Shown in pieces: positions 1 to 64,000 of a stretch of 64,000 nucleotides of DNA. The notes below the pieces were generated by a model. The model saw nothing but the letters and a program-made list of their open reading frames with translations. It was not told where the DNA came from and did not search any database. Origin of the DNA: Chloroflexota bacterium (lineage in GTDB: Bacteria > Chloroflexota > Dehalococcoidia > JACPEP01). Position 1 is the stretch's first letter. Each line of letters opens with the position of its first letter. The position numbers and the translations under genes were made by a program. Where the stretch lies: contig JACPEP010000014.1 in the NCBI GenBank assembly GCA_016183425.1, positions 38,148 to 102,147 on the forward strand, in the 5' to 3' direction.

Positions 1-1483
1 CGGCGCCAACGGTATGGGGGGCGGCAGCCGAGGTGCCATAAAAGGAGCCGGCGCCGTAGGTCATCCCCGCCGTCCCATCCGGCGCCGAGATGTCCGGCTT
101 GGTACGCCCGTCCTCCGTGGGGCCCTGGGAGCTGAAAGACTCGATGACGGTGGGGGTGCCCCAGTACACCGCCCCTGCCGCCATGCCGTCCCGGCTATCC
201 GCCGGCTGCAGCAGGCTGTAGGCGGCCGTCTGGTATTCCAGGTTCTGGTAAAAGCTGAACAGGTTTATAGTGGGGTTACGGGTGGCGGAATACTTGTAAA
301 CAGCGATGTGGTAGGTTCCCGCTGCTAGCGGCCCGGCAAACAGGAGCTCGGTGGGGTAGCCAGTGCCAGTCTGAACGTCTGTGGAAGAGGCCACCAGATT
401 GAGCAAATTGTCATACAGGTAGAGGTCAAGATCATTGGCGGAAGCGCCCCAGGGGTCGTCCCAGCTCAAGGCGGCTACAACATAGCCGCCAGAGCCCACC
501 GATATGGTATTGGTCTCATCGGCGCCCGAGAAATTATGCCACTTGTCGCTGTCGGTATCGGTGAAGGTGCCCCGCCAGTGCCGCTGGCCCTCGTTGCCGG
601 CGGCGTTGACCCATAGGATGCCACAGTTGAGAGCGCTTTTCACGATGTCGTTTAGGACGCCGGTTCCGTCGCCGGGGCCAGTGTTTACCCAGCCTACCGA
701 ATAGTTGATAACCTTTACCCCCTGAGAGCAGAGCCAGTTGACGGCGTTGGCGGTGTTGACCTCCGTATCGGCGGCCACCAGGTACATAGTGGCCCCGGGG
801 GCCATATCGTAGACTATCTCCGCCACCGCCGTGCCATGGGGCTGGCCGCCGCCGGTTATATCGCCACCGAAGCCGAAGACGTTGGTGATGACGGAGGAGG
901 GAAGCTCGGTGCCCAGAAGGAACTGGTAGCCCTGAAAGCCCAGGTCAAGGATGGCCACCTTGACGCCGGCGCCCGTATAGCCGACGTCCTGCCAGACCTT
1001 GGCGTTGGTGAGGGTTACTCCCTGGCTCACCACCAGGGGCATAGGCTTTAAGGGCCGTCGGAGGAAGCGCACCTGGGGGTTATCGGCCAGGGCGGTGAGA
1101 GCGGAAAGAGGGACCCGGGCCTGAATCAGGTCTCGGTAGGTGCCCTCCACTACGCCACCCAGGGCCATGACGGCTGCCGTTACCTCCTGGGCCTGCCCAT
1201 CGGAAGCCACTATTACCAGACGGGCTCGGGAATCGTCAAGGAATACGCCGTTTCGTTGTGCCAGTTCCCTGGCGGCGCCGACCCCCTGAAGGAGATGGAC
1301 TTCGCCCAACCGGGTTAAGACAGACTCCATCTTAGGGTGGCCCTTGGGAGGCAACTCCATGCCAGCTAAATCTAAGGGCTGTGGGTCGGGGGGTTGAGCC
1401 ACCGCTTTCGGCCCCATATTGAGCAGCAAAAAGGTTAGCGATATGACAAGAAGTAAAACTGTTGCTAGGCCGATTCGTCTCAT
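1..1483 (-). CDS. Subtilisin-like serine protease (peptidase S8), secreted. C-terminus runs off the window start.
   Basis: Reverse-strand translation from ATG (revcomp of cat at 1481-1483) gives a signal peptide MRRIGLATVLLLVISLTFLL. It carries the S8 catalytic motifs VAILDLG (Asp), HGTAVAEIV (His), NAAGNEG (oxyanion Asn) and KPDISAPG...GTSAAAP (Ser). It is not in the ORF track because no stop falls inside the window. Confidence 0.85.
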   Translation of the reverse strand, partial: MRRIGLATVLLLVISLTFLLLNMGPKAVAQPPDPQPLDLAGMELPPKGHPKMESVLTRLGEVHLLQGVGAARELAQRNGVFLDDSRARLVIVASDGQAQEVTAAVMALGGVVEGTYRDLIQARVPLSALTALADNPQVRFLRRPLKPMPLVVSQGVTLTNAKVWQDVGYTGAGVKVAILDLGFQGYQFLLGTELPSSVITNVFGFGGDITGGGQPHGTAVAEIVYDMAPGATMYLVAADTEVNTANAVNWLCSQGVKVINYSVGWVNTGPGDGTGVLNDIVKSALNCGILWVNAAGNEGQRHWRGTFTDTDSDKWHNFSGADETNTISVGSGGYVVAALSWDDPWGASANDLDLYLYDNLLNLVASSTDVQTGTGYPTELLFAGPLAAGTYHIAVYKYSATRNPTINLFSFYQNLEYQTAAYSLLQPADSRDGMAAGAVYWGTPTVIESFSSQGPTEDGRTKPDISAPDGTAGMTYGAGSFYGTSAAAPHTVGA

Positions 1484-1520
1484 AGCCGATTTCCTCTCAC
1501 TGGGCTTCTCGCCAGTCGGA

Positions 1521-2594
1521 TCAACGCCCCTGGCGAGCCCAAAGCCATACCAGACCCAAAATGGCCACGCTTCCGCCGAGGAAGATGGGGTTGGTCAGGG
1601 AGCGAAAGAGGAAATCAAAAGAGTAGTCTATCTTTTGAGATGGGGTCGTCGGGGTCTCATTTGGCGATGCAGCGGCCGCCAGGGTTTGGGGAGACGGTGT
1701 GACCGAAGGAAGCCCCATGCCGGAGCCGGCCAGCGCAGTCGTCCCAGGAGTTACCGTAGACGACCCCAGTGCCCCTGGCGTAGGCGAAGCTGACAAGGGC
1801 GCCGGGCCTCTGGTAGGGGTGATGGGTGGCAATGGGCTGGGACCGAGAGCAGGCGTAGCGGTGGGAGTCGCTCCCCTGGGAGTACTGGGGGAAGGGGTAG
1901 GCGAAGAAGGGCTAATAGGCAGCGCGGTTAATGAAGGGGTGGGCGAGGCGGTGGGAGTGGCAGTGGCCGCCGTTGGCACTCCCGGAGTGGGGGAGGTGGG
2001 GGTGGGCGTTGGAGTGGGGGTCGCCGTGGCGGTGGGTGGTGGGGGGGAGGGGGTACCCCCGGCCCCCGCCGTTATCACCCCCCCTTGGACAGAGTGGGGA
2101 ATGGATTGTACCTGTTCGGCAACTGGCTTAGTTTTATCCAGGCCCACCAGGTCTGCCTTCTCAAAGCTGAGGTAACTAGCGCCGTCCTTCAGACCCCTGA
2201 AGGTGACCGACGCCAACACGCCGCCGCCCTGGATAGTCGGAGCCGGAGCAAGGAGGGTCAGGGCATAGGCGACGCTCCCCATAACATTATCGGCGGTGTT
2301 CAGGGCCAGGAAGGCGCCTGAGAATAGGTTTCCCCCGGCTATTTGAACCCCCTCGGCCTGGGGGCTGGCATCTACCACCGCCACCACCGAGGGGTCGAAG
2401 CGAAGCACCACGTGACTGCCGTAGAGATTGGAGACGTTATCGATGCGGATGTCCACGATAGCAGTGCCGCCTACTGGGATGTTGAGCTGGGCGGGGGAGA
2501 GGGATACCGTGGCCTCTCCTTGGGCCATGGCACCGGTAGCGAGACCCGTAAACCAAAGCAAGAAAGCTATAAGTAGAGTACGGGAAAATAACAT
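1521..2594 (-). CDS. Cohesin-domain cell-surface protein with PT-rich linker and C-terminal TM anchor
   Basis: Signal peptide MLFSRTLLIAFLLWFTGLATGAMAQ. The cohesin-like beta-sandwich reads ATVSLSPAQLNIPVGGTAIVDIRIDNVSNLYGSHVVLRFDP. An approximately 130-aa P/T/S low-complexity linker and a C-terminal hydrophobic helix (IFLGGSVAILGLVWLW) follow. Start chosen at the internal Met before the signal peptide; the ORF track begins at 2639. Confidence 0.6.
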   Translation of the reverse strand: MLFSRTLLIAFLLWFTGLATGAMAQGEATVSLSPAQLNIPVGGTAIVDIRIDNVSNLYGSHVVLRFDPSVVAVVDASPQAEGVQIAGGNLFSGAFLALNTADNVMGSVAYALTLLAPAPTIQGGGVLASVTFRGLKDGASYLSFEKADLVGLDKTKPVAEQVQSIPHSVQGGVITAGAGGTPSPPPPTATATPTPTPTPTSPTPGVPTAATATPTASPTPSLTALPISPSSPTPSPSTPRGATPTATPALGPSPLPPITPTRGPAPLSASPTPGALGSSTVTPGTTALAGSGMGLPSVTPSPQTLAAAASPNETPTTPSQKIDYSFDFLFRSLTNPIFLGGSVAILGLVWLWARQGR

Positions 2595-3109
2595 CGGACA
2601 TTTATTTGACATAAATCTAACATAAGATAAGCACTTCACTAAGCGTTAGGCTAGCTCAAGGAGAAGCCCTTGTCAAGTTAAAAAACGAGAGGATTTCACC
2701 ATGAACCCAGCCACCAAGCTGTTAAAAAACCATCAGGAAGGCTCCGAAACCGATTATGGCGGCTAAAACATCGTTGGCCCACATAAGGACACCAGTGCTT
2801 AGTTTCACAGATCGGCGTCATTTCGAGGCCGACCTGAAATTTTTCGCGACGGTCATGGTACAGAGTGAGAATTGCGATCTCCGCTTATGGCGGGGAGAAG
2901 AATCTCGGTTAGCACGCCCCTATTGTAATCCCGGCCCGGGCCGCCCCGCCTTTACAGTCAAGAACTTCGCACTATATATATTATGTTATCTAAGTGGTTT
3001 TAGCGCGGCACCCGGGTGGTGCCTTAAAGATGGGGCATTACCGCTACATGAGGCATCCGGGTTATGGGGTGGTTCCACCAAAACGGCGGTGCCGAAGATG
3101 TCGCCTGGA

Positions 3110-3349
3110 TTATCTATAAGGATCCGCCATGGGGTTCCGCAGCAAGCCCTGAAACAGAACGCCAGCCGTAGCCAGGGCCGCTCCCACCAGCATTCCTCCC
3201 CTCACCCGAGGCAGGCGAATATAAAAGATGATGGTCTCATGAGTAGAGGGCCAGGCAGCGTCAGGAAAAAGAGATAGCCTGTTGAGCATCATTCCGGCGA
3301 TACTCCCCACCGGAATAGGCACTGCCCACAGGGCCAACCCCAGGGTCAA
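3110..3349 (-). pseudogene. N-terminal fragment (about 80 aa) of a FecCD-family ABC permease (iron-siderophore/cobalamin type), truncated
   Basis: The ORF ends right after the hallmark RLPRVRGGMLVGAALATAGVLFQGLLRNPMADPY. Full-length FecCD/BtuC proteins continue with ILGVSSGA and about 250 more residues. No continuation is found in any frame downstream. Confidence 0.5.
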
Positions 3350-3489
3350 GGCATCCCCTAGAGCAATCCCTCAGATGATAAAAGATAACTCTTTTCCCGT
3401 CGAGTCAGTTCTTGTCAACCAGGTCTAATGCTTTATGTCAAGCAACCAGTGTCCGTCTCTCAGCTCTTTACCCGCCCTGACAATGGGCC

Positions 3490-3665
3490 ATTAGTGACCA
3501 AGGTGTGGAACCCCTCGCCACAGGGGTCCACCGGAGTGGCCAGAGAATCGAGATAAGTGGAGAAGTCTTTGCCCAGCCTTTGGCCGATCCAGGTCTCGTC
3601 CACCAAGTGGGCTTCGGCGCTGACCAGGATGGCCTGGAAACCAAATGCCAGGAAGTCGGCCTCAC
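3490..3665 (-). pseudogene. Possible frame-disrupted C-terminal remnant of the cognate periplasmic substrate-binding protein
   Basis: A reverse-strand frame reads GHPAGEADFLAFGFQAILVSAEAHLVDETWIGQRLGKDFSTYLDSLATPVDPCGEGFHTLVTNGPL. It is protein-like but bounded by an in-frame TAG, and it sits upstream of the FecCD fragment in operon order. Weak; the family assignment is tentative. Confidence 0.2.
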
Positions 3666-3899
3666 CTGCCGGGTGTCCCTACCGCCTCCTGGCATACCCT
3701 TTCTACCCAATCCCAGTGCTCTTGTAGGTAGATATCCCCTGTCACAGCCCCTCTACCCCCTCCTCCCGCACCTTTCGGAGGAGAGACTTAAACTGCTCTT
3801 TATAGTTATGTCGAGTACAGCTTCGCTGTCGCATAGAGTACACCAGCCTCCAGTCCAATCCGTGGCCGCCGTCCTTTAGGGCGGTCATCCCGGAAAGCA

Positions 3900-3928
3900 T
3901 TGACAAGGGGGGAGGCGACTTTTAGAAT
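3900..3928 (+). promoter_or_regulatory. Sigma70-like promoter for tRNA-Gly
   Basis: TTGACA (3900-3905), 17-nt spacer, TAGAAT (3923-3928). The predicted start site lies about 7 nt before the tRNA 5' end at 3942. Confidence 0.45.
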
Positions 3929-3941
3929 AGTGCCGGAAGGG

Positions 3942-4017
3942 GCGGGTGTAGCTCAGTCGGCAGAGCGCTTGCTTCCCAAGCAAGATGTCGAGAGTTCGAA
4001 TCTCTTCACCCGCTCCA
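3942..4017 (+). tRNA. tRNA-Gly (anticodon CCC)
   Basis: Acceptor GCGGGTG pairs with CACCCGC. D-arm is GCTCAGTCGGCAGAGC. Anticodon stem CTTGC/GCAAG carries loop TTCCCAA (CCC at 3975-3977). T-arm is GAGAGTTCGAATCTCTT. Discriminator is T, with an encoded CCA at 4015-4017. Confidence 0.9.
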
Positions 4018-4021
4018 ACTC

Positions 4022-4564
4022 TCATGTCGTAAACAGGCGGGCATTTCTACTCAGAACTTTGTTTTTGGAGTCCAGCATCTCGATCTGCCTTTGCTGCATT
4101 TCGCATAGCTCCTGCCATTGCTTCTCCCTAAGGGTATCCAGTTTCTCATGCAACTGCTCGATCTCTATCTCCGCCTTCAGATTCACCTCGTAGTCATGTT
4201 CGGCTCGCAGCCGATCCTTAGCCTCCTGCCGGTTCTGGCTCATCATAATCACCGGGGCCTGGATGGCGGCAATGCAGGAAAGAACCAGGTTCAACAGAAT
4301 AAAGGGGAAGGGATCGAAGACCCGAAGCAAGGCTATGCTGTTCAGAACCATCCAGATAGCGAGGACGATCATGAACAGGCTGATGAAGGTCCAGCTCCCC
4401 GCCCAGTCCGCCAGGTTGTCGGCGAGCCGATCGCCCAGGTTTAGCCTTTCCTTGTGCACAATGTTAATGTTGCGGCTCAGGCGGTGGCCCCGCTTCTTCT
4501 TTTCCAGGATGTGATGTTCCAGGGCTTTTTGGGCTTGTTGCTCTTTTTCCGTTAGCTCAATCAT
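4022..4564 (-). CDS. DUF1003 family membrane protein
   Basis: GDRLADNLADWAGSWTFISLFMIVLAIWMVLN ... FDPFPFILLNLVLSCIAAIQAPVIMMSQNRQ matches the conserved DUF1003 core. Two TM helices and coiled-coil flanks. Confidence 0.75.
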   Translation of the reverse strand: MIELTEKEQQAQKALEHHILEKKKRGHRLSRNINIVHKERLNLGDRLADNLADWAGSWTFISLFMIVLAIWMVLNSIALLRVFDPFPFILLNLVLSCIAAIQAPVIMMSQNRQEAKDRLRAEHDYEVNLKAEIEIEQLHEKLDTLREKQWQELCEMQQRQIEMLDSKNKVLSRNARLFTT

Positions 4565-4598
4565 TACTTATTTCCTTTTTAAGCCCTGACTATCTTCT

Positions 4599-6200
4599 TT
4601 ACAAAATATGAAGAGGCAGGATCTTGGCAGCCCTCGTGGCGTAAGGTTCTCGGCGTATTACCCGCGGAGTGGCTGCCTCTCGCCAGCGTTCCGCCATCAT
4701 CTTTTTTGAACCCGGGAAAGAGCCTAGAACACTAAGAACAGTAGTAATGAGCTGTCCCTCGTCCACCTCCCCCACCCGAGGGCTCACCACAATACTCACC
4801 TTTGTCAGCCCCGCCTCTTCCTCTTCTATGAACTGGTAGTCTGTGGGGGACCCACCGAAACGGGCCGGCAGAACATCTTCCACTAGGGAAATCAGCTCAC
4901 TCCCCAAAAAGGTCATCCCCTCACTGGTAAGCTTGTCGTAGCTCCGAATGTCATGAAGATGCTGGTGAAACCCCATCTCCTCCAGGAGACAGCCGCAGCG
5001 GCGGTCCTCCAGAATCCCGTAGTCACCGCTTCCTACGTTGATCATGAGTTTCGGGCAGCTAGGCAGGAGGGTAGTATAAAAGAGGGCGCCAACGCTCAGT
5101 TCACTCTCGCCCACGGGTGTATTTCGCTGGATAACAGCTAGCTTGTCGATAGCCAGATGGACATCATCGAGGGCAGAGGGGGCGGCGCAGGGAAGGCCGA
5201 TGTTGCCAATTTCGGCCATGCCATAGAAGGAAGCGGTGTTGCAACCAGCCTCAGATACCAATCTGGCTTTGGCCGAAGTATAGGGTTCTGCGCTAAAGCG
5301 AAAGAAGGTGCCCCCGATGTCCAGTCCCGTCTCTTTAGCCGCCAGACATATCCTTACCCCGGAGCTAGGGTTTGTATAAAATAAAGCAGGCATTCCATCC
5401 TCTTTTTTCGCCGCCAACCACCGAGCCACCAGAGAGGCCCGTTCCAGAGGCATGGATTCGGGAATGGGCAGGGGCTTCCCCAGAAGCCTGCTGCCGTAAA
5501 CGGCGTAAGCGGTGAAAAGGAAGGGCTTCCAGCGGTCTAGCCTCAGGGTCCATCGGTTTTGGGTAAACCATCGCTCTGGGGACACACCAACCTTGGCAGA
5601 CCGCAGTATATTCTTCATAGGAGCCGCGGCTGGTGGGATAGGCCCCCAAAATCCCACGGGCCGGCCCATTAGGTCAAAAGCGGTGAGAAAGAGATGAAGG
5701 TAGGCCGCCTCATGGGCCAGAAGGTCGAAATCAATGATGATCCGGGTACCGGTCCCCCGAGAGCCTCCTGTCTGGGTTTCATAGTCCAGGGCCGACAGGG
5801 GATTGTCGAAGTCGCTAGGACTGACAGGAAATTCTAATCCGGGGCGTTGAATAGGCCGACGCCCTTTGAACTCGTCAAGGGTTATGTAGACCCCTTGGTG
5901 GTATAATTTCTCTAAGGTCTCCTCAACGCCTTCGTGACGTACCCCTCTGGCTACATCACCTAACTCGATACCGGCGTGGGTAAAGAGCCTGCGGTATGGG
6001 CTTTTAGGATTGGAGAAGACTCCCCTTTCCAAGATGCGTAAAAATGATTCCTCTCTGGTTCGCATGTGATGCTCGATACGCCGGCGGGACTCCTCCAGTG
6101 TCTGTGGGCGGCTCAGAAACCTTCCCAGACCCCCAACATACCTGACAAACATCTTCAAGTCATCAAACATCGTCGATTCCTCCTCAGCTTGATGGTTCAA
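4599..6200 (-). CDS. Putative acyl-adenylate-forming enzyme (GH3 / PaaK / CapK-like superfamily), 533 aa
   Basis: It carries a glycine-rich ETQTGGSRGTGTRIIID loop resembling ANL/GH3 motif I. Later segments FYGMAEIGNIGLPC and INVGSGDYGILEDRRCGC resemble PaaK/GH3 motifs. Tentative, from pattern recognition only. Confidence 0.4.
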   Translation of the reverse strand: MNHQAEEESTMFDDLKMFVRYVGGLGRFLSRPQTLEESRRRIEHHMRTREESFLRILERGVFSNPKSPYRRLFTHAGIELGDVARGVRHEGVEETLEKLYHQGVYITLDEFKGRRPIQRPGLEFPVSPSDFDNPLSALDYETQTGGSRGTGTRIIIDFDLLAHEAAYLHLFLTAFDLMGRPVGFWGPIPPAAAPMKNILRSAKVGVSPERWFTQNRWTLRLDRWKPFLFTAYAVYGSRLLGKPLPIPESMPLERASLVARWLAAKKEDGMPALFYTNPSSGVRICLAAKETGLDIGGTFFRFSAEPYTSAKARLVSEAGCNTASFYGMAEIGNIGLPCAAPSALDDVHLAIDKLAVIQRNTPVGESELSVGALFYTTLLPSCPKLMINVGSGDYGILEDRRCGCLLEEMGFHQHLHDIRSYDKLTSEGMTFLGSELISLVEDVLPARFGGSPTDYQFIEEEEAGLTKVSIVVSPRVGEVDEGQLITTVLSVLGSFPGSKKMMAERWREAATPRVIRREPYATRAAKILPLHIL

Positions 6201-7003
6201 CCAATGCCAGTTTTAGACGGCTTGTGTACGGCGCATGCAATAAGGTAACCATGTCGTCGAATCCAGGGGACCCGTTGATAAAGCCTGGCAAAGGGCCGGA
6301 CCAGCCACGATGACCACTTTGCTAGGTAGGGAAACCGGGTTTGGCACAGTAGATCAACTATGCGCAGCCAGCCGGGCATAAACAAAATACCGGTCTGCGC
6401 CGTCACGCAAAAGCCGGCCAACTGGAGAAGTTGCCCAAGGGCGCCGGGGGTGAATGACTTTTCCCAGCCATAGGGGTACACGCCCAGCCAGTTCAACAAG
6501 GACACAAGTATGGGACGCAAAAATGGATCGAGCTTGTTAGGAACCCCGATGATGGCTGTACCCTGGGGCTTGAGGACACGGAAGATCTCCCAAATTGCTA
6601 CCTCGTAGTCAGGGAAATGTTCGATAGTTCCCATGGAATAGACGAGGTCGAAGCTTTCCGCAGGAAAGGGGAGCGCCCTAACGTCAGCGACAACGCACCC
6701 CGGAGAGTCGGGCCCTAAAACTCTGGTGGCTTCTCGGACGACATTGAAAGCAATGTCGACACCGTAGGGATATACTCCCTGTTCTGCGGACCAGCGCAGG
6801 ATCTCTGTGCCTTTAGCCTCATTCCACAGGTCGGTCTTTAACAGTAACCGGCCTTTCAGCGTAGGGAAAAACTGTTCGAACAGCCAGCGCTCACATTCGA
6901 AGTAGTATTCGGTGGATGCTGCCCCTTTGAGGGATGGTAACCTCTTAGCCATATTATTCCAGAAGGATACGTAGGCCAAGGGACCCTTATCCTGTGATAT
7001 CAA
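6197..7003 (-). CDS. Class I SAM-dependent methyltransferase
   Basis: DLVYSMGTIEHFPD and VLKPQGTAIIGVPN are the characteristic Methyltransf_11/23 motifs. There is a 4-bp overlap with the downstream adenylate-forming gene. Confidence 0.75.
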   Translation of the reverse strand: MISQDKGPLAYVSFWNNMAKRLPSLKGAASTEYYFECERWLFEQFFPTLKGRLLLKTDLWNEAKGTEILRWSAEQGVYPYGVDIAFNVVREATRVLGPDSPGCVVADVRALPFPAESFDLVYSMGTIEHFPDYEVAIWEIFRVLKPQGTAIIGVPNKLDPFLRPILVSLLNWLGVYPYGWEKSFTPGALGQLLQLAGFCVTAQTGILFMPGWLRIVDLLCQTRFPYLAKWSSWLVRPFARLYQRVPWIRRHGYLIACAVHKPSKTGIG

Positions 7004-7172
7004 GGTATCACCGGGCAGAGGATTGGTGTCATCTCACTCGTGCCACATGATAACACAATCCCGGACAAAAAAGATAAAAAGAATAGCAAGAGGAGTCAGG
7101 CTTTAACTAAAGTCATTTGTATCGTAGATTTAACCAGGGGGCAGGGTTATAATACCCTCAAGGAGACCTGCC

Positions 7173-10100
7173 TTGAGGGTTCTAATTGACCTCGTGGCCC
7201 TTTACTTGTTCCTAGTGGTGGGCCTCGCCTACCTTGGCTACGGCGCTACGAGACTACTCTTACCGGTGTCTCTTTGGCGCTGGCAACCCCTCCTCACGCC
7301 GTTTCTAGGTTATGCGGTGGTGACCATCGTCTTCCACAGCCTAAATACTTCTTGGTTGAACGCAGAACAGTCCACAGTGGTGCTTTTGACCCTGACAACT
7401 GGACTAAATGCATTTGCCGTGGCCCGCCGGGGACGACCTCGTGCCCACCCGACATGGAAGGACGACTTGATCCCAATGCTACTCTCCTTCGGAGTCTACA
7501 TCGGGGCTACTATTCCGCTTATTAGCTATGGGTTTATAACAGTGGTGGGGACGAATGGAGACGTGGAGCAATACCTTGCGGGTGCAGATTACATCCGGCG
7601 CTTTAATCTCAGTGCGCTAGCTACTGCCCCCCCGAATCCGTTGCTGGATCTGGCTGCGAAATTAACCGGGCCCTTTGGCGGTTGGGGCTTTACCTACATC
7701 CTGTCCCTGGTCACCCTGATCCTGGGGTGGTCTGGCGAAAAGGCTTTTGCACCGCTCTTGGCCTTCCTGGTGGCTGCTAACGTGATAGCGATGCATCTCT
7801 TTGCCAGATCGGTTCTCGGTCTGTCATGGCGGGGGAGTGCTTTTGCCAGCTTTGCCCTTGGTGTGAATGGTCTCCTCCTCTGGACCGGTTTTTTCAATTA
7901 TGGCCGCCAGGTAGCGGTGTTGCCCCTCCTGCCTGTTGCCGCTTTAGCCTTCTTGGCTTCCTTCAGACATAGAAGTTGGCGCTCTATTCTGTTTGCCGCC
8001 CTTCTTTTTGCGGCGGTGACCATAACGTATCGCCCGGCAACGCTCTTGCTACTGGTATCGATGAGCATATTTGCCGCCATGACCATTGTCAGGGGACGCC
8101 ATAGGCTCAGACTGGCGGCTACGATAGGCGCCCCTCTTGCCCTGGGCTTTCTGCCACTAGGGGCCAGTTTACCCGAGTATATGACGCGAATTAGCCGAGT
8201 ATTCAGCGAGAGGGTTCTCAGCGGTAGTCCGATAAGCAAAACCCCGCTTTTCTCCGAATTTCTGCCCCTTAACCACCTCTATGGACTGTCTTACTACGTG
8301 TGGCCGGCTCCCGAGCCGGCAGGGGAGCGATTAAGCTCGACGCTGGTCTGGGTGGTCAATAACTCCGAAACAGGCGCGGTAGCTTTGTCTCTAGCCTTGG
8401 GCATCTATGCCCTCTGGCGCACGACCCGAGCGGGGCGGGATATGGCCCTAAGCCTGACAATGGCCTCGGCCCTGTTTCTCGGAGCAATGCGTCTGATAGA
8501 CGACCGTTATAGCTACTTTAAGATCCTTACCTTTTCTAGCTTTTGGGCCACTAGCTTGGGGGTGTTGGGGTTGAGCCTGGTCTGGCAAGCCGCCAGCCGA
8601 TCCAGGAGCAAAGCACTGGAGTCGCTCGGCAAGAATGGCCTCTCCCTCTTTGGTGTAGCATTCCTGTCCTTAGGCAGCATCAATGCCTATTTCACCATTA
8701 ACCATTTCCTTGGTAAGCCCCAGTCCCCCTTCGTAAGTCCCTACCTTGATGTTGCGCAGCTTTCCAGCATCATCGAGCCGCAGGCCTCCATATGTCTCAC
8801 TAGTGCTCCCAGTTTACAAGGTGGGGCGATGGGCGTCATTGCTTACTCATTGATGGCGTATCCTCTCTACCCCCTTTATGGGGGGATTAATACGGCGGAG
8901 AGCGGAACAGGGCCTCCCGTTCACCAAGGGTCCGCAGGTCGCTATTTTTCGGTCTCTAGTGGCAATAGAGGAAGGGAAACAAACCTCTGTGACTACGCGC
9001 TCCTCGCCGCCAGCGAGGAGCCCTCAGAATGGGGCTATTCAGCAGATTCCCTCGTGTGGGCCAATAAAGAGATCAAGGTTTATAGCCGAGAGGGCACTAT
9101 GGCTCATTTGCAATTTGACACGGGCAATGGCGGGCGCACTATAACCAGTGCCGAACCCTTCAGAACGATAGTTACCGCGGCGACCATGCCAGAAGTCAAC
9201 CCTGGGGATAGCCAATATCTTGTCATTCAGATGGGCACCTTTAGTAACCAGCAGCTAGTCGTGGAAATTGACGGTAAGGAAAATCGCGTGGCAATTGGCC
9301 CAGGCCTGTGGCGATACCAGTCAGAATCCACATACCTCCCGGCATCGGTGGCTATCAGATCTGAGGGCCCTGACCCAATTTTCCTGAACTGGTTGGAACT
9401 GAGGTATGGCTCGAGGCCAGCACCCTCAAAAACGAAACTCGAGAGAGCTCTGCTCCTGCAATCGGCGTCCATGCAACGGCCCGATAGCATTTTAATGCAG
9501 GTAGGTTGGTTGTCTCCAGAACCCCAGCTCGTCCGTGGCTGGATTGAGATCTGGGTGAGAAACAGGGCCAGTTCGGGGGACAGGTTCCTCATTGGCCGGG
9601 GGGCCTTGGACAAGGCTGACCACGAAATCCAGGTTCAGATGCTCCTCCCCGGCGGGCAGGCCCGCTCCCCAAGCACCGAATCGGGTGTCTCCCGTTGGAA
9701 CCCCGACTGGAGGGATGGAGAGTACGTTGGGGAGCTGTATATTGTCTTTGACGACTTGGTGCAGGATGAAGCATTGTCCGCTATCTGGCAGGCGCGGCCC
9801 GACCTTCGAGAGGCAGCCTCTAAATCTGGTTGGGAGCCTGGTCAGTGGAAGAAATTCATGCTGGACTGGTGGCAGGATACCCCAGAGGCGTCAGGAAAGG
9901 ACCGGGACATCGTGGCCTTTGCTAGGAAATCCATGGACTTCACCCCAAGCTATGAGCAGAAGGTAGCAGAACTGTTTACCTTAAGGTTGCGGCAGAATAG
10001 CGTCGTCGAGGCTGCGATGAATCACTATCCGTTTTTGCATCACTACTTCCCCCCCAGTCCCTGGACATCGGTGGACGAAATGTTCGGTAATACTGCTCGA

Positions 10101-11099
10101 CTATTCGGCTACACTATGGAAGAGAGGCTCTTACATCCCGGCGGCGAGGTTCGACTTGACCTCTACTGGCAAGTTCCAAAGGGCTTTAACCGAGACTGGC
10201 AAACCTTCGCTCATCTTCTCGACAACCAAGGGCAGGTATGGGGTCAACACGATGAAAGCCTGATGCTAGCGGAACACTACCAGAATGGAGGCGGAGATAC
10301 CGAGATCCTTCGGGCGCCCCATACCTTCGGGGTGAACAAACTTGCTCCCACTGGTAGGTATGCCATTGAAGTCGGGATATACTTGCCTGAAATGATGCAA
10401 CGACAGGAAGGCAGCAAGTCGCTCCATGGCGACAGAGTCATCATCCAGGGGGTGAAAGTCGTCGGCCCCGATTCTACTTTGTCTGGCGCAGCCTTCAGGC
10501 CGCAGTACCCTAAGCAAGCGAACCTGGGAGGGGAGGTGCGCTTTCTCGGCTACGATGTAGAGCCCTCCAGTCCAAAACCAGGTGAGAGTCTCCTGATAAC
10601 GCTGTATTGGCAGGCTGAAAGGAAAATGGACAAAGACTACACCGTGTTCGTGCACCTCTTAGACGAGGAGAATAAGATTCGAGGTCAAAGCGACAGCCGA
10701 CCTCTGCAAGCTCGCTACCCTACATCAACCTGGACCCGGGGCGAGATTGTGGTCGACCGTCATAGTCTTTCTCTCAGCGAACTGGCTTCCGGCCGCTACC
10801 GAATCGCGGCAGGGATGTACCTCCTTGCCACCGGCGCGCGCCTCCCAGCAGTCGGGGGCGACCAAGAGAACCGCATTGCGCTGGGGACCTGCGCATTGGA
10901 GGTAACGGAAGGGATCTCCAACTCACCGAACTCGAGACGGCTGTTCGCGCTGTCTCTCTTGAAAAGGCTTTCGAGGTGGATCAGACCAACATGGGCTCCT
11001 GCAGAGGCGGCAACTGGGTTGGCTGTGGCCACTGACGCGGCTTGCACAGGATCTCCCTTATCTGCAGGTCGAAGAAGTCCTGGGCGTGAACCGGCTTGA
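7173..11099 (+). CDS. Large polytopic membrane protein (GT-C-like glycosyltransferase) with tandem C-terminal beta-sandwich-like repeat domains
   Basis: TTG start preceded by AAGGAG. At least 12 predicted TM helices lie in the first 500 aa. Two C-terminal approximately 95-aa repeats (LYWQ..DW/YTVF.HLLD...GQ.D..P....PTS.W..GEIV.D....GRY.I..G.Y) are homologous to the repeats of the GT39 protein at 49857-52211. Confidence 0.6.
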   Translation: MRVLIDLVALYLFLVVGLAYLGYGATRLLLPVSLWRWQPLLTPFLGYAVVTIVFHSLNTSWLNAEQSTVVLLTLTTGLNAFAVARRGRPRAHPTWKDDLIPMLLSFGVYIGATIPLISYGFITVVGTNGDVEQYLAGADYIRRFNLSALATAPPNPLLDLAAKLTGPFGGWGFTYILSLVTLILGWSGEKAFAPLLAFLVAANVIAMHLFARSVLGLSWRGSAFASFALGVNGLLLWTGFFNYGRQVAVLPLLPVAALAFLASFRHRSWRSILFAALLFAAVTITYRPATLLLLVSMSIFAAMTIVRGRHRLRLAATIGAPLALGFLPLGASLPEYMTRISRVFSERVLSGSPISKTPLFSEFLPLNHLYGLSYYVWPAPEPAGERLSSTLVWVVNNSETGAVALSLALGIYALWRTTRAGRDMALSLTMASALFLGAMRLIDDRYSYFKILTFSSFWATSLGVLGLSLVWQAASRSRSKALESLGKNGLSLFGVAFLSLGSINAYFTINHFLGKPQSPFVSPYLDVAQLSSIIEPQASICLTSAPSLQGGAMGVIAYSLMAYPLYPLYGGINTAESGTGPPVHQGSAGRYFSVSSGNRGRETNLCDYALLAASEEPSEWGYSADSLVWANKEIKVYSREGTMAHLQFDTGNGGRTITSAEPFRTIVTAATMPEVNPGDSQYLVIQMGTFSNQQLVVEIDGKENRVAIGPGLWRYQSESTYLPASVAIRSEGPDPIFLNWLELRYGSRPAPSKTKLERALLLQSASMQRPDSILMQVGWLSPEPQLVRGWIEIWVRNRASSGDRFLIGRGALDKADHEIQVQMLLPGGQARSPSTESGVSRWNPDWRDGEYVGELYIVFDDLVQDEALSAIWQARPDLREAASKSGWEPGQWKKFMLDWWQDTPEASGKDRDIVAFARKSMDFTPSYEQKVAELFTLRLRQNSVVEAAMNHYPFLHHYFPPSPWTSVDEMFGNTARLFGYTMEERLLHPGGEVRLDLYWQVPKGFNRDWQTFAHLLDNQGQVWGQHDESLMLAEHYQNGGGDTEILRAPHTFGVNKLAPTGRYAIEVGIYLPEMMQRQEGSKSLHGDRVIIQGVKVVGPDSTLSGAAFRPQYPKQANLGGEVRFLGYDVEPSSPKPGESLLITLYWQAERKMDKDYTVFVHLLDEENKIRGQSDSRPLQARYPTSTWTRGEIVVDRHSLSLSELASGRYRIAAGMYLLATGARLPAVGGDQENRIALGTCALEVTEGISNSPNSRRLFALSLLKRLSRWIRPTWAPAEAATGLAVATDAACTGSPLSAGRRSPGREPA

Positions 11100-11610
11100 C
11101 GACGGCAGCCGTATCGGCTCCTCCGGCCCGGCCGGCGATGACGATGACCTCTTCATCGGTGCGGATCAGGCCAGCGTCGGCGGCCATAACCGTGATCTCA
11201 CAAACTACCTTCATCCCCTGCCCGAAGATGCGCAGCGCGTGGGCGACAATCTCCCCTACCTGGTAGGTGCCCAGCTTGCGGCGCACCGCCCGGCTCACCC
11301 CGGCCAAGGCCTGGGTCGTAGTAAGGACGTGGCCGCCCTTTTCCAAGATCTGGGCTTTGTAGTCCTCCCGAAGCCGGTTGCCCGGGCGAGGGTAACCGTA
11401 GGGCAGGGTGACCACCACCACTTTGAAGCCTGAGAAGAACTCCACTGCCTGGACGCCCGTTCTACCGGAGGTGGAGGCGACGACGATGGTGGAGATGCCC
11501 AGCTCCAGAGCGCGGGCTTTGACAAGGCTCAATACCTGCTCCGTGTTCTGACGCCCCACTCTGGGGAAGTAGAGGGTATCTGACTCTACAAAGAGATTGT
11601 CTTCTTTCAT
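10981..11610 (-). CDS. Pyruvate kinase alpha/beta (PK_C-like) domain protein, standalone
   Basis: ALELGISTIVVASTSGRTGVQAVEFF..VVVVT...GGHVLTTTQALAGVSRAVRRKLG..KVVCEITVMAADAGLIRTDEEVIVIAG matches the PK C-terminal domain fold pattern. The paralog is immediately upstream. Confidence 0.55.
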   Translation of the reverse strand: MKEDNLFVESDTLYFPRVGRQNTEQVLSLVKARALELGISTIVVASTSGRTGVQAVEFFSGFKVVVVTLPYGYPRPGNRLREDYKAQILEKGGHVLTTTQALAGVSRAVRRKLGTYQVGEIVAHALRIFGQGMKVVCEITVMAADAGLIRTDEEVIVIAGRAGGADTAAVVKPVHAQDFFDLQIREILCKPRQWPQPTQLPPLQEPMLV

Positions 11611-11649
11611 GGCTTAAGCTCCTCACTGTGAAAGTACCGGGCGGCGGGC

Positions 11650-12315
11650 CTATGGGACTGGGGTGGCCTCCAACTCTTCATAGCCGTGGGAATCGCCGGG
11701 ACGCTGCTGAAGGACGGGAAACCTCTTGGAGGGCAGCCATTGGCGGGGCTTGCAAATAATCTCCTCCACCTGGATATCGAAGAAGTCCTGGGCATGGGCC
11801 GGTTTGAGGACCAGGGCCGTGTCCGCCCCTCGGGCCGTTCCGGCAATGGCGATGACCTCCTCATCGGTGCGGGCCAGCCCAGCGTCGGCGGCCATCATGG
11901 TAATCTCACAGCATACCTTGACCCCTTGACCGAAGACCCGCAGTACAAAGGCGATAAGCTCGTCCACCTGGTAGGCGCCCAGCTTTCGCCGCACCGCTCG
12001 GCCGATGCCGCCGAAGATATGGGTCGTAGTTAGAACGACGCCCCCTAACTCCTGGATGCGACGGCGACTCTCATCGGTCAACTCCTGAAGGTCGGGAACG
12101 TCCCGACCCGTGGATCGAGTGACCACCACCACCCGATAGCCCCGGAAGTACTCGGCTGCCTTAACAGCGGTATCGCCGCTGCCGGTAGCTACAATAATAG
12201 TAGAGATGCCCAGCTCCTGGGCCCGTTCCCGAGCCCGCCTCAGCACTTCCTCCGTATTTCTCCGCCCTACTTTCGAAAAGTAGGCAGTCCTTCGCTTCAC
12301 TGCCGTCTCAATCAC
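11650..12315 (-). CDS. PK_C-like domain protein, paralog 2
   Basis: Aligns residue for residue with the downstream paralog (AQELGISTIIVATGSGDTAVKAAEYF...KVCCEITMMAADAGLARTDEEVIAIAG). Start is set at GTG 12315, which follows GGAAAGGAG. The ORF track extends to 12417, but that would overlap the ferredoxin gene. Confidence 0.5.
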   Translation of the reverse strand: MIETAVKRRTAYFSKVGRRNTEEVLRRARERAQELGISTIIVATGSGDTAVKAAEYFRGYRVVVVTRSTGRDVPDLQELTDESRRRIQELGGVVLTTTHIFGGIGRAVRRKLGAYQVDELIAFVLRVFGQGVKVCCEITMMAADAGLARTDEEVIAIAGTARGADTALVLKPAHAQDFFDIQVEEIICKPRQWLPSKRFPVLQQRPGDSHGYEELEATPVP

Positions 12316-12356
12316 AGACGCTCCTTTCCCACGCTCTTTTCTATCAACCCCGATTT

Positions 12357-12575
12357 TCAGGGGTATACTTTCCGTCCCGTCTCTTCGTCTTCCAGGATGA
12401 TGGCCAGGGTGGGGCAACTCTCGGCAGCGTTTATAATGGTCCCCTCATCGGCGCCCTGGGGATGGACGACAGTGGCTCTGTTCTCGTCATCCAGGGCAAA
12501 GACCTGGGGGGCAATGGCAACGCAGTTGGCAACCCCGATACAGAGATCCCGGTCAACGGTTATTCTTAGCTTCAT
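12357..12575 (-). CDS. Small ferredoxin (single Fe-S cluster type)
   Basis: 72 aa with CIGVANCVAIAP...AESCPTLAI, typical of small [3Fe-4S]/[4Fe-4S] ferredoxins. Confidence 0.65.
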   Translation of the reverse strand: MKLRITVDRDLCIGVANCVAIAPQVFALDDENRATVVHPQGADEGTIINAAESCPTLAIILEDEETGRKVYP

Positions 12576-13383
12576 TTTTTGCCTCCTTATCTTGGATCGG
12601 CGGCGGGCCAGAAGCCTGGAGTCCCTTAACCTTTTCTACCAGGAGCGGCAAAAGGGAGCCTGAGCTGCCTCTTAGTGTGAAGCGACACATGGCGGTGAGG
12701 GGGGTGGCGTCGGGGTTTATCTCCATCAGCCACGCCCCACCCCGACGGGCGATGAGGGGCATCTCCGCCGCCGGATAGACCACTGCCGAGGTGCCGATGA
12801 TGAGCATGCCATCACACTGGGCTGCCTCATGGTAGCAGGCATCCAAGGCATCGGGAGGAATAGGCTCGCCAAACATGACGGTATCTGTCTTCACCAACCC
12901 CGAGCAGTGAGGACAGCGGGGAGGCAGCTCATGGATGGGAAACTCCTCTCTCCACCACCGGCTATGGCAGGATATACATCTTAGCTTGAACCGATTGCCA
13001 TGAATCTCTACTACACGCCGACTTCCCGCCCCATGGTGGAGGTTGTCGATGTTCTGTGTGATGAGGCACTTCAGGATGCCTAAGGCTTCCAACTCGGCCA
13101 AAGCGTGGTGGCCGGGGTTGGGCTGGGCATGCTCCATAACCTGGGCCATCTCCCTCATATGGGACTGAGGCCTGTCTCGCCCCTGCCACCAACCTTTGGG
13201 ATCTTCTAGAAAGCGCTGGTAACCACGCATGTCGGGCTCGCCAAACCTTGTCCACAGTCCCCCCGACCCTCGAAAGGGTGGGATGCCGCTCTCTACGGAC
13301 ATCCCCGCCCCCACCAGGGCTACCACATAGCGGGCGGCTACTAATAGCTGGGCTGCTTCATCTAAGCCGGAAGCATCCATCAC
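12553..13383 (-). CDS. NAD-dependent protein deacylase, Sir2/sirtuin family
   Basis: GAGMSVESGIPPFRG, TQNIDNLH and the zinc ribbon CISC...CPHC are sirtuin signatures, with GTSAVVYPAA at the C-terminus. Confidence 0.85.
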   Translation of the reverse strand: MMDASGLDEAAQLLVAARYVVALVGAGMSVESGIPPFRGSGGLWTRFGEPDMRGYQRFLEDPKGWWQGRDRPQSHMREMAQVMEHAQPNPGHHALAELEALGILKCLITQNIDNLHHGAGSRRVVEIHGNRFKLRCISCHSRWWREEFPIHELPPRCPHCSGLVKTDTVMFGEPIPPDALDACYHEAAQCDGMLIIGTSAVVYPAAEMPLIARRGGAWLMEINPDATPLTAMCRFTLRGSSGSLLPLLVEKVKGLQASGPPPIQDKEAKNEAKNNR

Positions 13384-13413
13384 GGCATCCCGTGGATTGT
13401 CACCCCCGCGTTA

Positions 13414-14124
13414 TCACTGCACCTGGCCCATGCCCTGGGTAAAGGGGAGGCGGTACAGGCCAAACACTTCCTGGCTGCGGAGAAAGCCGATAAAGATGAC
13501 TACCAGACCCAACAACTCCCCGATGAAGAGGTAGCTGGGATTGCCCAGGGTGGCCAGAGAGCCGCTGGCAGCCACGATGATGGCCCCCAGAGCGATGAGG
13601 ACGTTGGACACCACCCGATGGGGAAAAGTGCCTTTGCGCCAGAAATCCCAGGCGCTGTAAAGGGCGCCCCCCACCAGGGCGATGGTACCGTAGATGTTGA
13701 ACACGGCCGTTATGAGGCGTACATCCTGGGGCATAGCCTGGGGCCTCACCTGCCCAACGGCGGTCAGCAGGCTGCTATCGGCAATGGGAACCTGTACCAC
13801 GCGGTATATAGCGTACAGAGAGACAAGCGATAGAAGCACCATTACTACATGACCTGTGCTCCGAGGTAAAAGCAGGTACACCGTTCCCGTGCCCAAATAG
13901 GCAGCCACTAAAATGGCGCCGGTGAGATACCACAGTTTAAACCCCACTTCATACCAGCCCCCTATCTCGGCCAGGAACTCCTGGCTGGTGGCGAGGCCGA
14001 AGATGAGGAGGGCAAAGGCCCAGACCAACTGATAGGGACGACGCCGGGCGACATACTGGTCGAAGACGGCGGCCGCAAAAAATAGGGCCACCACCGTAGA
14101 TAGGGCGGGTACCAAGATGTTCAT
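13414..14124 (-). CDS. Hypothetical polytopic membrane protein (about 7 TM)
   Basis: Continuous ORF with alternating hydrophobic helices. No recognisable catalytic motif. Confidence 0.5.
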   Translation of the reverse strand: MNILVPALSTVVALFFAAAVFDQYVARRRPYQLVWAFALLIFGLATSQEFLAEIGGWYEVGFKLWYLTGAILVAAYLGTGTVYLLLPRSTGHVVMVLLSLVSLYAIYRVVQVPIADSSLLTAVGQVRPQAMPQDVRLITAVFNIYGTIALVGGALYSAWDFWRKGTFPHRVVSNVLIALGAIIVAASGSLATLGNPSYLFIGELLGLVVIFIGFLRSQEVFGLYRLPFTQGMGQVQ

Positions 14125-14204
14125 AATGCCTCCTTTCTCCCCGAAGGGAGTCTTATTGAATTGGTGTGCCTATTGTATATTTCCCTCCCATGAGGTGTCA
14201 AACA

Positions 14205-15359
14205 CTAAACAAAGGCGTTGATGCCCAGGGCGGCGCGGCCGATGAGGAGCTTTTGCACCTGAGAGGTGCCCTCATAGATAGTGGCCGCCTTGGCGTCCCG
14301 GAAGTAGCGCTCCACGGGATACTCGTCGCAGTAGCCGCTGCCGCCATGGATCTGGATGGCCCGGTCGGCGGCCCGCAGAGCCGCCTCTGAGGCGTAGTAC
14401 TTGGCCATAGATATTTCCCGGCTGGCGGGAAGCTTTCGGTTCTTTAGCTCGCCGGCGCGGTGGACGAGAAAGCGGGCCGCCTCCGTCTCCACCATCATAT
14501 CGGCGATGAGCTCCTGGATGAGCTGAAAGCCGCCGATGGGCTTGCCGAACTGCATCCGGGTCTGGGCATAGCTGATGCTGGCGTCCAGGCTGGCCTGGGC
14601 CAAGCCCACGCACCCGGCGGCGGTGGTGTAGCGGGCCTCGTCCAGGGCGGCCATGGCTATCTTAAAGCCATCTCCCACCTTGCCCAGCACGTTCTCCTCC
14701 GACACCAGACAGTCATCAAAGATGAGCTCCGCGGTGTTGGAGGAGCGCAGCCCCAGCTTGTGGGTCAGAGGTGTGTTGGAAAAGCCCGGCGTCCCCCCCT
14801 CCACCAGGAAGACGGTGATGCCCCGATAGCCCAGTGCCTTCTCCGTCTGTGCAAAGACCAGGGCTAATTGGGCCACCCCGCCATTGGTGATCCAGGTCTT
14901 GGTGCCGTTGAGCCGCCAGCCGCCGTCGCCCCTGGTAGCGGTGGTCTCCACGGCGGCGGCGTCGCTCCCCACGTTGGGCTCCGTGAGGCCGAAACAGCCG
15001 ATGATCTCACCCCTCGCCAGTCGAGGAAGGTATTTCTGCTTCTGGGCTTCCGTGCCCCACTGGAGAATGGGCATCTGGGTCAGGGAGATGTGTACCGAGA
15101 GGGTGGTGGAGGTGGAGAAGCAGGCTTTGGCCACCTCCTCTACCAGGAGGGCGTGGCTGATGTAATCCAGCCCCATGCCCCCATATTGGGGAGGGGGAAG
15201 GGTTCCCAGGAAGCCCAGGGACGCCATCTTGGCCAGAATCTCTTCCGGAAAGCGCTCCCGACGGTCGTTCTCCCGGGCCACGGGCACGATCTCCCCCTGG
15301 GCGAACTCCCGGGCCAGTTTGCGCACCTGCTCCTGCTCCTCACTCAGGATGTAGCTCAT
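14205..15359 (-). CDS. Acyl-CoA dehydrogenase (short/medium-chain type)
   Basis: MSYILSEEQEQVRKLAREFA..., LTEPNVGSDAAAVETTA and a C-terminal YEGTSQVQKLLIGRA. Canonical ACAD family. Confidence 0.9.
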   Translation of the reverse strand: MSYILSEEQEQVRKLAREFAQGEIVPVARENDRRERFPEEILAKMASLGFLGTLPPPQYGGMGLDYISHALLVEEVAKACFSTSTTLSVHISLTQMPILQWGTEAQKQKYLPRLARGEIIGCFGLTEPNVGSDAAAVETTATRGDGGWRLNGTKTWITNGGVAQLALVFAQTEKALGYRGITVFLVEGGTPGFSNTPLTHKLGLRSSNTAELIFDDCLVSEENVLGKVGDGFKIAMAALDEARYTTAAGCVGLAQASLDASISYAQTRMQFGKPIGGFQLIQELIADMMVETEAARFLVHRAGELKNRKLPASREISMAKYYASEAALRAADRAIQIHGGSGYCDEYPVERYFRDAKAATIYEGTSQVQKLLIGRAALGINAFV

Positions 15360-15682
15360 AGCACCTCCTAGTGTGATGTCTCATCCTTGAACAATTCCTC
15401 TCCCTTGAGGGGAGAGGTTAGGTGAGGGTGAATTCCCCCTCCCTCTAACTCCCTCCCACCTGGGGGGGGAGAATAATAACGCAACCTATCTATGAGATTA
15501 GATACTAGTGTTTCATATTGCCGACGTCCCCGCCAGTCTATCCCAGGGCCAAAGCTCTGTCAACGGCCGAGGGAAGATGTTTACCATCCTCACATCCGAA
15601 AGCCGAAAGCGGAAAATGAACGACTGGTGTATGATAAGACACGCAAATCAGGAATCTTAACTAATCGAAGGGGGGTATAGCC

Positions 15683-16654
15683 ATGGAAAGCGACCCAAAA
15701 GAGCAGTTGCCTCCACGAAGAGGACATTTCATCCTCTGGCCCACGATTCTCATCCTTTTGGGAGTCTTGTTTCTTTTGAGCAACTTCGGTTTGCTCCCCA
15801 GCGGCTTCTGGGGAACTATCTGGCACTTCTGGCCCGTGATTCTAATCCTCCTGGGTCTGGAAATTCTGTTAACCCGCTCCCTGGGATCCAAAACGTCAGG
15901 CCTCATCTCCATATTGGTCGTCCTGTGTATGGTGCTACTCTTTATTTGGCTTTCTACCACCATGGGAAATGGGCCAACAATCTGGCCGGGACCATGGAAC
16001 TGGAATGTATTGAGTGGCTCAGGGCACGTTATTACGCAACAGAAGGATTTGGCTGGTTTCACCCAGGTTGAGGCCTCAGGCCCCTTGGAAGTTGAGATCG
16101 CCCAGTCCAATACATTTAGCGTCACCGTAACAGTCGATGATAATCTTCTCGATCATGTCGTAGCTTCGGTGGACAGGGAGAAGCTGCGCTTATCCACCGA
16201 GAATCTCAGGCTCTTCTTTGGCTGGCCAACCTTGAAGGCCAGAATTACCATGCCAAGCTTGCGCTCCCTTCGCCTGAGTAGGGCAGTGAAAGGGACAATA
16301 ACCGGATTCAAATCCACCGACGATTTTGCCCTGGAGGTCATGGGAGCGAGCAAACTGGAGGGCAGCTTGGATAGCGGAAACACAAAGATCGATGCTTCGA
16401 GTGCCAGCAGGGTAAATTTAGAGGGCTCCGGCAGTAACGCCGACTTGAAAGCGTCCGGTGCCAGCAAGCTGGAGTTGGGCAATTTCCAGGTCAAGAACGC
16501 CAAGGTCACCGTGGACGGAGCCAGCAGTGCCACCGTAAACGTCACCGGGCGGTTGGATGTGAATGCTAGTGGCGCCTCCAGCGTATATTACCTGGGGAAT
16601 CCCACTCTAGGTGAGGTTAATATAAGTGGCGCATCCAAGTTAGAACGCCGTTAG
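15683..16654 (+). CDS. LiaF-like TM domain plus DUF4097 beta-repeat (putative adhesin-like) protein
   Basis: N-terminal four-TM region (ILWPTILILLGVLFLLSNFGLL...WPVILILLGLEIL). C-terminal repetitive beta-strand segments (KLEGSLDSGNTKIDASSASRVNLEGSGSNADLKASGASKLELGNFQVKNAKVTVDG) typical of DUF4097. Confidence 0.55.
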   Translation: MESDPKEQLPPRRGHFILWPTILILLGVLFLLSNFGLLPSGFWGTIWHFWPVILILLGLEILLTRSLGSKTSGLISILVVLCMVLLFIWLSTTMGNGPTIWPGPWNWNVLSGSGHVITQQKDLAGFTQVEASGPLEVEIAQSNTFSVTVTVDDNLLDHVVASVDREKLRLSTENLRLFFGWPTLKARITMPSLRSLRLSRAVKGTITGFKSTDDFALEVMGASKLEGSLDSGNTKIDASSASRVNLEGSGSNADLKASGASKLELGNFQVKNAKVTVDGASSATVNVTGRLDVNASGASSVYYLGNPTLGEVNISGASKLERR

Positions 16655-16751
16655 CCGGCTCGGACCCGTTAGACAAACCGCCCTCATAATCCTCGTGTCC
16701 CCCTCCTCAGGTACCGGGAAGGATGAAAATTATATTCCGCTTGACTCCCTA

Positions 16752-16760
16752 TGATATAAT
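16752..16760 (+). promoter_or_regulatory. Extended -10 promoter (TGaTATAAT) driving the tRNA-Ser pair
   Basis: TG at 16752-16753 and TATAAT at 16755-16760, 7 nt upstream of the tRNA 5' end. The TTGACT at 16741 is too close (8-nt spacer) to serve as a -35. Confidence 0.45.
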
Positions 16761-16766
16761 CCTCGC

Positions 16767-16856
16767 GGAGAGGTGTCCGAGGGGTTGATGGTGCCGCTCT
16801 CGAAAAGCGGTCTCGCCGCAAGGTGAGCGTGGGTTCGAATCCCACCCTCTCCGCCA
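16767..16856 (+). tRNA. tRNA-Ser (anticodon CGA), long variable arm
   Basis: Acceptor GGAGAGG/CCTCTCC. Anticodon stem CCGCT/AGCGG with loop CTCGAAA. Long variable arm. T-arm GTGGGTTCGAATCCCAC. Discriminator G. CCA encoded. Confidence 0.9.
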
Positions 16857-16898
16857 CACGACGCTGGCCGAAAATGTGAGTACCTAGGTTCTTTTAGC

Positions 16899-16985
16899 GG
16901 AGAGGTGCTGGAGTGGCCGATCAGGCGCGCCTGGAGAGCGCGTGTCGCCGTAAGGTGACCGTGGGTTCGAATCCCACCCTCTCCG
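16899..16985 (+). tRNA. tRNA-Ser (anticodon GGA), long variable arm
   Basis: Same acceptor and T-arm as the first copy. Anticodon stem CGCGC/GCGCG with loop CTGGAGA. No encoded CCA. Confidence 0.9.
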
Positions 16986-17050
16986 TCAGCCTTACGCCAA
17001 GGCTACGGCTGGCAAGCCAGATAGAACACAAAGAAAATGGATGAGCAACT

Positions 17051-17602
17051 ATGAGCGCAAAATCAAAAGAGAAAGCCGTTGTCCTCACTGCTGATCAGTT
17101 TGAAGACATGGAGGTTTTCTTTCCTGTATTTCGTTTGATAGAGGAGGGGTGGCAAGTTGACGTTGCCGCCCCTAAAGTCGAAGAAATTCACGGTGAGAAT
17201 GGCTACTCTTTAGTTCCCGACAAAACCATTGATGAAGTGGACCCCGATGACTATGATCTGCTAGTCATTCCCGGAGGATCTCCCGATGGCGCACCAAGCA
17301 CCGTTAGACATGTTAAAAAGGCTCAGGAAATAGCAAAGGCATTCTTTAACAAAAATAAGCCGGTGGCTTCAATATGTCACGGACCATACACTCTGGTTTC
17401 TGCCGATGTGGTTAAGGGAAGGCATCTAACATCTTATTGGCATGATGGGGTGCCCGAAGAGATAAAACGAGCCGGTGGAATATGGGAAGATAATGAAGTA
17501 GTGGTTGATGACAATTTAGTAACATCACGCTGGCCAATGGATTTGCCTGCCTTTATGAGAGAGATAATAAGCCTCATCAAAAGGTCGAAGAGTAATAAGT
17601 AA
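17051..17602 (+). CDS. DJ-1/PfpI family protein (class I glutamine amidotransferase-like)
   Basis: Nucleophile elbow ASICHGP plus YDLLVIPGG. 183 aa, low GC. Confidence 0.85.
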   Translation: MSAKSKEKAVVLTADQFEDMEVFFPVFRLIEEGWQVDVAAPKVEEIHGENGYSLVPDKTIDEVDPDDYDLLVIPGGSPDGAPSTVRHVKKAQEIAKAFFNKNKPVASICHGPYTLVSADVVKGRHLTSYWHDGVPEEIKRAGGIWEDNEVVVDDNLVTSRWPMDLPAFMREIISLIKRSKSNK

Positions 17603-17686
17603 TAACATCAAACCAGATCTAGCCGAGGTTCCGTCAATAGGTTTGTAAAAGGGATCAAGCAACGGCGAGCATCTCTTCCTGCCTGA

Positions 17687-17854
17687 TTTCAACTCCGTGA
17701 ATTGGTAGCGCCTATTGGCAAACAGATTGAGAACCTACTGGCGCGGAACAGGAACCTCCGTGACACGCGCGACCTGCTATTGCCCAAGCTAATTTCCGGC
17801 GAGATCGAAGTATTGGAGCTGGATATTAAGACGGAAAGGTTGGAACATGAATGA
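17687..17854 (+). pseudogene. hsdS: C-terminal remnant (about 55 aa) of a type I restriction-modification specificity subunit HsdS
   Basis: FQLRELVAPIGKQIENLLARNRNLRDTRDLLLPKLISGEIEVLELD. The R(D)xLLPKLISGEI motif is the conserved HsdS C-terminus. An in-frame TGA at 17684 bounds it. No TRD or N-terminal part is present. Confidence 0.55.
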
Positions 17855-19073
17855 CATTCTATTTCATCAATGTGACCTGATATCCGTCATTCAGAACCAA
17901 GAGCGGAGCATGGCTGCAGAGATTGACGCGCTCCCCGAAAGCCGGCTGTTGAATACATCACTTGATGATCTCTGTGATTACTTTGCTCAGAAGTACAGCA
18001 TCGAGCCGCCTGAAATCAGAGAAGCTGATATCCAAGCTGACTATGGCGATGCAAAGATTGATGTGAGCGGGAGGGTTGAGTATGCTGTGTTTGATAGAAG
18101 CAGGCCCACTTACGTGACGGGAACGAAGCTCACCTTCTACGTACCATTCGAAGGTGACGCGAACCTCTTCAAATGTCGACCGTCAACATTCAACTTTAAT
18201 CCTCCAAGGGGGGAAGTAAGGAATGGTGAACTGGTAGTCACATACGAGCGCACGGTCTCGGATGCCCCGCAAATCGAATCCGAGTTCAAGCGAGACTTGC
18301 AAAATCTGAAAGGATACCTTGACTGGATCACGCGAGACGTGGCACCTTTCAATTCTTCTGTGCGTGAAAAGGCCCGGCAACGCATCGAAGCCAGGCGAGA
18401 AAAGTTGCTGAAGGATAGAGGATTGGCAGAGAAGATCGGCTTTCCGCTAAGAAGAAGAGAGGGATCGCCCCAGACATACGTTGCCCCGCAAGTGAAACGG
18501 AAGATTACTCCAAAGCTGCCGCCTGCATCTGGCGCGCCATTTATGCCAGAGCCGACGCTAGATATGCAGGAGTATGAGCACATACTCTCTGTGATATCCA
18601 ACATGGTACAGGTCATGGAGCGCAGCCCTCAGGCGTTTCGCGGGATGAAGGAAGAAGACCTACGGCAACATTTCCTGGTCCAGTTGAACGGGCAATACGA
18701 AGGCCAAGCTACAGGTGAAACGTTCAATTTCGGAGGTAAGACTGACATTCTAGTACGTGTCGAGGGCAAGAATATCTTCATCGCAGAGTGCAAGTTCTGG
18801 GAAGGGCCGAAATCCCTTAATCGGGCCATTGAGCAGTTGCTCGTCTATGCCAGCTGGCGCGACACCAAGACAGCGCTTCTGATATTCAACAGGGGTAGTA
18901 ATTTGTCCACCGTTCTCAGCAAGCTACCTGAAGTTATGAAAGCACATTCGAACTACAAACGTGATCTCCCGTTCAAGTCAGAAACGGGCTTCCGTTATGC
19001 ATTTCATCACCGGGATGACCCAAATCGGGAGCTTATCCTGTCTGTGTTGGCATTCGAGGTGCCCGCATCATGA
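17847..19073 (+). CDS. Hypothetical 408-aa protein with a C-terminal PD-(D/E)xK (restriction-endonuclease-like) nuclease motif. Candidate defence or abortive-infection effector.
   Basis: The start overlaps the hsdS-remnant stop (ATGAATGA). The C-terminal GGKTDILVRVEGKNIFIAECKFWEG matches the D...(E)xK core. The N-terminal approximately 290 aa have no recognisable motif. Low GC. Confidence 0.5.
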   Translation: MNDILFHQCDLISVIQNQERSMAAEIDALPESRLLNTSLDDLCDYFAQKYSIEPPEIREADIQADYGDAKIDVSGRVEYAVFDRSRPTYVTGTKLTFYVPFEGDANLFKCRPSTFNFNPPRGEVRNGELVVTYERTVSDAPQIESEFKRDLQNLKGYLDWITRDVAPFNSSVREKARQRIEARREKLLKDRGLAEKIGFPLRRREGSPQTYVAPQVKRKITPKLPPASGAPFMPEPTLDMQEYEHILSVISNMVQVMERSPQAFRGMKEEDLRQHFLVQLNGQYEGQATGETFNFGGKTDILVRVEGKNIFIAECKFWEGPKSLNRAIEQLLVYASWRDTKTALLIFNRGSNLSTVLSKLPEVMKAHSNYKRDLPFKSETGFRYAFHHRDDPNRELILSVLAFEVPAS

Positions 19074-19327
19074 CTGTCAATGTAAGGAAATACCCTCTCC
19101 ACCACTTGTCCATCATAGTTCCATGGCACGATTCAGGATGGGCGGGCATTGTATGCCAAGCACCCACGTTCAACGACGCGTGTCTAAAGCTGAAGCGTAT
19201 TGCCGACGGCAGAAATGACGTTAATGTCTTGTCCGCCCAACCCTATGTGCAGCCCCCCGGCTTCGCTACCACCCAGGTGGCTGAACCGAAAGCCGTTAGA
19301 GGGCTCAGTCAAATAAGCTTCCCTTGA
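19070..19327 (+). CDS. Hypothetical 85-aa ORF, translationally coupled (ATGA overlap). Possibly a truncated N-terminus at the island edge.
   Basis: ORF only. The start overlaps the upstream stop. It ends exactly where the high-GC flank resumes. Confidence 0.3.
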   Translation: MTVNVRKYPLHHLSIIVPWHDSGWAGIVCQAPTFNDACLKLKRIADGRNDVNVLSAQPYVQPPGFATTQVAEPKAVRGLSQISFP

Positions 19328-19329
19328 AG

Positions 19330-19692
19330 CTAGCCTTGCTTCCTGGACTCTTGGAACCGGGTCTGAAGCTCATCGCTGGCCTTCACGGCGGCCTTCCTCC
19401 CCTCCTCCACGGCCTCCTTCATCAGCTCAGAGCCCTCATCCAAAACTACCTTGCTCTGGGCCAAAAGCTCGTCCGCCCTGGCCCTTGCTTTTGCGCTCAG
19501 CTCCTGGCCCTGCTCTCGGGCAACCGCAGAAAGCTCCTCGGCCAGGTCTTTGAACTCCAACCCCTTCTCCCGTAACTTCTGGCGCGTCTCCTGGCCAGAC
19601 TGGGGCGCTAGTATAAAACCCAGAAAGGCCCCCACCAACCCCCCCAGCACAAAGCCTGTCCAGAAGCCGGCCCCTCCACCGTTACTAGCCAT
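19330..19692 (-). CDS. YtxH-like stress protein
   Basis: MASNGGGAGFWTGFVLGGLVGAFLGFILAP (glycine-zipper TM) followed by a Lys/Glu-rich helical region, typical of the YtxH family. Start set at the internal Met. Confidence 0.55.
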   Translation of the reverse strand: MASNGGGAGFWTGFVLGGLVGAFLGFILAPQSGQETRQKLREKGLEFKDLAEELSAVAREQGQELSAKARARADELLAQSKVVLDEGSELMKEAVEEGRKAAVKASDELQTRFQESRKQG

Positions 19693-19981
19693 GGCTTTTC
19701 CTCCCTTTTCTTCTAGAAAAACCGGCGATAACACCGATGCCTCGGCGCACCCCGGATACGAAGCTGACCCCTTTGATTATAGGCTTGACAACCAGCTCGG
19801 ATACGAAAGATGTTGTCCCCTGTAAGTTTCCCATCGTGCTTTGGCCCAACTCAAGAATCCTTCTCAACCGATCAAAGATGATTAGCGATAGCACTAAAAA
19901 TACGGCCAGGGTAAAAATTCCTAAAATAGCAAAGAGGACTATTGCTAAATCTCTCAATTGAGCTAAGGTCAACGTAAACAC
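19685..19981 (-). CDS. DUF948-like membrane protein
   Basis: N-terminal TM (AIVLFAILGIFTLAVFLVLSLIIF) plus a helical region. Usually found paired with YtxH. Confidence 0.5.
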   Translation of the reverse strand: MFTLTLAQLRDLAIVLFAILGIFTLAVFLVLSLIIFDRLRRILELGQSTMGNLQGTTSFVSELVVKPIIKGVSFVSGVRRGIGVIAGFSRRKGRKSHG

Positions 19982-20065
19982 CCTCCTAAAACGATTATAA
20001 CATCCTATTTCTTTCGGTCAATCCTTCCGTCTGGAGATGTCGCAACATCATATTATCAGTAGAAT

Positions 20066-20074
20066 TGGTATAAT
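20066..20074 (+). promoter_or_regulatory. Extended -10 promoter (TGgTATAAT) upstream of 20162 gene
   Basis: TG 20066-20067 and TATAAT 20069-20074, about 90 nt upstream of the ATG. Confidence 0.3.
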
Positions 20075-20161
20075 AATCTAGATGCCGCTGATGGCTAAAG
20101 GATTGCCAAACCCAAGGCCACAGTCTGTTTGGGATAGAGGCATATAAGGAGCGTACTCAAT

Positions 20162-20800
20162 ATGTCCGAAGAACTGGGAAGGATCGAGAGGCCTTCGGCG
20201 GCGGAGTTCAGAGCCGAAAGAAAGCTGTACTTCGTGCCGCTAGTTTTCTCTCCCCGAGAACCGTCAGACCAGCTTGGGGAACAAATCGACCGCTATTGGG
20301 ATCAGGTGGATGCTCAAGTGGCCAACCTGGAGCGAAAGCTGGCCAGCGTAGATAAAGTGTATCATGAGCTGGTGCCCGTGGGCGGCGAGGACGGCGCTAA
20401 AGCCATGGAGGAGCTAAACAAAGGGAGCTACAAGGTTGCCCAGTCCAGACTGGCTCGAGGGGCCAAGCTCCAGCCCATTGAGGATAGCTATCTGCTAGCA
20501 GAGTTCATGGATTGGAGCCGGTGCCTGGCCGTGGGCTTGCAAACGCCAAAAGTGTGGGAACAGGTCTATGGATTCTATACTGAGGCATTGAAAAAAAGAA
20601 ACGAGTACATAGCCCAGCAGATAGATAAGACCTTGGAAAGCGGCCAGGCCGGAATACTGCTCATGAGGGAAGGCCATCAGGTTCAGTTTTCCCAAGACAT
20701 ACAGGTATTCTATGTTTCTCCACCGGCCTTGGACGAAATCGAGCGCTGGCTGAGAGAGCATTCTGACCAAACAGCGGAGGCCGAGGATGCCCAAAAGTAG
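20162..20800 (+). CDS. Hypothetical protein (212 aa), first gene of the PAC2 operon
   Basis: Clean ORF with protein-like composition. No motif recognised. Confidence 0.5.
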   Translation: MSEELGRIERPSAAEFRAERKLYFVPLVFSPREPSDQLGEQIDRYWDQVDAQVANLERKLASVDKVYHELVPVGGEDGAKAMEELNKGSYKVAQSRLARGAKLQPIEDSYLLAEFMDWSRCLAVGLQTPKVWEQVYGFYTEALKKRNEYIAQQIDKTLESGQAGILLMREGHQVQFSQDIQVFYVSPPALDEIERWLREHSDQTAEAEDAQK

Positions 20801-20814
20801 TGAGGGATAAGGGA

Positions 20815-21732
20815 ATGACCGTCAGGCTTCACACCGAACCTCGGCTGGAAAACCCGGTTCTGGTAGCTGGGTGGCCGGGTATTGGCAACATCGGCATCAT
20901 AGCCGTGGACACTTTAAAAGGGATGACTCAAGCCGAGGAATTCGGGGAGATAGAGCCCTGGGACTTTTTCTACCCGCGGAAGGTTCTCATTAGAGATGGC
21001 GAGTTGAAAGACCTGGAGTTCCCCACCAGCAAGTTTTACTTTAAGCGAACGGCAAATCGGGACTTGATCTTCTTCATCGGAGAGGAGCAGCCCCTGGGAG
21101 GCGGAGGGGTCTACGCCGAGGGGGATAAGGCCTATGAAATGGCCAATCTTGTCCTGGACATCGCCCTGAGATTTGGGTGCCAAAAAGTATACACCTCCGG
21201 AGCCGCCGTTTCCCCTATCCACCACACTATGAAACCTAGGGTATGGGCCGTGCCTAACACGGCCCGCCTCATACCTGAGATAAGAAGATATGAAAACACG
21301 GTGCTTATGTCCGATATCGAAGAGCGAGGCGGACAAGGAACCATCACCGGTTTAAATGGTCTTCTCTTGGGGGTAGCCAGAAAAAGGGGCCTGGAGGCTG
21401 TTTGTTTCATGGGAGAGATACCCATCTACCTCCAGGGATTTCACCTTCCCTATCCCAAGGCGTCAAAGTCGGTGCTGGAGGTATTAACTGCTGCCCTGAG
21501 AATCAGCATCCCGACTACAGAACTTTCAACCTTCATTGAACGTACCGATGGAGAGATTGAGAGGCTATACGAGAATTTCCCCCCGGAAATACGGCAACAG
21601 TTGGAAAAGCTAAGGTATGTCACTCACACCAAGGCCCAGTCTCAGGAGCCGGGCCCCATAACCGAGGAAGACAAAAGGGGAATCCTGGAGAACATTGATA
21701 AGTTCTTCAAGAAGGAACCCAAAGGGGACTGA
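20815..21732 (+). CDS. PAC2 (proteasome assembly chaperone 2-like) family protein, paralog 1
   Basis: NPVLVAGWPGIGNIGIIAVDTL and the later GLNGLLLGVA are typical of the PAC2 family. Confidence 0.55.
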   Translation: MTVRLHTEPRLENPVLVAGWPGIGNIGIIAVDTLKGMTQAEEFGEIEPWDFFYPRKVLIRDGELKDLEFPTSKFYFKRTANRDLIFFIGEEQPLGGGGVYAEGDKAYEMANLVLDIALRFGCQKVYTSGAAVSPIHHTMKPRVWAVPNTARLIPEIRRYENTVLMSDIEERGGQGTITGLNGLLLGVARKRGLEAVCFMGEIPIYLQGFHLPYPKASKSVLEVLTAALRISIPTTELSTFIERTDGEIERLYENFPPEIRQQLEKLRYVTHTKAQSQEPGPITEEDKRGILENIDKFFKKEPKGD

Positions 21733-21735
21733 AAA

Positions 21736-22569
21736 TTGACTGAAAAACATCCCTTTACCATCTATTGGGAACCGCCTTTGCAGAACCCCTCCCTCATCGT
21801 GGGCTGGAGCGAGGATGCCGGCAAACTGGGGTCGAAGGTGGTTGACTACCTGACCCAAAAGCTGCCCGCCAAAGAGCTGGCAGAGATGGAACCAACCAGC
21901 TTTTTCCCCCTCGGGGAAGTCGTCGTAGAAGACGACGTGGCTATGTTCCCCACCAGCAAGTTATATTGCTGCCCGGAAAAGAATCTGGTTATCTTCAAAA
22001 GTAGCCTACCCCGGTCCCAGTGGCATAAGTTCCTAAATGCGGTTCTGGATGTGGTAGGCAACTATGGACACCTCTCAGAGGTCTATACCATTGGCAGCAT
22101 GGTTTCTTTGAGTGCCCACACCGTGCCTCGTCAGTTGTTGGCTGTGGTAAATTCAACAGAAATAAAAAGGGCTTTGAGGAAGTACGAGATAGTCGGGAAC
22201 ATGAACTATGAAACCCCGCCTGGCCAAAGGCCGACCCTAAGCTCTTTTCTCCTATGGGTCGCCAAAAGAAGAAACACACCTGCCGCAAGCCTATGGGTAC
22301 CCATACCTTTTTATCTCGTTTCAACGGAAGACCCCTGGGCTTGTCGAAGAGCCCTTGAGTTTCTTGACCAACGACTCAACCTGAGACTGGATTTCAGAGA
22401 CCTGGACGAAGAAGTAGAGAGACAAGCAGCAAAGATAGCTCAGGCAAGGAGCCATTCTCCCCATGTGGATGCCGGCATCAGGAAGTTAGAAAATAACGAG
22501 GGTGTGACCCACGATGAAAGCGAAAGACTTATCCGGGAAATAGAAGAGTTCCTCAAACAAAAGGATTAA
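21736..22569 (+). CDS. PAC2 family protein, paralog 2
   Basis: NPSLIVGWSEDAGKLGSKVVDYL is the same N-terminal motif as paralog 1. The two are tandemly arranged. Confidence 0.55.
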   Translation: MTEKHPFTIYWEPPLQNPSLIVGWSEDAGKLGSKVVDYLTQKLPAKELAEMEPTSFFPLGEVVVEDDVAMFPTSKLYCCPEKNLVIFKSSLPRSQWHKFLNAVLDVVGNYGHLSEVYTIGSMVSLSAHTVPRQLLAVVNSTEIKRALRKYEIVGNMNYETPPGQRPTLSSFLLWVAKRRNTPAASLWVPIPFYLVSTEDPWACRRALEFLDQRLNLRLDFRDLDEEVERQAAKIAQARSHSPHVDAGIRKLENNEGVTHDESERLIREIEEFLKQKD

Positions 22570-22595
22570 AGTTATGCCTATCCCAAACTTGATAT

Positions 22596-24107
22596 GTGTC
22601 CTTTCTTGCGAGAGCTGCTTTGCATGAGCACCCATTAGAAACCAGGCACAATAAAACAGCCTGCTTTCTCCTTGTACTATTGCTGGCCGTTTCCTGTGCC
22701 TCTGGGGAAGACATCCCCCCACCCAGCTCCGGTCTAGCCCTCGGTTCTGGTGCCACCGCCAACGGTTCCGTCAGCACCCCTCCCTTTCCTATTATCACCC
22801 AGCCCCCAATGGCCAATATTGTCAGTCCCCCAATGGCCAAGCCCAACATCATCTTTATCACCATTGACAGCCTGCGCGCCGATGCCCTGGGCGCTTACGG
22901 AAACAACCGAGCCCAAACACCCCACCTGGATGCCCTGGCCAAACAAGGGGTACGTTTTGGCCTGGACATAACGCAGTACCCGCAAACTGACTATTCTCAT
23001 GCCGCCATGTTTACCGGTGCCTCTCCGGCCTCCATTAAAGATACATATCGTACCCCCTATGTACTTAATAGCTCCGATGTACCTACAAAACCTATGACCA
23101 CTTTGGCCGAGATACTAGCTGGCCAAGGATACACCACCGCCGGTATCTATAGCTACGTTGGCCTCACACCGGAACTATCTGGGCTGAACCGAGGCTTCAT
23201 GACTTACCAGTTTGCTTGCCTACCGGCGCCTGAGCAAAAATACCTGGAGCGCCTGTGTGACGGGCGAGCCAATATCACCACCGATGCTGCCCTACAATGG
23301 GTGAAAGATAAGGCGGCGACGCCCTATTTTCTCTGGGTCCATTACCAGGACCCCCACTATCCCTACACGCCGCCTCCACCTTTTGACACCATGTACGGCC
23401 CTCCCTGCCCAGATTGCGTCGATGGCAGCTACGAAACCATCGACCGATTAGGCGCCGGCGAGCCAATCTCGGAATCCAATATCGCCCGCCTGGTGGACCT
23501 TTACTACGGAGAAACCTCCTTTACTGACCAGGAAATAGGCAGACTTTTAGAAAATATTGGAAATGCTCGACTCCTCGACAACACCCTGGTCATCGTCACC
23601 GCCGACCACGGCGAAAGCTTCAATGAACACGGACTCTGGTTTCACCCTGGAATTCTGTACAACCCTGTGGCACGAGTTCCCCTTATTATCAGCTATCCAG
23701 AGACGATACCCGGTGGCTCAGTGGTAGACGCTCTGGTACGCAGCATAGATATTATGCTCACCATTCTTGAGTTGGTGAACATCCCTCCGCCAGAGCAAGC
23801 CGAGGGTAAAAGCCTCTGGCCCCTTATCCTGGGGCTGGAGCAAGAATCAGAAAGGGTAGCTATACTAGAAGAGCGGGACGATAACTGGGTAGCCCTGATC
23901 ACCAAAAACTGGAAATTGATAAGAAACAATGTTACGGGAGGATTGGAGCTTTACGACATGATTATGGATTACGATGAAAGTAACAACCTGGCCTCGATTA
24001 ATCTAGAACAGGCCCTGCAGATGGAGTGGGAGCTTATATCTTGGATGAATAGCCACGGCATCACCGTCCAGCGAGGGCCATTGGCACCCATGGATAGCGT
24101 GCCCTAA
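22596..24107 (+). CDS. Sulfatase-like / alkaline-phosphatase-superfamily lipoprotein (not a formylglycine sulfatase)
   Basis: Lipobox LLLAVSC. The metal-binding N-terminus reads IIFITIDSLRADALGAYG, with no C/S-x-P-x-R. Later motifs are TADHGESFNEHG and YDPH-like. Confidence 0.75.
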   Translation: MSFLARAALHEHPLETRHNKTACFLLVLLLAVSCASGEDIPPPSSGLALGSGATANGSVSTPPFPIITQPPMANIVSPPMAKPNIIFITIDSLRADALGAYGNNRAQTPHLDALAKQGVRFGLDITQYPQTDYSHAAMFTGASPASIKDTYRTPYVLNSSDVPTKPMTTLAEILAGQGYTTAGIYSYVGLTPELSGLNRGFMTYQFACLPAPEQKYLERLCDGRANITTDAALQWVKDKAATPYFLWVHYQDPHYPYTPPPPFDTMYGPPCPDCVDGSYETIDRLGAGEPISESNIARLVDLYYGETSFTDQEIGRLLENIGNARLLDNTLVIVTADHGESFNEHGLWFHPGILYNPVARVPLIISYPETIPGGSVVDALVRSIDIMLTILELVNIPPPEQAEGKSLWPLILGLEQESERVAILEERDDNWVALITKNWKLIRNNVTGGLELYDMIMDYDESNNLASINLEQALQMEWELISWMNSHGITVQRGPLAPMDSVP

Positions 24108-24115
24108 AACACGCC

Positions 24116-25258
24116 ATGAAGAAAATCCTCATCGTCACGGCATCAACGGGCGCTGGCCACAATTCTGTAGCCAGCAGTATACGTCAGGCCCTAGACCAAC
24201 AGGGGAACGGCCAGGTGACCGTAGATGTCGTCGATTTCCTGGCTCAGGAGACCTGGATTTGCAAACCGCTACTACTCTATGCCTCAATTATCGTTAGCTA
24301 TCCCTGGCTGTGGGGAGTAATCTACAGCCTTAGCAACAATGGCCACTTTTGCCGTTTTTTTCGCGCCCTGGTTAGCAAAATTAGCAGCAATCCCATGGCC
24401 CATCTGTTGCAGCGCCATGCCCCCACCGCCCTCATCTGCGTCCATCCTCTCTGCAACCAGATAATTGCTGAGAGTTTGAAAAGGACAAGGCTTCCCACAC
24501 TATTGATTACCGTGGTTACTGACCTGGATGAAGCCCACACCGCCTGGATCGCCCCGGAGGTGAGCTTATACATAGCACCCACCGAGGAGGTCCGTGACAG
24601 CCTTCGGGCCAGAGGCATCCCTCCCCAGTGCATCAGCCTCCTGGGGCTACCTGTAGATGGACGCTTCTACAGAGACAGGCCCGACAGTAGCCAGACAGGT
24701 CAGATTGCCGAGCAGAAGGACGCCCTAACATTGTTTCTTACTGGCGGCGGCGAGGGAGCGGGCGCCATCCTTCCGGCAGCACAGGCTATTTCCAGAGCCC
24801 AATTGCCGGTACGCCTTATCGTCGCCTGTGGGCGCAATGATGCATTGCGTCAGAAACTGGAGCGAAGCTCCCTCACGGTGCCCTGCCGGGTGCTTGGTTT
24901 CCAGGACAACATACATCTGTTGATGGAGGCTGTTGATGTGGTCATTGGCAAAGCCGGGGCCGTGACCATTGGCGAAGCAATCGTTGCTCAGAAACCCCTC
25001 ATCATACTGTCCCCCCTCCCCGGGCAGGAGCGAGGCAACGTGGAATTTGTGATCCGCCATGGCTTAGGCTTGGCGGTAAAAAGGACCGCCCAATTAATTA
25101 GGGTTTTGAAGCACTGGATAGCTAATTCTGGGGAAATGGAGGAGCTAGTGGTACGAGCAAAAGAGTTCCGTCACGAGTGGTCGCAAGCAGGCCCTCAGGC
25201 AGCCCGCGCCATCCTGTCTCTGATAGAAAGTGGGGAGACCACCCCACACCGACGATGA
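24116..25258 (+). CDS. GT28-family glycosyltransferase (MGDG synthase / diacylglycerol glycosyltransferase-like)
   Basis: MKKILIVTASTGAGHNSVASSI is the hallmark N-terminus of MGDG synthase/UgtP-like enzymes. C-terminal G-loop GKAGAVTIGEA. Confidence 0.7.
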   Translation: MKKILIVTASTGAGHNSVASSIRQALDQQGNGQVTVDVVDFLAQETWICKPLLLYASIIVSYPWLWGVIYSLSNNGHFCRFFRALVSKISSNPMAHLLQRHAPTALICVHPLCNQIIAESLKRTRLPTLLITVVTDLDEAHTAWIAPEVSLYIAPTEEVRDSLRARGIPPQCISLLGLPVDGRFYRDRPDSSQTGQIAEQKDALTLFLTGGGEGAGAILPAAQAISRAQLPVRLIVACGRNDALRQKLERSSLTVPCRVLGFQDNIHLLMEAVDVVIGKAGAVTIGEAIVAQKPLIILSPLPGQERGNVEFVIRHGLGLAVKRTAQLIRVLKHWIANSGEMEELVVRAKEFRHEWSQAGPQAARAILSLIESGETTPHRR

Positions 25259-26703
25259 ACCGACCCGAAACTGCTAACCGCCCCCCCGTTCTTTGGCGAG
25301 ATGTATTGCTCACCCTGATCGTCCTGCCCCTTGCCCTGGGGGCGGTTCTAGGCATCTCCCTCCTTCTCGGCCTGTTATCGATGAATGTACCGCCCTGGTT
25401 GCTGGACGGGGACATTCGGCTATACCGAGCCGCGATGTCCTTCAACAGTCCGCCCCTCACCAACCTGATCTTTACCTTTTTCAATGACCCGGGCCTGGAT
25501 TACACGGTGGTGGTGGCTGCTTGTTTAGGCTACACATGGCTGAAGCGTCGCCACTACATGGCGGCCGCTGGAGTTGCCCTCGCCCTGACCCTAGTGGTGG
25601 GCGCTTCCACCACTTCTTACACCCAGTGGTTTGGCTTCCGCCCCCGACCATTCATCATAGTTCCAGACGCACCCGTCAACCCAGAGTGGTATGCTATCTG
25701 GGCCCAAATCCCCACCTTTCCCAGCGGCCATATTCGCGAGTTGACCGGTCTTTGCGTGGTACTAGTCTATTTCTGGCGTCAAGGGCTATGGTTTGCCTTG
25801 CCCTACCTGGCCTTTATCGCCTCTAGCCGTGTTTACCTGGGGGCCCATTTTCCCACTGATGTGGGAGCGGCGATACTCATCGGCTTAATGGCGGGAGCCT
25901 TCAGCGTATTTAGTGTCAGACAGATAAGCAGGGTTGTTCTTGCCTTAAGAGAAACAAGGATCACAAGAAGAGCTTACGACTATGTGTTCATATCCAGGAT
26001 TGCGAATCAACCGGCCGCGGACCCCCTTCTCGCCCGAGCCCTCCGCTCCGGGCTGGCTTTAGGTCTCCTCCTGGGCGCAACCTACGTCATGGGCTCGGTA
26101 CTTCACACAAAAACCCCGCGCATCCTGGCCGACTACCTTCTCAATACCAACAATAGTCTGGCATACCCCATACTGGAGCGCTTTGGCATTGTCCCCGCCC
26201 AAATAGTTTACTGGCTTTTCGCCGATGCTACCAAGACCTACCCTGCCTTAATCGCCCTTATTCTGGGCTATAGCGCCCTTCGCGGAAGGCGGCTTTTAGG
26301 AAACGCCGCCCTTATTCTCATCCTAACCTTTGTTACCGCTCAAATAGTGATGGCTTTCCTCGCGCCCTATTTCCAACAGCCCCGGCCCATGAGCACCGGA
26401 GCGGTTGTGATGCCTCAAGTCTGGCAAAGCCAGTGGCCGGGGCCAAGCTCCCTCCCGGATGGATACCTGATGACGTTGACAGCACTTAGCCTGATTCTAG
26501 CAAGCCTTTGGCCAAGATTACGCATCCCCGCCTATCTCTATCCTCTTCTGGCGTTCGTAAGCCTACTGTACTTCGGAGCTGCTTGGCCGACAGATGCAGC
26601 GGCTACCCTAATTGTAGGCTACTGGGTGGCAAAATACGCCCTTTTCCTATCGCGACAGATCCCCTGGCTGGGAGCTAAGGAACAAACACACGCAAAGACT
26701 TAG
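25255..26703 (+). CDS. PAP2 (phosphatidic acid phosphatase type 2) family membrane protein with a long C-terminal polytopic extension
   Basis: PAP2 motifs FRPRP, PSGH and SRVYLGAHFPTDV. The ATG overlaps the upstream stop (ATGA). Confidence 0.75.
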   Translation: MNRPETANRPPVLWRDVLLTLIVLPLALGAVLGISLLLGLLSMNVPPWLLDGDIRLYRAAMSFNSPPLTNLIFTFFNDPGLDYTVVVAACLGYTWLKRRHYMAAAGVALALTLVVGASTTSYTQWFGFRPRPFIIVPDAPVNPEWYAIWAQIPTFPSGHIRELTGLCVVLVYFWRQGLWFALPYLAFIASSRVYLGAHFPTDVGAAILIGLMAGAFSVFSVRQISRVVLALRETRITRRAYDYVFISRIANQPAADPLLARALRSGLALGLLLGATYVMGSVLHTKTPRILADYLLNTNNSLAYPILERFGIVPAQIVYWLFADATKTYPALIALILGYSALRGRRLLGNAALILILTFVTAQIVMAFLAPYFQQPRPMSTGAVVMPQVWQSQWPGPSSLPDGYLMTLTALSLILASLWPRLRIPAYLYPLLAFVSLLYFGAAWPTDAAATLIVGYWVAKYALFLSRQIPWLGAKEQTHAKT

Positions 26704-27535
26704 GGATGACACGGCAGGTAACAGGGACAGCAATTGGCTTTCCATCGGCGTGGGCCGGGAGAGGCGACTCAGAACTGATAGTTATCTCCTCCGCCTGAAG
26801 GCGAGAGATACATGGCTCTTGGCGCTCTCGGCTCTGAGGGCTGAAGGTAAAATGGCGGGCCATCTCCCACTTGGCACAGTCGAAAATGACCACCTCCAAC
26901 AAGCCGTCTACCACGCTGGCTTGGGGAGCGATGGTGAATCCAGCCCCATAGTAAGTCCCGTTGGCCACCACCACCAAAGGTGAACGCAACTCCATCTCCT
27001 CCCCGTCAAGACGAAGGCTCATCACAGCTTTGCGATGCCGAAGAAACGCCAGCGCTCCCTCGATCATCTTCTCATAGTGCCCTTCTTTAATCTCCTCACC
27101 GATGGGAAAAAGGCGAGCATCAAGCCCCACCCCCACCGCCTCAAAGAAGTAGACACCGTTGGCCACGCCCACGTCCACGTCCATGGTGTTGCCTTTGACA
27201 ATAGCCAGGGCAGCCTCAGCCAAATCCAGGGGCAAGGATAGATTGTGAGCAATGTTGTTGTAGGTGCCAAAAGGCAGAATGCCTAACGGCACCCCCGTTC
27301 CCACCAGACCAGCCGCCACCTCGCTCACCGTACCATCGCCACCACCAGCGATAACTAAGTCGTAACCCTCTTGAGCAGCCTGTACTACCGACTGAGTTAT
27401 GGCTGTCGCTAGCTTGGTGAAAGCTAGATCAACCCTGACCCCCGCCTCCTCCAGCAAATTTGTAATATCAGGCAGCCTATTCCAGGCGCGGCGGGTCCAG
27501 GGCACCGGGTTAAGAATGAGCCGCGCCCGACGCAT
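26675..27535 (-). CDS. Diacylglycerol kinase-family lipid kinase (YegS/DgkB-like)
   Basis: DLVIAGGGDGTVSEVAAGL is the DAGK catalytic-domain motif. Confidence 0.85.
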   Translation of the reverse strand: MRRARLILNPVPWTRRAWNRLPDITNLLEEAGVRVDLAFTKLATAITQSVVQAAQEGYDLVIAGGGDGTVSEVAAGLVGTGVPLGILPFGTYNNIAHNLSLPLDLAEAALAIVKGNTMDVDVGVANGVYFFEAVGVGLDARLFPIGEEIKEGHYEKMIEGALAFLRHRKAVMSLRLDGEEMELRSPLVVVANGTYYGAGFTIAPQASVVDGLLEVVIFDCAKWEMARHFTFSPQSRERQEPCISRLQAEEITISSESPLPAHADGKPIAVPVTCRVIPKSLRVFVP

Positions 27536-28985
27536 CGTTCACTGGTCTCCTTCTCGTTCTTAGATTCGGAAATAAATGCCGCCCCGACAGCACCATCATC
27601 AAAGCCGCCAGAATCAAAGCGAAGCCTCCCGCCACAATTAAAGGCCGATGGAAGTCCCACCCGTAGAGCAGCAACGTCCGATTGTCCAGCCGAAACGGGT
27701 CGTGACAGCGGATACAGCTTACACTCTCAATGAGACTGATGGAAACGGCTGAATTCGGTGCCCGGGATACGCCCGCCAGTTCCTCAGGAACTACCGCTGC
27801 CTGAGGAATAACGGGGGCCGACATCCCAAGCACCAACGCCTTTTGTTCTTCCACCTTTGTGGGGAGCGACAGAACAAAAGGATCGAACTGGGTGCCGTCC
27901 AAGCTCACGACGGTGCTAGTGAGAACACCCCCGTCTATAGAGAGCTTTACGAACTCATAGGTTTCCTCGGCATACTGCGTCCCGACACCCCACCCTACCG
28001 GGTGAAGGGGAGCGCCGCCGCCGCCGGTGACGATATAGGTCACCCCATTTACCAGATTGCGTTGGTAATGGTGGTTGTGGCCACTGAAAGCCAACTGCAC
28101 CCCGTATTTCTCAAAAAGGGGTGTTAACGCCTCTCTCACCGGCAGCTCACTGCCTCGGAAGGGTGTAAAGCTATAGGGGGGATAATGGAGATAGACTATC
28201 TTCCACGGCCGGGTCGTCTGACGCAGGTCCTGTTCCAGCCAATCATACTGCTCACTTCCTGGTTTATAGTCCGAAAAGGCCACATCCAGAGCTATAAAAT
28301 GGGCTGGCCCACTATCGAAGCTGTACCACCTTTCGGTGCCCGGCAGGTCAAAAAGAGCGAAATATAGGTAACTATTCTGCTCATGATTGCCCAGGGTCGG
28401 ATAGAGGGGAACATCCACCAGAAGCTCTCTCTCCACATCGAAAAAGGTGTCCCAGTCACTCTTACGGCTGCCATTCTCCACCAGATCGCCGACGTTAATA
28501 ACGAAGTCGGGTGCCGCCTCTTTAATTAGACCGACCAGCCGGCGATGGATGGGATGATTGGTACGATTATCGCCCCAGGCCACAAAGCTGATGCGCCCCT
28601 CTGGCCCGGCCAGAGTCTTAAAAGTGCCGCCCGAAAATAGCTCTTTCTCACTCCCCCAAACCTGGTAATAGTAGCGGGTGTAGGGCTCCAACCCCGTCAG
28701 CGATACGCAATGATCCTTGGCCCTCCCCTTCGTAAGAGCAATAGAGCCGTACTCCAAAGTTTTGCCGTACATAACGGCCCCGGAATGGATTTCATTGGTC
28801 TCCCAACATACGTTGACCGATGCCTGAGTCGCATTTTGGAGGTACGGCCCCTTGGTTAGCTCGATACCCTGGGCGGCCACCGGCAAGACCGAGGCCGTGC
28901 CCACAAAAGAGAGAACCACCCAATACGCTAAGACAGATGCTACGGCTAATTTCGAGAGGTCAAACCTTTTGCCAAGGGAGCCCAT
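27510..28985 (-). CDS. Membrane-anchored metallophosphoesterase (purple acid phosphatase-like)
   Basis: GDNRTNH, GNHE and SGHNHHYQR are metallophosphatase motifs. N-terminal signal/TM segment. A C-terminal TM (IVAGGFALILAALMMVL) sits next to CIRCH. Confidence 0.75.
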   Translation of the reverse strand: MGSLGKRFDLSKLAVASVLAYWVVLSFVGTASVLPVAAQGIELTKGPYLQNATQASVNVCWETNEIHSGAVMYGKTLEYGSIALTKGRAKDHCVSLTGLEPYTRYYYQVWGSEKELFSGGTFKTLAGPEGRISFVAWGDNRTNHPIHRRLVGLIKEAAPDFVINVGDLVENGSRKSDWDTFFDVERELLVDVPLYPTLGNHEQNSYLYFALFDLPGTERWYSFDSGPAHFIALDVAFSDYKPGSEQYDWLEQDLRQTTRPWKIVYLHYPPYSFTPFRGSELPVREALTPLFEKYGVQLAFSGHNHHYQRNLVNGVTYIVTGGGGAPLHPVGWGVGTQYAEETYEFVKLSIDGGVLTSTVVSLDGTQFDPFVLSLPTKVEEQKALVLGMSAPVIPQAAVVPEELAGVSRAPNSAVSISLIESVSCIRCHDPFRLDNRTLLLYGWDFHRPLIVAGGFALILAALMMVLSGRHLFPNLRTRRRPVNDASGAAHS

Positions 28986-29097
28986 TGCACTCCTCCCCCA
29001 TTGCTGCTCTTTTGGGCTGTCAATGTGTTTCATTATAAAGAGTCGCTTAAGTTACGTCAAGTTACGTCAGGAAGCAATGCAAACCCGCGAGAAATCA

Positions 29098-30063
29098 TCA
29101 CTCAGGGGAATCCCGAGGTGGTACAGGACCGGCAAAGGGAGTTCGTAGTAACAACAGGGAGCCAGCGCCGAGGACGATGCCCAATCCCACTGTGCTGAGG
29201 CGAAACAAAACGATAGCGGTAGCCGCGTCGGCGGTATCGATACCAGCATAGTGAAAAAGAGCCACCGCGCTTCCCTCTATGGCACCCAAACCGTGGGGGA
29301 GCATAGACAGGCCCCCCGCCAAATGAGAAAGGGAATATATGTAGGCTGATTGACTTAAGCTCACCGAAATTTGATAGCCTCGGGATATCTCCTCCAGAAC
29401 TGCAGCCGCCACCACCACCGCTGGCAAGCCCAACGCCAACCCGATCAAGAGAGACCTCCACCCTAGAAGCAGCAAAGAGTACTGATAAAAGCTTCTCCAC
29501 GGTGCACCCAGGAGTCTCCCCGCACCGGCGGCGAAAGAGAAACGCCGTTCCCATCCTATCAAGGGACTGTAAGCAAAAGCCAGAATCCCCGCCATCAAAA
29601 TAGCGGTAAAGGGCAACACCATGGTGGCCATGTCCCGATAGCGCAGCACGGAGAAGGAACCGACGAGGGCTAGGGAGAGAAAATCAAACAGCACCTGCAC
29701 CGCTACCGCCGCCGAACCACGACTGAAGCTAAAACCGTAGCCTGTCATCAGATAGGCACGGACGAACTCTCCGGCAGGAGTAAAGGCAAACCACTGCCCC
29801 GCTAAATAGACCAGCACCGATCTTCTCAAAGGTAGCCGAATATCGATCACCCGCAGAAAATAATGCCAGCGCAACGCCTTAAGCAGATAATACCCCAGGC
29901 TTAGTACCAAAGCAATCCAGAGTTTTGACCAAGGATAATCATCAAACCGCTCCAGAGTAGAAGCCAGATTGATGAACCTGGTTACGGCAAAGAGCAAAGC
30001 AACGCCTATCAATAGGCCTAAAACGAAGCGAAAGCGATTGCTCTTCACTGAATCAAATGTCAA
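29098..30063 (-). CDS. Lysylphosphatidylglycerol-synthase-TM-like (flippase-like, UPF0104) membrane protein
   Basis: TTG start. Eight predicted TM helices. Arg-rich loop LKALRWHYFLRVIDIRLPLRRS is typical of this family. Tentative. Confidence 0.5.
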   Translation of the reverse strand: MTFDSVKSNRFRFVLGLLIGVALLFAVTRFINLASTLERFDDYPWSKLWIALVLSLGYYLLKALRWHYFLRVIDIRLPLRRSVLVYLAGQWFAFTPAGEFVRAYLMTGYGFSFSRGSAAVAVQVLFDFLSLALVGSFSVLRYRDMATMVLPFTAILMAGILAFAYSPLIGWERRFSFAAGAGRLLGAPWRSFYQYSLLLLGWRSLLIGLALGLPAVVVAAAVLEEISRGYQISVSLSQSAYIYSLSHLAGGLSMLPHGLGAIEGSAVALFHYAGIDTADAATAIVLFRLSTVGLGIVLGAGSLLLLRTPFAGPVPPRDSPE

Positions 30064-30137
30064 AAGCTAAGCCATTATACGACTATGCCCGATCTCCCCT
30101 ACTATCGACGGCCTCCAGCAGCCTTGCTCCACAAGTA

Positions 30138-30179
30138 GATTCTGCGAAACCCCCTTTGGTAAGGGGGTTTCGCAGAATC
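30138..30179. terminator. Perfect 16-bp-stem hairpin (loop TTTGGTAA), no U-tract. Likely a bidirectional terminator or structured element.
   Basis: ATTCTGCGAAACCCCC / GGGGGTTTCGCAGAAT, seen directly in the sequence between convergent or tail-to-head genes. Confidence 0.4.
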
Positions 30180-30217
30180 ATAATCACGCCGGCGAGAGTT
30201 ACGCCGTGTAAATTCGG

Positions 30218-30520
30218 TTAGGCACGAGTCGTCGCCACCAGCGGCTTCTCCAGGTACTCAACGGCTTTCGGATGCCGTACCAGGTTGACACCCCAGTCAA
30301 CAAGTACCCCGATCAGCGATGCGCCAATGGCGGATAACACATGGAATCCACCAAACATAGGGCCATAGACAACCAAGACCTCAGCGATGACCATGGCAGC
30401 GAAAGGATAGGCCGCCACCCGCCACGGTTTCATGGAAACCTCGCCAGGAAGCAAGTCGTACCAAAGCACGCCCAGGCCATACGCAAAAGCTACCATTAAC
30501 AACAGGGTTCCGATATCCAC
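30218..30520 (-). CDS. Small hypothetical membrane protein (100 aa, 3 TM)
   Basis: ORF with hydrophobic helices. No motif. Confidence 0.4.
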   Translation of the reverse strand: MDIGTLLLMVAFAYGLGVLWYDLLPGEVSMKPWRVAAYPFAAMVIAEVLVVYGPMFGGFHVLSAIGASLIGVLVDWGVNLVRHPKAVEYLEKPLVATTRA

Positions 30521-30731
30521 AGAAAGTCACCTCCTACCGGTTTTCAGTTTCCCGTACTTCGTTTTACACCTAACACCGCAACGGCCTTACTCTCACCCAG
30601 CGCTCCCCAAAGGGATGATGACACCTCTTTTTTTCCTTCGCTCCCCCGTGGTTCACCCCTCCAATATCTTCTTCCACTTTAATTTTACCACTTATAGTCA
30701 AGAGGTAGAAAGAAGGAGGATTATGTCAAGG

Positions 30732-32117
30732 TCACATCCGGCGCAAATGGATAGAACCCTCCAGTTGACCCAGGGCGGCTTCCATCATGGCCTCCGGAAG
30801 GGTGGGGTGGGCATGAATAGTATGGGCAATGTCCCGGGCCGTTCCACTGTGATGCATTACCGCCGCCCCCTCTGCAATAAGGTCAGTGGCTCGGGGGCCC
30901 ATGATGTGCACCCCCAATACCTTCCCGGTCCCTTCCTGGCAGATAGTTTTCACCAGGCCGACTGTCTCTCCCAGTACCTGGGCCCGGCCCAGGGCGGAAA
31001 AGGGAAACCGACTTACCTTGTACGGGATGTCCTTATCCTTGATCTCCTTTTCCGTCATACCCACGGCGGCTATCTCGGGACTGGTAAAGACACAGTTGGG
31101 GACCACGCCGTAGTCCACGGTGCGGCGATGTCCCAGGGCATTGTCCACCGCCACCTCCCCCTCGTAGGAGGCCACGTGGGCGAGCATTATCCCTCCGATG
31201 ACATCCCCGATAGCGTAAACCCCCTCCAGGTTGGTTTCCATGGCCTCATTGGCAGCAATGGCCCGCCGATTCATGGCTATCCCGGTCTCCTCCAGCCCCA
31301 GACCCTGGGTATACGGGGTGCGCCCCACCGACACCAAAACCATCTCAGCTGGTGCCGTCATCTCCCCCTGAGCAGTATTGAAAACCACCTCCAGCATTCC
31401 TTCCCACTCTCGTACCTGGGTGACGGTAGCCCCGGTGTGAATCTGGATGCCCTGCTGACGTGCCATCTGAGTGAAGCGCCGGGCGATCTCCTCGTCCACC
31501 GGAGGCAAGATCATGGGCAGCATCTCGATTACGGTCACCTGGCAGCCCAGGGCACGAAATATACAGGCAAACTCCATGCCGATGATTCCTCCGCCGATAA
31601 TGGCCAGACTCTCAGGAACCTCCTTGACCTCCAAAAGCTCGTCGCTGGTGACCACGCCCGGCAGGTCCAGGCCAGGGATAGGGATGCGGGCCGGCACGGA
31701 GCCGGTGGCCAGAATAACGTTTCGGCCGGACACCTCCTGGCCGTTCACCGTCAGGGAACGGGGCGAGGTGAGCCTTCCCGTCCCTTTGTAAAGCTCGATC
31801 TTCCTTCCCGCCACCAGTTGCTCGATGCCCGTCACCAGGCTATCCACCACCTGCTGCTTACGGGCCATGACCTGGGGAAAATTCAGAGAAACCTCCCCCG
31901 TCTCCACCCCGAACTCGTGGGCTTTCTTCGCCTCTTGAAGGGCCTCCACGCTACGTACCAGGGCCTTGGTTGGAATGCAGCCCCGATTGAGGCAGGTGCC
32001 TCCCAAACGATCCTTCTCCACCAGAGCCACCTTGGCCCCCAGTTGGGAGGCCCTTATAGCCGATACATAGCCTCCGGGACCGCCCCCAACGATGACGATG
32101 TCGTACTCCGCTGCCAT
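30732..32117 (-). CDS. lpdA: Dihydrolipoyl dehydrogenase
   Basis: MAAEYDIVIVGGGPGGY...GGTCLNRGCIPTKAL (redox-active disulfide), plus NAD-binding and C-terminal HAHPTLPE motifs. Confidence 0.9.
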   Translation of the reverse strand: MAAEYDIVIVGGGPGGYVSAIRASQLGAKVALVEKDRLGGTCLNRGCIPTKALVRSVEALQEAKKAHEFGVETGEVSLNFPQVMARKQQVVDSLVTGIEQLVAGRKIELYKGTGRLTSPRSLTVNGQEVSGRNVILATGSVPARIPIPGLDLPGVVTSDELLEVKEVPESLAIIGGGIIGMEFACIFRALGCQVTVIEMLPMILPPVDEEIARRFTQMARQQGIQIHTGATVTQVREWEGMLEVVFNTAQGEMTAPAEMVLVSVGRTPYTQGLGLEETGIAMNRRAIAANEAMETNLEGVYAIGDVIGGIMLAHVASYEGEVAVDNALGHRRTVDYGVVPNCVFTSPEIAAVGMTEKEIKDKDIPYKVSRFPFSALGRAQVLGETVGLVKTICQEGTGKVLGVHIMGPRATDLIAEGAAVMHHSGTARDIAHTIHAHPTLPEAMMEAALGQLEGSIHLRRM

Positions 32118-32233
32118 GTCTCCTCCATAACACTACTCAAGACCACAAAAATCCAACCCAAAGGCGGGCCATTTTAGTTCAGGGCAGGTGAGAGGAAAAC
32201 TTGGTACGTCTCCTGCTTCAGGATGGTTGGCGG

Positions 32234-32431
32234 TCAACCACGACGGCGGAGCCATCGGTGCCAGGGGAATATGAAGGCCACGGCTCCTGCCACTATGAAG
32301 CCCCAGCGGGCCCCCTCCTCCCCCCCCAGGATGCTTCCCACAGCGGCCCCCACCAACCCAGAGGCGATAATGAACAGAAAGCCTCTGACGTTAGTGGTCA
32401 GACAACCTAAAGGGGTTACTGGTCCCTGCAT
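32234..32431 (-). CDS. Small glycine-zipper membrane protein (GlsB/YeaQ/YmgE-like)
   Basis: FLFIIASGLVGAAVGSILGG...GFIVAGAVAFIFPW, a GxxxG-repeat TM pair. Confidence 0.4.
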   Translation of the reverse strand: MQGPVTPLGCLTTNVRGFLFIIASGLVGAAVGSILGGEEGARWGFIVAGAVAFIFPWHRWLRRRG

Positions 32432-32542
32432 TGGCGGGTCCTCCTCGATTAGTCTTTATTGGCGAGGGCAATTCCGGTTGAAAAGACTGGCCCGGATTTC
32501 CTTAGCGCCACAGTACCCTCTGGTGTCTGTCCTACCGTCGTT

Positions 32543-33883
32543 TTACGGCCGGGGCGCTCCCAGCCGCCATACTTTGCCCAGAGGTGCCACGCCCTGGTCA
32601 AAAGCGTTGCAACAATCTACCACCAAGGGTGCCACGCTCACGATGTGCTGGTAGTCCAGAGTGCGGTGCCCGGTGATGATGACCACCGCATCTGTCCCCG
32701 CTATCGTCTCATCCTGCAAAGGCATCGACTCCAGAGTAAGGGCACCACCTCCTAGTGGGGTGTTTCTACGGATGATGAAGCGAGGGACGTAGGGGTCGTG
32801 ATAGGAGACCACGGCGCCACCACGAAGAAGAAGGTCTATTACCCGCTCTGCCGGCGAGTTCCGGGGGTCATCGATATCCCTCTTGAAGGCAACCCCGAGA
32901 ACGAGAAGGCGACAGCCTTGCAGAGGCTTGCCGCGGCTGTTGATAGCCTCCCGTACCATTTCCACCACGTGATAGGGCATGCTCTGGTTAACATCCGCCG
33001 CCAGCTCTATGAAGCGGGTGTAGAAATCATACTCGCGCGCCTTCCAGGAGAGGTAATAAGGGTCCACCGGTATGCAGTGGCCCCCCACCCCGGGCCCGGG
33101 ATAGAAGGGCATAAAGCCAAAGGGCTTGGTGCTCGCCGCCTGGATGACCTCCCACAGATCGATATTCATGCGCTCGCACAGTTTGGCCAGCTCGTTGACT
33201 AGAGCAATATTTACGCTGCGGAATATGTTTTCCAAGAGCTTGCACATCTCTGCTACTCGGGGAGAGCTAACCACATGTACTTGGGGGTTTATAGTACTCA
33301 GGATGAGCCGGGCCATCGCGGTGCTCTCATCGGTTAGGCCGCCCACCACCTTAGGGGTATTATAGATGGTATTCTCTTTGTCGCCGGGGTTGATGCGTTC
33401 GGGAGAGAAGGCCAGGTAGAAGTCTCGGCCCGCCACTAAACCGGAGGTCTCTAGGATGGGACGCACCTCCTCCTCAGTGGTGCCCGGGTAGGTGGTGCTC
33501 TGCAAAATCACCAGTTGCTCTCGGTGCAAGTGGGGGGCGATGCTTTGGCAAGCGGCGGCGATAAAGGATATGTCCGGCGCTTTGGCGGGAGTAAAAGGGG
33601 TGGGAACGCAGATGAAGATAACGTCTGCCGCCCCTATCTTCCGGTAGTCGGTGGTGGCATCCAGGCGACCTTGGCTGACCAGTTTCCCCAACTCGACGGA
33701 AGACACGTCGGGAATGTAGCTTCGTCTGCTGCGGATGGCTTCCACTCGGCCCACATCTACGTCCACCCCAGTAACGGCAAAGCCGCCTCCGCCTAAGGCC
33801 ACTGCTAGGGGCAGCCCCACATAGCCCAGTCCTACCACGGCCACCCGAGCATCACGGCTTTGTATCTTTTGGGAAAGGCTCAC
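32543..33883 (-). CDS. Nucleotide-sugar dehydrogenase (UDP-glucose / UDP-ManNAc dehydrogenase family)
   Basis: VAVVGLGYVGLPLAVAL (Rossmann fold) and catalytic GGHCIPVDP. Confidence 0.85.
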   Translation of the reverse strand: MSLSQKIQSRDARVAVVGLGYVGLPLAVALGGGGFAVTGVDVDVGRVEAIRSRRSYIPDVSSVELGKLVSQGRLDATTDYRKIGAADVIFICVPTPFTPAKAPDISFIAAACQSIAPHLHREQLVILQSTTYPGTTEEEVRPILETSGLVAGRDFYLAFSPERINPGDKENTIYNTPKVVGGLTDESTAMARLILSTINPQVHVVSSPRVAEMCKLLENIFRSVNIALVNELAKLCERMNIDLWEVIQAASTKPFGFMPFYPGPGVGGHCIPVDPYYLSWKAREYDFYTRFIELAADVNQSMPYHVVEMVREAINSRGKPLQGCRLLVLGVAFKRDIDDPRNSPAERVIDLLLRGGAVVSYHDPYVPRFIIRRNTPLGGGALTLESMPLQDETIAGTDAVVIITGHRTLDYQHIVSVAPLVVDCCNAFDQGVAPLGKVWRLGAPRP

Positions 33884-34956
33884 TGTCTTTCCTTCACCAG
33901 TCCCGATGTTTTCATCTCCCAGGAGTCATAGCCCTTCAACTCCAATTGCACCAAGGCCCACAACCCCACCACCGCTACAGTGCCACCCATAATATAGGCC
34001 TCGATGACGGTGGCTCGGGTTACCGCCACGGCCATAAGACCCAATAAGACGCATACCCCATATAGGGTGAGCACGGCGCGTCTATGGCTCATCCCCGAAG
34101 CTACCAACCGATGGGAGGTGTGGTCCTTGCCCGGAGTGGTCAACGGATTGCAACGGCGGCGAAGGCGGGAAATGACTACCAGAGCGGTGTCGAAGATGGG
34201 CAGGCCCAACACCAACACGGGAACCATCCAGGTCACCGCGGGAATGTTTTCAAAGCGCAGCTTTATGCCCAGAGCCGCCAAAACAAACCCCAGGAAAAGG
34301 CTGCCCGTATCTCCCATGAAAATGGAGGCGGGGTTCATGTTGTATAGCAAGAAGCCCAGGCAGGCCCCTAAAAGGGCGGCCCCCAACGCACCCACCAGGT
34401 ACTGCCCGCTCAGGAATGCCAAAAGGACGAAGAAAGCAGAGGCCACCGCCGCCATCCCCCCCGATAGACCATCCATGTTGTCCAACAGATTCAAGGCATT
34501 GGTTATCCCCACAACCCAAACTAGGGTAACCGCATAGTTGAGATAGACGTTACCGAGAAAGGATACGTGGACACCGGCTGCGATGAGAACCATGGCTGCC
34601 GCACCCTGCCCCACCAGCTTGAGAAGGGGCCGAAGCCCTCGGCTGTCGTCCCATATACCCAGGAAGCTAACCAAGGTGGCCCCCACCAGAATGCTTATGA
34701 GCTGAGGAAGCTGGAAGCTTTGATAGAAGAAAAGGAGGGCCAAAATGAAAGCACCATAGATAGCTACGCCCCCTAAGAGGGGTGTAGGCAACATATGGAC
34801 GCGGCGCGCGCTGGGGGTGTCCACTAGTCTCAGGCGCCGAGCTGTCCAGCGGGCCACCGGTGTGGCCGCAACAGCGAAGACAAAAGCAGTGATGAAGATG
34901 ACAATGAAGTTAGTCACGGAGTCCTTCCTTGTAGCTGGCCCAGGAAGATTTGCCAC
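33880..34956 (-). CDS. WecA/MraY-like polyprenyl-phosphate hexose-1-phosphate transferase (GT4 family)
   Basis: NALNLLDNMDGLSGG and FMGDTGSLFLG are signature MraY/WecA motifs. Confidence 0.8.
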   Translation of the reverse strand: MANLPGPATRKDSVTNFIVIFITAFVFAVAATPVARWTARRLRLVDTPSARRVHMLPTPLLGGVAIYGAFILALLFFYQSFQLPQLISILVGATLVSFLGIWDDSRGLRPLLKLVGQGAAAMVLIAAGVHVSFLGNVYLNYAVTLVWVVGITNALNLLDNMDGLSGGMAAVASAFFVLLAFLSGQYLVGALGAALLGACLGFLLYNMNPASIFMGDTGSLFLGFVLAALGIKLRFENIPAVTWMVPVLVLGLPIFDTALVVISRLRRRCNPLTTPGKDHTSHRLVASGMSHRRAVLTLYGVCVLLGLMAVAVTRATVIEAYIMGGTVAVVGLWALVQLELKGYDSWEMKTSGLVKERQ

Positions 34957-37523
34957 TCCCCCTTTTGCTCTGGAGGCGCCAACTGTAGAGCTTTGAGTCC
35001 GTGGCTGATCGCCTGGTCAGCTAACCCTGCCTCTCCATAAAGAAGGGCGAGGATGCTGTGGCCTTCGTAATCCTCAGGAGCCAAGTCTACCACCTTCTGC
35101 GCCTCTACCAGGGCCAAAGAAAGCTGGCCCTGACGGTATAGGACTAGGCTTAAGGAGCGCTGGGCTGACACCAGCCCGGGGGCGTAGCGCAGCGCCCCAC
35201 GATACATTGCCTCACTCTGGTCCAGGTTCCCCCAGGCGAAGTATATATCCCCCAAATAGCTATAGGCCAGGGGATATTCCGGGTCCAGCTTTAGAGCCTG
35301 CTTATATTTCGTCATAGCCTCGTTAAGGTTGCCCTGGATATGGTACACTAACCCCCACTCGATGTACAAGTAGGCTGTATTGGGGCTTAGGCGCACTGCA
35401 TCTTGAAAGTAGCGGGATGCGGTCTCTAGGTACGCCACCTTCCTCTCTGGATCGGCGGTTTCTGTGGCCCAGGTGCGGTACAGCCGACCCAGGTTGTCCG
35501 GATGGTCTGCCTCCAAGGGGGAGAGCCGCCAAGCTTCCCTTAGGGCCGCGGCGGCGGCCTCAAAGGCGCCGCTACGATCCAGTTGGCGAAGCTCCCCTTC
35601 TTCATAAGATAGCAACTGAGACGCTTCCAGGCTCTCCGCTTCCAAACCGGCATCGGAGGTCCTGCCGGCCATCTCCGTTAAAGAGCGTCCCAAATAGAGG
35701 AGGTAGCGATCCTGGTGAGGAGCCCAACGGGCAGCCTTGATGTACATAAGGGCGCTGCCCAGGGGTCGGCCCCGGTCATAGTATACCCTTCCTAGTTGAG
35801 CATATATATCGGCCACCGACACGCTGAGAATAGGGATCAGAAACAAAAGACCCCCTACAGCGAGGGTAGCCCCTAAGAGGGGCCGCCGCCAAAAGCCCCC
35901 TCCTCGTTGCGGCCCCCGCAGGGTGGCCGCCAGAAGGAGGACACCCAGGCTCAGCCAAATGAAACTTCCCAATACCGCCAGGGGGGGACTGGAAAAGGCA
36001 GCGACGGGATGGGCCAGCGCCAGAGAGGCTACCGCCGCCAGGCTCACCAGTAGGTACAAAGGGAACAGGATTGGCCGCACCAGTCTCTCTTGGAGATCGG
36101 TCGGTTCCTTATCTTCGTGATTCCACGTGGCCATGGCGGCCACCATAGCCAGAAAAAGCCAGAAGTAGGTTTGGGTGGCAACAACGGCGATGCCGGTCAG
36201 AACCTCCACCAAGTGGGCCACCACCCCTCCCAACAGCCCCGCGATGAGGAGCCTTTGGGGCACCGGGCTCTGGACAAAGGCTCGCCACGCCTGCCGGAAA
36301 AAGACCGCTAGGAGGGCAATGTAGATGACCAGTCCCACCACTCCACCGTTGACCACCATGTCCAGATAGTCGTTGTGGCTGCGGTCAGGGATAGAGCGGC
36401 GGGCTTCGTAGTGGGCCAGGTCTGGGGGATAGTGGAGAGGAAAAGTCAGGTCCAAGGTCTCGGGCCCGTAGCCGAGAAAAAGGTAACGGGGGCTGGCGGT
36501 TATGAGCCCCATCACGCCGCGGCCCACGCTGTCTCCGAACCAGATAAGGAGCCGCACCCGATTCGTCTCCACCTCAGGATCCAAGAGGCTGCCGACACGC
36601 TCCAGGTAGGGGCTAGACCCCTTAATATTCTCAAAGGGACCGTGAGGAAGGTTCAGGAGAAGGATGAAAATACTCATCGCCCCCAGGGCAGCCAAGAAGG
36701 AGAGGGAGGCGATTCGCCATCGCCTCCTCGATTTCGGGGTGGTTTTCAGGAACAGCAGTCCCATGACAAAGCCGGCTGCCAGCAGCCCCAGCCATGGCCC
36801 TCGGCTTTGGGTAAAGATGATAGCGGCCAGTTGCGTGACCAAAGCAACGGTGAGGGCGAGGCAGACCCAGATGAGGCTCCAGGAGAATCCTTTACGCATC
36901 TGGTCGCCCTTCGCCACCAGTTGCGCCAGGGTCAGGGGGGAGGTGATGACAAGAAAGGCAGCCATGAAAATGGGGTTGCCCATGGTGCTGGTCACCCTGT
37001 CGGTGGCGGCGACGCTCCACGGTATGAAGTCCCATCCCAGGTGCTGGGCCAGACCATAGGCAGAAACGAGCCCGCCTGCCAGGATGAGGGCAGCGACCAG
37101 GCGCTGAAGCTGGGCCTTCCGTTGCAAGAAGTGAGCGACCACGAGGAAGATAATCATGTAGGCCGAAGTAGTCACCAACCCTTGCAGGCGCACGTAGGAG
37201 CCCCAGAAGCTGACCCACGGTGAAACCGAGGTCAGGGTGGCAATCCCCTGCCAGACAAGGAAGAGGATGGCCAGGAAGGAGAGGGGGTTGGCCCGAAGCC
37301 ACCGCAGAGGGGAGGCCACCAAAGCCCGACCAGTCCCGGTTTCTACTCGCCACACCACCCAGGCCACCCCTATTATCAACGCCAGGCTGCGCAGGAGAGT
37401 GGCCTTGTCGGGTTCAAAGACTTGGTGGCCGTAGAAATTGAAAAAGAGGGGAACGAGAAAGGCTGCCACCAGCCATCCTACCTCTAAGACTCGGAGGCTG
37501 AAGAGGCTAAGCCGGGTGGTCAC
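34914..37523 (-). CDS. O-antigen-ligase-like (Wzy_C) polytopic membrane protein fused to a C-terminal TPR domain
   Basis: About 12 TM helices with a large loop. The C-terminal approximately 280 aa contain five or more TPR-like repeats (for example AYLYIEWGLVYHIQGNLNEAMTKYKQALKLDPEY). Confidence 0.65.
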   Translation of the reverse strand: MTTRLSLFSLRVLEVGWLVAAFLVPLFFNFYGHQVFEPDKATLLRSLALIIGVAWVVWRVETGTGRALVASPLRWLRANPLSFLAILFLVWQGIATLTSVSPWVSFWGSYVRLQGLVTTSAYMIIFLVVAHFLQRKAQLQRLVAALILAGGLVSAYGLAQHLGWDFIPWSVAATDRVTSTMGNPIFMAAFLVITSPLTLAQLVAKGDQMRKGFSWSLIWVCLALTVALVTQLAAIIFTQSRGPWLGLLAAGFVMGLLFLKTTPKSRRRWRIASLSFLAALGAMSIFILLLNLPHGPFENIKGSSPYLERVGSLLDPEVETNRVRLLIWFGDSVGRGVMGLITASPRYLFLGYGPETLDLTFPLHYPPDLAHYEARRSIPDRSHNDYLDMVVNGGVVGLVIYIALLAVFFRQAWRAFVQSPVPQRLLIAGLLGGVVAHLVEVLTGIAVVATQTYFWLFLAMVAAMATWNHEDKEPTDLQERLVRPILFPLYLLVSLAAVASLALAHPVAAFSSPPLAVLGSFIWLSLGVLLLAATLRGPQRGGGFWRRPLLGATLAVGGLLFLIPILSVSVADIYAQLGRVYYDRGRPLGSALMYIKAARWAPHQDRYLLYLGRSLTEMAGRTSDAGLEAESLEASQLLSYEEGELRQLDRSGAFEAAAAALREAWRLSPLEADHPDNLGRLYRTWATETADPERKVAYLETASRYFQDAVRLSPNTAYLYIEWGLVYHIQGNLNEAMTKYKQALKLDPEYPLAYSYLGDIYFAWGNLDQSEAMYRGALRYAPGLVSAQRSLSLVLYRQGQLSLALVEAQKVVDLAPEDYEGHSILALLYGEAGLADQAISHGLKALQLAPPEQKGEWQIFLGQLQGRTP

Positions 37524-37525
37524 TT

Positions 37526-38473
37526 TTACGGCTCAAGCCAGCGGGCTGTCTTGAGCAGCCCCTCCTCAAGGGGGACGCGAGCTTCAAAGCCAAGAAGGCG
37601 ACGCGCCCGGGAGACGTCGGGAACGCGTCGGGGGACGTCCTCGAAGGGGCGGTGGTGGGAGTAAGGGACAAAGGAGATAGGGGATGCGGAACGGGTGACG
37701 CGGATGACCGTCTGTGCCAACTCCAAGATGGTAGTCTCCCGGTCTGAGCCGATGTTGAATATCTTGCCCTCCCCCTCCGGCGTAGTAGCCGCCAATAGGG
37801 TACCCCGAAGGGTATCTTCGATGTAGGTGAAGGAGCGGCTCTGACTTCCATCGCCATGGACAGTGATGGGTTGATTATCAAGGGCTTGCCTCAAAAAGCG
37901 AGGCACCACGTAGCTTTCAGGGTCCATTCGTGGGCCGTAGCTGTTGAAGTAGCGGACCACCGCTATGAGCAGACCCTGGGCGGCGTAGGCCAGAGCCAGG
38001 TGTTCATCCACCGCCTTGGCGGCGCTGTAGCTCCATCGGGAAACGGTGACCGGCCCCAGAATGCGGTCGTCCTCCTCCCTGAAGGGCACCGCAGTTGATT
38101 TGCCGTAGACCTCGGAGCTGGAGGCCAAAAGCACCTTACATCCCAGGCGGCGGGCCTCCTCAAATACCAGGTGGGTCCCGATAACGTTGGTAGTGATGCA
38201 AGCCAGGGGGTCCTCCACCACCCGCCTCACCCCCACCACCGCCGCCATGTGGTAAACCATGGCGCAACCCCTCATAGCTTCAGCCACCCTTTTGGGGTCA
38301 GTGATGCTCCCCTCTATGAGGCGGAAACGGGGGGCGTCCTCAAGATGGACGAGGTTCTCTGGCCGCCCAGAGGAAAGGTTATCCAGGGCCACCACCTCAT
38401 GCCCCGCCTCCAGCAGCTTATCTACCAGATGGGAGCCGATGTAGCCGGCGCCGCCCGTTACCAGGATTCGCAT
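37526..38473 (-). CDS. NAD-dependent epimerase/dehydratase (UDP-sugar 4-epimerase / UXS-like SDR)
   Basis: MRILVTGGAGYIGSHLVDKL and the YxxxK active site (YSAAKAVDEHLA). Confidence 0.85.
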   Translation of the reverse strand: MRILVTGGAGYIGSHLVDKLLEAGHEVVALDNLSSGRPENLVHLEDAPRFRLIEGSITDPKRVAEAMRGCAMVYHMAAVVGVRRVVEDPLACITTNVIGTHLVFEEARRLGCKVLLASSSEVYGKSTAVPFREEDDRILGPVTVSRWSYSAAKAVDEHLALAYAAQGLLIAVVRYFNSYGPRMDPESYVVPRFLRQALDNQPITVHGDGSQSRSFTYIEDTLRGTLLAATTPEGEGKIFNIGSDRETTILELAQTVIRVTRSASPISFVPYSHHRPFEDVPRRVPDVSRARRLLGFEARVPLEEGLLKTARWLEP

Positions 38474-38559
38474 CTCTTCAAAGCCCTACTTGGAGGGTGT
38501 TTAGCATGGTTGGGAAACGCCTTCCCCCGCCCTGAAGGACATTGACACCCCAGCAGGTA

Positions 38560-38588
38560 TTGACAATTGGGGAGGGACGGCCTAAAAT
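38560..38588 (+). promoter_or_regulatory. Sigma70-like promoter for the BCR/HAD-family operon
   Basis: TTGACA (38560-38565), 17-nt spacer, TAAAAT (38583-38588). A second TTGACA lies at 38542. Confidence 0.4.
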
Positions 38589-38701
38589 TATCGCATATGG
38601 CGAAATTTTTGGACTCCGCAAAAAAAGCGACATCTATGGTTAGCATTATAGCACATTTGGCCGCCGGGGAATAGCCCGGCCGTCTCTGAAGGGAGGAAGC
38701 G

Positions 38702-39832
38702 GTGTCTCCGTTCCAGAAATTCCAGGAATGGCACCAGAATCGCCACCAGTACGCCCAGGAGTGGAAAGCCAGGACAGGGGGTAAGGTTCTGGGCTATTTC
38801 TGTACCTACGTTCCCGAGGAGATCCTGTACGCTGCCGATGTTCTCCCGGTGCGCATTTTAGGCAGCCATGAGCCCGAGGACGTTACCGAGCCCCACATCT
38901 TTGCCATGTTTTGCCCTTTTTGTCGCGACTGCCTGGCCCAAGGTCTCAAGGGGCGCTTCGATTACCTGGATGGCATCATGATCTCCCAGTCCTGCCTCCA
39001 CATCCGTCAGGCCTTCTGGAGCTGGCAGCTCCATATCCCTACATCTTTTAGCTACTACTTGCCTATGCCTCACCACGTCCAAAGCCCTCGGGCCCAGGAT
39101 TATCTTCGGGGAGAGTTGGCCCAGTTCAAAGGGGCGGTGGAGGGGTGGACGGGGCGAACGCTGACCGATGCCGACCTGGACCGGGGCATGGAAATAATGA
39201 ATACCAACCGCCGTCTCATGAAGCAGGTGTATGAGTTAAGGAAAGCGCCTAACCCACCCCTGGTGGGGGCCGATGCTATGGAAATGGTGCTCTCCAGCCA
39301 AATGACCGACAAGAGGGAGCACAACCAAGAACTGGCGGCGCTCCTGGAGAAGCTACCCCAGCAAAAGCGCGACGGCGACCCTCCGGTGCGGCTGATGATC
39401 ATCGGCAGCGAGGACGACGATGTGGCATTTATCAAGATGGCAGAATCCCTGGGGGCTGTCTTCGTGTCCGATGACCATTGCACAGGCACACGATACTTCT
39501 GGAACGAAGCCCTTCCCCAGGAGGATCGTTTGATGGCCATTGCCCAGCGCTACCTGGACCGGACGCCCTGTCCCACCAAGGACTGGCCCGAAAGGCGCCG
39601 CTTTCAGCAGATCCTTCGCCTGGCTAAGGAGTATGGCGTGCAAGGGGCGCTACTTATCCAGCAGAAGTTTTGCGACCCCCACGAAAGTGACATACCGCAA
39701 CTGGCTCGCTTGCTGAAGGAGAATGGCATCCCCAGCTACTTCTTAGAGTTTGATATGACGGTGCCCCTGGGTCCCTTCCGAACCCGGGTAGAGGCCTTCC
39801 TGGAGACACTTCGAGAAGAGGATTTGTTCTAG
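38702..39832 (+). CDS. Benzoyl-CoA reductase / 2-hydroxyacyl-CoA dehydratase family subunit (BcrC/BadD/HgdB-like)
   Basis: GTG start after GGGAGGAAG. The family-typical N-terminus reads KAR.GGKVLGYFCTYVPEEILYAADVLPVRILG. Confidence 0.7.
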   Translation: MSPFQKFQEWHQNRHQYAQEWKARTGGKVLGYFCTYVPEEILYAADVLPVRILGSHEPEDVTEPHIFAMFCPFCRDCLAQGLKGRFDYLDGIMISQSCLHIRQAFWSWQLHIPTSFSYYLPMPHHVQSPRAQDYLRGELAQFKGAVEGWTGRTLTDADLDRGMEIMNTNRRLMKQVYELRKAPNPPLVGADAMEMVLSSQMTDKREHNQELAALLEKLPQQKRDGDPPVRLMIIGSEDDDVAFIKMAESLGAVFVSDDHCTGTRYFWNEALPQEDRLMAIAQRYLDRTPCPTKDWPERRRFQQILRLAKEYGVQGALLIQQKFCDPHESDIPQLARLLKENGIPSYFLEFDMTVPLGPFRTRVEAFLETLREEDLF

Positions 39833-39859
39833 ACCCCACAGCACTTTGGGAGGTGTGTA

Positions 39860-41179
39860 ATGGCGGAAACAACGGATGTCATGCGCTGGCAGACAAAACC
39901 CCTGGAGTGTTGGCGATTAGCCAAGGAGATAAGGGAGCAATACTATCGGAACTATGCCCAGGCCAGGGAGAAGGGGGGTCTGCGGTGGGTGGGTGGAGCC
40001 TGGTCTTTCGGCGCCATTCCCTGCGGCCTGGGAGATGACGTCTACGGCCTGACCAGTGAGCCCTACGGGGCTACCATCGCCTTTAACAAAGACCTGGCCC
40101 TGGAGTGTCAGGAGGCGGCGGAGAAGTATGGCTTCGCCCGGGACCTGTGCTCCTATATGAGAAACTATTGGGGCTCGGTGCTTCTGAACAAGTATGCCTG
40201 GGGGGGGCCTTTCCCCAAGCCGGATTTCGTCTGGCAGGACCATATCTGCTGCAGCCACGCCAAATGGTACCAGGTGGTCAGCGAGCTGGAGGGGGGCATT
40301 CCCTACTTCTGTATCGATGTGGCTGTAGGCCCCTACCATGAGCGCACGGACAGCCGGGTGGAATACATGGTGGGCCAGATGCACGACGGCATCCAGTGGC
40401 TGGAGAAGATCACCGGTCGCCGATACGACGACGAGAAGCTCATAGAGGCAGTAAAGAACGAGATCCGGTGCACCTCCCTGTGGGCCGAGATCTGCACCCT
40501 GAACAAGGCTGTCCCCGCCCCTCTGGACGAGAAATCCATGTACTCCCTCTATGTACACCTGGTTTTGAATCGCTACACGCCGGAGGTGGTCTCCTTTTAC
40601 CAAACCCTGCGGGACGAGGTTAAGGACAGGGTGGCCAATCAGATCGCCGCCTGCCCCACGGAGCGCTGCCGACTGATGACGGATACCCAACCGCCATGGG
40701 CCTTTTTGAAGATCTTCCGGTATATGGAAAGCTATGGGGCAGTCTCCATCGGCTCTCTCTATACCTATGGCCTCATGGGAATCTACGACGACCAGCCCGA
40801 TGGGAGCTGGGGGGCCAAAGTGACTCCCATGGAGCGCGGGGTAGCGATTAAAACGCGCGACCAGGCGCTTCGCGCCTATGCGGAGTGGACATTGGCTAAG
40901 CCTCTATGGCAGCATTTCTACAACCCCGCTTTGAAGAGCCGGATGATGGCCCGGTTAGCCAGGGAATGGCAAGTAAACGGCGTTCTTCTTCACTACAATC
41001 GGGGATGCGAGGGGCTGAGCATCGGCATTGCCGAGAACCGTCTCGCTCTTCTTAAGGAGGGCTTTCCCGTCATGCCCTTCGAAGGCAACATGGGAGATGA
41101 GCGAGAGTTTGACGATACGCGAGTTATGTCTCGCATCGATACCTTTATGGAGACCCTGGGGCTGAGAAAGCTCTACTAA
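39860..41179 (+). CDS. Benzoyl-CoA reductase / 2-hydroxyacyl-CoA dehydratase family subunit (BcrB/BadE/HgdA-like)
   Basis: 439 aa. The Cys-rich segment is characteristic of the catalytic partner subunit. It is paired with the preceding gene. Confidence 0.7.
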
Positions 41180-41189
41180 CCGAAAGGAG

Positions 41190-41966
41190 ATGGGGATGAT
41201 AACGGCGGGCATCGACATGGGTGCCAAGAACCTGAAGGTGGTCATCCTTCGGGACGGCCAGGTGATAGCCTCCAGTCTGATTAGAGTGGGATTTGACACC
41301 CAGGAGGCTCTAGATGAGGGCCTGCAGCATGCCCTGGCAGAGGTGGGCTTGAGCAAAGGGGACATTCAGAGAGTGGTGGCCACGGGGGCGGGAAGAAACT
41401 CCGTGCCCGGCGCCGACGACGCTGTAACGGAGGTTAGAGCCGATTCTGCGGGTATTACCCATATCTCGCCCACCATCAGAACCGTCATCGATGTAGGGGC
41501 AGAGGAGGGACGGGCGGTGCGGTGTAATGCCCAGGGGAAGGTGGTGGACTTCGCCATCAATGAGAAGTGCGCTGCCGGCGCCGGCGCCTTCACCGAGGCC
41601 ATGGCGCGCGCCCTGGAGGTGCCTCTGGAGGAGCTGGGAGCACTGTCCTTAAAGTCGCAGCAAACAGTGCCCATGAACGCCCAGTGCGCCGTCTTCGCCG
41701 AGTCGGAGGTGGTGTCTCTCATCCACGCTCGGACTTCCAAGGAGGACATCGCTCGGGCCGTCCACGACGCCATTGCCAGTCGCATCACCTCTATGGCCCG
41801 TCGCGTTGGGGTAGAGAAGGACGTGGCCCTGGTGGGGGGAGTGGCACGAAATAAAGGTTTTGTAGATTCTTTGCGGCGGGATCTGGATATGGACATTCTC
41901 GTTCCCCCCGATCCGGAGTTTGTGGGAGCCCTGGGGGCGGCACTAATCGCCGCCCAGGGTGCCTGA
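41190..41966 (+). CDS. BadF/BadG/BcrA/BcrD-type ATPase (CoA-enzyme activase, HgdC-like)
   Basis: ITAGIDMGAKNLKVVIL (ASKHA phosphate-1), INEKCAAGAGAF and NAQCAVFAESE (cluster Cys). Confidence 0.8.
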   Translation: MGMITAGIDMGAKNLKVVILRDGQVIASSLIRVGFDTQEALDEGLQHALAEVGLSKGDIQRVVATGAGRNSVPGADDAVTEVRADSAGITHISPTIRTVIDVGAEEGRAVRCNAQGKVVDFAINEKCAAGAGAFTEAMARALEVPLEELGALSLKSQQTVPMNAQCAVFAESEVVSLIHARTSKEDIARAVHDAIASRITSMARRVGVEKDVALVGGVARNKGFVDSLRRDLDMDILVPPDPEFVGALGAALIAAQGA

Positions 41967-41997
41967 AGAACCAGCTTAGAGACGAGGGAGGCGTAAA

Positions 41998-42870
41998 GTG
42001 GCCACAGCGGTAGAGTACTGGAGATGGACGGAGTCCCGATGGACGGCGCCCGATGTAGACTGGCGAGCAGGGAAGGTCATCACCGCCGGCGTGGATGTGG
42101 GCTCGGTGAGCACCCAGGCGGTCATCGTAGTGGATGGGAAGCTATATGCCTATAGCAGCATGAGGACCGGCTCTGACAGCCCCCAGAGTGCCCAGAAAGC
42201 CATGGACTGGGCCACGGAGGGAACGGGAATGACCATAGATAACGTCCGCTACGTGGTGGGGACTGGCTACGGGAGGGTGAACGTGCCCTTTGCTAACCGA
42301 ACTATCACGGAGATCGCCTGTCATGCTCGGGGGGCCAACTTTATCTACGGGCCCTCGGTGCGGACAGTTCTGGACATGGGCGGCCAGGACTGCAAGGCCA
42401 TCCGCTGCGATGAGAAGGGAAAGGTAAGCTCTTTTCTTATGAACGACAAGTGCGCTGCTGGCACCGGGCGGGGGATGGAGGTCTTCGCCGACCTGCTGGC
42501 GGTTCCCATCGAGGATGTGGGGTCTCTGTCGCTATCGGTGGCAGAGGAGCCGCCTCCCGTAAGCAGTACCTGCGTCGTCTTCGCCAAGACAGAGGCCACC
42601 GGCCTGCTGCGAGCGGGGTGGCCCAAAAATCGGGTGGTGGCTGCCTACTGCTCCGCCATGGCGCACCGGGTGGTGACCCTCCTGGAGCGCATCGGGGTGG
42701 AGGCGGAGTTTGCCATCACGGGAGGGATCTCCAAAAACGTGGGCATTGTGCGGCGAATAGAAAAGGAGCTGGGGGTTAAGGCTTTGGAGCCGGGCCTGGA
42801 TGCCCAACTGGCGGGGGGACTAGGGGCAGCTCTCTTTGCCTACGCCCTGGCGGCCAGGGCCGCTTCTTAG
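41998..42870 (+). CDS. BadF/BadG/BcrA/BcrD-type ATPase, second copy
   Basis: ITAGVDVGSVSTQAVIV, NDKCAAGTGRGM and SSTCVVFAKTE. GTG start. Confidence 0.8.
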   Translation: MATAVEYWRWTESRWTAPDVDWRAGKVITAGVDVGSVSTQAVIVVDGKLYAYSSMRTGSDSPQSAQKAMDWATEGTGMTIDNVRYVVGTGYGRVNVPFANRTITEIACHARGANFIYGPSVRTVLDMGGQDCKAIRCDEKGKVSSFLMNDKCAAGTGRGMEVFADLLAVPIEDVGSLSLSVAEEPPPVSSTCVVFAKTEATGLLRAGWPKNRVVAAYCSAMAHRVVTLLERIGVEAEFAITGGISKNVGIVRRIEKELGVKALEPGLDAQLAGGLGAALFAYALAARAAS

Positions 42871-42881
42871 GGGGGGGCTCC

Positions 42882-43169
42882 ATGTTGGCCAACTACGGCT
42901 ATCAGGATGGCTCTGGGAGCTATTTCATAACCATCGATACTGATAAGTGCGATGGCTGCGGCCGATGCGTCACCGCCTGCCCTTATGGGGTTATGGTGGT
43001 AGGGCCCGACGAGGCCGATCCCCTGCGTGACCTTCCCGTGGCCACCGTGGCTGATGAGCATCGCCGAAAGATAAAGTATAGCTGCGGCCCCTGCAAACCA
43101 ACCAGCGGTGTAAGGGAGTTGCCATGCCTTCTGGCCTGTCCATGGGAGGCCCTCGCCCACTCCTGGTAG
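42882..43169 (+). CDS. 2x[4Fe-4S] ferredoxin
   Basis: CDGCGRCVTACP and CGPCK...CLLACP. Confidence 0.7.
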   Translation: MLANYGYQDGSGSYFITIDTDKCDGCGRCVTACPYGVMVVGPDEADPLRDLPVATVADEHRRKIKYSCGPCKPTSGVRELPCLLACPWEALAHSW

Positions 43170-43193
43170 TCCTCAGTAGATACCTGAGCTATC

Positions 43194-45692
43194 ATGCTTT
43201 CCTTGACCATTGATGGTATTTCCGTCGAAGCCTCTCCGGGCCTGACTCTGCTGGAGGCAGCCCAAAGGGGACAGGTTTATATTCCCCGTTTGTGCCACCA
43301 TCCCGACCTGCCGTCTCCCCAAACAGCCCGGGCCGTCAGCCTAGTATACCGAGGTGGCGAGGGGGTGATAGGGGATGACTCCGGGGAGGTCTTCGCTGGC
43401 TGTGGCCTTTGTGCAGTGGAGGTGGAAGGGGGATCGGACCTGGCCTTGGCCTGCGATATGGTAGTAGCTGAGGGCATGGTGGTCCACACCGACACTCCGC
43501 GCCTGCGGGAAATTCGGCAGCAAAGACTATCCACCATCCTGGCCAATCATCCCCACACATGCCTCACCTGTGCCCAGCGCGAGGGTTGCAGTCGAGAGCC
43601 CTGCTCCCTTAACGTGCCCGTGGAGGAGCGCTGCTGCTCCAAGTTCGGCAACTGCGAGTTGCGTAAGGTAGCGGAATACGTGGGAATCAAGGTCGATACC
43701 CCCAGATACCGTTTCCGGAACCTCCCCGTTACTAAGAATGAACCCCTCTTCTCTCGAGACCATAACCTGTGCATCGGCTGCACCCGGTGCGTGAGGGCCT
43801 GTAGCGAGCTGAGAGGGGTGGGGGCGCTGGGCTTTGCCCACCGGAACGGGGAAGTAGCGGTAGGTACGATAGGCCCTTCCCTGCAAGATTCGGGATGCCG
43901 TTTCTGCGGCGCTTGTGTCGAGGTCTGCCCCACGGGGGCGCTCATGGACAAAGGGGTCAAAGGGGAGAGAGAGGCCTTTCTCCTTCCTTGTGTCCATGCC
44001 TGCCCCGCCGGTGTGGATGTTCCTCGCTACCTCCATCTCGTTGCCCGAGGACAATTCTCAGAGGCGACAGCAGTGGTTCGAGAGAGGGTACCCTTTCCCG
44101 GCGCGCTGGGGAGGGTGTGCTTTCACCCTTGCGAATCAGTATGCCGTCGGGGGGAGGTGGACGAGGCGCTGGCCATTTGTGCCCTGAAGCGCGCCGCCGC
44201 CGATGGCGACGCTGGACTATGGAAGGCAAACGTTCCATCAGTGCTCGCCACCGGCAAAAGGGTGGCCATCGTCGGCTCCGGGCCGGCCGGCCTCACGGCT
44301 GCCTATTACCTGGCTCGGCTGGGCCACGGGGTAACGGTGTTTGAATCCCAGGAGGAGGCAGGGGGCATGATGCAGATGGGCATTCCCACCTACCGCCTGC
44401 CTCGGGATGTGCTCAAGAAAGAGGTGACCGACATCCTGGAGCGGGGTGTGGAGTTCAAGGGCGGTGCCTCAGTGGGAGACGCCTGGCTCAACCAACAGGG
44501 ATACGATGCTATTTTTATCGCCGTGGGGGCGCAACTGAGTCGTAAGCTTAACATACCGCGGATCGAGTTAGAGGGGATAGTGTGGGGGGTGGACTTTATG
44601 CGGGGCGTCAATCAAGGGCTGAGAGCTTCCGTAGGAGAACGGGTGGTGGTCATCGGGGGCGGAAACGTAGCAATGGATGTGGCCCTAACCGCGCGACGCC
44701 TGGGGGCACGAGAGGTCCAGTTGGCGTGCTTAGAGTCTCGGGAGGAAATGCCGGCGCACCCTTGGGAAATCCAGGAAGCGGTGGAGGAGGGGGTCGTTAT
44801 TCACCCATCTTGGGGGCCAAAGGCCATCCTGGGGGACGAGGGCCGAGTGACGGGGATAGAGTTGGTTCGCTGCACCTCTGTTTTCGATAGGGAGGGAAAG
44901 TTCAATCCCACCTACGATAGCTCGGTAGTCTCCTCCCTGGATGCGGACATGGTCATCGTGGCCATCGGTCAGGCGGTAGACCTGAGCTTTGTTAAACCTG
45001 AAGATGGAGTGAAGGTCAACCGAGGACTCATCGTAGCCGACGAAAGGCTGGCAACGACTCGGAAGGGAGTCTTTGCGGGCGGCGAGGCGGTGACGGGCCC
45101 CTCTTCGGTTATCCATGCTATTGCTGCGGGGAGGAAGGCAGCCGTAGCCGTGGATCGCTACCTGGGAGGGCGGGGGATCATTGACGAGACATTGATACCC
45201 TTTGAGGAGCCCAATCCCTGGTTGGGGAGAGAGGAGGGCTTTGCCCCTCAAAGCCGGGCCCCCATGCCCTGCCTGCCCGTAGCGGAGCGGCACCAGAGCT
45301 TTGCCGAGGTGGAGTTGGGCTTCAACCCAGAGATGGCCCAACAGGAGGCCCGACGTTGTCTACAGTGCCATCTGAGGCTCCGTATTACACCGGTGACCCT
45401 GCCCCCCGAGCCCTGGCTGGAGTTCAACCAGCACCAGTTAAGCCAGGTTCCATCCTCAGAAGGGGTGTACCAGCTTCTGGATGCCGAGAAGAAGGTCATT
45501 CTTATATTAGGCACCCCTAACCTTAGCAGTGACCTGGCAAAACAGCTAAGCTCTAACCCTAAAGCAAAGTTCTTTGCCTACTGGGAAGAGAAGATGTATA
45601 CTCGTCGGGAGAGTGAGCTCATCCAGCAGTTCACTCAGAAGCATGGCCGCTTGCCGGAGGGTAACGAGCTTTCTGAGGATCTCTTCGATTGA
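43194..45692 (+). CDS. Fused Fe-S / flavin oxidoreductase: NuoG-like 2Fe-2S plus 4Fe-4S N-terminus joined to a GltD/NfnB-like NAD(P)H-FAD module. Putative NAD(P)H:ferredoxin oxidoreductase.
   Basis: N-terminal 2Fe-2S Cys pattern. HPHTCLTCAQREGC. CIGCTRCVRAC...CGACVEVCP. GltD-like CVHACPAG...CFHPCESVC. Dinucleotide folds VAIVGSGPAGLTAAYYLA and VVVIGGGNVAMDVA. Confidence 0.7.
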   Translation: MLSLTIDGISVEASPGLTLLEAAQRGQVYIPRLCHHPDLPSPQTARAVSLVYRGGEGVIGDDSGEVFAGCGLCAVEVEGGSDLALACDMVVAEGMVVHTDTPRLREIRQQRLSTILANHPHTCLTCAQREGCSREPCSLNVPVEERCCSKFGNCELRKVAEYVGIKVDTPRYRFRNLPVTKNEPLFSRDHNLCIGCTRCVRACSELRGVGALGFAHRNGEVAVGTIGPSLQDSGCRFCGACVEVCPTGALMDKGVKGEREAFLLPCVHACPAGVDVPRYLHLVARGQFSEATAVVRERVPFPGALGRVCFHPCESVCRRGEVDEALAICALKRAAADGDAGLWKANVPSVLATGKRVAIVGSGPAGLTAAYYLARLGHGVTVFESQEEAGGMMQMGIPTYRLPRDVLKKEVTDILERGVEFKGGASVGDAWLNQQGYDAIFIAVGAQLSRKLNIPRIELEGIVWGVDFMRGVNQGLRASVGERVVVIGGGNVAMDVALTARRLGAREVQLACLESREEMPAHPWEIQEAVEEGVVIHPSWGPKAILGDEGRVTGIELVRCTSVFDREGKFNPTYDSSVVSSLDADMVIVAIGQAVDLSFVKPEDGVKVNRGLIVADERLATTRKGVFAGGEAVTGPSSVIHAIAAGRKAAVAVDRYLGGRGIIDETLIPFEEPNPWLGREEGFAPQSRAPMPCLPVAERHQSFAEVELGFNPEMAQQEARRCLQCHLRLRITPVTLPPEPWLEFNQHQLSQVPSSEGVYQLLDAEKKVILILGTPNLSSDLAKQLSSNPKAKFFAYWEEKMYTRRESELIQQFTQKHGRLPEGNELSEDLFD

Positions 45693-45719
45693 TGGGCTTA
45701 TGTTCCAAAGGAGACGACT

Positions 45720-45956
45720 ATGGGCGGGAAACCGAAATCTCGGGATGGGCAACTAAGAGGCGAGGGATGGCTGAGACAATTTAGCATCGAGGAACCGCGC
45801 CTCAGCGAGTTTGTAAATCTCTATAAATCCTTGGGTATGGAGGTACACCTGGAGCCCATGACCCCCAGCGAATCCCCGGAAGAGTGCCAGGCCTGTTTTC
45901 TGTCCCAGTGCGACAAGTACAAGACCATCTACACCCGCCCCAAAAGGCAGGGTTAA
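45720..45956 (+). CDS. Small hypothetical Cys-containing protein (78 aa)
   Basis: ORF directly after the oxidoreductase. Contains CQACFLSQC. Uncertain. Confidence 0.3.
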   Translation: MGGKPKSRDGQLRGEGWLRQFSIEEPRLSEFVNLYKSLGMEVHLEPMTPSESPEECQACFLSQCDKYKTIYTRPKRQG

Positions 45957-46099
45957 GACCCCAAAAGCTAGCCCTCCCCTCTGGAAAATATTCTAGGGGA
46001 ATCCCCCAAAAGGTGCCCGACCTGTTTCATATTCGGGTGCAATGGCACAAGATCATTTGTGCCTTACCGAAAGGCAGATTCTAGCCCCCTAAAAACTAG

Positions 46100-46130
46100 C
46101 CTCTCCGCTGAGCGATGCTCAGCGGAGAGG
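46100..46130. terminator. 14-15-bp perfect hairpin between convergent genes (bidirectional terminator candidate)
   Basis: CCTCTCCGCTGAGC-GAT-GCTCAGCGGAGAGG, followed by a TTCTGT stretch. Confidence 0.4.
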
Positions 46131-46159
46131 CGTTCTGTCAACCTTAAAATAGTCCTCTA

Positions 46160-46642
46160 CTAAGTTTTAGGCTTATGACATGCCTGGCACATATCGTTGG
46201 TACGTCCGGCATGGTTGGCAGGGACTTTTGGCGCTCCCGCCACCCCCGTTTCGTGACAGCTTAGGCAGATACCCGTGCGTCCCTCAAGACTGTGGGGAAT
46301 AGGTGGTGGCCCAGCAGATGGGGAGGCGGTAGGAGTGACCGCCGGTCTGGTGGGCGTTGCGGCGGGAGCGGTGGTGGGTGTGGCCGCAGGGGCAGTAGTG
46401 GGTGCGGCCGGTGGTCTGGTAGGTGTCGCTGCGGGGGCAGTAGTGGGTGTCGCTGCGGAAGCAGTGGTCGGCGTAGCCGGCGGTCTGGTGGATGTTGCGG
46501 CGGCGGCTACCGTAGGAGTCGCCGCTGCCTTGGTTGGGGTAGGAGTCGGCTGCGGTTGAGCGCAGGCTAAGCTAAGAGTGGCGATTCCCAGCAGGGTGAT
46601 GACTATTCCGAGGAGCCCCGTTTTACTTTTTTGGGATAACAC
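46160..46642 (-). CDS. Lipoprotein with PT-rich tandem repeats and a C-terminal di-CxxCH (c-type heme-binding-like) domain
   Basis: Lipobox LSLAC. Repeats AATPTTAPAATPTRPP. C-terminus CLSCHETG...CQACHK. Confidence 0.55.
   Translation of the reverse strand: MLSQKSKTGLLGIVITLLGIATLSLACAQPQPTPTPTKAAATPTVAAAATSTRPPATPTTASAATPTTAPAATPTRPPAAPTTAPAATPTTAPAATPTRPAVTPTASPSAGPPPIPHSLEGRTGICLSCHETGVAGAPKVPANHAGRTNDMCQACHKPKT
46300..46550. repeat. Imperfect approximately 45-48-bp tandem DNA repeats encoding the PT-rich linker
   Basis: Reiterated ggtggtgggtgt(g/c)gc(c/t)gc(a/g)gg(g/a)gcagt(a/g)gt(g/c)gg units seen directly in the sequence. They are coding, not CRISPR. Confidence 0.5.
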
Positions 46643-46807
46643 ATCTACCTCCTTGAAGAAAGTCTAATTGTTTCCCAGCTATTTTTTGAAATCCCTAATA
46701 GCCTATCTGGGTGAGTTTTACATAAGTTGTGAAAACAAGAACTATTATAGACCCAAGAGGGTGGCGTGTCAATCACTGTGACACTACAATGGCGTCACTC
46801 TTAGTGA

Positions 46808-49552
46808 TTACTTAGTTACTGTTTTCTGCCGAGCCAAGGCTTGAAGAACACTTGAAGGGGTCATGGGCAGGCGGTGGAGGCGGGCGCCAGTAGCATAGGC
46901 GATGGCGTTGGCGATGGCGGCGGCGGTGGGCACCGGCGTTATCTCCGCTCCCCCCTTGGCCCCGAAGGGGCCGGTGGGCACAGGGTCTTGGACAAAAACA
47001 CTATCTACCTGAGGGACATCCCTGGTGGAGGGGAGCCCATACTCTTTAAAAGTAGCAGTTTGGCCCAGAACAAAGGCTTCCTTCAAGGCGAAGCCGAGGC
47101 CCATGAGGACCCCTCCCTCCACCTGGCGCTGGAAGCCCTGTGGGTTGACGATACGGCCGGCGTCGGCTGCATGGACGATGCGCTTCACCCGGACCTCCCC
47201 CGTTTCCTGGTGGACTTCCACCTGGGCCAGTTGGGCGGCGTAGATATAGAAAGGGCAAATGGCTCCCCGCCCTTCTTCGTCCAGGGGTTGGTAGATGCGG
47301 TTGCGGAACGCCCCTTTGTAGCGAAGAGGAATGCTGCGGCCCCGGCAAATCTCGGCCAGACGCTCTAGGCTTATCCGATGAGAGGGATCGGCGGCGGAGA
47401 AGGCGTAGTCATCCTTCATCTGGACCTGTTCCCTTCTCTCCTCCAAGACATCCGCCGCTGCCTGAAGCAGTGCCTCCTTGAGGGAAGCAGCCGCCCGCCA
47501 CACAGCGTTTCCGGACAGGTAGGTGGTCTTCTGGCCGGAAGTGGAAAGGGCACGCGGCGTTAGATCGGTGTCGGCGGCGGTAAGGACAATAGCTGAGGGA
47601 TGCACCCTCAGCTCTTCGGCGGCAATTTGCAGGAGCATAGTCCACTCCCCCGCCCCCAGATCCACGGCGCCGGTGAAAAGGTGAAATTTGCCGTCTGCCC
47701 CTAGCTCCACGTACGCCTCCGCCTCCAGGTCTTCGCCTGCGAAAGCGCGCCACATGTTCCCTATTCCTATCCCCCGCCGCACTGACCCATCCCCCTTCTC
47801 CTGGGCCCACCTTTTGGCTTCCTCATAGTGGGGACGTATCGCCTCCAGGACAGCACCCACGCCCACGCTCTCATCCAAGACGTGGCTGGTGGCGGTGGCG
47901 GAGCCCATACGAAGGGCATTGCGGCGCCGCAGTTCCCAAGGGTCCAGGCCCAACCGGGACGCCATGATATCCATTTGTTGTTCCATGCCAAAGGCGGTTT
48001 GGGGGCTGGAATAGCCTCGGACAGCGCCGGACAGAGGCGAGTTAGTGCAGACAGTCCATACCTGGACGAAGACGTTGGGAATTTCATAAGGGCCGCTGCC
48101 GCAAATAGCGCCGTGGTAGGGAACGGTGGCCTCATGGCGGGCGCCGGGATAGGCGCCGCCATTGGCCACGATGTCCAGCTTCAATGCGGTTAGCTTGCCC
48201 TCTTTGGTGACCCCCGTTTTGAAGGTCATGGAGAAGGGAAAGCGTTTATGGGTGGTAATGAGATTTTCTTCCCTGGTGAAGACCATCTTGGCCGGGCGCC
48301 CGGTGCGATGGGCCACCAAGGCGGCAAACATGGCATAGTTGGCTCCGATCTTGCCTCCAAAACCGCCCCCCAGGGTGGCGGCCACTACGCGCACCTGCTC
48401 AGGGGGGATGTTCAGCACCCGGACCAGGGTATCCCGGGCGCCGTGGGGGTACTGGATGCTCGCCTCTACCATCATTCGACCTTGATGGTCACGATAGGCC
48501 ACGGCAGCTTCCGGCTCCAGGTAAGCATGTGCCTGGTGGGATGTGCTGTAGGTGTTCTCTACAATAATATCGGCCTGGGCAAAGCCAGCCTCTATGTCTC
48601 CCTTGACCACTTTTTGATAGAAGTCCAGGTTACCCTCAGGATGGAGCTGAGGGGTGCCCGGGCGCATGGCCTCTTGGGGGTCGAAGACGGCGGGGAGCAG
48701 CTCGTAGTCCACCTTTATCAAGGAGAGGGCCTGCTGGGCGATCTCTTCCGTTTCGGCTGCCGCCAGGGCCAGTGCCTGTCCTTTGAAGCAGACCTTCTCT
48801 TCGGCCAGCAAGGGCTGTTGTGTCTTTTTGGGGTGGGGAGCGACGTTTCCCGGAACATCCCGGGCTGTGATGACATCTACCACGCCGGGCAGCTTTCTGG
48901 CCTGGGAGGTATCAATGCTACGAATGTTAGCATGGTGGTGGGGGCTGCGAAGCACCTTGATATGAAGCATGTTTTCCTTGAAGATATCCGCGGCATAGAT
49001 GGCGCGGCCAGTTACCTTTTTCCACGCATCCACCCGAGGCACACTGCGTCCCACCGCCCCATCGCCGTTGTCCCGAACCTTCCTCTCGCCGCCTTTCATC
49101 AGGTGAGCGGCGTAAAGGACGGCATCTATGATACCTGTGTAGCCAGTGCAGCGACACAGGTTGCGCGATAGCCTTTTAGCCACGTCTTCCCGAGTGGGGT
49201 TGGCATTGCTATCCAGAAGAGCTTTAGCCTGAAGGATCATGCCTGGGGTACAAAAGCCACACTGGACGGCCCCCATGTCTATAAAAGCCTCCTGAAGGGG
49301 ATGGAGCGCCTCTGGCGGGGCCAGGCCTTCGATAGTAAGGATGCTCTTGCCCTGGGCCCTCTCCGCCGGCAAACGACATGACATGACCGCTTTCCCATCC
49401 ATGATAACGGTGCAGGCGCCGCACTCACCGCCGTCGCAGCCCTGTTTGGCTCCGGTAAGGCGCAGGTCCCCTCGAAGCACCTGGAGAAGGGAGCGTCCCG
49501 ACGTAACCGCCACGCTCTTCGGCTGTCCGTTAACAGTAAAGGAAATCGTCAT
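46808..49552 (-). CDS. Single-polypeptide molybdo-iron-sulfur aldehyde oxidoreductase (Mop-like, xanthine dehydrogenase family, no FAD subunit)
   Basis: Start set at MTISFTVNGQ. CoxS-like 2x[2Fe-2S] (CDGGECGACTV, CGFCTPG, CRCTGY) is fused to the CoxL-like Mo-pterin domain. The ORF track starts 34 codons earlier, at a TTG. Confidence 0.75.
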   Translation of the reverse strand: MTISFTVNGQPKSVAVTSGRSLLQVLRGDLRLTGAKQGCDGGECGACTVIMDGKAVMSCRLPAERAQGKSILTIEGLAPPEALHPLQEAFIDMGAVQCGFCTPGMILQAKALLDSNANPTREDVAKRLSRNLCRCTGYTGIIDAVLYAAHLMKGGERKVRDNGDGAVGRSVPRVDAWKKVTGRAIYAADIFKENMLHIKVLRSPHHHANIRSIDTSQARKLPGVVDVITARDVPGNVAPHPKKTQQPLLAEEKVCFKGQALALAAAETEEIAQQALSLIKVDYELLPAVFDPQEAMRPGTPQLHPEGNLDFYQKVVKGDIEAGFAQADIIVENTYSTSHQAHAYLEPEAAVAYRDHQGRMMVEASIQYPHGARDTLVRVLNIPPEQVRVVAATLGGGFGGKIGANYAMFAALVAHRTGRPAKMVFTREENLITTHKRFPFSMTFKTGVTKEGKLTALKLDIVANGGAYPGARHEATVPYHGAICGSGPYEIPNVFVQVWTVCTNSPLSGAVRGYSSPQTAFGMEQQMDIMASRLGLDPWELRRRNALRMGSATATSHVLDESVGVGAVLEAIRPHYEEAKRWAQEKGDGSVRRGIGIGNMWRAFAGEDLEAEAYVELGADGKFHLFTGAVDLGAGEWTMLLQIAAEELRVHPSAIVLTAADTDLTPRALSTSGQKTTYLSGNAVWRAAASLKEALLQAAADVLEERREQVQMKDDYAFSAADPSHRISLERLAEICRGRSIPLRYKGAFRNRIYQPLDEEGRGAICPFYIYAAQLAQVEVHQETGEVRVKRIVHAADAGRIVNPQGFQRQVEGGVLMGLGFALKEAFVLGQTATFKEYGLPSTRDVPQVDSVFVQDPVPTGPFGAKGGAEITPVPTAAAIANAIAYATGARLHRLPMTPSSVLQALARQKTVTK

Positions 49553-49856
49553 CTCTTCCAAGGTTTTATCCTCTCTAAAAACCCCATCGCTGGCGTTAGG
49601 CCATGTAACGAAAACTATGTCAACTATTATGCCCCATGCCACCTCAGAAGGCAACCTCTTTCCCTTTCGAGGCTGTTTAATAACGGGGGCTTCAAGGGAG
49701 CCTCTTGATAGGGGTCCGGAGGTAGCCCCCTCCCCGCCTCTGGCGGGGACAAATTTCCAGGGCGGGTGGGTAAGAAGAGATGTTCGCTCTCTATTTCTTG
49801 TCTCGCCAGTGTGGGGTTGCTACAATGGGCCTGTGACAACCAGGGGAAAGTGGCTC

Positions 49857-52211
49857 ATGGGGCTGCTCCTCATCCTTCTGCCTATGGCTCTAGCTGCCCT
49901 CTTGCGTTTTTGGGAGATAGCGAGCATTCCCCGGGGCTGGCACCACGATGAAGCTTTGATGGGGGTTATGGCCTCTGAGGTCCTCCGAGGGGTGCAGCGT
50001 CCCCTTTTCTTCACCGCCTATCTGGGTCAGGAGCCCCTATATATTTACCTGTCGGCGGGTATGATGTGGCTCACCGGAAGCAGCGATATTCTGCCGTTGC
50101 GCCTGGTCTCCGCCCTGGCGGGGGTGGCCACAGTGGGGGTGACCTACCTCCTGGGGAGGGAGATGTTTGGCCGAAGAGTGGGCTGGGTGGCGGCCTGGCT
50201 GCTGGCGGCGTCTTTCTGGCAGGTGATGCTGGGCCGCATGGGCTATCGCACCATCACCCAGCCCCTTCTGGAAGGGTTGACGGTTTACCTACTGTGGCGG
50301 GCGGCTAGAAAGGGCGGGGGGAAGCTTTGGGGGGCGGCGGGGGGGTCCTTGGGCGCTACATTCTATACCTATCTGGCCAGCCGCTCTTTCCCCATAGTTT
50401 TTGTCCTCTTCGCTATCTGGTGGGTGGCGACGCGTTCCCGGCCTTCAAAGGCCGTGGTGCGTAGGCTGATTCTATTCCTGGCATTGGCCGCCGCTACGGC
50501 GGCCCCCCTGGCCCTTTTCTTCCTCACTCACCCGGGAACCTTCGCCCCTCGTCTTCAGCAGGTCTCCATCTTGAGGCCAGGGCAAGGACAGACTACCCTG
50601 ACCCTTTTCCTTCGCGCTCTGGGAGATGCGGCTAGCATCTTCACCTGGCAAGGGTTCCCCTACCCCTACTTCAACCTTCCCAACCGGCCCGTGTTTGTGG
50701 GAGCAGTGGCCATCCTTTTCTATGTTGGTGCCCTGGTGATGCTGGTGCGAGCCTGGCGAGGAGAGCCGGCCAGCGCCATGGTGGTGGCCTGGATGGTGGG
50801 GATGTCGCCACCCATTCTTCTCTCCGAGGATGGTGCCAAGTACATCCTACGGGCCATGGGCTTGGTGCCCGCTCTCTATATGGTGCCTGCTCTAGGTCTA
50901 ATGGCACTCTGGGGATGGTTGGAAAGAAGGTGGCCGAGACGGAAGGTCGTCATTCTCTCCCTGGTTGTCCTCATCCTCGCCTCCGACGTAGCGCTGACAT
51001 TCAGGGACTACTTCTTCCTCTGGAGCGATAGCTTTGATACCCTCTCTTTGGGAGGCGATGATGTGGTAGCCCAGGCCCGCTATCTGGAGGGAAACCCCAT
51101 GCCAGAGGGTGATGTATTTGTCGCTTCCGAGCATTACCCTCATCCGGTGCTGGCCCATCTGGCTCCCAACGCCTATCCCAGCCTCCGCTGGTTCGACGGC
51201 CGGCAGAGCTTTGTTTACTCTCCGGGAAAGGATAACCTCTACTTGGTGCCCTTCTCTAGCCTGCCCCAGAATCTGGACGACCTGATAGCCCCTTCCTATC
51301 TTGTTTCATCATCCTATTACTCCAACCAGGTGCCCCGCCTTTTGGTTTACCATCTCACGGCTACCCAGGTAATAGGCGAGATGGACCGTCTCCTCACAAA
51401 CCCCAGGAATCGCCCTTTGAATGTCAGGCTGGGGGGTGAGGTAGAGCTTCTGGCCTATCGTTTGGACAGCAAGGTCAGGGCAGGGGATGTGCTGGAGTTG
51501 ACCCTAATATGGCGCGTATTGGATAGTGCCCAGGGCAAGGACTATGTGTTTTTTTCGCACCTCCTGGATCATAAGGGCCGGATGTGGGGACAAGGAGACG
51601 TGAATGGCTATCCCAGCGCCGAATGGCGTCCTGGGGATGTAGTGGTGGGACGTTATGATTTGAGGGTGTCCCCCCAGGCTTCGCCGGGGCGATACTTAGT
51701 TGATGTAGGCATCTACGATCGCGCCACTCTGACGCGTTTAAAGACGGAGAAAGGCGACGATAGCGTGGTGCTGGGAGCAGTAAAGGTAACATCTGTGCAG
51801 GCGGTGGACCCCGCCCATATCTCCCAGGCCATTGGGATGGGGCTGGGGGAGGATATTCGCCTCTTGGGCTTCGACCTGAGTCCCCGGGGTATGGAGGTGG
51901 GGGAGGCGAAGGTTACGCTGTACTGGCAGACGCGCCGCCAGCTAGGGCGGGACTACACGGTTTTCCTGCATCTTCTGGATGAGAACGGCAACATAGCGGC
52001 TCAGACAGATTCCATGCCCGGAGAGGGGGGGTTTCCCACCTCCTTTTGGGAGGCTGGGGAGATTGTGGTGGACTCTTATTTTTTGAAGCTACCCCCTCAA
52101 CTGCCCCCCGGCCGATACCGCCTCATCGCCGGTATGTACCTTTTGGACACCGGGGAGCGGTTGCCCACCTCCGGAGGGGACTACATCGTGTTGACTACTC
52201 TGGAAAGGTGA
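49857..52211 (+). CDS. GT39/ArnT/PMT-like (GT-C) glycosyltransferase with tandem C-terminal repeat domains
   Basis: ATG after AGGGGAAAG. N-terminus LRFWEIASIPRGWHHDEALMG plus many TM helices. Two C-terminal approximately 95-aa repeats homologous to those of the 7173 gene. The track ORF from 49341 overlaps the upstream gene and is not used. Confidence 0.65.
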   Translation: MGLLLILLPMALAALLRFWEIASIPRGWHHDEALMGVMASEVLRGVQRPLFFTAYLGQEPLYIYLSAGMMWLTGSSDILPLRLVSALAGVATVGVTYLLGREMFGRRVGWVAAWLLAASFWQVMLGRMGYRTITQPLLEGLTVYLLWRAARKGGGKLWGAAGGSLGATFYTYLASRSFPIVFVLFAIWWVATRSRPSKAVVRRLILFLALAAATAAPLALFFLTHPGTFAPRLQQVSILRPGQGQTTLTLFLRALGDAASIFTWQGFPYPYFNLPNRPVFVGAVAILFYVGALVMLVRAWRGEPASAMVVAWMVGMSPPILLSEDGAKYILRAMGLVPALYMVPALGLMALWGWLERRWPRRKVVILSLVVLILASDVALTFRDYFFLWSDSFDTLSLGGDDVVAQARYLEGNPMPEGDVFVASEHYPHPVLAHLAPNAYPSLRWFDGRQSFVYSPGKDNLYLVPFSSLPQNLDDLIAPSYLVSSSYYSNQVPRLLVYHLTATQVIGEMDRLLTNPRNRPLNVRLGGEVELLAYRLDSKVRAGDVLELTLIWRVLDSAQGKDYVFFSHLLDHKGRMWGQGDVNGYPSAEWRPGDVVVGRYDLRVSPQASPGRYLVDVGIYDRATLTRLKTEKGDDSVVLGAVKVTSVQAVDPAHISQAIGMGLGEDIRLLGFDLSPRGMEVGEAKVTLYWQTRRQLGRDYTVFLHLLDENGNIAAQTDSMPGEGGFPTSFWEAGEIVVDSYFLKLPPQLPPGRYRLIAGMYLLDTGERLPTSGGDYIVLTTLER

Positions 52212-52262
52212 TACAATGGCGGGAGACGCCGGAGTTTAGAAAAAAAGGAGCCGGAGGTAAGA

Positions 52263-52889
52263 ATGATCTTGAAAGGCTTGACCCTGGGGATGTTTATGGC
52301 CAACTGCTATGTCGTGGCCTCCGAGACCACTAAAGAGGCCCTGGTCATAGACCCCGGGGATGAGGTGCATCACATCCTGGATGCTATAAAAGAGCTGGGT
52401 GTCACCGTTACGCTCATTGTCGCCACCCACGGTCACATCGACCACGTGGGGGGGATAAAGAAGCTAGTAGAAGCTACCGGCGCCCCCTTCGCCATCCACG
52501 CCGAGGATGCCAAAGGGTTGGCCCAGAGGGGGCGGGAGATGGGCTCCTGGCTAGGTGCTTCTTTTGAGGCCCCACCCCCCCCAGATAGATTGCTTCAGGA
52601 GGGGGATGTGCTGGAGGTGGGCGACTTAAAATTTACCGTCCTCCATACTCCGGGGCACAGCCTGGGGAGTATTTGTCTTTACGGTCAGGGGGTGCTCTTC
52701 AGCGGCGATACCCTCTTCAACTACAGCATTGGGCGCACGGACTTACCGGGGGGAAGCTACGCTCAGATAATGAACAGCATCCACAACAAGCTAATGACCT
52801 TGCCTGGTGAGACAGTAGTGCTTTCTGGCCACGGGGACCAAAGCACCATCGCCGAAGAGAGACGCCACAACCCCTTCCTGGGAGGGTGA
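52263..52889 (+). CDS. MBL-fold metallo-hydrolase (glyoxalase II-like)
   Basis: TLIVATHGHIDHVGG is the HxHxDH motif. Confidence 0.8.
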   Translation: MILKGLTLGMFMANCYVVASETTKEALVIDPGDEVHHILDAIKELGVTVTLIVATHGHIDHVGGIKKLVEATGAPFAIHAEDAKGLAQRGREMGSWLGASFEAPPPPDRLLQEGDVLEVGDLKFTVLHTPGHSLGSICLYGQGVLFSGDTLFNYSIGRTDLPGGSYAQIMNSIHNKLMTLPGETVVLSGHGDQSTIAEERRHNPFLGG

Positions 52890-52896
52890 TGGGCGG

Positions 52897-54075
52897 CTAG
52901 TTCTTAAATATCAGGATATTCATGCCGCCGATGCCGGAGTTCTGCACCATGCCCACTTTGGGGCCGTTGCCTTTCCTTCCCTTTACCTGGCGTGGCCCGG
53001 CTTCTCCCATAAGCTGACGGTAGATTTCGTGGATCATGCCGGTGCCGGTGGCGCCGATGGGGTGGCCCCGGCTGAGGAGACCGCCGTCGGTGTTAACGGG
53101 CATTTTACCGTTGATCTCCGTTTTACCTTCCCAGACAGCGCGGGCGCCCTCTCCTTTATTGAACAGGCTCAGAGCTTCGATGGCGGAGATGAGGCCAGGG
53201 GTGAAGGCATCGTGTACTTGGGCCACCTCCACATCTTCGGGACCGATACTAGCCCTCTCATAGGCTTTTTTGGCCAGCTTCTCCAAGGGCCCCTCCATGA
53301 CCTCCGGATCCTCGGAGACCAGAGCTCCATCCTCGCCCATCTGTTTGACGTAGGCGCCGGTACCGCAGGCGTGGGCGACTACAGTGACCCAGCGACTCTT
53401 GTACTGGGCAGCCTTCTCCTTGGCACAGACGACGACAGCGCCAGCGCCGTCAGTGGTAGGAGAGCACTGAAGGAGGGTTATGGGGTCGGCAATAAGGCGA
53501 GAGTTCATGACCTCCTCTAACGTGCATGCCTTCTGATACTGGGCATTGGGGTTCAGTTCCCCATTGCGGTGGGAGACCACGGACACTTGGGCGAACATCT
53601 CTGGGGTGGCTCCGTAGTCATGTATGTAGCGCCGGGCCCGCATGGCGTACCAGCTAGGGGTCACCGCCAGGCCCATGACCTGGTCGTAGCTGGACGTCTC
53701 CGTCACCTGGATGAGCCCCCGCTGCATTTTCTCAAACCCCGCCACTAGAGCCACGTCGTACACCCCGTTGGCCACCGCCAAGTAAGCCTCCCGAAAGGCG
53801 GTGGAGCTGGAGGCGCAGGCCTGCTCGAAATTTATCACCGGGATGCCGGTCTGCCCCAACTCAGTAATTACCCGCAGCCCTACCCCCATACCACCGTTGC
53901 CGGCGCCGGGTAGTACGCGCCCGCAATAGGCCGCCTCGATATCCCGGAAAGGAACGTTGGCGTCCTGGAGAGCCTTCCATATGGCCTCCCGACCCATTTC
54001 CTCAACGCTCTTCTCCGGAAACCGGCCAAACCGATGGAGCCCTGCCCCTAGAATAACAACCTCTCGCATTGCCAA
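52897..54075 (-). CDS. Thiolase-like protein (SCP-x / lipid-transfer type, DUF35 partner)
   Basis: VVILGAGLHRFGRF...INFEQACASSSTAFREA (catalytic Cys) plus the C-terminal thiolase fold. Confidence 0.8.
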   Translation of the reverse strand: MAMREVVILGAGLHRFGRFPEKSVEEMGREAIWKALQDANVPFRDIEAAYCGRVLPGAGNGGMGVGLRVITELGQTGIPVINFEQACASSSTAFREAYLAVANGVYDVALVAGFEKMQRGLIQVTETSSYDQVMGLAVTPSWYAMRARRYIHDYGATPEMFAQVSVVSHRNGELNPNAQYQKACTLEEVMNSRLIADPITLLQCSPTTDGAGAVVVCAKEKAAQYKSRWVTVVAHACGTGAYVKQMGEDGALVSEDPEVMEGPLEKLAKKAYERASIGPEDVEVAQVHDAFTPGLISAIEALSLFNKGEGARAVWEGKTEINGKMPVNTDGGLLSRGHPIGATGTGMIHEIYRQLMGEAGPRQVKGRKGNGPKVGMVQNSGIGGMNILIFKN

Positions 54076-54111
54076 CCTCCCTTAATCTTTTTCCTTAACC
54101 AGGGGGAAATA

Positions 54112-54558
54112 TTATCTTTTTTTAGCAACGGGCTTAAATTTGAAGCCCATTACCTCTTGCCCCGCCTCGTTATCCTTTATCTTCTCAATTACCATGTCCA
54201 TTTCCATCCCTATCTTCAGGTCGTTCAGGTCGTCGCAGGCGATGGCCGTGTGCACGGTAACCCCTTCGGGCAACACCACCTGCCCCACAGCGTAAGGGGC
54301 GATCATGGCCGAGCCGGGGAGGGTTTGGCGGATTATGGTATAGGTGAAGAGCTTTCCCCGATTGCTCAAAGGTGTTTCTTTTAGATCAGGGCTGCTGCAC
54401 CAGGCACAGAAGCTGCGCCTGGGGAAGAAAACCTCGCCGCATCCCTGGCACTTAACCCCGACAAGGTAACCCTTTTCCTGAGGGGAGGAAGGTATCTTGA
54501 ACAAACCCTCCTTTATGGCTACTTTTTGCCTCTTTTCCTGCACCAACGTCTCCTCCAT
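54112..54558 (-). CDS. DUF35 OB-fold / zinc-ribbon acyl-CoA-associated protein
   Basis: VKCQGCGEVFFPRRSFCAWCSS is the rubredoxin-like zinc ribbon and is followed by the OB-fold. It is the typical thiolase partner. Start set at the ATG after GAAAGGGG. Confidence 0.7.
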   Translation of the reverse strand: MEETLVQEKRQKVAIKEGLFKIPSSPQEKGYLVGVKCQGCGEVFFPRRSFCAWCSSPDLKETPLSNRGKLFTYTIIRQTLPGSAMIAPYAVGQVVLPEGVTVHTAIACDDLNDLKIGMEMDMVIEKIKDNEAGQEVMGFKFKPVAKKR

Positions 54559-54656
54559 ATCGCCCCTTTCTAGAAAGCAGTTGTAGAACAATTATATAGG
54601 GAAATTGAGCGGTAGACAATTCCCTGTCCGCACACGGTTAAACCGATTTCACGGCA

Positions 54657-55541
54657 TCAAGATGGCCTGGTCACTACCCGCCGATACTCCACTCCTCGTT
54701 GGACAGCCTCATAGCAAGTGGGCACCCAAATGTCCAGACGCCTGGCGGCGGCATCCCAGGCGAAACGATCTTCCACCACAAATTCCCCCCGCCCCTCCAC
54801 CAAAAGCTTCGTTCCCATGGGAAAGGTGCCCTGATCTGCAGCCGCTGCCCCAGAGTAAACCCACCGTCCGCTGCTCATAGGGCCCACCAGGCAATAGTAG
54901 GTAATTCGGAAAAGCTCCCCATCGCCATCATTCTCGGCAGTGTGGACCGGAGAGGACGGTGACTCCACGTGCTGGCTTTGACCCCCTATGGGAATAATGA
55001 GTGCCTGGCCGACCAGGATTCTATTAGGATCCGTCAAACCGTTGGCATCCATGATATCCGCCAAACGGACCTGATAACGAAGGGAAAGGCGAAATAGATT
55101 CTCTCCTGTCTGTACCTGATGGGCAATGGGTTCCCCCTGGGTAGTGGGATTTGCCGTCTCTGGGCTTGGTGCCTGGCTGGGTGAAGGACCGTTGTCTTTG
55201 GGGATGCGCAATCTCTGGCCGACCCAGATGCGATTGGCATCCTCCAGGTTGTTAGCCTTCATAATCTCGGAGATGCTGACGCCGTAACGAAGGGATATCC
55301 GGAAGAGGTTCTCCTTGGGCGCTACCACATGGATAACCTCATTGCCCTCGGCCGTGGCCAGACCCGGCACAGCCACCAGAATCACAACCGCTACGAACAC
55401 CGCCCAAGAACGGTGCAACCTTCTCCTTCCCTGGCGCAGCGCGCCCGTTCCTTTGTCAAGACCCTGCTTAGGGTACCACGCTTTCCGATACCGCGGAACC
55501 AGGCACGGGCAATCGCCAGCCCACCCAAGCGTGGGACTCAC
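54657..55541 (-). CDS. Cell-wall-binding protein: 2x LysM plus C-terminal 3D domain
   Basis: Two LysM units (HVVAPKENLFRISLRYGVSISEIMKANNL and HQVQTGENLFRLSLRYQVRLADIMDANGL). The C-terminal 3D-like region reads YYCLVGPMSSGRWVYSGAAAADQGTFPMGTKLLVEG. The true start is probably internal, near the signal peptide AVFVAVVILVAVPGLA. Confidence 0.65.
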   Translation of the reverse strand: MSPTLGWAGDCPCLVPRYRKAWYPKQGLDKGTGALRQGRRRLHRSWAVFVAVVILVAVPGLATAEGNEVIHVVAPKENLFRISLRYGVSISEIMKANNLEDANRIWVGQRLRIPKDNGPSPSQAPSPETANPTTQGEPIAHQVQTGENLFRLSLRYQVRLADIMDANGLTDPNRILVGQALIIPIGGQSQHVESPSSPVHTAENDGDGELFRITYYCLVGPMSSGRWVYSGAAAADQGTFPMGTKLLVEGRGEFVVEDRFAWDAAARRLDIWVPTCYEAVQRGVEYRRVVTRPS

Positions 55542-56517
55542 CTATCCCCTCTCCGCTCACCACATAGACAAAGGGGCCTTGGGTGCCTTTGGCGGGCACC
55601 CCCTCGTTGTACCAGCCCACCGCCTGGCCATCATAGACCCCCCGGTGCTCGCCGGGCCTACCGGCCCAGGAATCCACCACCCGCCCTCCCGCCGGAACCA
55701 GCCCCTTGATGTCCAGGCTTTTCAGATCATATTGAGACCGATTGCGGAGCCACAAGGTATAGACCACGTTGTCTCCCTCCACCTCGGACGTCAGTTGAAG
55801 AACCAGAGGCGGCCACGCCTCGGCGACACGGGGGGCGTGGCGGTTGTAGTATTCTACGATGCCCTGATAGATAACCTGAGCGATCTGGGTGCGCCGAGGG
55901 TTACCCTTAAGCAGCTCCGCTTCCTCGGGATTAGATAGGAAAACCGACTCCACAATAACGGCGGGCATGGTGCCATTGATGAGAACCCCGCCATCGAAAG
56001 GGCGAACCCCGAAGCTAGTAAAAGACGCCGGATCGGGAGCCCCGGTCTTCAAGGCCGCGAACATCACATCATAGACGGCTTGAGCCAGCGCTTTGTCCTC
56101 CTGCTTGTAGTAGAGAGTTAGGGAACCGTTCACGGAGGTATTGGCAACGCTGTTGTTATGCACCGAGACCAGGATGTCGGCGCTCTGCTGGTTGCAGGCA
56201 GTCCACCGCTCTTTCAGGCTTCGGGCATCGTCTCCGGTGCGAGTCATGATCACTTCAGCTCCCTCATTTCTGAGAAGGTCTTTCACTCGAAAGGAGATGT
56301 CCAGATTTACCTCTTTTTCTCGCAGTCCAGAGGACATACTTATGGCCCCCGATTCGTTGCCGCCATGACCAGGGTCAAGACATATTCTTTGCCCAGCGAC
56401 CGCAGAAGCTGCCTGAAGGCTGCCCAAACCAGTGGTGCATAGAGCGAGAATAGTGAATGATAGCAAAGAGCGCCAACGCCATTTCCCGCCCCTGGAACCT
56501 GATAGAGATTGAGACAT
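55468..56517 (-). CDS. N-acetylmuramoyl-L-alanine amidase (Amidase_3, CwlD-like) with an approximately 110-aa C-terminal extra domain
   Basis: Start set at MSQSLSG, before the signal peptide. ICLDPGHGG, NEGAEVIMTRTGD and SVHNN are the Amidase_3 zinc motifs. Confidence 0.7.
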   Translation of the reverse strand: MSQSLSGSRGGKWRWRSLLSFTILALCTTGLGSLQAASAVAGQRICLDPGHGGNESGAISMSSGLREKEVNLDISFRVKDLLRNEGAEVIMTRTGDDARSLKERWTACNQQSADILVSVHNNSVANTSVNGSLTLYYKQEDKALAQAVYDVMFAALKTGAPDPASFTSFGVRPFDGGVLINGTMPAVIVESVFLSNPEEAELLKGNPRRTQIAQVIYQGIVEYYNRHAPRVAEAWPPLVLQLTSEVEGDNVVYTLWLRNRSQYDLKSLDIKGLVPAGGRVVDSWAGRPGEHRGVYDGQAVGWYNEGVPAKGTQGPFVYVVSGEGIGESHAWVGWRLPVPGSAVSESVVP

Positions 56518-56743
56518 ATCACCTCCATGCCCGACGAAAGTCGGGGTTATTATACACACGGAGGGCATTCTTGTCCAAGGCTTGTATATCGGGAGCGATC
56601 CGCGAAACTCATTTCTACACTCGTAAGTGGTCGGGGCAGACACCCTGTTTACCCCAATTTCTTTCCTGGCAGCAGCTTGCAGTGAAGTAATTACAGACTC
56701 AAACAGCAAATAAATACCCCATGCCTTGTCCCAGCATTTTCCA

Positions 56744-56757
56744 TCGTTTCGCGGGAA
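56744..56757. repeat. Direct repeat copy 1: TCGTTTCGCGGGAA
   Basis: An exact 14-mer recurs at 56858-56871 within the divergent intergenic region. Confidence 0.4.
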
Positions 56758-56857
56758 CTTTTGTTCTAAATTTCCCCAGCTTAGCGAGGCTGCCCTTCAT
56801 CTTGAAGCTAATGTCTGGATAGAACGGGGACATTCAGTTGACAATAATGATTTTTGC

Positions 56858-56871
56858 TCGTTTCGCGGGAA
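56858..56871. repeat. Direct repeat copy 2: TCGTTTCGCGGGAA
   Basis: Exact 14-mer match to 56744-56757. It is flanked by TTGACAATAATGA. Confidence 0.4.
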
Positions 56872-57013
56872 GCTCATATCACAAACGAAAGGAGGCAGGT
56901 GTCACTAACGTACTGGACGGTACTTCCGCTTAGGGCTCACCTCCTGGGTGAAACACAATCTGGACAGCTTCACCCCGTCCTCTTACTCACGGATTAAGGA
57001 TGAGTACACTCAG

Positions 57014-57042
57014 TTGCTTTGGCGAACATGGTAGCCTATAAT
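57014..57042 (+). promoter_or_regulatory. Sigma70-like promoter for the M50 protease gene
   Basis: TTGCTT (57014-57019), 17-nt spacer, TATAAT (57037-57042). RBS AGGAAGAG precedes the ATG at 57072. Confidence 0.4.
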
Positions 57043-57071
57043 TGGATAACGCTGAAAGGAAGAGAAAATAG

Positions 57072-57794
57072 ATGTTATTGCGGCTTTTTGACCTTCTCTT
57101 AACAGATCCGATTGCCTTTCTAGCCCTTTTGCCTGTCATAGCGGCTACCGTTGGAGTGGGGCTAGTGGTGGCCATCTCCGTCCACGAGTTCAGCCATGCT
57201 CTGGTGGCCTACCAACTGGGAGATGACACGGCCCGCCTTCGGGGACGGCTATCCCTCAATCCTCTGGTTCACCTGGATCCCATAGGGACCCTCATGCTTT
57301 TGGTGATTGGCTTTGGGTGGGGGAAGCCGGTGCCTGTGAACCCTTACTACCTTCGCCCTGGGCCCAGGGGAGGTATGGCCATGGTGGGTTTGGCGGGGCC
57401 CTTGTCTAACTTGGTCACTGCAGGACTGATAGCTCTACCCATGCGGCTGGGAGTTTACCCTTGGCATTCCCCGCTTCTTTACGCTCCCTTTGCTCAGCGG
57501 ACGTGGAGTTGGCTGGTGGCGGACGTGCTGGGCTATGTTATCTTTTTCAATATTATTCTCGCTCTTTTTAACCTGATTCCCATACCTCCCCTGGATGGTT
57601 TCAATGTTATCCAGGGATTAGTACCTCGGGATGTGGGGCATGGTACTTTTTCCCGCTTGGCCCAGTACGGTCCTATGATTCTGCTCTTGGTGGTAGCCTA
57701 TGATATCTTCACCGGCCGCGGCATCTTGTGGGGCTTGCTGCGCCCGGCGGTGAACGCCACTGCCGCCGTGGTTGTGGGTAGGCCCTTCTTCTGA
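57072..57794 (+). CDS. Site-2 protease family (peptidase M50, SpoIVFB-like) membrane metalloprotease
   Basis: HEFSHAL (HExxH in a TM helix) and NLIPIPPLDG (LDG motif). Confidence 0.8.
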   Translation: MLLRLFDLLLTDPIAFLALLPVIAATVGVGLVVAISVHEFSHALVAYQLGDDTARLRGRLSLNPLVHLDPIGTLMLLVIGFGWGKPVPVNPYYLRPGPRGGMAMVGLAGPLSNLVTAGLIALPMRLGVYPWHSPLLYAPFAQRTWSWLVADVLGYVIFFNIILALFNLIPIPPLDGFNVIQGLVPRDVGHGTFSRLAQYGPMILLLVVAYDIFTGRGILWGLLRPAVNATAAVVVGRPFF

Positions 57795-57809
57795 GTGTTA
57801 AGGGAATCG

Positions 57810-58802
57810 ATGGCACAGCGAATCAGCATCGTCGGGCTAGGTCTCATCGGCACCTCCCTGGGTCTAGCACTGAAAAAGGCAGGGGTGGAAGCGGACATCG
57901 TTGGCTATGACAAGAATAAGGGGAATGCCGCTCATGCTCAGCGGCAGGGTGGGGTGGACAGGGTGGCCCGCAATCTTCCCAACGCCGTCGACGAAGCGGC
58001 CCTGACCATCCTGGCGGTGCCTTTGGGAGCCATGAGACAGGTCATGGAGGAGATGGGGAAGCACCTTCCTGACAACGGCATCGTTACCGATACTGGCAGT
58101 ACCAAGGAGCAGGTTTTACGCTGGGCGGAGGAGGTTTTGCCGAATGGGGTCAGCTTTGTGGGGGGACACCCCATGGCGGGGAAGGAGGCCTCCGGGCCGA
58201 AGGCAGCGGAGGCGACTCTCTTTGCTGGCTGCGTCTATTGCATCATTCCCTCTCTTAATGCAACACAGGCGGCTGTGCAAACGGTTGTAGGGCTGGTAGA
58301 CCTGGTGGGGGCGAGGCCATTCTTTATGGATGCTACCGAGCACGATAGCTGGGTGGCTGGGGTAAGCCATCTTCCTCTGATACTTTCGGCGGTCCTGGTC
58401 TCGGTTACCACAGGGGATCGGGCCTGGCGAGAGATGTCGAAGTTGGCGGCCAGCGGCTACCGGGATGTGACCCGCCTTGCCTCGGGAGACCCGGAGATGG
58501 GACGGGATATATGCCTCACCAATCGGGACAGCCTCCTCCGCTGGATCGATAGCTATCTAGAGGAGCTGGGAGAATACCGCCGTCTGGTCTCAGAGGGGGG
58601 AGACGGGTTGTTGACCAGGCTGACAGGGGCTCGGGGGGCCAGGGAAAGATGGCTCTACCAGCGGGAGCTCCCGGAAACACCCCGAGTCGAGGTGGCCAGT
58701 TTTCGCCAGACTATCTCGGAAATGTTTTTGGGCCAACTGACGCGGCGGGGAGAAGAAATATTGAAGAGGCTGGAGGGCAAAGCCAAGGAGGGTCCCCCTT
58801 GA
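57810..58802 (+). CDS. tyrA: Prephenate dehydrogenase
   Basis: ISIVGLGLIGTSLGLAL (Rossmann fold) and the GHPMAG catalytic motif. Confidence 0.85.
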   Translation: MAQRISIVGLGLIGTSLGLALKKAGVEADIVGYDKNKGNAAHAQRQGGVDRVARNLPNAVDEAALTILAVPLGAMRQVMEEMGKHLPDNGIVTDTGSTKEQVLRWAEEVLPNGVSFVGGHPMAGKEASGPKAAEATLFAGCVYCIIPSLNATQAAVQTVVGLVDLVGARPFFMDATEHDSWVAGVSHLPLILSAVLVSVTTGDRAWREMSKLAASGYRDVTRLASGDPEMGRDICLTNRDSLLRWIDSYLEELGEYRRLVSEGGDGLLTRLTGARGARERWLYQRELPETPRVEVASFRQTISEMFLGQLTRRGEEILKRLEGKAKEGPP

Positions 58803-58810
58803 TAAAACGA

Positions 58811-60124
58811 ATGGCATCGCCCGACCAACTGGTGGGAGAGATTACCCCTCCTGGCGACAAGTCTCTGTCCCATCGCGCCGTTATTTTTAATGCCATTGCC
58901 CAGGGACGAGCCCGGGTAACCAACTTTCTGCCTGGCGCCGACTGCCAGGCCACGATAGCTTGTATGAGGGCTCTGGGGGTGAGTATACAGGAGGACGACG
59001 ATGAGCGGGAGCTAGTGGTGGAGGGGGTGGGGAAAGAAGGCCTGAGGGAGGCGGAGACTGTTTTGGACGCCCAGAACAGCGGCACCACCATGCGCCTTTT
59101 AGCCGGCCTCCTGGCAGCCCAGCCCTTTTTCTCCGTCATCACCGGGGATGTCTCCCTTCGATCGCGCCCTATGGGCCGCATCGCCGTCCCTCTACGCCAG
59201 ATGGGAGCTTCTGTCTGGGGGCGACAGGGGGGCTCCCTGCCCCCCTTGGCCATCGCCGGCGGTCGTCTTTCTGGCATCGATTACCAGATGCCGGTGGCCA
59301 GCGCCCAGCTAAAGTCGGCCTTGCTTCTGGCCGGGCTGTACGCCCGAGGAGAGACCCATTTGGAAGAGCCCGCCCCGTCGCGAGACCATACGGAACGAAT
59401 GCTTGAGGCCATGGGGGTGGAGCTGAGGCGAGAGGGGAACCGGGTGGCACTCGTCCCTCCTTCTCAACCATTGAGAGCCCTGGACATCCACGTCCCGGGA
59501 GATATTAGCTCGGCTGCCTTCTGGCTAGTGGCGGGGACCATCCACCCCAGAGCCAGGATTGTGGTGCGGGGCGTGGGGATGAACCCCACCCGCACCGGCA
59601 TTCTAGATGTTTTGAGAGCCATGGGCGCCATGCTGAAGGTGGAGAAGGCCAGAGAGGAGAGAGGGGAGCTAGTGGCGGATGTGATGGTGGAGTCCCGCCC
59701 CTTGCGGGGGGTGGAGATCGGGGGCGATTTGATTCCCCGTCTTATCGACGAAGCACCAATCATCGCTCTGGCGGCGGCCGCCGCCCAGGGCACTACTATC
59801 ATTAAGGATGCGGCCGAGTTGCGCGTCAAAGAGTCGGACCGGATATCTACTACTGTGGCCGAGCTGCGTCGCTTTGGCGTGAATATCGAGGAGATGCCCG
59901 ATGGCATGATCATTCGCGGCGGTGGCGAGCTGCAGGGGGCTACCTGCAAAAGCTATGGCGACCATCGCCTGGCCATGACCCTGGCTATGGCCGGCCTGGT
60001 GGCCAGAGGAGAAACCTTTGTGCGCGATGCGGAGATAGTAGACGTTTCTTACCCCCACTTCTGGGAGGATGTGGAAAGGTTAGCTTCGTCCTCTCCGCCA
60101 CCGACGGGGAGTTCTGATTTATGA
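58811..60124 (+). CDS. aroA: 3-phosphoshikimate 1-carboxyvinyltransferase (EPSP synthase)
   Basis: PGDKSLSHRAVIF, NSGTTMRLLAG and RVKESDRI. Confidence 0.85.
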   Translation: MASPDQLVGEITPPGDKSLSHRAVIFNAIAQGRARVTNFLPGADCQATIACMRALGVSIQEDDDERELVVEGVGKEGLREAETVLDAQNSGTTMRLLAGLLAAQPFFSVITGDVSLRSRPMGRIAVPLRQMGASVWGRQGGSLPPLAIAGGRLSGIDYQMPVASAQLKSALLLAGLYARGETHLEEPAPSRDHTERMLEAMGVELRREGNRVALVPPSQPLRALDIHVPGDISSAAFWLVAGTIHPRARIVVRGVGMNPTRTGILDVLRAMGAMLKVEKAREERGELVADVMVESRPLRGVEIGGDLIPRLIDEAPIIALAAAAAQGTTIIKDAAELRVKESDRISTTVAELRRFGVNIEEMPDGMIIRGGGELQGATCKSYGDHRLAMTLAMAGLVARGETFVRDAEIVDVSYPHFWEDVERLASSSPPPTGSSDL

Positions 60125-60158
60125 ATTGGTTGAAATAGGTTGAAAAAGGAAGGCGGCC

Positions 60159-60491
60159 ATGAGCCCAGAGCTGATCCACATCGGTTTTGGCAATGTCTTG
60201 GCGGTAAACCGGGTCATCGCCATCATTTCGCCTAGTTCGGCGCCCACCAAGCGTCTTATTACGGATAGCCGGACCAGGGCGATGCTGGTGGACATGACCA
60301 ATGGCCGCAAAACCAAGGCGGTTCTGGTTATGGACAGCGGTCACGTGGTGTTGGCGGCCCTTACCCCAGAGACTATCACCGGCCGTGTTGTTCTTAACCG
60401 AAGCGGCTATCGCCCGCTCCCAGTGGAAACCCGCAGTGAGAAAGAAGAAGAAGAAGAACAACCGGCGCAGGACGAATTAGCTTCTTCATGA
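60159..60491 (+). CDS. remA: RemA/DUF370 family regulator
   Basis: LIHIGFGNVLAVNRVIAIISPSSAPTKRLI...AVLVMDSGHVVLAALTPETI, with an acidic tail. It sits immediately upstream of gmk, as in Firmicutes. Confidence 0.75.
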   Translation: MSPELIHIGFGNVLAVNRVIAIISPSSAPTKRLITDSRTRAMLVDMTNGRKTKAVLVMDSGHVVLAALTPETITGRVVLNRSGYRPLPVETRSEKEEEEEQPAQDELASS

Positions 60492-61090
60492 TATTTCAGC
60501 CACCCCCCCTTTTAGTGGTCCTCTCCGGACCCTCCGGAGTGGGCAAGGATGCTATGATCGCCAGCATGAAGGAAAAGGGAGAGGAGCGATACTTCGTTGT
60601 CACTATCACTACCAGACCCCAGCGGTGGGGAGAGAGGGAGGGGATGGACTACTATTTTGTTTCCCTCCATCGTTTTCAGGAGATGCAGCAACAAGGCGAG
60701 CTCTTGGAACACGCTCAGGTTTATGGACACTGGTATGGAGTGCCCAAAGGACAGGTGAGGGAGGCCCTGGCCAAGGGACGGGATGTCATCGTCAAGGTAG
60801 ATGTACAGGGGGCAGCTACCATAAAGAGCTTGACACCAGAAGCGGTGTTTATTTTTATTGCCCCGCCCTCCCGAGAGGAGTTGGCAGCCCGACTAAAAGG
60901 CAGGATGACGGAGTCCCGGGACGACCTGGATGTACGTTTGAAAACTGCCGAAAAAGAGTTGACCTACCTCTCCATTTTCGACTACGTAGTGATTAATGAA
61001 GAGGGCAAGATGGAGGAAGCGGTGGCTCGGATCGAGTCCATAATAATGGCGGAAAAGTGTCGGGTAAAGCCACGGGTAGTCACGATTTAG
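60488..61090 (+). CDS. gmk: Guanylate kinase
   Basis: LLVVLSGPSGVGKDA (P-loop), followed by YYFVS and E...G.YYG. Confidence 0.9.
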   Translation: MIFQPPPLLVVLSGPSGVGKDAMIASMKEKGEERYFVVTITTRPQRWGEREGMDYYFVSLHRFQEMQQQGELLEHAQVYGHWYGVPKGQVREALAKGRDVIVKVDVQGAATIKSLTPEAVFIFIAPPSREELAARLKGRMTESRDDLDVRLKTAEKELTYLSIFDYVVINEEGKMEEAVARIESIIMAEKCRVKPRVVTI

Positions 61091-61127
61091 AATACACAAG
61101 AGGAGTTTGTAGGGCCGGTTTTTAGCC

Positions 61128-61643
61128 ATGAGAAAATGGTTCGTAGCGGCTGTTTTGCTCTTTTCCCTGGTGGGTATCGGCTGTATTACAGTGGCCGCTC
61201 CTCCCACTCCAACCCCCAAGCCCTCGCCCACGCCGGTGCCCGTTGCCAGTCCCACTCGTACCCCTACTCCCGCTCCCACCGCCACACCAACTCCTTCTCC
61301 AACGCCCACCCCTACCCCGGAGCCTAAAGAGCCGCCCAAGGTCACGGTGGACTTACCCAAAGCAGGGGAAAAGGTAAGCTCCCCGATACGTATATCGGGG
61401 TCGGCGGTGGTATTCGAAGCCGTTGTTTCCCTGCGGGTGAAGAATGCCGCTGGACAGGTTATCGGTGAGGGGAACGCTTTGGCAAGCGCGGGAGCTCCCC
61501 AACGAGGGATTTATACCGCTCAGATCGCCTTTACACCACCAGCCGTGGAGGGGCCGGGCACCATCGAAGCCTTCAGCCGCAGCCCCCGGGACGGCAGTCT
61601 AGAGAATCTGGTGGCAGTTCCGGTTATTCTCATGCCACGATAG
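61128..61643 (+). CDS. Lipoprotein with PT linker and Gmad2 immunoglobulin-like domain
   Basis: Lipobox LVGIGC. PTPTP linker. Gmad2-like GEKVSSPIRISGSAVVFEAVVSLRVKNAAGQVIGEG...GTIEAFSRSPRDGSLENLVAVPV. Confidence 0.6.
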   Translation: MRKWFVAAVLLFSLVGIGCITVAAPPTPTPKPSPTPVPVASPTRTPTPAPTATPTPSPTPTPTPEPKEPPKVTVDLPKAGEKVSSPIRISGSAVVFEAVVSLRVKNAAGQVIGEGNALASAGAPQRGIYTAQIAFTPPAVEGPGTIEAFSRSPRDGSLENLVAVPVILMPR

Positions 61644-61655
61644 AGTTGACGGGAA

Positions 61656-62756
61656 GTGCATATAGGCATCGACGCCCGGCTACTGTACTACAGCGCCGGA
61701 GGCATCAGCCGCTACATACGAGCCCTCATAACCGCATTGGCCCAGATAGACCATGAGGATAGCTTTACCATATTTCAATACCGCAAGGAGCAAGCCTCCC
61801 CTGACTGGGGGCACAACTTCCGTCGTCGTCTCCTTTGGACACCTCCTCATCACCCCTGGGAAAGGTGGACACTGCCCTGGGAGATGGTCACGTCGCCGCT
61901 GGATGTCATCCATAGCCCAGACTTCATTCCTCCCTTTTACAGCCGAGGGAAAAGGGTCATTACCGTGCACGATCTGGCTTTTCTCCGCTTCCCTCAGCTT
62001 CTTACCCCAGCGAGTCGTCGTTACTATCAGCAAATCCACTGGGCGGTGAAACGGGCCCACGGCATCGCTGCCGTATCTGAGGCCACGCGACAGGATATGG
62101 TGGAGCTTCTGGGGGTGCCTCCGGAGCGAATTCAGGTCATTTATCACGCTGTGGACGACTACTTCCATCCGGTGGTCATGGAGAAAAAAGAAGCCTTTCG
62201 TCTTCGGCACCACCTTCCGGAGCGGTTTATCCTGTGGGTAGGGGTCATCGAACCGCGCAAGAATCTGGATACCCTTCTTCGAGCCCTGGCCTGGCTACGC
62301 CAGGAAGGTCATCGCTACTCTCTGGTAGTAGTAGGCAGTCCAGGGTGGCTATATCAGGGAACCTTCCGGCTTATTGAGGAGCTGGAGATGAGGGAGGACG
62401 TCGTCCTTTTCGGCTCCGCCTCTTTAGAGGAGCTTCTCTTTTTGTACAATTGTGCCTGGCTTTTTATTTTTCCCTCTTTGTACGAAGGGTTTGGTTTCCC
62501 CCCTTTAGAGGCCATGGCCTGCGGCACGCCGGTCATCAGCTCCAATACCCCCTCTTTGGTGGAGGTGCTGGGGGAGGCTCCCATCTATTTTTCGCCTCAG
62601 GATGTCTCCGGCCTAGCTCAGGCCATCCTTCAGGTGGACGGGGATGCCCAGCTAAGAAAGAATATGGGGAGGCGGGGCCGGGAGCGGGCTTTGCGATATT
62701 CGTGGCGACGGACGGCCGAGGAGACTCTGTCTCTATACCGTAGGGTTCTGGCTTAA
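61656..62756 (+). CDS. Glycosyltransferase family 4
   Basis: [21 protein letters not shown] is the GT4 EX7E region. Confidence 0.8.
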
Positions 62757-62758
62757 TA

Positions 62759-63961
62759 GTGAAGATCCTTTTCCTGACTCCGGATCTTCCCTACCCTCCT
62801 AGCAAAGGCACCAGCCTTAGAAACTTTCATCTCATAGAGAACACCGCTCAGCATCACCAGGTTCACCTCCTCAGCTTCGCTGAAGAGGGACAATCCATCC
62901 CCCGCTCCCTTCAGGAGATGTGCACTTCAGTACGCATCGTGACCAGAGGCAGGCGCTCTTTAGCCCGACGCCTCCTCCACCTTGCCCTATCCCCTATGCC
63001 AGACATAGCCCACCGCCTTGCCTCGACCCAGTTTGCTGAGGAGGTAGTCAGGGGCCTGGACGGGTTCGATGCCCTTCAGGTGGAGGGCTTGGAGATGGCG
63101 GGGTACTACTTGGGCCGGAGAGGGAAGATGCCACCGGTTGTCTTCGATGACCATAACGCCGAATACCGCCTCCAGTGGAGCATCTTTCGTATCGATGCCG
63201 CAGCATGGCGGAGGTGGCCCGGCGCCGGCTATAGCCTCATCCAGTGGCTGAAGCTGCGGGCTTACGAAAGGAAAGTATGCCGTGCTGCCCGAGCCATTGT
63301 AGCGGTAGCATTGGAAGATAAGGAAGCGCTACTGTGCCTGGATCATAGCTTGAAGATAACGGTGGTGTCCAACGCCATCGACCCCGGCTATTTCCAGGGT
63401 TTCCGCCCCCAGGCGATGCCAGGAGAAATCAATATCTTATTCACAGGAACCATGGACTACCGGCCCAACGTGGATGCAGTGAACTGGTTTTGCCATCAGA
63501 TATGGCCCCATATTGAGCAAAGGGTACCCCAGGCTCGCTTCCTTATCGTTGGGAGAAGCCCCACCCAGACGGTACAGAAGTTGGCCACCAACCAGATAAT
63601 AGTCACTGGGGAGGTGGATGATGTACGGCCCTATCTGGCCCGGAGCGCCCTTTACGTGGCCCCTTTGCGCATGGGGGGAGGGGTACGTTTCAAGGTGCTG
63701 GAGGCCATGGCCAGCGGCGTGCCGGTGGTCAGCACCACGGAGGGGATGCGAGGCATCGCTGCCCTACCCGGTCGGGAAGTGGCCATAGCCGATGAGCCCA
63801 GGGTCTTTGCCTCCCAGGTAGTGGATTTGTTGAGGGACGAGGGTATGAGACATTCCCGGGCAGAAGCCGCCCGTCGCTTGGTATTGACTCGGTACCAGTG
63901 GTCGGTAGTGATGCCCCGTCTGGAGAGGTTGTATACAGGTCTAACCAACGAAAGACGTTAG
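62759..63961 (+). CDS. Glycosyltransferase family 4
   Basis: GGGVRFKVLEAMASGVPVVST. The N-terminal GT4 fold begins at MKILFLTPDLPYPP. Confidence 0.8.
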   Translation: MKILFLTPDLPYPPSKGTSLRNFHLIENTAQHHQVHLLSFAEEGQSIPRSLQEMCTSVRIVTRGRRSLARRLLHLALSPMPDIAHRLASTQFAEEVVRGLDGFDALQVEGLEMAGYYLGRRGKMPPVVFDDHNAEYRLQWSIFRIDAAAWRRWPGAGYSLIQWLKLRAYERKVCRAARAIVAVALEDKEALLCLDHSLKITVVSNAIDPGYFQGFRPQAMPGEINILFTGTMDYRPNVDAVNWFCHQIWPHIEQRVPQARFLIVGRSPTQTVQKLATNQIIVTGEVDDVRPYLARSALYVAPLRMGGGVRFKVLEAMASGVPVVSTTEGMRGIAALPGREVAIADEPRVFASQVVDLLRDEGMRHSRAEAARRLVLTRYQWSVVMPRLERLYTGLTNERR

Positions 63962-64000
63962 TTTGACAAAGATGTGTCTCGGCTTTATGCTATGCTGGCA

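What the first reader, a model, noticed from the sequence alone, without database searches (positions are those of the whole stretch)
16986..19329. Low-GC island beside tandem tRNA-Ser genes carrying a decayed type I RM locus and a coupled uncharacterised nuclease-domain gene
GC composition falls from about 60% to about 45-48% exactly between the 3' end of tRNA-Ser(GGA) and the start of the high-GC YtxH gene. Inside are a PfpI gene, a 55-aa C-terminal hsdS remnant and a 408-aa ORF whose ATG overlaps the hsdS stop. No hsdM, hsdR or integrase is present. Genes embedded right after hsdS in type I RM operons are frequently accessory anti-phage effectors such as PrrC, RloC or Abi proteins. The RM scaffold has been lost here, but the effector-like gene is intact.
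Basis: partly seen in the sequence, partly recalled or inferred. Interest (0 to 1): 0.8.

Follow-up and report, generated by a model that had tools for sequence, protein, structure and literature searches.

The report
Orphaned defence-candidate nuclease from decayed restriction operon
A foreign-looking stretch next to two serine tRNA genes is the leftover of a five-gene restriction-modification operon in which only one embedded gene survives whole: a nuclease from a family already catalogued as an untested anti-phage candidate (PADLOC PDC-S54), so this is a tidy but fairly ordinary case.

Summary
Window 16988-19329 has 49.3% GC against 57.1% for the window. It is the lowest-GC stretch of its length. 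It contains a PfpI gene, a C-terminal hsdS fragment and an intact 408-aa ORF whose ATG overlaps the hsdS stop by 8 nt.

The 408-aa protein is a full-length member of PADLOC candidate family PDC-S54 (E 6.6e-162). A metagenome relative (74% identical) sits in an intact operon, hsdM-hsdS-PDC-S54-PDC-S68-hsdR, with the same 8-nt and 4-nt overlaps. The window is therefore a two-sided deletion remnant of that operon.

PDC-S54 has three parts:
- an N-terminal domain with no solved structural relative;
- a conserved basic/proline-rich linker;

The family is large, spans bacteria and archaea, and has no fixed partner. Only about 12-20% of loci lie in type I RM operons. It most likely acts alone as a defence DNase, but this is untested. 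It is a new member of a known candidate family, of moderate-to-low interest.

The parts
16767..16856 (+). tRNA-Ser (anticodon CGA); left flank, not part of the island
   Evidence: ARAGORN; Rfam RF00005, 49.9 bits
16898..16987 (+). tRNA-Ser (anticodon GGA). Its 3' end marks the left compositional boundary.
   Evidence: ARAGORN; Rfam RF00005, 51.2 bits; GC drops from 16988 onward
17051..17602 (+). DJ-1/PfpI family gene (183 aa). It is the most compositionally deviant gene of the window and is probably foreign. It is not part of the RM remnant.
   Evidence: Pfam PF01965, 3.7e-51; NCBIfam TIGR01382, 1.7e-50; GC 0.447, GC3 0.415 against a window mean of 0.648 (sd 0.073), and the lowest codon-usage score
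17645..17854 (+). hsdS pseudogene: C-terminal fragment of a type I RM specificity subunit, with an in-frame stop. The open frame is 17687-17854 and the TTG ORF is 17702-17854. The left deletion junction is at about 17640-17700.
   Evidence: PADLOC Specificity_I, E 9.6e-10, aligned to profile positions 410-453 of 458; tblastn with HsdS of L090 (aa 345-410) gives 50% identity over 17645-17842; translation
17847..19073 (+). Intact 408-aa gene, member of PADLOC candidate family PDC-S54. The ATG overlaps the hsdS stop by 8 nt.
   Evidence: PADLOC PDLC05036, E 6.6e-162, residues 2-406 on profile 2-407 of 410; 74% identical to the L090 homolog; more than 4,933 homologs; 6,306 representatives of 50%-identity clusters
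17847..18437 (+). PDC-S54 N-terminal domain (aa 1-197): alpha/beta core plus a ~55-residue helix. No solved structural relative was found. The domain also occurs as a separate 201-aa protein elsewhere.
18438..18563 (+). PDC-S54 linker (aa 198-239): predicted disordered, basic and proline-rich, but conserved in sequence
   Evidence: pLDDT below 50 for residues 205-235; top-residue frequency 0.63 against 0.54 for the N-domain over 77 proteins
18564..19070 (+). PDC-S54 C-terminal PD-(D/E)xK nuclease domain (aa 240-408). Catalytic codons: D300 at 18744-18746, E314 at 18786-18788, K316 at 18792-18794.
19070..19327 (+). Truncated PDC-S68 gene. The ATG overlaps the PDC-S54 stop (ATGA). Only codons ~7-50 (19088-19219) are homologous to the N-terminus of a ~1,220-aa SF1 helicase-like protein. 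The right deletion junction is at about 19220, and the remaining 35 codons are unrelated read-through.
   Evidence: PADLOC PDC-S68 PDLC05065, E 5.2e-14, residues 8-51 on profile 3-46 of 1221; tblastn with the L090 1,229-aa protein (aa 4-47) gives 68% identity over 19088-19219; GC steps from 0.507 to 0.564 at 19220

Best explanation
The segment 17645-19220 is what remains of a horizontally acquired five-gene type I restriction-modification operon, hsdM-hsdS-PDC-S54-PDC-S68-hsdR.

Two deletions removed most of it. One took hsdM and most of hsdS. The other took nearly all of PDC-S68 plus hsdR. Only the embedded 408-aa gene survives intact.

That gene belongs to the widespread, horizontally mobile PDC-S54 family. 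I infer that it is a self-contained defence DNase with three parts:
- the C-terminal BamHI/NucC-like PD-(D/E)xK domain cuts DNA;
- the N-terminal domain, a transferable module also found next to a caspase-helicase protein, senses or regulates;
- the conserved linker couples the two.

Because most family members are not next to any RM system, the protein probably does not need HsdMSR. It could therefore still be functional here, perhaps transcribed together with the upstream PfpI gene.

Shown: the remnant anatomy, family membership, the nuclease fold and motif, and the variable genomic contexts. Inferred: nuclease activity, the anti-phage role, the sensing role of the N-domain, and expression in this genome.

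The confidence of 0.6 is for the whole statement. The remnant anatomy alone is about 0.9, and the stand-alone defence DNase role about 0.55.
For: Remnant anatomy:
- The intact operon in L090 has the same 8-nt hsdS/S54 overlap and the same 4-nt S54/S68 overlap, confirmed by PADLOC.
- DNA and protein alignments define the junctions.
- L091, L103, L104, L114, L139 and L157 show hsdM-hsdS-S54-hsdR.
- No hsdM, hsdR or recombinase is present in the window.

Foreign origin: this is the lowest-GC stretch of the window, GC3 and codon usage are atypical, and GC steps at the homology boundaries.

Autonomy and mobility:
- The family has 6,306 cluster representatives of uniform ~405-420 aa.
- There are 456 hits in species genomes across many bacterial phyla and archaea.
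- No neighbour is conserved. The commonest adjacent family is HsdS, in 5 of 75 loci. Others are integrases, NYN, GmrSD and PDC-S39.
- Type I RM parts occur in 10 of 80 genome loci and 12 of 80 metagenome loci.
- Homologs occur on 27 plasmids and in 2 phage records.

Modularity of the N-domain: a stand-alone 201-aa homolog lies directly upstream of a Peptidase_C14 + DEAD helicase protein in 4 of 4 contexts examined.

Against: - No experiment on PDC-S54 was found in the searchable literature.
- The N-domain has no informative structural match, so the sensing role is a guess.
- No sigma-70-like promoter was found in the 245 nt upstream of the gene, and the operon's own promoter is deleted. Expression here is unproven.
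- Survival of the gene could be chance rather than selection.
- The closest relatives on long contigs are mostly RM-embedded (L090, L091, L103, L104). RM-dependence within this particular clade is therefore not excluded.
Confidence: 0.6

Rival explanations
1. PDC-S54 is an RM-dependent accessory that works like PrrC. It would be held latent by the type I RM complex and released when a phage inhibits restriction. Without HsdMSR, the copy in this window would be a functionless relic awaiting decay, or would be constitutively off.
For: The gene sits between hsdS and hsdR with translational-coupling overlaps in the closest relatives. HsdS is the most frequent adjacent family. The PrrC precedent is described.
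Against: About 80-88% of sampled loci have no type I RM component within 8 kb. Some copies stand alone on plasmids or near unrelated defence genes. There is no ABC ATPase or PrrC/RloC model match. The ORF and catalytic residues remain intact, and the sequence is identical in contigs from five sequencing runs.
Confidence: 0.15
2. PDC-S54 is a selfish or mobile-element-serving nuclease cassette. It would serve, for example, in competition between mobile elements, in plasmid exclusion or as an addiction module. It would insert into operons and spread horizontally without primarily protecting the host from phages.
For: The distribution is sporadic and crosses phyla, including archaea. Neighbours include recombinases in 10 of 80 loci, relaxase and coupling proteins, and serine recombinases. 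The gene is present on conjugative plasmids. It is inserted precisely into different operons.
Against: There is no conserved partner such as an antitoxin or immunity gene. No terminal repeats or conserved flanks were seen. The neighbours are enriched for defence genes rather than transposition genes. The same features describe bona fide defence genes.
Confidence: 0.15
3. The low-GC segment is native sequence, and the 408-aa gene is a housekeeping repair or recombination nuclease.
For: Other parts of the window also dip to about 0.50 GC (15450-16200 and 20400-22600). Neighbouring genes on both sides are housekeeping.
Against: This is the lowest-GC stretch in the window. It is flanked by RM and PDC-S68 pseudogene fragments. 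Homologs were found in only 456 places among the genomes of 185,579 species, with no conserved context. Synteny around the flanking ORF212 in related Chloroflexota lacks this gene.
Confidence: 0.03

Closest known systems
PADLOC phage defence candidate PDC-S54 (Payne et al., bioRxiv 10.1101/2024.01.29.577857)
   Same: Full-length match to the family HMM (E 6.6e-162). It is a single gene and, in its ancestry, was embedded in a type I RM operon, as in the discovery criterion.
   Different: Here the RM scaffold has been deleted, so the gene is an orphan. The family itself has no tested function.
BamHI/BglII/BstYI-type restriction endonucleases and the CBASS effector NucC (PD-(D/E)xK fold)
   Different: Sequence identity is only 7-14%. 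There is no cognate methyltransferase of its own and no cyclic-nucleotide system nearby. The protein carries an extra ~200-aa N-domain and a conserved linker. Foldseek was not significant.
PrrC / RloC (anticodon nucleases embedded in type I RM operons)
   Same: The genomic logic is the same: an effector gene nested among hsd genes, in the same orientation and coupled to them.
   Different: PrrC and RloC are ABC-ATPase RNases that depend on the RM complex. PDC-S54 has no ATPase, has a DNase-type fold, and is mostly found away from RM.
Single-protein 'variable N-terminal domain + PD-(D/E)xK' defence nucleases such as Shedu (SduA)
   Different: No Pfam DUF4263 or PADLOC Shedu model matches. The N-domain is unrelated to anything solved.

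Membership tests
PADLOC PDC-S54 | Full-length match to the family HMM PDLC05036 | tested here: met
   E 6.6e-162, 537.6 bits, residues 2-406 on profile 2-407 of 410
PADLOC PDC-S54 | Family contains members embedded in BREX, DISARM or type I RM systems | tested here: met
   hsdM-hsdS-S54-(S68)-hsdR in L090, L091, L103, L104, L114, L139 and L157; the criterion is described
PADLOC PDC-S54 | Anti-phage activity | not testable with these tools
   The PDCs are described as untested. No paper mentioning PDC-S54 was found.
PD-(D/E)xK nuclease superfamily | Restriction-endonuclease-like alpha-beta core fold | tested here: met
PD-(D/E)xK nuclease superfamily | Catalytic D ... (D/E)-x-K on consecutive strands | tested here: met
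   D300 lies on strand 301-305 and E314-C-K316 on strand 308-317. All three are invariant in 45 and 77 homologs and present in the window protein.
Type I restriction-modification system | Intact hsdM, hsdS and hsdR genes | tested here: not met
   Only the last 50-66 codons of hsdS remain, with an in-frame stop. tblastn found no HsdM or HsdR match anywhere in the window.
PrrC/RloC-type RM-embedded anticodon nuclease | N-terminal ABC-ATPase domain with a C-terminal anticodon nuclease domain | tested here: not met
   No PrrC, RloC or ATPase model was hit in PADLOC, Pfam or NCBIfam
PADLOC PDC-S68 | Full-length ~1,200-aa SF1 (RecD/Dda-like) helicase-type protein | tested here: not met
   The 85-aa ORF matches only profile positions 3-46 of 1221. 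The intact 1,229-aa version is in L090.
tRNA-integrated genomic island | Integrase plus a direct repeat of the tRNA 3' end at the far boundary | tested here: not met
   No recombinase by tblastn. The tRNA 3' end matches only the two tRNA genes at up to 3 mismatches. The only short repeat, 14 nt at 19092-19105, lies in conserved coding sequence.
tRNA-integrated genomic island | Compositional deviation bounded by the tRNA | tested here: met
   GC 0.493 against 0.571, the lowest 0.07% of windows, starting right after 16987

The most novel reading that the evidence does not exclude
PDC-S54 would be a previously uncharacterised class of autonomous immune nuclease. Its N-terminal domain, a fold with no solved relative, would be a portable sensor or adaptor shared with a separate, undescribed two-gene system (a 201-aa protein plus a caspase-DEAD-helicase protein). 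Its conserved 'disordered' basic/proline linker would be the switch that releases the BamHI/NucC-like DNase. Survival of this gene while both flanks of the operon were deleted would then reflect selection for stand-alone immunity.
Probability: 0.3. Interest if true: 0.6.

Novelty: new member of a known kind. Interest (0 to 1): 0.35.

Why it matters
For this genome, it shows how a defence operon erodes. The restriction machinery and a large helicase-like gene were lost, and one embedded gene was kept intact. That pattern is indirect evidence that the embedded gene can pay its way alone.

More broadly, PDC-S54 is a very large family, with thousands of clusters across bacteria and archaea, on plasmids and occasionally in phages. 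Its function has never been tested. The domain map given here makes it straightforward to test: a nuclease with identified catalytic residues, an N-domain of unknown fold that also pairs with a caspase-helicase protein, and a conserved linker.

The finding does not reveal a new kind of system.

Tried and rejected
- Empty-site test. I looked for related Chloroflexota loci with tRNA-Ser next to YtxH and no island. Homologs of the flanking ORF212 at 65-69% identity have different upstream neighbours, so no comparison was possible. Contigs carrying the identical YtxH all have the same remnant.
- att-site search. No repeat of the tRNA-Ser 3' end lies outside the tRNA genes. Short repeats in the region are at chance level or within coding sequence.
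- PDC-S68 as an obligate partner of PDC-S54. Rejected: S68 lies downstream only in L090 and, as a remnant, in the window, out of about 165 loci.
- A conserved small neighbour (antitoxin or immunity gene). None was found by all-against-all clustering of neighbours.
- Sequence search of the PDB with the family profile gave no hit even at E <= 10.
- Foldseek against the PDB gave nothing significant. The afdb50 library was unavailable.
- Pfam and NCBIfam gave no family for the 408-aa protein. PHROGs gave only a weak C-domain hit of unknown function.
- Literature. No paper mentions PDC-S54 or PDC-S68. The supplementary table with PDC assignments is truncated in the held copy.
- Promoter scan. No sigma-70-like site lies upstream of the gene and no terminator follows PfpI. 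This is not decisive for a Chloroflexi genome.
Full report
**1. The observation**

ARAGORN and Rfam confirm two tandem tRNA-Ser genes at 16767-16856 (CGA) and 16898-16987 (GGA).

Composition:
- The stretch 16988-19329 has 49.3% GC against 57.1% for the 64-kb window.
- Only 0.07% of all windows of the same length are as low, and the minimum starts at 17014.
- The drop is uneven. PfpI is 44.7% GC (GC3 0.415, the lowest of 49 ORFs; window mean 0.648, sd 0.073). The 408-aa gene is 50.4% GC (GC3 0.564, fifth lowest).
- On the right, GC steps from 0.507 to 0.564 at about 19220 and reaches 0.598 in the YtxH gene.

- PfpI at 17051-17602 (Pfam 3.7e-51).
- A C-terminal hsdS fragment. The stop-to-stop frame 17687-17854 is 55 codons. 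PADLOC Specificity_I gives E 1e-9, aligned only to the last ~45 profile positions.
- A 408-aa ORF at 17847-19073 whose ATG overlaps the hsdS stop by 8 nt.

tblastn with HsdM, HsdR, tyrosine-integrase and serine-recombinase queries found nothing in the window.

**2.

An 85-aa ORF at 19070-19327 starts with an ATG that overlaps the stop of the 408-aa gene (ATGA). Its residues 8-51 match the first 46 positions of PADLOC PDC-S68, a ~1,220-aa protein (E 5e-14). The rest is unrelated read-through. The 408-aa gene therefore has gene fragments on both sides.

**3. The ancestral state**

The 408-aa protein matches PADLOC PDC-S54 over its full length (E 6.6e-162). It has no Pfam or NCBIfam family.

- A JGI metagenome contig (L090) encodes a 74%-identical homolog. 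It carries hsdM (521 aa), hsdS (413 aa), PDC-S54 (407 aa), a 1,229-aa PDC-S68 protein and hsdR (1,059 aa) in one orientation.
- L090 has the same 8-nt hsdS/S54 overlap and the same 4-nt S54/S68 overlap as the window. The PDC-S68 protein there scores PADLOC E = 0 and carries the Pfam domains AAA_19, AAA_30 and UvrD_C_2.
- Window DNA aligns to L090 at 68.6% identity over 17710-18994.
- HsdS of L090 (aa 345-410) aligns to window 17645-17842. PDC-S68 of L090 (aa 4-47) aligns to window 19088-19219.

The window is thus a two-sided deletion derivative. More than 2.7 kb (hsdM and most of hsdS) is missing on the left. About 6.7 kb (most of PDC-S68 and all of hsdR) is missing on the right.

The same remnant occurs at 99.98-100% identity in contigs from five sequencing runs. 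The source is a Chloroflexi MAG: the flanking ORF212 is 100% identical to NCBI HYU86_04295.

**4. The family and its contexts**

- Size: more than 4,933 homologs at 90% clustering and 6,306 representatives of 50%-identity clusters at E <= 1e-3, of which 2,336 reach E <= 1e-30. Those listed are almost all 400-420 aa and match over their full length.
- Spread: pattern scans found 456 places among the genomes of 185,579 species, in many bacterial phyla and in archaea (Promethearchaeota, Bathyarchaeia). Homologs also occur in 27 plasmid records and 2 phage records, always annotated 'hypothetical protein'.
- Neighbours: clustering the neighbours in 80 genome loci found no conserved partner. The largest neighbour cluster occurs in 8 loci.
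- Among the 150 immediately adjacent genes, the most frequent family is HsdS (5). NYN (4), phage integrase (4), GmrSD (2), PDC-S39 (2), AbiEii-like ATPase (2) and Fic (2) follow.
- Type I RM components lie within 8 kb in 10 of 80 genome loci and 12 of 80 metagenome loci. The arrangement hsdM-hsdS-S54-hsdR recurs.
- PDC-S68 follows PDC-S54 only in L090 and, as a remnant, in the window.
- PDC families were defined by Payne et al. as untested candidates embedded in BREX, DISARM or type I RM systems. I found no paper that mentions PDC-S54.

**5. Protein anatomy**

AlphaFold on a 45-sequence alignment (pLDDT 80) gives three parts:
- N-domain, aa 1-197: an alpha/beta core plus a ~55-residue helix. 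Modelled alone it reaches pLDDT 92.
- Linker: low confidence over residues 205-235.
- C-domain, aa 240-405.

The C-domain is nuclease-like.
- None of these appear when the N-domain is searched alone, so they map to the C-domain.
- D300 sits at the start of one strand and E314-x-K316 on the next. All three are invariant and present in the window protein.

Across 77 homologs the C-domain is the most conserved part (mean top-residue frequency 0.74). The linker, predicted to be disordered, is more conserved (0.63) than the folded N-domain (0.54).

**6. The N-domain as a module**

tblastn on plasmids found matches that cover only the N-terminal half of the protein.
- In Bosea and Rhodopseudomonas plasmids, a Caballeronia chromosome and two metagenome contigs, a 201-213-aa protein matches PDC-S54 profile positions 10-199 (E 1e-33 and 3e-31).
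- It lies directly upstream of a 1,033-1,040-aa Peptidase_C14 + DEAD/HamB-like helicase protein.
- TIR, Upx, PLD, reverse-transcriptase and ThiF/ubiquitin-like genes lie nearby.
- This stand-alone family has at least 124 clusters.

The same module therefore pairs with two different effector types, which fits a sensing or adaptor role.

**7. Mechanism**

Shown:
- the remnant anatomy;
- family membership;
- the nuclease fold and catalytic motif;
- the absence of a fixed partner;
- horizontal spread.

Inferred:
- PDC-S54 is a latent DNase;
- it acts without HsdMSR, because 80-88% of loci lack RM;
- the N-domain and linker control the nuclease;
- the copy here may be co-transcribed with PfpI. No terminator follows PfpI and no promoter-like site lies upstream of the gene.

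The PrrC-like guard model remains possible for this clade, because the closest relatives are RM-embedded. A role in competition between mobile elements, rather than in phage defence, is also not excluded.

**8. The island question**

Composition supports a foreign origin, most strongly for PfpI.
- There is no integrase, no att repeat and no comparable empty site.
- Integration at the tRNA therefore remains unproven.
- PfpI differs in composition from the RM remnant and is absent from the related operons, so it may have arrived separately.

**9. Verdict**

However, the gene belongs to a candidate family already in PADLOC, and a decayed RM operon is common. I rate this a new member of a known kind, with moderate-to-low interest.

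The residual interest lies in three things: the untested family itself, its N-domain of unknown fold that is shared with a caspase-helicase module, and the conserved linker.

Noticed in passing
L098:5992-9709; L099:5953-9665; L100:7001-10749; L101:7001-10713: A stand-alone 201-213-aa homolog of the PDC-S54 N-terminal domain lies directly upstream of a 1,033-1,040-aa Peptidase_C14 (caspase) + DEAD/HamB-like helicase protein in 4 of 4 contexts examined. Neighbours include TIR, Upx, PLD, RVT_1, ThiF/Multi_ubiq and FRG genes. The small protein matches no PADLOC model other than the N half of PDC-S54. This looks like a distinct two-gene defence-island module.
   Followed up: partly
window 18438-18563 (aa 198-239 of the 408-aa protein): The linker GFPLRRR..P.TY..P.VKRKI.P.LPP.S..P..PEPTLD is predicted to be disordered (pLDDT below 50). 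Across 77 homologs it is nevertheless more conserved than the folded N-domain (0.63 against 0.54). Its function is unexplained.
   Followed up: partly
window 17051-17602: The PfpI/DJ-1 gene is the most compositionally deviant gene of the window (GC 0.447, GC3 0.415, more than 3 sd below the mean). It is more AT-rich than the RM remnant beside it and is absent from the related operons. It is probably a separate horizontal acquisition. It also matches phage families (phrog_5908, 1.9e-26).
   Followed up: partly
L090:332-2945: In L090, the intact operon hsdM-hsdS-PDC-S54-PDC-S68-hsdR lies next to a PD-Lambda-2 system. The evidence is PADLOC PD-Lambda-2_B at 2.5e-151 and PD-Lambda-2_C at 3.8e-46, plus a HigB-like toxin gene. 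This neighbourhood is a typical defence island.
   Followed up: no
window 19092-19105: A 14-nt sequence (ACCCTCTCCACCAC) matches the 3' end of tRNA-Ser(CGA) with one mismatch. It lies inside the conserved N-terminal coding sequence of the PDC-S68 remnant (KYPLHHL; the L090 protein has KYPLRHL). I take it as a chance match, not an att site.
   Followed up: yes
window 20162-22569: ORF212 and the two PAC2-family genes downstream of YtxH form a block conserved in Dehalococcoidia/Chloroflexota relatives (L094, L095). The region upstream of ORF212 differs in every relative examined, so this neighbourhood is variable across the lineage.
   Followed up: partly

Follow-up and report, generated by a model that had tools for sequence, protein, structure and literature searches.

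A probable internal remnant of a type I restriction-modification operon around an intact PDC-S54 candidate defence gene

The window (the whole 64-kb stretch of Chloroflexota DNA analyzed here) carried a C-terminal relic of hsdS, the specificity gene in restriction-modification (RM) of type I, and this relic was very probably part of a ~1.6-kb internal piece of an operon hsdM–hsdS–[PDC-S54]–[PDC-S68]–hsdR, which had eroded around PDC-S54 (PDC-S54 and PDC-S68 are termed S54 and S68 below). A preliminary description of this DNA had proposed the decay of an RM system with retention of its cargo gene, and this proposal was supported: the cargo gene was intact, and neither HsdM nor HsdR was detected in the 64-kb window by tblastn or by HMMs built from 9-10 homologues. 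Judged by its sequence match (see below), the cargo gene was not anonymous but already catalogued as the defence candidate PDC-S54. Such decay of an RM operon that leaves the embedded gene in place is ordinary, and the case represented no new kind of system. The relic itself was routine and had no predicted activity; the surviving piece as a whole displayed clearly, at both of its sides, how a type I RM operon erodes around the candidate defence gene embedded in it. The features concerned are listed in Table 1.

Table 1. Features of the RM piece and its surroundings in the window, with one comparable decay product from another sequence
Feature	Position	Strand	Remarks
Two tandem tRNA-Ser genes	16767-16856 and 16898-16987		Anticodons CGA and GGA
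DJ-1/PfpI gene	17051-17602	+	Directly 3' of the tandem tRNA-Ser genes
Possible degraded 5' extension of the HsdS relic	17645-17689	+	VKGIKQRRASLPA, then in-frame TGA at 17687-17689
HsdS C-terminal relic	17690-17854	+	Last ~55 codons plus stop; conserved C-terminal helix with RDLLLPKLISGEI motif
S54 translation-initiation region in the hsdS tail	17833-17854	+	SD-like GGAAAGG at 17833-17839, ATG at 17847, overlap ATGAATGA
Intact PDC-S54 gene, 408 aa	17847-19073	+	GenBank MBI2303947.1, annotated as 'hypothetical protein'
PDC-S68 N-terminal relic	19070-19219	+	First ~50 codons; the whole helicase-like candidate has ~1,220 aa
Non-homologous tail of the 85-aa frame past the right breakpoint	19220-19327	+	35 unrelated residues
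YtxH gene	19330-19734	minus	Pfam PF12732; convergent
Tandem PAC2-family gene pair	20800-22569
Decay product at locus L001 (ENA ERZ25039515, contig_14944)	9750-10008		HsdM stub ends with TAG, followed by the hsdS tail

The relic frame behind the TGA at 17687-17689 read FQLRELVAPIGKQIENLLARNRNLRDTRDLLLPKLISGEIEVLELDIKTERLEHE and was closed by the TGA at 17852-17854; in the frame used by the preliminary description, translation from 17600 gave …GIKQRRASLPA and a stop, and then FQLRELVAPIGKQIENLLARNRNLRDTRDLLLPKLISGEIEVLELDIKTERLEHE and the closing stop. Twenty-four PADLOC Specificity_I models matched the relic (17690-17851, plus strand; best E-value 3.9e-10), as did one PADLOC model of the HsdM-HsdS fusion type (fused MTase_I), and the C-terminus of the profile (its final ~45 positions) was the matching part every time; the earlier reading of an HsdS C-terminal end bounded upstream by an in-frame TGA was thereby borne out. 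A TBLASTN comparison with HsdS, which had been named as the check on that reading, was significant as well: the HsdS of L003 (loci from other sequences are designated by L numbers) matched the 2.4-kb region of the relic with 50% identity over 66 aa (E-value 2e-11), and the homologous part corresponded to aa ~345-410 of its 413 aa. A phmmer comparison against all window ORFs gave E-value 1.1e-11 for the relic frame. The fragment of 54-55 aa had no match in Pfam (including PF01420, Methylase_S), in NCBIfam, or, by phmmer, in PDB sequences, because the HsdS tail is not modelled there and the target-recognition domain is gone. These empty searches, together with the small size (55 aa), coiled-coil-like character, and simple composition of the fragment, might raise the suspicion of a chance similarity or of a chimeric junction produced by assembly, but such an origin has a negligible probability: the matching HsdS profiles always aligned through their C-termini, the fragment lay directly 5' of S54 as in intact operons, and both junctions were 100% identical in three independent Logan assemblies (SRR12113422, SRR12113401, and SRR12113426) and were also common to the GenBank MAG contig. 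Since separate assemblies had identical junctions, a chimera or other assembly artefact was excluded.

Compared to a complete HsdS, the relic retained the conserved C-terminal helical region (the partner of the central conserved region), including the final conserved helix (…NRNLRxTRDLLLPKLISGEI…), and it occupied the same place relative to S54 as in L003, L004, and L088. Unlike the subunit, it had neither of the two target-recognition domains (no PF01420 match in the fragment), nor the central conserved region, nor a complete ORF with a credible start codon or ribosome-binding site, nor an hsdM or hsdR partner in the 64-kb window. Because both target-recognition domains, the start codon, and the partners were missing, the fragment is regarded as a pseudogene stub from which no functional specificity subunit would be made. 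Its left edge was blurred: the tblastn alignment with aa 345-357 of L003 HsdS passed through the TGA back to 17645 (VKGIKQRRASLPA and the stop), only about 4 of the 13 residues upstream of the TGA were identical to L003 HsdS, and DNA-level similarity to L003 started only at 17710 (blastn). The alignments placed the left breakpoint somewhere within 17645-17690 or just ahead of it, an uncertainty due to the poor match of the upstream stretch.

The relic and S54 overlapped by 8 nt (ATGAATGA), which contained the ATG at 17847-17849 and the TGA at 17852-17854; the preliminary description was right that a stop/start overlap with the next gene existed but not that it was of the ATGA type. The hsdS/S54 overlap was likewise 8 nt in L003, L088, and L001 (in L001 the same ATGAATGA) and 4 nt in L004. 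The SD-like GGAAAGG, weak and with an AAGG core, ended 7 nt before the S54 ATG, and purine-rich SD-like motifs were present at the equivalent place in L003, L004, L088, and L001. Two modes of S54 translation had been offered earlier: initiation at its own start would be the most likely one, given its own AAGG, but translation by ribosome traffic from the relic appears unlikely, since TTG 17702, the sole in-frame start within the relic, had no SD-like motif upstream as read from the sequence.

A functional role of the HsdS tail was weighed at this point: it could be a leader peptide of ~50 aa initiated at TTG 17702, whose stop at ATGAATGA couples the translation of S54. The stop/start overlap is indeed conserved in intact operons, the 50-codon frame is open, and the similarity of the tail to intact HsdS tails equalled that among those tails. 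The missing SD-like motif at TTG 17702 and the presence of one for S54 itself, however, speak against a leader, as does the absence of notable RNA structure in the relic region (z = 0.18 by RNA folding); moreover, the tail was reduced to ~12 codons in L001 and 13 aa in L032 and was missing at most solo S54 loci, so S54 does not need it. The leader-peptide reading is accordingly held to be very improbable. An Rfam scan of the relic region found no family. As to the fate of the 55 codons, the ~20-30 nt at the 3' end of the relic were probably kept because they supply S54 with its SD-like motif and start context, and the other ~140 nt would probably be debris not yet eroded. From the stop of DJ-1 to the ATG of S54, the plus strand displayed neither a sigma-70-like promoter, whose consensus may not fit Chloroflexota, nor an intrinsic terminator; transcription of S54 would probably come by read-through from DJ-1/PfpI upstream or start at a promoter that escaped recognition.

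On the other side of S54, the ORF at 19070-19327 (85 aa) matched positions 3-46 of 1221 in PADLOC model PDLC05065 (E-value 5.2e-14), and its stub (KYPLHHLSIIVPWHDSGWAGIVCQAP…) was 68% identical to aa 4-47 of L003 S68. Local alignment lost the homology at aa 50 (nt 19219), which put the right breakpoint at about 19220; the stop of the 85-aa frame abutted that of the convergent YtxH gene. The S68 stub overlapped S54 by 4 nt, ATGA (19070-19073). As far as these alignments go, the ORF is a second relic, one that the preliminary description had missed: PDC-S68 is a protein of ~1,200 aa with a helicase core, and the window stub shared the N-terminus of the profile and the ATGA overlap with S54 but had no helicase domains, with 4% of the protein left. 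With a relic on both sides of S54, the surviving piece was truncated at both ends. Neither the HsdS nor the S68 stub was annotated in the GenBank record, in which MBI2303947.1 should be corrected to a PDC-S54-family protein with a predicted PD-(D/E)xK domain, flanked by two pseudogene stubs.

The intact arrangement hsdMS–X–hsdR, which the preliminary description had suggested looking for in relatives, was found in two forms: (i) hsdM–hsdS–S54–hsdR in L004 and L088, and (ii) hsdM–hsdS–S54–S68–hsdR in L003, which had S68 as an extra gene. In L003, S54 was 74% identical to the window gene, S68 comprised 1229 aa with AAA_19/AAA_30/UvrD_C_2 domains, and the overlaps were those of the window (8 nt for hsdS/S54 and 4 nt for S54/S68). 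S54 lay between hsdS and hsdR, and was thus embedded, in L003, L004, L088, L020, L031, L033, L037, and L050, among them the copies of the closest relatives; the window copy was no longer embedded, its host RM system being gone. Since L003 and, with its stub, the window were the only ones of 89 loci in which S68 came after S54, the window piece would derive from an L003-like operon, and L003 serves as the intact template that shows exactly what the window lost: (i) at the 5' side, everything before about HsdS residue 345-358, including hsdM and both target-recognition domains, and (ii) at the 3' side, everything past about S68 residue 50, i.e., the helicase body and hsdR. A two-gene module of S54 plus S68 was considered and rejected, the pairing being limited to L003 and the window (stub) among the 89 loci. 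In L050 (Bacillota MAG JAEXOU010000024.1, 5103-8569), partial inverted hsdS copies (6274-6128 and 8334-7708, minus strand) were located between the expressed hsdS and S54, resembling an invertible hsdS shufflon adjoining an embedded S54.

The retained gene matched PADLOC PDC-S54 model PDLC05036 from end to end (E-value 6.6e-162), its residues 2-406 aligning to positions 2-407 of 410, and it was thereby a member of the PDC-S54 family. The AlphaFold2 model (116-sequence alignment; mean pLDDT 81.6) was composed of an N-terminal domain (aa 1-196) without convincing fold match in the PDB, a predicted disordered linker (aa ~204-232), and a C-terminal α/β domain (aa 240-408) predicted to be PD-(D/E)xK nuclease-like, with D300, E314, and K316; the model displayed the restriction-endonuclease-like α/β core and D…(D/E)xK motif of the PD-(D/E)xK superfamily, and both this assignment and the unmatched N-terminal domain are readings of models predicted in this analysis alone. 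S54 would probably work alone in defence or conflict, as a protein of the nuclease type. The family comprised at least 4,933 matches, the best 120 being 60-77% identical; no Pfam domain was found in it, and it ranged over many bacterial phyla and some archaea. Homologues were present on 27 plasmid and 2 phage records, always as 'hypothetical protein'. PDCs are phage defence candidates nominated from BREX and DISARM as well as type I RM systems by 'guilt-by-embedding' (Payne et al., bioRxiv 10.1101/2024.01.29.577857), and a defence function of PDC-S54 is a prediction of this kind: a search of that paper with its supplements, and of the literature by name, turned up no text or experiments specific to S54 or S68.

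The S54 frame ran through 408 codons without stop or frameshift and kept all 46 invariant columns of the 116-sequence alignment. It deviated at one of 151 conserved columns (those conserved at ≥90% in the same alignment), compared to a mean of 4.3 in the 115 homologues, 113 of which deviated at least as often. By these counts S54 is intact and looks constrained, with no sign of relaxed constraint. The opposite possibility, that S54 is also a dying passenger and the whole 17.6-19.3 kb piece neutral debris, might draw on the relics at both sides, on the negative promoter scan of the plus strand up to S54, and on the exact-protein look-up, in which every contig retrieved was 100% identical to the window, so that it gave neither other states of the island nor population variation by which selection could be tested. 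It is nevertheless improbable, in view of the open frame and the column counts and of independent lineages that kept S54 while losing the RM genes.

The surroundings of S54 were surveyed with the HsdM and HsdR HMMs (made from 9-10 homologues) over 80 GTDB genome loci. Type I genes lay within 10 kb of S54 at about 14 of the 80 loci, and dozens of S54 loci whose flanks extended 10 kb in both directions had none; by gene content, S54 is mostly a stand-alone gene. Several S54 loci carried traces of hsdS: (i) in L001 and L002, S54 was preceded by the promoter region of the operon, an HsdM N-terminal stub of 57 codons, and an hsdS tail of ~12 codons; (ii) L032 had a 13-aa hsdS tail upstream of S54; and (iii) L089 had a possible hsdS tail of ~30 nt with a TTG start. 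Most solo S54 loci had no hsdS tail. The sequences indicate that the truncations in L001/L002 and in L032 were independent of that in the window, with S54 kept each time. Small ORFs upstream of plasmid-borne S54 homologues (Thauera pTX1 and Nostoc p057_L) were inspected as candidates and proved not to be HsdS tails. In L055 (Entotheonella MAG OZ244252.1, 9995-11529), the S54 homologue was split by an insertion of ~280 nt, with its blocks aa 1-357 and aa 349-406 apart.

HsdS-tail stubs as such are commonplace, since the 55-aa query also found other short HsdS-tail ORFs of 62-97 aa. One of them, a 76-aa ORF in L170 (Nostoc JBTYKM010000034.1, 1-1476), immediately followed a DDE_3 transposase fragment and preceded a DUF433/DUF5615 pair, representing an IS-truncated hsdS; the window breakpoint, unlike the Nostoc one, had no IS element.

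PrrC, an anticodon nuclease restrained by its RM partner, occurs almost exclusively in embedded form. S54, in contrast, was mostly solo, which fits its survival in the window without RM genes. PrrC and RloC in hsdM–hsdS–X–hsdR operons followed the same logic as S54, in that hsdS and hsdR enclose an accessory defence gene, but had no sequence relationship to it; embedded genes of the PrrC/RloC type are cited as an example by Payne et al. (bioRxiv 10.1101/2024.01.29.577857). Taken together, the window, L001/L002, and L032 hint that PDC-S54 is independent of its RM host, which would be useful to consider when a test construct is chosen for this widespread family of at least 4,933 homologues. A further-reaching proposal is advanced only tentatively, being more doubtful than not in our judgement: S54 might be an autonomous nuclease-type defence gene (unmatched N-terminal domain plus PD-(D/E)xK effector) that has repeatedly outlived type I RM operons, with deletions recurrently stopping just 5' of its start because the last hsdS codons double as the S54 ribosome-binding region, in which case the short hsdS tails upstream of solo S54 genes would be a legible trace of the way in which embedded defence genes leave their host systems and turn into stand-alone genes.

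For the window itself, the truncations would have arisen by deletion, either in this genome or before the arrival of the piece. Both stubs were frame-intact (55 codons without frameshift in HsdS and 50 codons in S68), which suggests a fairly recent truncation; the intact frames could also mean some constraint on the stubs. An account different from erosion of a resident operon is that the ~1.6-kb piece was imported already truncated, through illegitimate or short-homology recombination beside tRNA-Ser, so that this genome would never have had a complete type I system. The piece lay 60 nt to 2.3 kb downstream of the tandem tRNA-Ser genes, the adjoining DJ-1/PfpI gene had an atypically low GC3 (0.41 versus 0.57-0.84 in nearby genes), and the frame-intact stubs would fit a single recent event. 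Nevertheless, neither integrase nor IS remnants were found around the piece, the search for att-like repeats of the tRNA-Ser 3' end or other breakpoint repeats gave just one match of 14 nt, which lay within the S68 coding stub and was judged to be at chance level, and other lineages displayed stepwise deletion, such as L001 with its operon promoter and hsdM 5' end. Import in truncated form is considered rather unlikely; it would leave the same anatomy and alter the history alone.

tRNA genes are a typical island hotspot, and the interval 16.99-19.33 kb may be a remnant of a tRNA-linked island. Downstream of the YtxH gene, the PAC2 pair was conserved, more than 460 metagenome contigs containing it with an identity of 66-74%, and its flanking genes were not syntenic; a syntenic pre-decay site was not found through the PAC2 neighbours among 80 loci, which were likewise 66-74% identical, synteny ending at the PAC2 pair, and a 212-aa gene was additionally common to a few of these 80 PAC2 loci. 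The minus strand displayed, at 20021-19994, a sigma-70-like promoter close to the consensus (TTGACC-16-TATAAT and a TG upstream of it; 11 of 12 matches), which pointed to the minus-strand ORFs at 19685-19981 and 19330-19734, the latter being YtxH.

Follow-up and report, generated by a model that had tools for sequence, protein, structure and literature searches.

A probable Bzd-type class I benzoyl-CoA reductase operon in an uncultured Chloroflexota bacterium

[quoted passage not shown] Benzoyl-CoA reductase performs the ATP-driven, O2-free dearomatisation of benzoyl-CoA. The window, i.e. the whole stretch of DNA that was analysed, covers 64 kb of a 134.6-kb contig. Its ORF listing contains six plus-strand ORFs of 376, 439, 258, 290, 95 and 832 aa with intergenic gaps of 10-31 nt, identical in position and length to those described in an earlier sequence-only reading. 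A seventh ORF follows, whose stop is the end coordinate of the interval delimited there; the start coordinate of that interval, 38560, coincides with a promoter-like -35 hexamer. The ORF and domain matches are far above chance. The features of the region are:

38560..38588, plus strand: promoter-like site about 113 nt 5' of the bzdN start codon; TTGACA-17-TAAAAT agrees with the consensus at 11 of 12 positions
38702..39832, plus strand: BzdN (376 aa), the electron-transferring half of the catalytic dimer, with a predicted double-cubane [8Fe-9S] cluster
39860..41179, plus strand: BzdO (439 aa), the catalytic subunit that binds the substrate, with an aqua-[4Fe-4S] cluster (by homology)
41190..41966, plus strand: ASKHA ATPase in the BzdP position, 258 aa, half of the ATP-dependent electron activator
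41998..42870, plus strand: BzdQ (290 aa), the other ASKHA ATPase in the activator dimer
42882..43169, plus strand: ferredoxin in the BzdM position, 95 aa, 2x[4Fe-4S] (Pfam Fer4; CxxCxxCxxxCP and CxxCx10CxxxCP)
43194..45692, plus strand: flavo-iron-sulfur protein in the BzdV position, 832 aa (Pfam domains)
45720..45956, plus strand: conserved protein of 78 aa, seventh gene of the module, with an AAGGAGA ribosome-binding site
46099..46131, no strand assigned: GC-rich hairpin, perfect 15 bp with 11 G-C pairs, between convergent transcription units
46808..49654, minus strand: Mop-like molybdenum hydroxylase, 948 aa (Pfam), with 2x[2Fe-2S] and MoCo domains and without FAD domain
52897..54591, minus strand: BbsB/BbsA-like pair 7 kb downstream, made up of a thiolase-domain protein (392 aa) and a DUF35/OB-fold protein (159 aa)

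At the level of sequence, subunits N, O and Q are orthologs of the Bzd-type subunits. Pfam domain HGD-D is found in both catalytic subunits (BzdN E 3e-85, BzdO E 7e-49), and the NCBIfam equivalog cut-offs are exceeded by BzdN (TIGR03190, 493.5 bits, cut-off 453.8), BzdO (TIGR03191, 670 bits, cut-off 448.6) and BzdQ (TIGR03192, 428.6 bits, cut-off 380.2). In a PDB search BzdN shares 55% identity (492 bits) with BzdN of Aromatoleum sp. CIB (8s02_B), and BzdO shares 62% identity (651 bits) with the BzdO of that strain (8s02_A); further PDB matches of the two proteins include HadBC (110-141 bits) and MbdON (50-109 bits). The sequence-only reading had likened the genes to a class I operon with the Thauera-type BcrCBAD naming; the class I layout stands, and the type is Bzd. 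The NCBIfam models of the Thauera-type Bcr subunits score far under their cut-offs.

Seven cysteines are common to the BzdN of the window and that of Aromatoleum, and the cluster shell of the latter (Arg53, Arg267, Arg290 and His330) corresponds to R51, R264, R287 and H327. The active site of BzdO was mapped by the residue list of PMC11971306. The cluster ligands C97, C130 and C383, the acid/base residues E67 and H133, the benzoyl-ring residues W48, Y99, L305 and L386 and the thioester residues Y99, Y301 and Q277 are all kept. The sole change among the named ligand, catalytic and pocket residues is Gly46 in place of Ser44 of Aromatoleum BzdO, which in the crystal structure touches ring carbon C3 and Glu65 (PMC11971306). 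Across a set of 65 BzdO proteins of other phyla, the active-site residues are invariant or conserved in 62-63. The Bzd-type holoenzyme has never been isolated and BzdNO alone gave only the reverse reaction (PMC11971306), and therefore the function is homology-based even for the reference enzyme.

Both activator subunits carry Pfam domain BcrAD_BadFG (BzdP E 6e-49, BzdQ E 1e-50). BzdP scores 235 bits against TIGR00241 (cut-off 125), with HadI (205 bits) and MbdQ (195 bits) as PDB matches. The cluster-ligating cysteines expected in both ATPases are present, with the two bridging-cluster cysteines of each subunit located in the motifs NxKCAAG and CxVFA. The same reading had considered both ATPases atypically short; short subunits are, however, typical of the Bzd type, and BzdQ matches the 293-position equivalog profile over its full length. 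Among solved subunits, MbdQ has 269 aa and MbdP 273 aa, compared with 290 aa (Q) and 258 aa (P) in the window. The phosphate-2 motif of BzdQ, DMGGQDCK, is canonical. The phosphate-1 and phosphate-2 motifs of BzdP, GAKNLK and GAEEGR, are non-canonical, and two active ATP sites are therefore not assured.

Pfam domains agree with the proposal of a dedicated ferredoxin and a fused flavoprotein with a NuoG-like N-terminus and a GltD-like part. The 832-aa protein contains Fer2_4, NADH-G_4Fe-4S_3, Fer4, Fer4_20, Pyr_redox_2 and DUF7508, and in the profile search it stays under every NCBIfam cut-off. Its N-terminal part carries, in this order, a [2Fe-2S] site, a His-ligated [4Fe-4S] site, an additional invariant four-cysteine site and 2x[4Fe-4S]; a GltD/NfnL-type FAD/NAD(P)H module and a C-terminal DUF7508 follow. 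The closest folds to its AlphaFold model (pLDDT 79) are NfnA of NfnABC (9bov_A, E 1e-50), StnC (8oh5_C) and NfnA of T. sibiricus. In NfnA and StnC, NADPH delivers a hydride to FAD, from which electrons pass one at a time along iron-sulfur clusters (PMC11829005). The likeness of the 832-aa protein to BzdV is one of gene position, not of sequence comparison with Aromatoleum BzdV. Electron transfer from NADPH to a low-potential ferredoxin is thermodynamically uphill. No bifurcation partner of the NuoE/F-like or NfnS-like kind is encoded nearby.

For the module we propose an electron path in which the direction, an NAD(P)H donor, the ATP stoichiometry and the substrate are inferred, as would be any role of the 78-aa protein. 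The NfnA-like 832-aa protein would use the FAD of its GltD/NfnL-type module to oxidize NAD(P)H, pass single electrons down its iron-sulfur chain and reduce the 95-aa ferredoxin. The ferredoxin would in turn reduce the [4Fe-4S] cluster bridging the BzdP-BzdQ heterodimer, where MgATP hydrolysis would drop the cluster potential, and electrons would then proceed through the BzdN double cubane to the water-ligated [4Fe-4S] cluster of BzdO. There, benzoyl-CoA or a very close analogue would be converted to cyclohexa-1,5-diene-1-carbonyl-CoA by a hydrogen-atom transfer and an electron/proton step.

The 78-aa protein has a core of W..EPRLSE..Y..EV.LE..CxxC..Y..IYTR and gave no Pfam or NCBIfam match in the profile search; for its model (pLDDT 77) the structural search found no match. 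The ORF was also predicted by an independent gene caller on Logan contigs. None of its 194 relatives contains a Pfam domain, and those that bear a name all go by 'hypothetical protein'.

Across phyla, the three genes that follow bzdNOPQ co-occur with it obligately. In a comparison set of 83 BzdO loci, a homologous ORF of about 95 aa lies after Q in at least 35, orthologs of the 832-aa protein follow the ferredoxin in 51, and homologs of the 78-aa protein are found just 3' of V in 23 (tblastn); a 79-aa gene also follows V at an Asgard locus. All three orthologs of the 832-aa protein that were looked up in reverse adjoin bzdNOPQ-fdx. At L062, an Anaerolineales locus, a block of the same order (N-O-P-Q-fdx-V-small) stands between a dienoyl-CoA-hydratase-like ECH and Had plus Oah (TIGR03201, 484 against a cut-off of 339; TIGR03200, 564 against 464); near bzd loci, Had adjoins in 13 and ECH in 25. 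Compared with its Anaerolineales relatives the module described here is bare.

The operon is ordinary and already auto-annotated. It had been suggested that such a cluster would be noteworthy in a Chloroflexota genome; GenBank, however, already names N (MBI2303966.1), O and Q (MBI2303969.1) of this metagenome-assembled genome as bzd-type, and the literature dates back to 2017, with class I bzdNOPQ plus bzdM and bzdV known from Chloroflexi (PMC5736913) and, since 2019, from Anaerolineae and Dehalococcoidia metagenome-assembled genomes (PMC6472368). The remaining interest lies in family-wide features, namely the NfnA-like partner, the 78-aa CxxC protein and the non-canonical ATP motifs of BzdP.

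Unlikely, in our judgement, is a Bzd-type paralogue with a different aryl- or alicyclic-CoA substrate, such as a 3-substituted benzoyl-CoA or a tetrahydronaphthoyl-CoA-like compound. Naphthalene and phenanthrene degraders possess THNCoA-reductase operons of identical layout (bzdN-like, bzdO-like, activase, bzdQ-like, ferredoxin and a 'BzdV protein') that are auto-annotated as bzd-type (PMC6849830). Here Gly46 frees room beside C3, the window BzdO forms an isolated branch with at most 72% identity to anything else, and the 64-kb window encodes neither dch/had/oah nor a benzoate-CoA ligase. Yet the remaining ring and thioester contacts are identical to those of the Aromatoleum BzdO benzoyl-CoA complex, N and O score well over the equivalog cut-offs, and Gly46 is usual in the clade (61 of 65 sequences), including Anaerolineales operons with genuine Had and Oah; the three BzdO sequences of the set with altered pocket and catalytic residues look unlike that of the window. 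It is extremely improbable that the genes encode a 2-hydroxyacyl-CoA dehydratase and its activator, or else a double-cubane reductase that acts independently of CoA. Such enzymes have HGD-D and BcrAD_BadFG in common with the module, and HadBC and DCCP are the next-best solved relatives, but the scores are 147-150 bits with the HadB/HadC models (cut-offs 700-750) and 173 with the double-cubane model (cut-off 350), and the PDB scores are four- to sixfold under those to BzdNO, by which this assignment is effectively refuted. A placement of the subunits among non-CoA dehydratases or in unrelated HAD-like families, which the sequence-only reading had named as counter-evidence, is not borne out by the profile and PDB scores. 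Two distinct ATPase subunits are present here instead of a single homodimeric activator gene, and His133 of BzdO is Ala in HadB (PMC11971306).

Very unlikely, too, is an orphan or repurposed module taking no part in benzoate degradation, be it a recently transferred unused cassette or one serving another reductive task. The module adjoins cell-envelope genes, those immediately upstream on the other strand; it has no regulator with it, and ligase and ring-opening genes are absent from the window. Its nearest BzdO relatives are from Planctomycetota (71.6%) and not from Anaerolineales (67%), which fits lateral transfer, and equally bare modules occur at Asgard and Nezhaarchaeales loci. On the other hand, all seven ORFs are intact and tightly spaced with conserved functional residues and a promoter-like site, the GC content is in line with that of the surroundings, and pathway genes are commonly dispersed, the view being limited to 64 kb of the contig; the Mop-like enzyme and the thiolase/DUF35 pair, recurrent near bzd clusters, lie close by.

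Promoter-like sites across the region do not exceed shuffled expectation in number, and the one upstream of bzdN counts as a consensus match only. Scored as a terminator of the cytochrome gene on the minus strand, the hairpin may also end bzd transcription; since no T-run comes after it on the plus strand, this second role is inferred.

Among the neighbours once taken as pathway support, two are unrelated: the acyl-CoA dehydrogenase lies 23 kb off amid unrelated genes, and the MBL protein scores highest with glyoxalase II, under the cut-off of that model. The other two recur. The Mop-like enzyme, convergent to the operon and possibly accessory, reaches none of the NCBIfam cut-offs, with 652 against 1100 for aldehyde oxidoreductase and 518 against 995 for the alpha subunit of 4-hydroxybenzoyl-CoA reductase; homologs occur near bzd clusters in 8 of the 83 loci, in a Zixibacteria locus (L037) on the same strand and directly downstream. 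The thiolase/DUF35 pair, also possibly accessory, is located within or beside the bzd cluster in 9 of the 83 loci, including all three from Anaerolineales.

Seven forward-strand genes at 38702-45956 of the window form an operon that the equivalog models matched by three of its products place as a Bzd (Aromatoleum/Azoarcus)-type class I benzoyl-CoA reductase. The first six ORFs are co-directional, are separated by gaps of 10-31 nt and have exactly the lengths given in the sequence-only reading, which had called a benzoyl-CoA reductase/2-hydroxyacyl-CoA dehydratase-family cluster at 38560-45956. The start of that interval is a promoter-like TTGACA-17-TAAAAT site, and its end falls on the stop codon of a further, seventh ORF of 78 aa that was absent from the description; this ORF is also predicted by an independent gene caller on short-read contigs of the same organism. 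An Rfam scan (E <= 0.1) detected no RNA elements in 38000-47000. The genes of the operon are:

38702-39832, + strand: BzdN, 376 aa, Pfam HGD-D
39860-41179, + strand: BzdO, 439 aa, Pfam HGD-D
41190-41966, + strand: ATPase in the BzdP position, 258 aa, Pfam BcrAD_BadFG
41998-42870, + strand: BzdQ, 290 aa, Pfam BcrAD_BadFG
42882-43169, + strand: ferredoxin, 95 aa, Pfam 4Fe-4S families
43194-45692, + strand: 832-aa protein, Pfam Fer2_4, NuoG-type 4Fe-4S, Fer4, Fer4_20, Pyr_redox_2 and C-terminal DUF7508
45720-45956, + strand: 78-aa ORF, preceded by AAGGAGA

BzdN, BzdO and BzdQ score above the cut-offs of NCBIfam equivalog models (TIGR03190, 493.5 against 453.8 bits; TIGR03191, 670.1 against 448.6 bits; TIGR03192, 428.6 against 380.2 bits). 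The protein in the BzdP position matches the generic activase model TIGR00241 (235 against a cut-off of 125), shares 38% identity with Q and carries both Cys motifs; because there is no BzdP-specific model among the NCBIfam matches, it is assigned at domain level only. The conserved cluster-ligating Cys claimed earlier for both ATPases is borne out, as the two Cys that are bridging-cluster ligands in HgdC and HadI are kept in each. BzdO and BzdN share 62% (651 bits) and 55% (492 bits) identity with their counterparts from Aromatoleum sp. CIB (8S02); among the other solved structures, HadBC reaches 110-141 bits and MbdON 50-109 bits against the two catalytic subunits of the window.

The Thauera aromatica enzyme BcrCBAD and the Thauera/Aromatoleum enzyme MbdONQP (9G87, 9GAI) are of the same class, combining an ASKHA heterodimer with a bridging [4Fe-4S] cluster and a 2-hydroxyacyl-CoA dehydratase-like heterodimer and using ferredoxin as donor; they are distant in sequence, however, since MbdO and MbdN give 50 and 109 bits and the models for a Thauera-type reductase (BcrCBAD/BadDEFG) stay below cut-off for BcrB (TIGR02260, 63 against 487), BcrC (TIGR02263, 141 against 421), BcrA (108-142 against 578) and BcrD (114-121 against 313). 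A 2-hydroxyacyl-CoA dehydratase (HadBC/HgdAB with its activator) fares no better, with 147 against 750 for HadB and 150 against 700 for HadC, and where such an enzyme has one homodimeric activator, the window encodes two different ATPase genes. The CoA-independent reductases of the double-cubane cluster protein family score 173 (N) and 48 (O) against a cut-off of 350 (NF040772). The Bzd-type assignment of N, O and Q is thus favored by the models over each of these.

Such a locus is an ordinary, well precedented system that has already been annotated automatically. GenBank names the N, O and Q products 'benzoyl-CoA reductase, bzd-type, subunit N/O/Q' (Chloroflexi/Chloroflexota MAG), the 95-aa protein '4Fe-4S binding protein', the 832-aa protein 'FAD-dependent oxidoreductase' and the 78-aa protein 'hypothetical protein'. 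The sequence-only reading held that such a cluster would be noteworthy in a Chloroflexota host; the host is unsurprising, because deep-sea Chloroflexi, the phylum of the window, were described in 2017 as carrying class I bzdNOPQ along with bzdM, bzdV and the whole benzoate pathway (DscP3, Dsc4 and An-B22; PMC5736913), and the same was described in 2019 for Anaerolineae, Dehalococcoidia, Aminicenantes, Thermoplasmata and Bathyarchaeota MAGs (PMC6472368).

The cluster of Aromatoleum (Azoarcus) sp. CIB (BzdNOPQ-BzdM-BzdV) shows the same N-O-P-Q order followed by a ferredoxin and a flavo-FeS oxidoreductase. In contrast to it, the operon of the window comes from an uncultured Chloroflexota MAG, has no adjoining BzdR, bzdW/X/Y (dch/had/oah) or bzdA ligase, and carries the 78-aa CxxC gene after the oxidoreductase. 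Small ORFs of the Aromatoleum cluster, bzdS/T/U, presumably lie between bzdM and bzdV.

The likeness to Aromatoleum extends to the active site, which was mapped with the residue list of the BzdNO structure paper as reference (PMC11971306). The aqua-[4Fe-4S] ligands Cys95, Cys128 and Cys380 of Aromatoleum BzdO are kept as C97, C130 and C383, and the catalytic Glu65 and His131 as E67 and H133. The ring contacts Trp46, Tyr97, Leu302 and Leu383 and the thioester contacts Tyr97, Tyr298 and Gln274 (Aromatoleum numbering) are all identical. Six of seven pocket residues are the same, the sole difference being Ser44, which is Gly46 in the window; of the 65 environmental sequences of the clade, 61 have Gly here. 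In Aromatoleum, Ser44 is hydrogen-bonded to Glu65, and C3 of the ring is 3.6-4.0 A away from it (PMC11971306). Three BzdO sequences in the set are also altered at His133, Gln277, Leu305 and Glu384, and to judge from these changes may be paralogues for other substrates. In BzdN, seven Cys are common to the window and Aromatoleum, and the shell of the [8Fe-9S] double-cubane cluster (Arg53, Arg267, Arg290 and His330) is kept in full; the set of six Cys ligands was mapped by conservation because the ligands are unnumbered in the text of PMC11971306 used.

The two ATPases were aligned at their motifs with the four solved relatives HgdC, HadI, MbdQ and MbdP, the DCCP activase being left out. At positions where these have GSTxxK and D(I/M)GGQ(D/T)xK, P has GAKNLK and DVGAEEGR (residues 10-17 and 101-108). 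BzdQ has a canonical phosphate motif, DMGGQDCK, and GSVSTQ as its first motif. GAEEG(R/K) recurs in P subunits of loci L003-L082; with 54 occurrences among the 119 P and Q sequences derived from the loci, it marks the P subunits of this clade. Because the motifs of P deviate from those of the solved relatives, the activator dimer of P and Q may have only one canonical ATP site.

The 95-aa ferredoxin in the BzdM position has two cluster motifs, the canonical CxxCxxCxxxCP and CxxCx10CxxxCP; the latter is presumably similar to the spaced second motif found in low-potential ferredoxins of the Alvin type, among them that of the Thauera benzoyl-CoA reductase. The 832-aa protein, described in the sequence-only reading as a NuoG N-terminus joined to a GltD-like module, indeed combines a NuoG-like FeS string with Pyr_redox_2 in Pfam and matches NuoG and NfnL-type proteins by sequence; it stays below every NCBIfam cut-off. 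The FeS domains at the N-terminus of formate dehydrogenases, hydrogenases and NuoG are matched by residues 60-258 of the protein. For residues 265-726 the best match is the NfnL-type NADPH module of NfnA from the Caldicellulosiruptor NfnABC complex (9BOV, phmmer E 8e-125), with StnC (8OH5) and archaeal NfnA (9N5U) also in the top set and the NfnSL large subunit next. An AlphaFold model built from 36 orthologs (pLDDT 79) retrieves NfnA and StnC first in Foldseek, at E 1e-50 to 1e-45; the alignments extend over about 750-820 columns, 824 at most. Like NfnA and StnC of the Bfu-type NfnABC enzymes, the protein has a GltD/NfnL-type module for FAD and NADPH that is connected with an FeS chain of HydA/NuoG type; unlike them it has no formate-dehydrogenase-like domain, its FeS domains stand before the flavin module and not after it, and a DUF7508 C-terminus and a four-Cys site (C137/C147/C148/C154) are added. 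This site and a CxxC at 722/725 before the DUF7508 tail are invariant in the family. A further invariant extra is an insertion of about 35 aa (residues 35-69) inside the [2Fe-2S] domain, and the four-Cys region is poorly modelled, with pLDDT below 50 at residues 122-146.

Gene position, domain content and the naming of similar genes in the literature (PMC5736913, PMC8163825, PMC6849830) make the 832-aa protein a putative BzdV, for which a role as NAD(P)H:ferredoxin oxidoreductase has been proposed (PMC5658619); this activity is also the simplest reading of its predicted function. In NfnABC, the FAD of NfnA takes hydride from NADPH and relays single electrons via FeS clusters, and the bifurcation site is not on this module but on the B and C subunits, which are NuoF/NuoE-like (PMC11829005). 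A complete Bfu-type NfnABC/Stn transhydrogenase is not encoded here: only the NfnA-like subunit is present, and neither a BfuB (NuoF-like, FMN) nor a BfuC (NuoE-like) gene was found among the scanned ORFs of the window or beside the orthologs of loci L085-L088.

The 78-aa protein consistently accompanies the ~840-aa protein, as the 832-aa protein and its relatives are called here. By tblastn, 23 loci have a match to it just 3' of the 840-aa gene. Its relatives number 194, and all those with a name are a 'hypothetical protein'; it belongs to no Pfam or NCBIfam family, and no Pfam domain was found among the relatives. The invariant core reads EPRLSE..Y..EV.LE..CxxC..Y..I. AlphaFold models a small beta-alpha-beta-alpha-beta unit (pLDDT 77), for which Foldseek retrieved no similar structure from the PDB (best E 0.59). 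A kinship with the DUF7508 tail of the 832-aa protein was considered and dropped, as the two show no similarity. No biochemical characterisation of the electron-input protein or of the small CxxC protein was found in the literature.

BzdO relatives occur in at least 529 species in a scan with one genome per species. The best 80 loci, at 65-71% identity, come from Planctomycetota, Gemmatimonadota, Ignavibacteria, Acidobacteriota, Aminicenantes, Zixibacteria, Anaerolineales, Thermoplasmata, Bathyarchaeia and others; Aromatoleum is absent from these 80. A search of the plasmid collection for an Aromatoleum/Azoarcus reference cluster gave only a Rhizobium gene of the 2-hydroxyacyl-CoA dehydratase family with 24% identity. 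The BzdO of the window reaches at most 71.6% identity to any species representative and is nearer to Planctomycetota than to Anaerolineales (67%). In a neighbor-joining tree, calculated with neither bootstrap nor a non-Bzd outgroup, its sequence is placed as an isolated branch with no specific closeness to Anaerolineales.

Neighbors were counted among the clustered ORFs of 83 BzdO loci, the window being one of them. The ~840-aa protein directly follows the ferredoxin in 51 loci; genes near BzdO include crotonase (ECH, 25 loci), SDR (23), thiolase (20), Had (13), and, with the window counted, a thiolase-domain/DUF35 pair (9) and a Mop-like molybdoenzyme (8). Reverse look-ups from 840-aa orthologs in an Asgard, a Nezhaarchaeales and a bacterial MAG ended in all three cases beside a pair of HGD-D genes, a pair of BcrAD genes and a ferredoxin, and at the Asgard locus a 79-aa gene again follows the ~840-aa gene. 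In the Nezhaarchaeales loci L086 and L087 (1-10517), a DEAD-box helicase/DUF790 pair on the other strand splits bzdNOPQ from the ferredoxin and the 838-aa gene. Locus L088 (1922-16293) has three consecutive HGD-D genes, and its 833-aa gene is followed after about 1 kb, past a divergent regulator gene, by a NifH-like/Oxidored_nitro gene set.

Two Anaerolineales loci, L062 and L063, contain the block of N-O-P-Q, ferredoxin, ~830-aa protein and small protein in full, and the contig of a third, L079, ends after P. All three genomes have the thiolase/DUF35 pair, as does the window; unlike in the window, the block is surrounded by genes for a PaaX-like regulator, SDR, ECH, Had, Oah and 3-hydroxyacyl-CoA dehydrogenase. 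In L062, the PaaX-like regulator, thiolase/DUF35, SDR and ECH precede N-O-P-Q-ferredoxin-BzdV, after which follow GNAT, a phosphatase-like gene, the small protein, Had (TIGR03201, 484 against 339), Oah (TIGR03200, 564 against 464) and 3-hydroxyacyl-CoA dehydrogenase. The block thus stands inside a full pathway operon, which ties the clade to benzoyl-CoA degradation.

The window itself holds the reductase and electron-supply block only. Upstream, on the other strand, are a NAD-dependent epimerase, a Wzy/TPR protein, a GT4 transferase and UDP-glucose dehydrogenase; downstream follow a convergent small cytochrome gene and Mop-like enzyme, then a PMT_2 membrane protein, an MBL-fold protein (best match glyoxalase II, sub-threshold) and the thiolase/DUF35 pair. 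The acyl-CoA dehydrogenase earlier taken for a pathway neighbor lies 23 kb off (14205-15359), among sirtuin, pyruvate-kinase-C-domain and LiaF-like genes. Neither dienoyl-CoA hydratase/crotonase, Had, Oah nor AMP-forming aryl-CoA ligase was found among the scanned window ORFs of at least 150 aa (30 ORFs, five short ones of 171-209 aa being left out); this absence holds for the window only, which covers 64 kb of a 134.6-kb contig of the MAG.

The Mop-like enzyme (46808-49654) was considered as a fused 4-hydroxybenzoyl-CoA reductase, but HcrA (518 against 995) and HcrC (158 against 258) remain under their cut-offs and a generic aldehyde oxidoreductase scores better, so that the enzyme stays without an assignment. 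Homologues lie near the ~840-aa gene in loci of several phyla (L037, L038, L045, L049, L064, L066, L081). In Zixibacteria RBG-1 (L037, 13273-19243) the Mop-like gene directly follows the ~840-aa gene on the same strand, with a MocA-type cytidylyltransferase after it; the other Mop-bearing loci have an XdhB-like FAD subunit nearby. This recurrence hints at a functional link between the Mop-like molybdoenzyme and bzd clusters.

Between the operon and the Mop-like gene, 46099-46772 of the reverse strand is a compact transcription unit:

46772-46744, - strand: sigma-70 site of perfect consensus, TTGACA-17-TATAAT, followed by an AAGGAGG ribosome-binding site
46642-46160, - strand: 160-aa ORF with a lipoprotein-type signal (LSLAC), an extended linker rich in Pro, Thr and Ala, and a pair of CxxCH haem motifs
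46131-46099, - strand: 15-bp GC-rich terminator hairpin 3' of the ORF

By these motifs the product is probably a membrane-tethered dihaem cytochrome c; its match to Paired_CXXCH_1 is weak (E 6e-4). At this site the Logan gene caller predicts a 74-aa ORF on the opposite strand instead.

From the observed orthology, residue conservation and gene linkage, a most likely path of electrons can be proposed for which we infer the identity of the donor, the direction of flow, the stoichiometry and the substrate. NAD(P)H would reduce the FAD of the 832-aa protein, whose FeS chain would pass electrons to the 95-aa ferredoxin, an uphill reaction. The ferredoxin would then reduce the bridging [4Fe-4S] cluster of BzdPQ, which MgATP hydrolysis would energise, and the electron would move to the [8Fe-9S] cluster of BzdN and on to the [4Fe-4S]-OH2 cluster of BzdO. 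There benzoyl-CoA would receive a hydrogen atom, then an electron and a proton, yielding 1,5-dienoyl-CoA, in line with the proposal for Aromatoleum BzdNO (PMC11971306). The holoenzyme of a Bzd-type reductase has yet to be isolated, from Aromatoleum or elsewhere; Bcr/Mbd-type enzymes are stable tetramers, whereas the Bzd-type modules are thought to associate transiently (PMC11971306).

The locus by itself changes little, and the residual interest lies in the whole family, with its electron-input pair, its divergent BzdP site and the acknowledged energetic puzzle that ATP-dependent ring reductases pose in strict anaerobes (PMC6472368, PMC5736913). It is conceivable, though we consider it improbable, that N-O-P-Q, ferredoxin, ~840-aa NfnA-like protein and ~78-aa CxxC protein constitute a self-contained unit with a so far undescribed mechanism in its electron-input half; the block is seen in the approximately 90 loci read, from Chloroflexota to Asgard archaea, within a family whose BzdO relatives span at least 529 species representatives. 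One possibility would then be that NAD(P)H reduces a very low-potential ferredoxin with the aid of a second, higher-potential acceptor, for which the small CxxC protein could be a candidate through its dithiol/disulfide; in addition, the ATP cost might be lowered by the divergent and possibly inactive ATP site of BzdP. If true, the block would explain how energy-limited strict anaerobes afford an 'ATP-dependent' ring reductase. The window offers a compact and intact seven-gene version of the module, expressible as a cassette.

Elsewhere in the window, ORFs at 7173-11099 (1308 aa), 4599-6200 (533 aa) and 17847-19073 (408 aa) have no Pfam match at E <= 1e-6. At 20800-22569, two genes of the PAC2 family (proteasome-assembly-chaperone-like) stand in tandem, encoding 310 and 277 aa. 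The tRNA genes comprise a tandem pair of tRNA-Ser (CGA, GGA) at 16767-16987 and tRNA-Gly (CCC) at 3942-4017.
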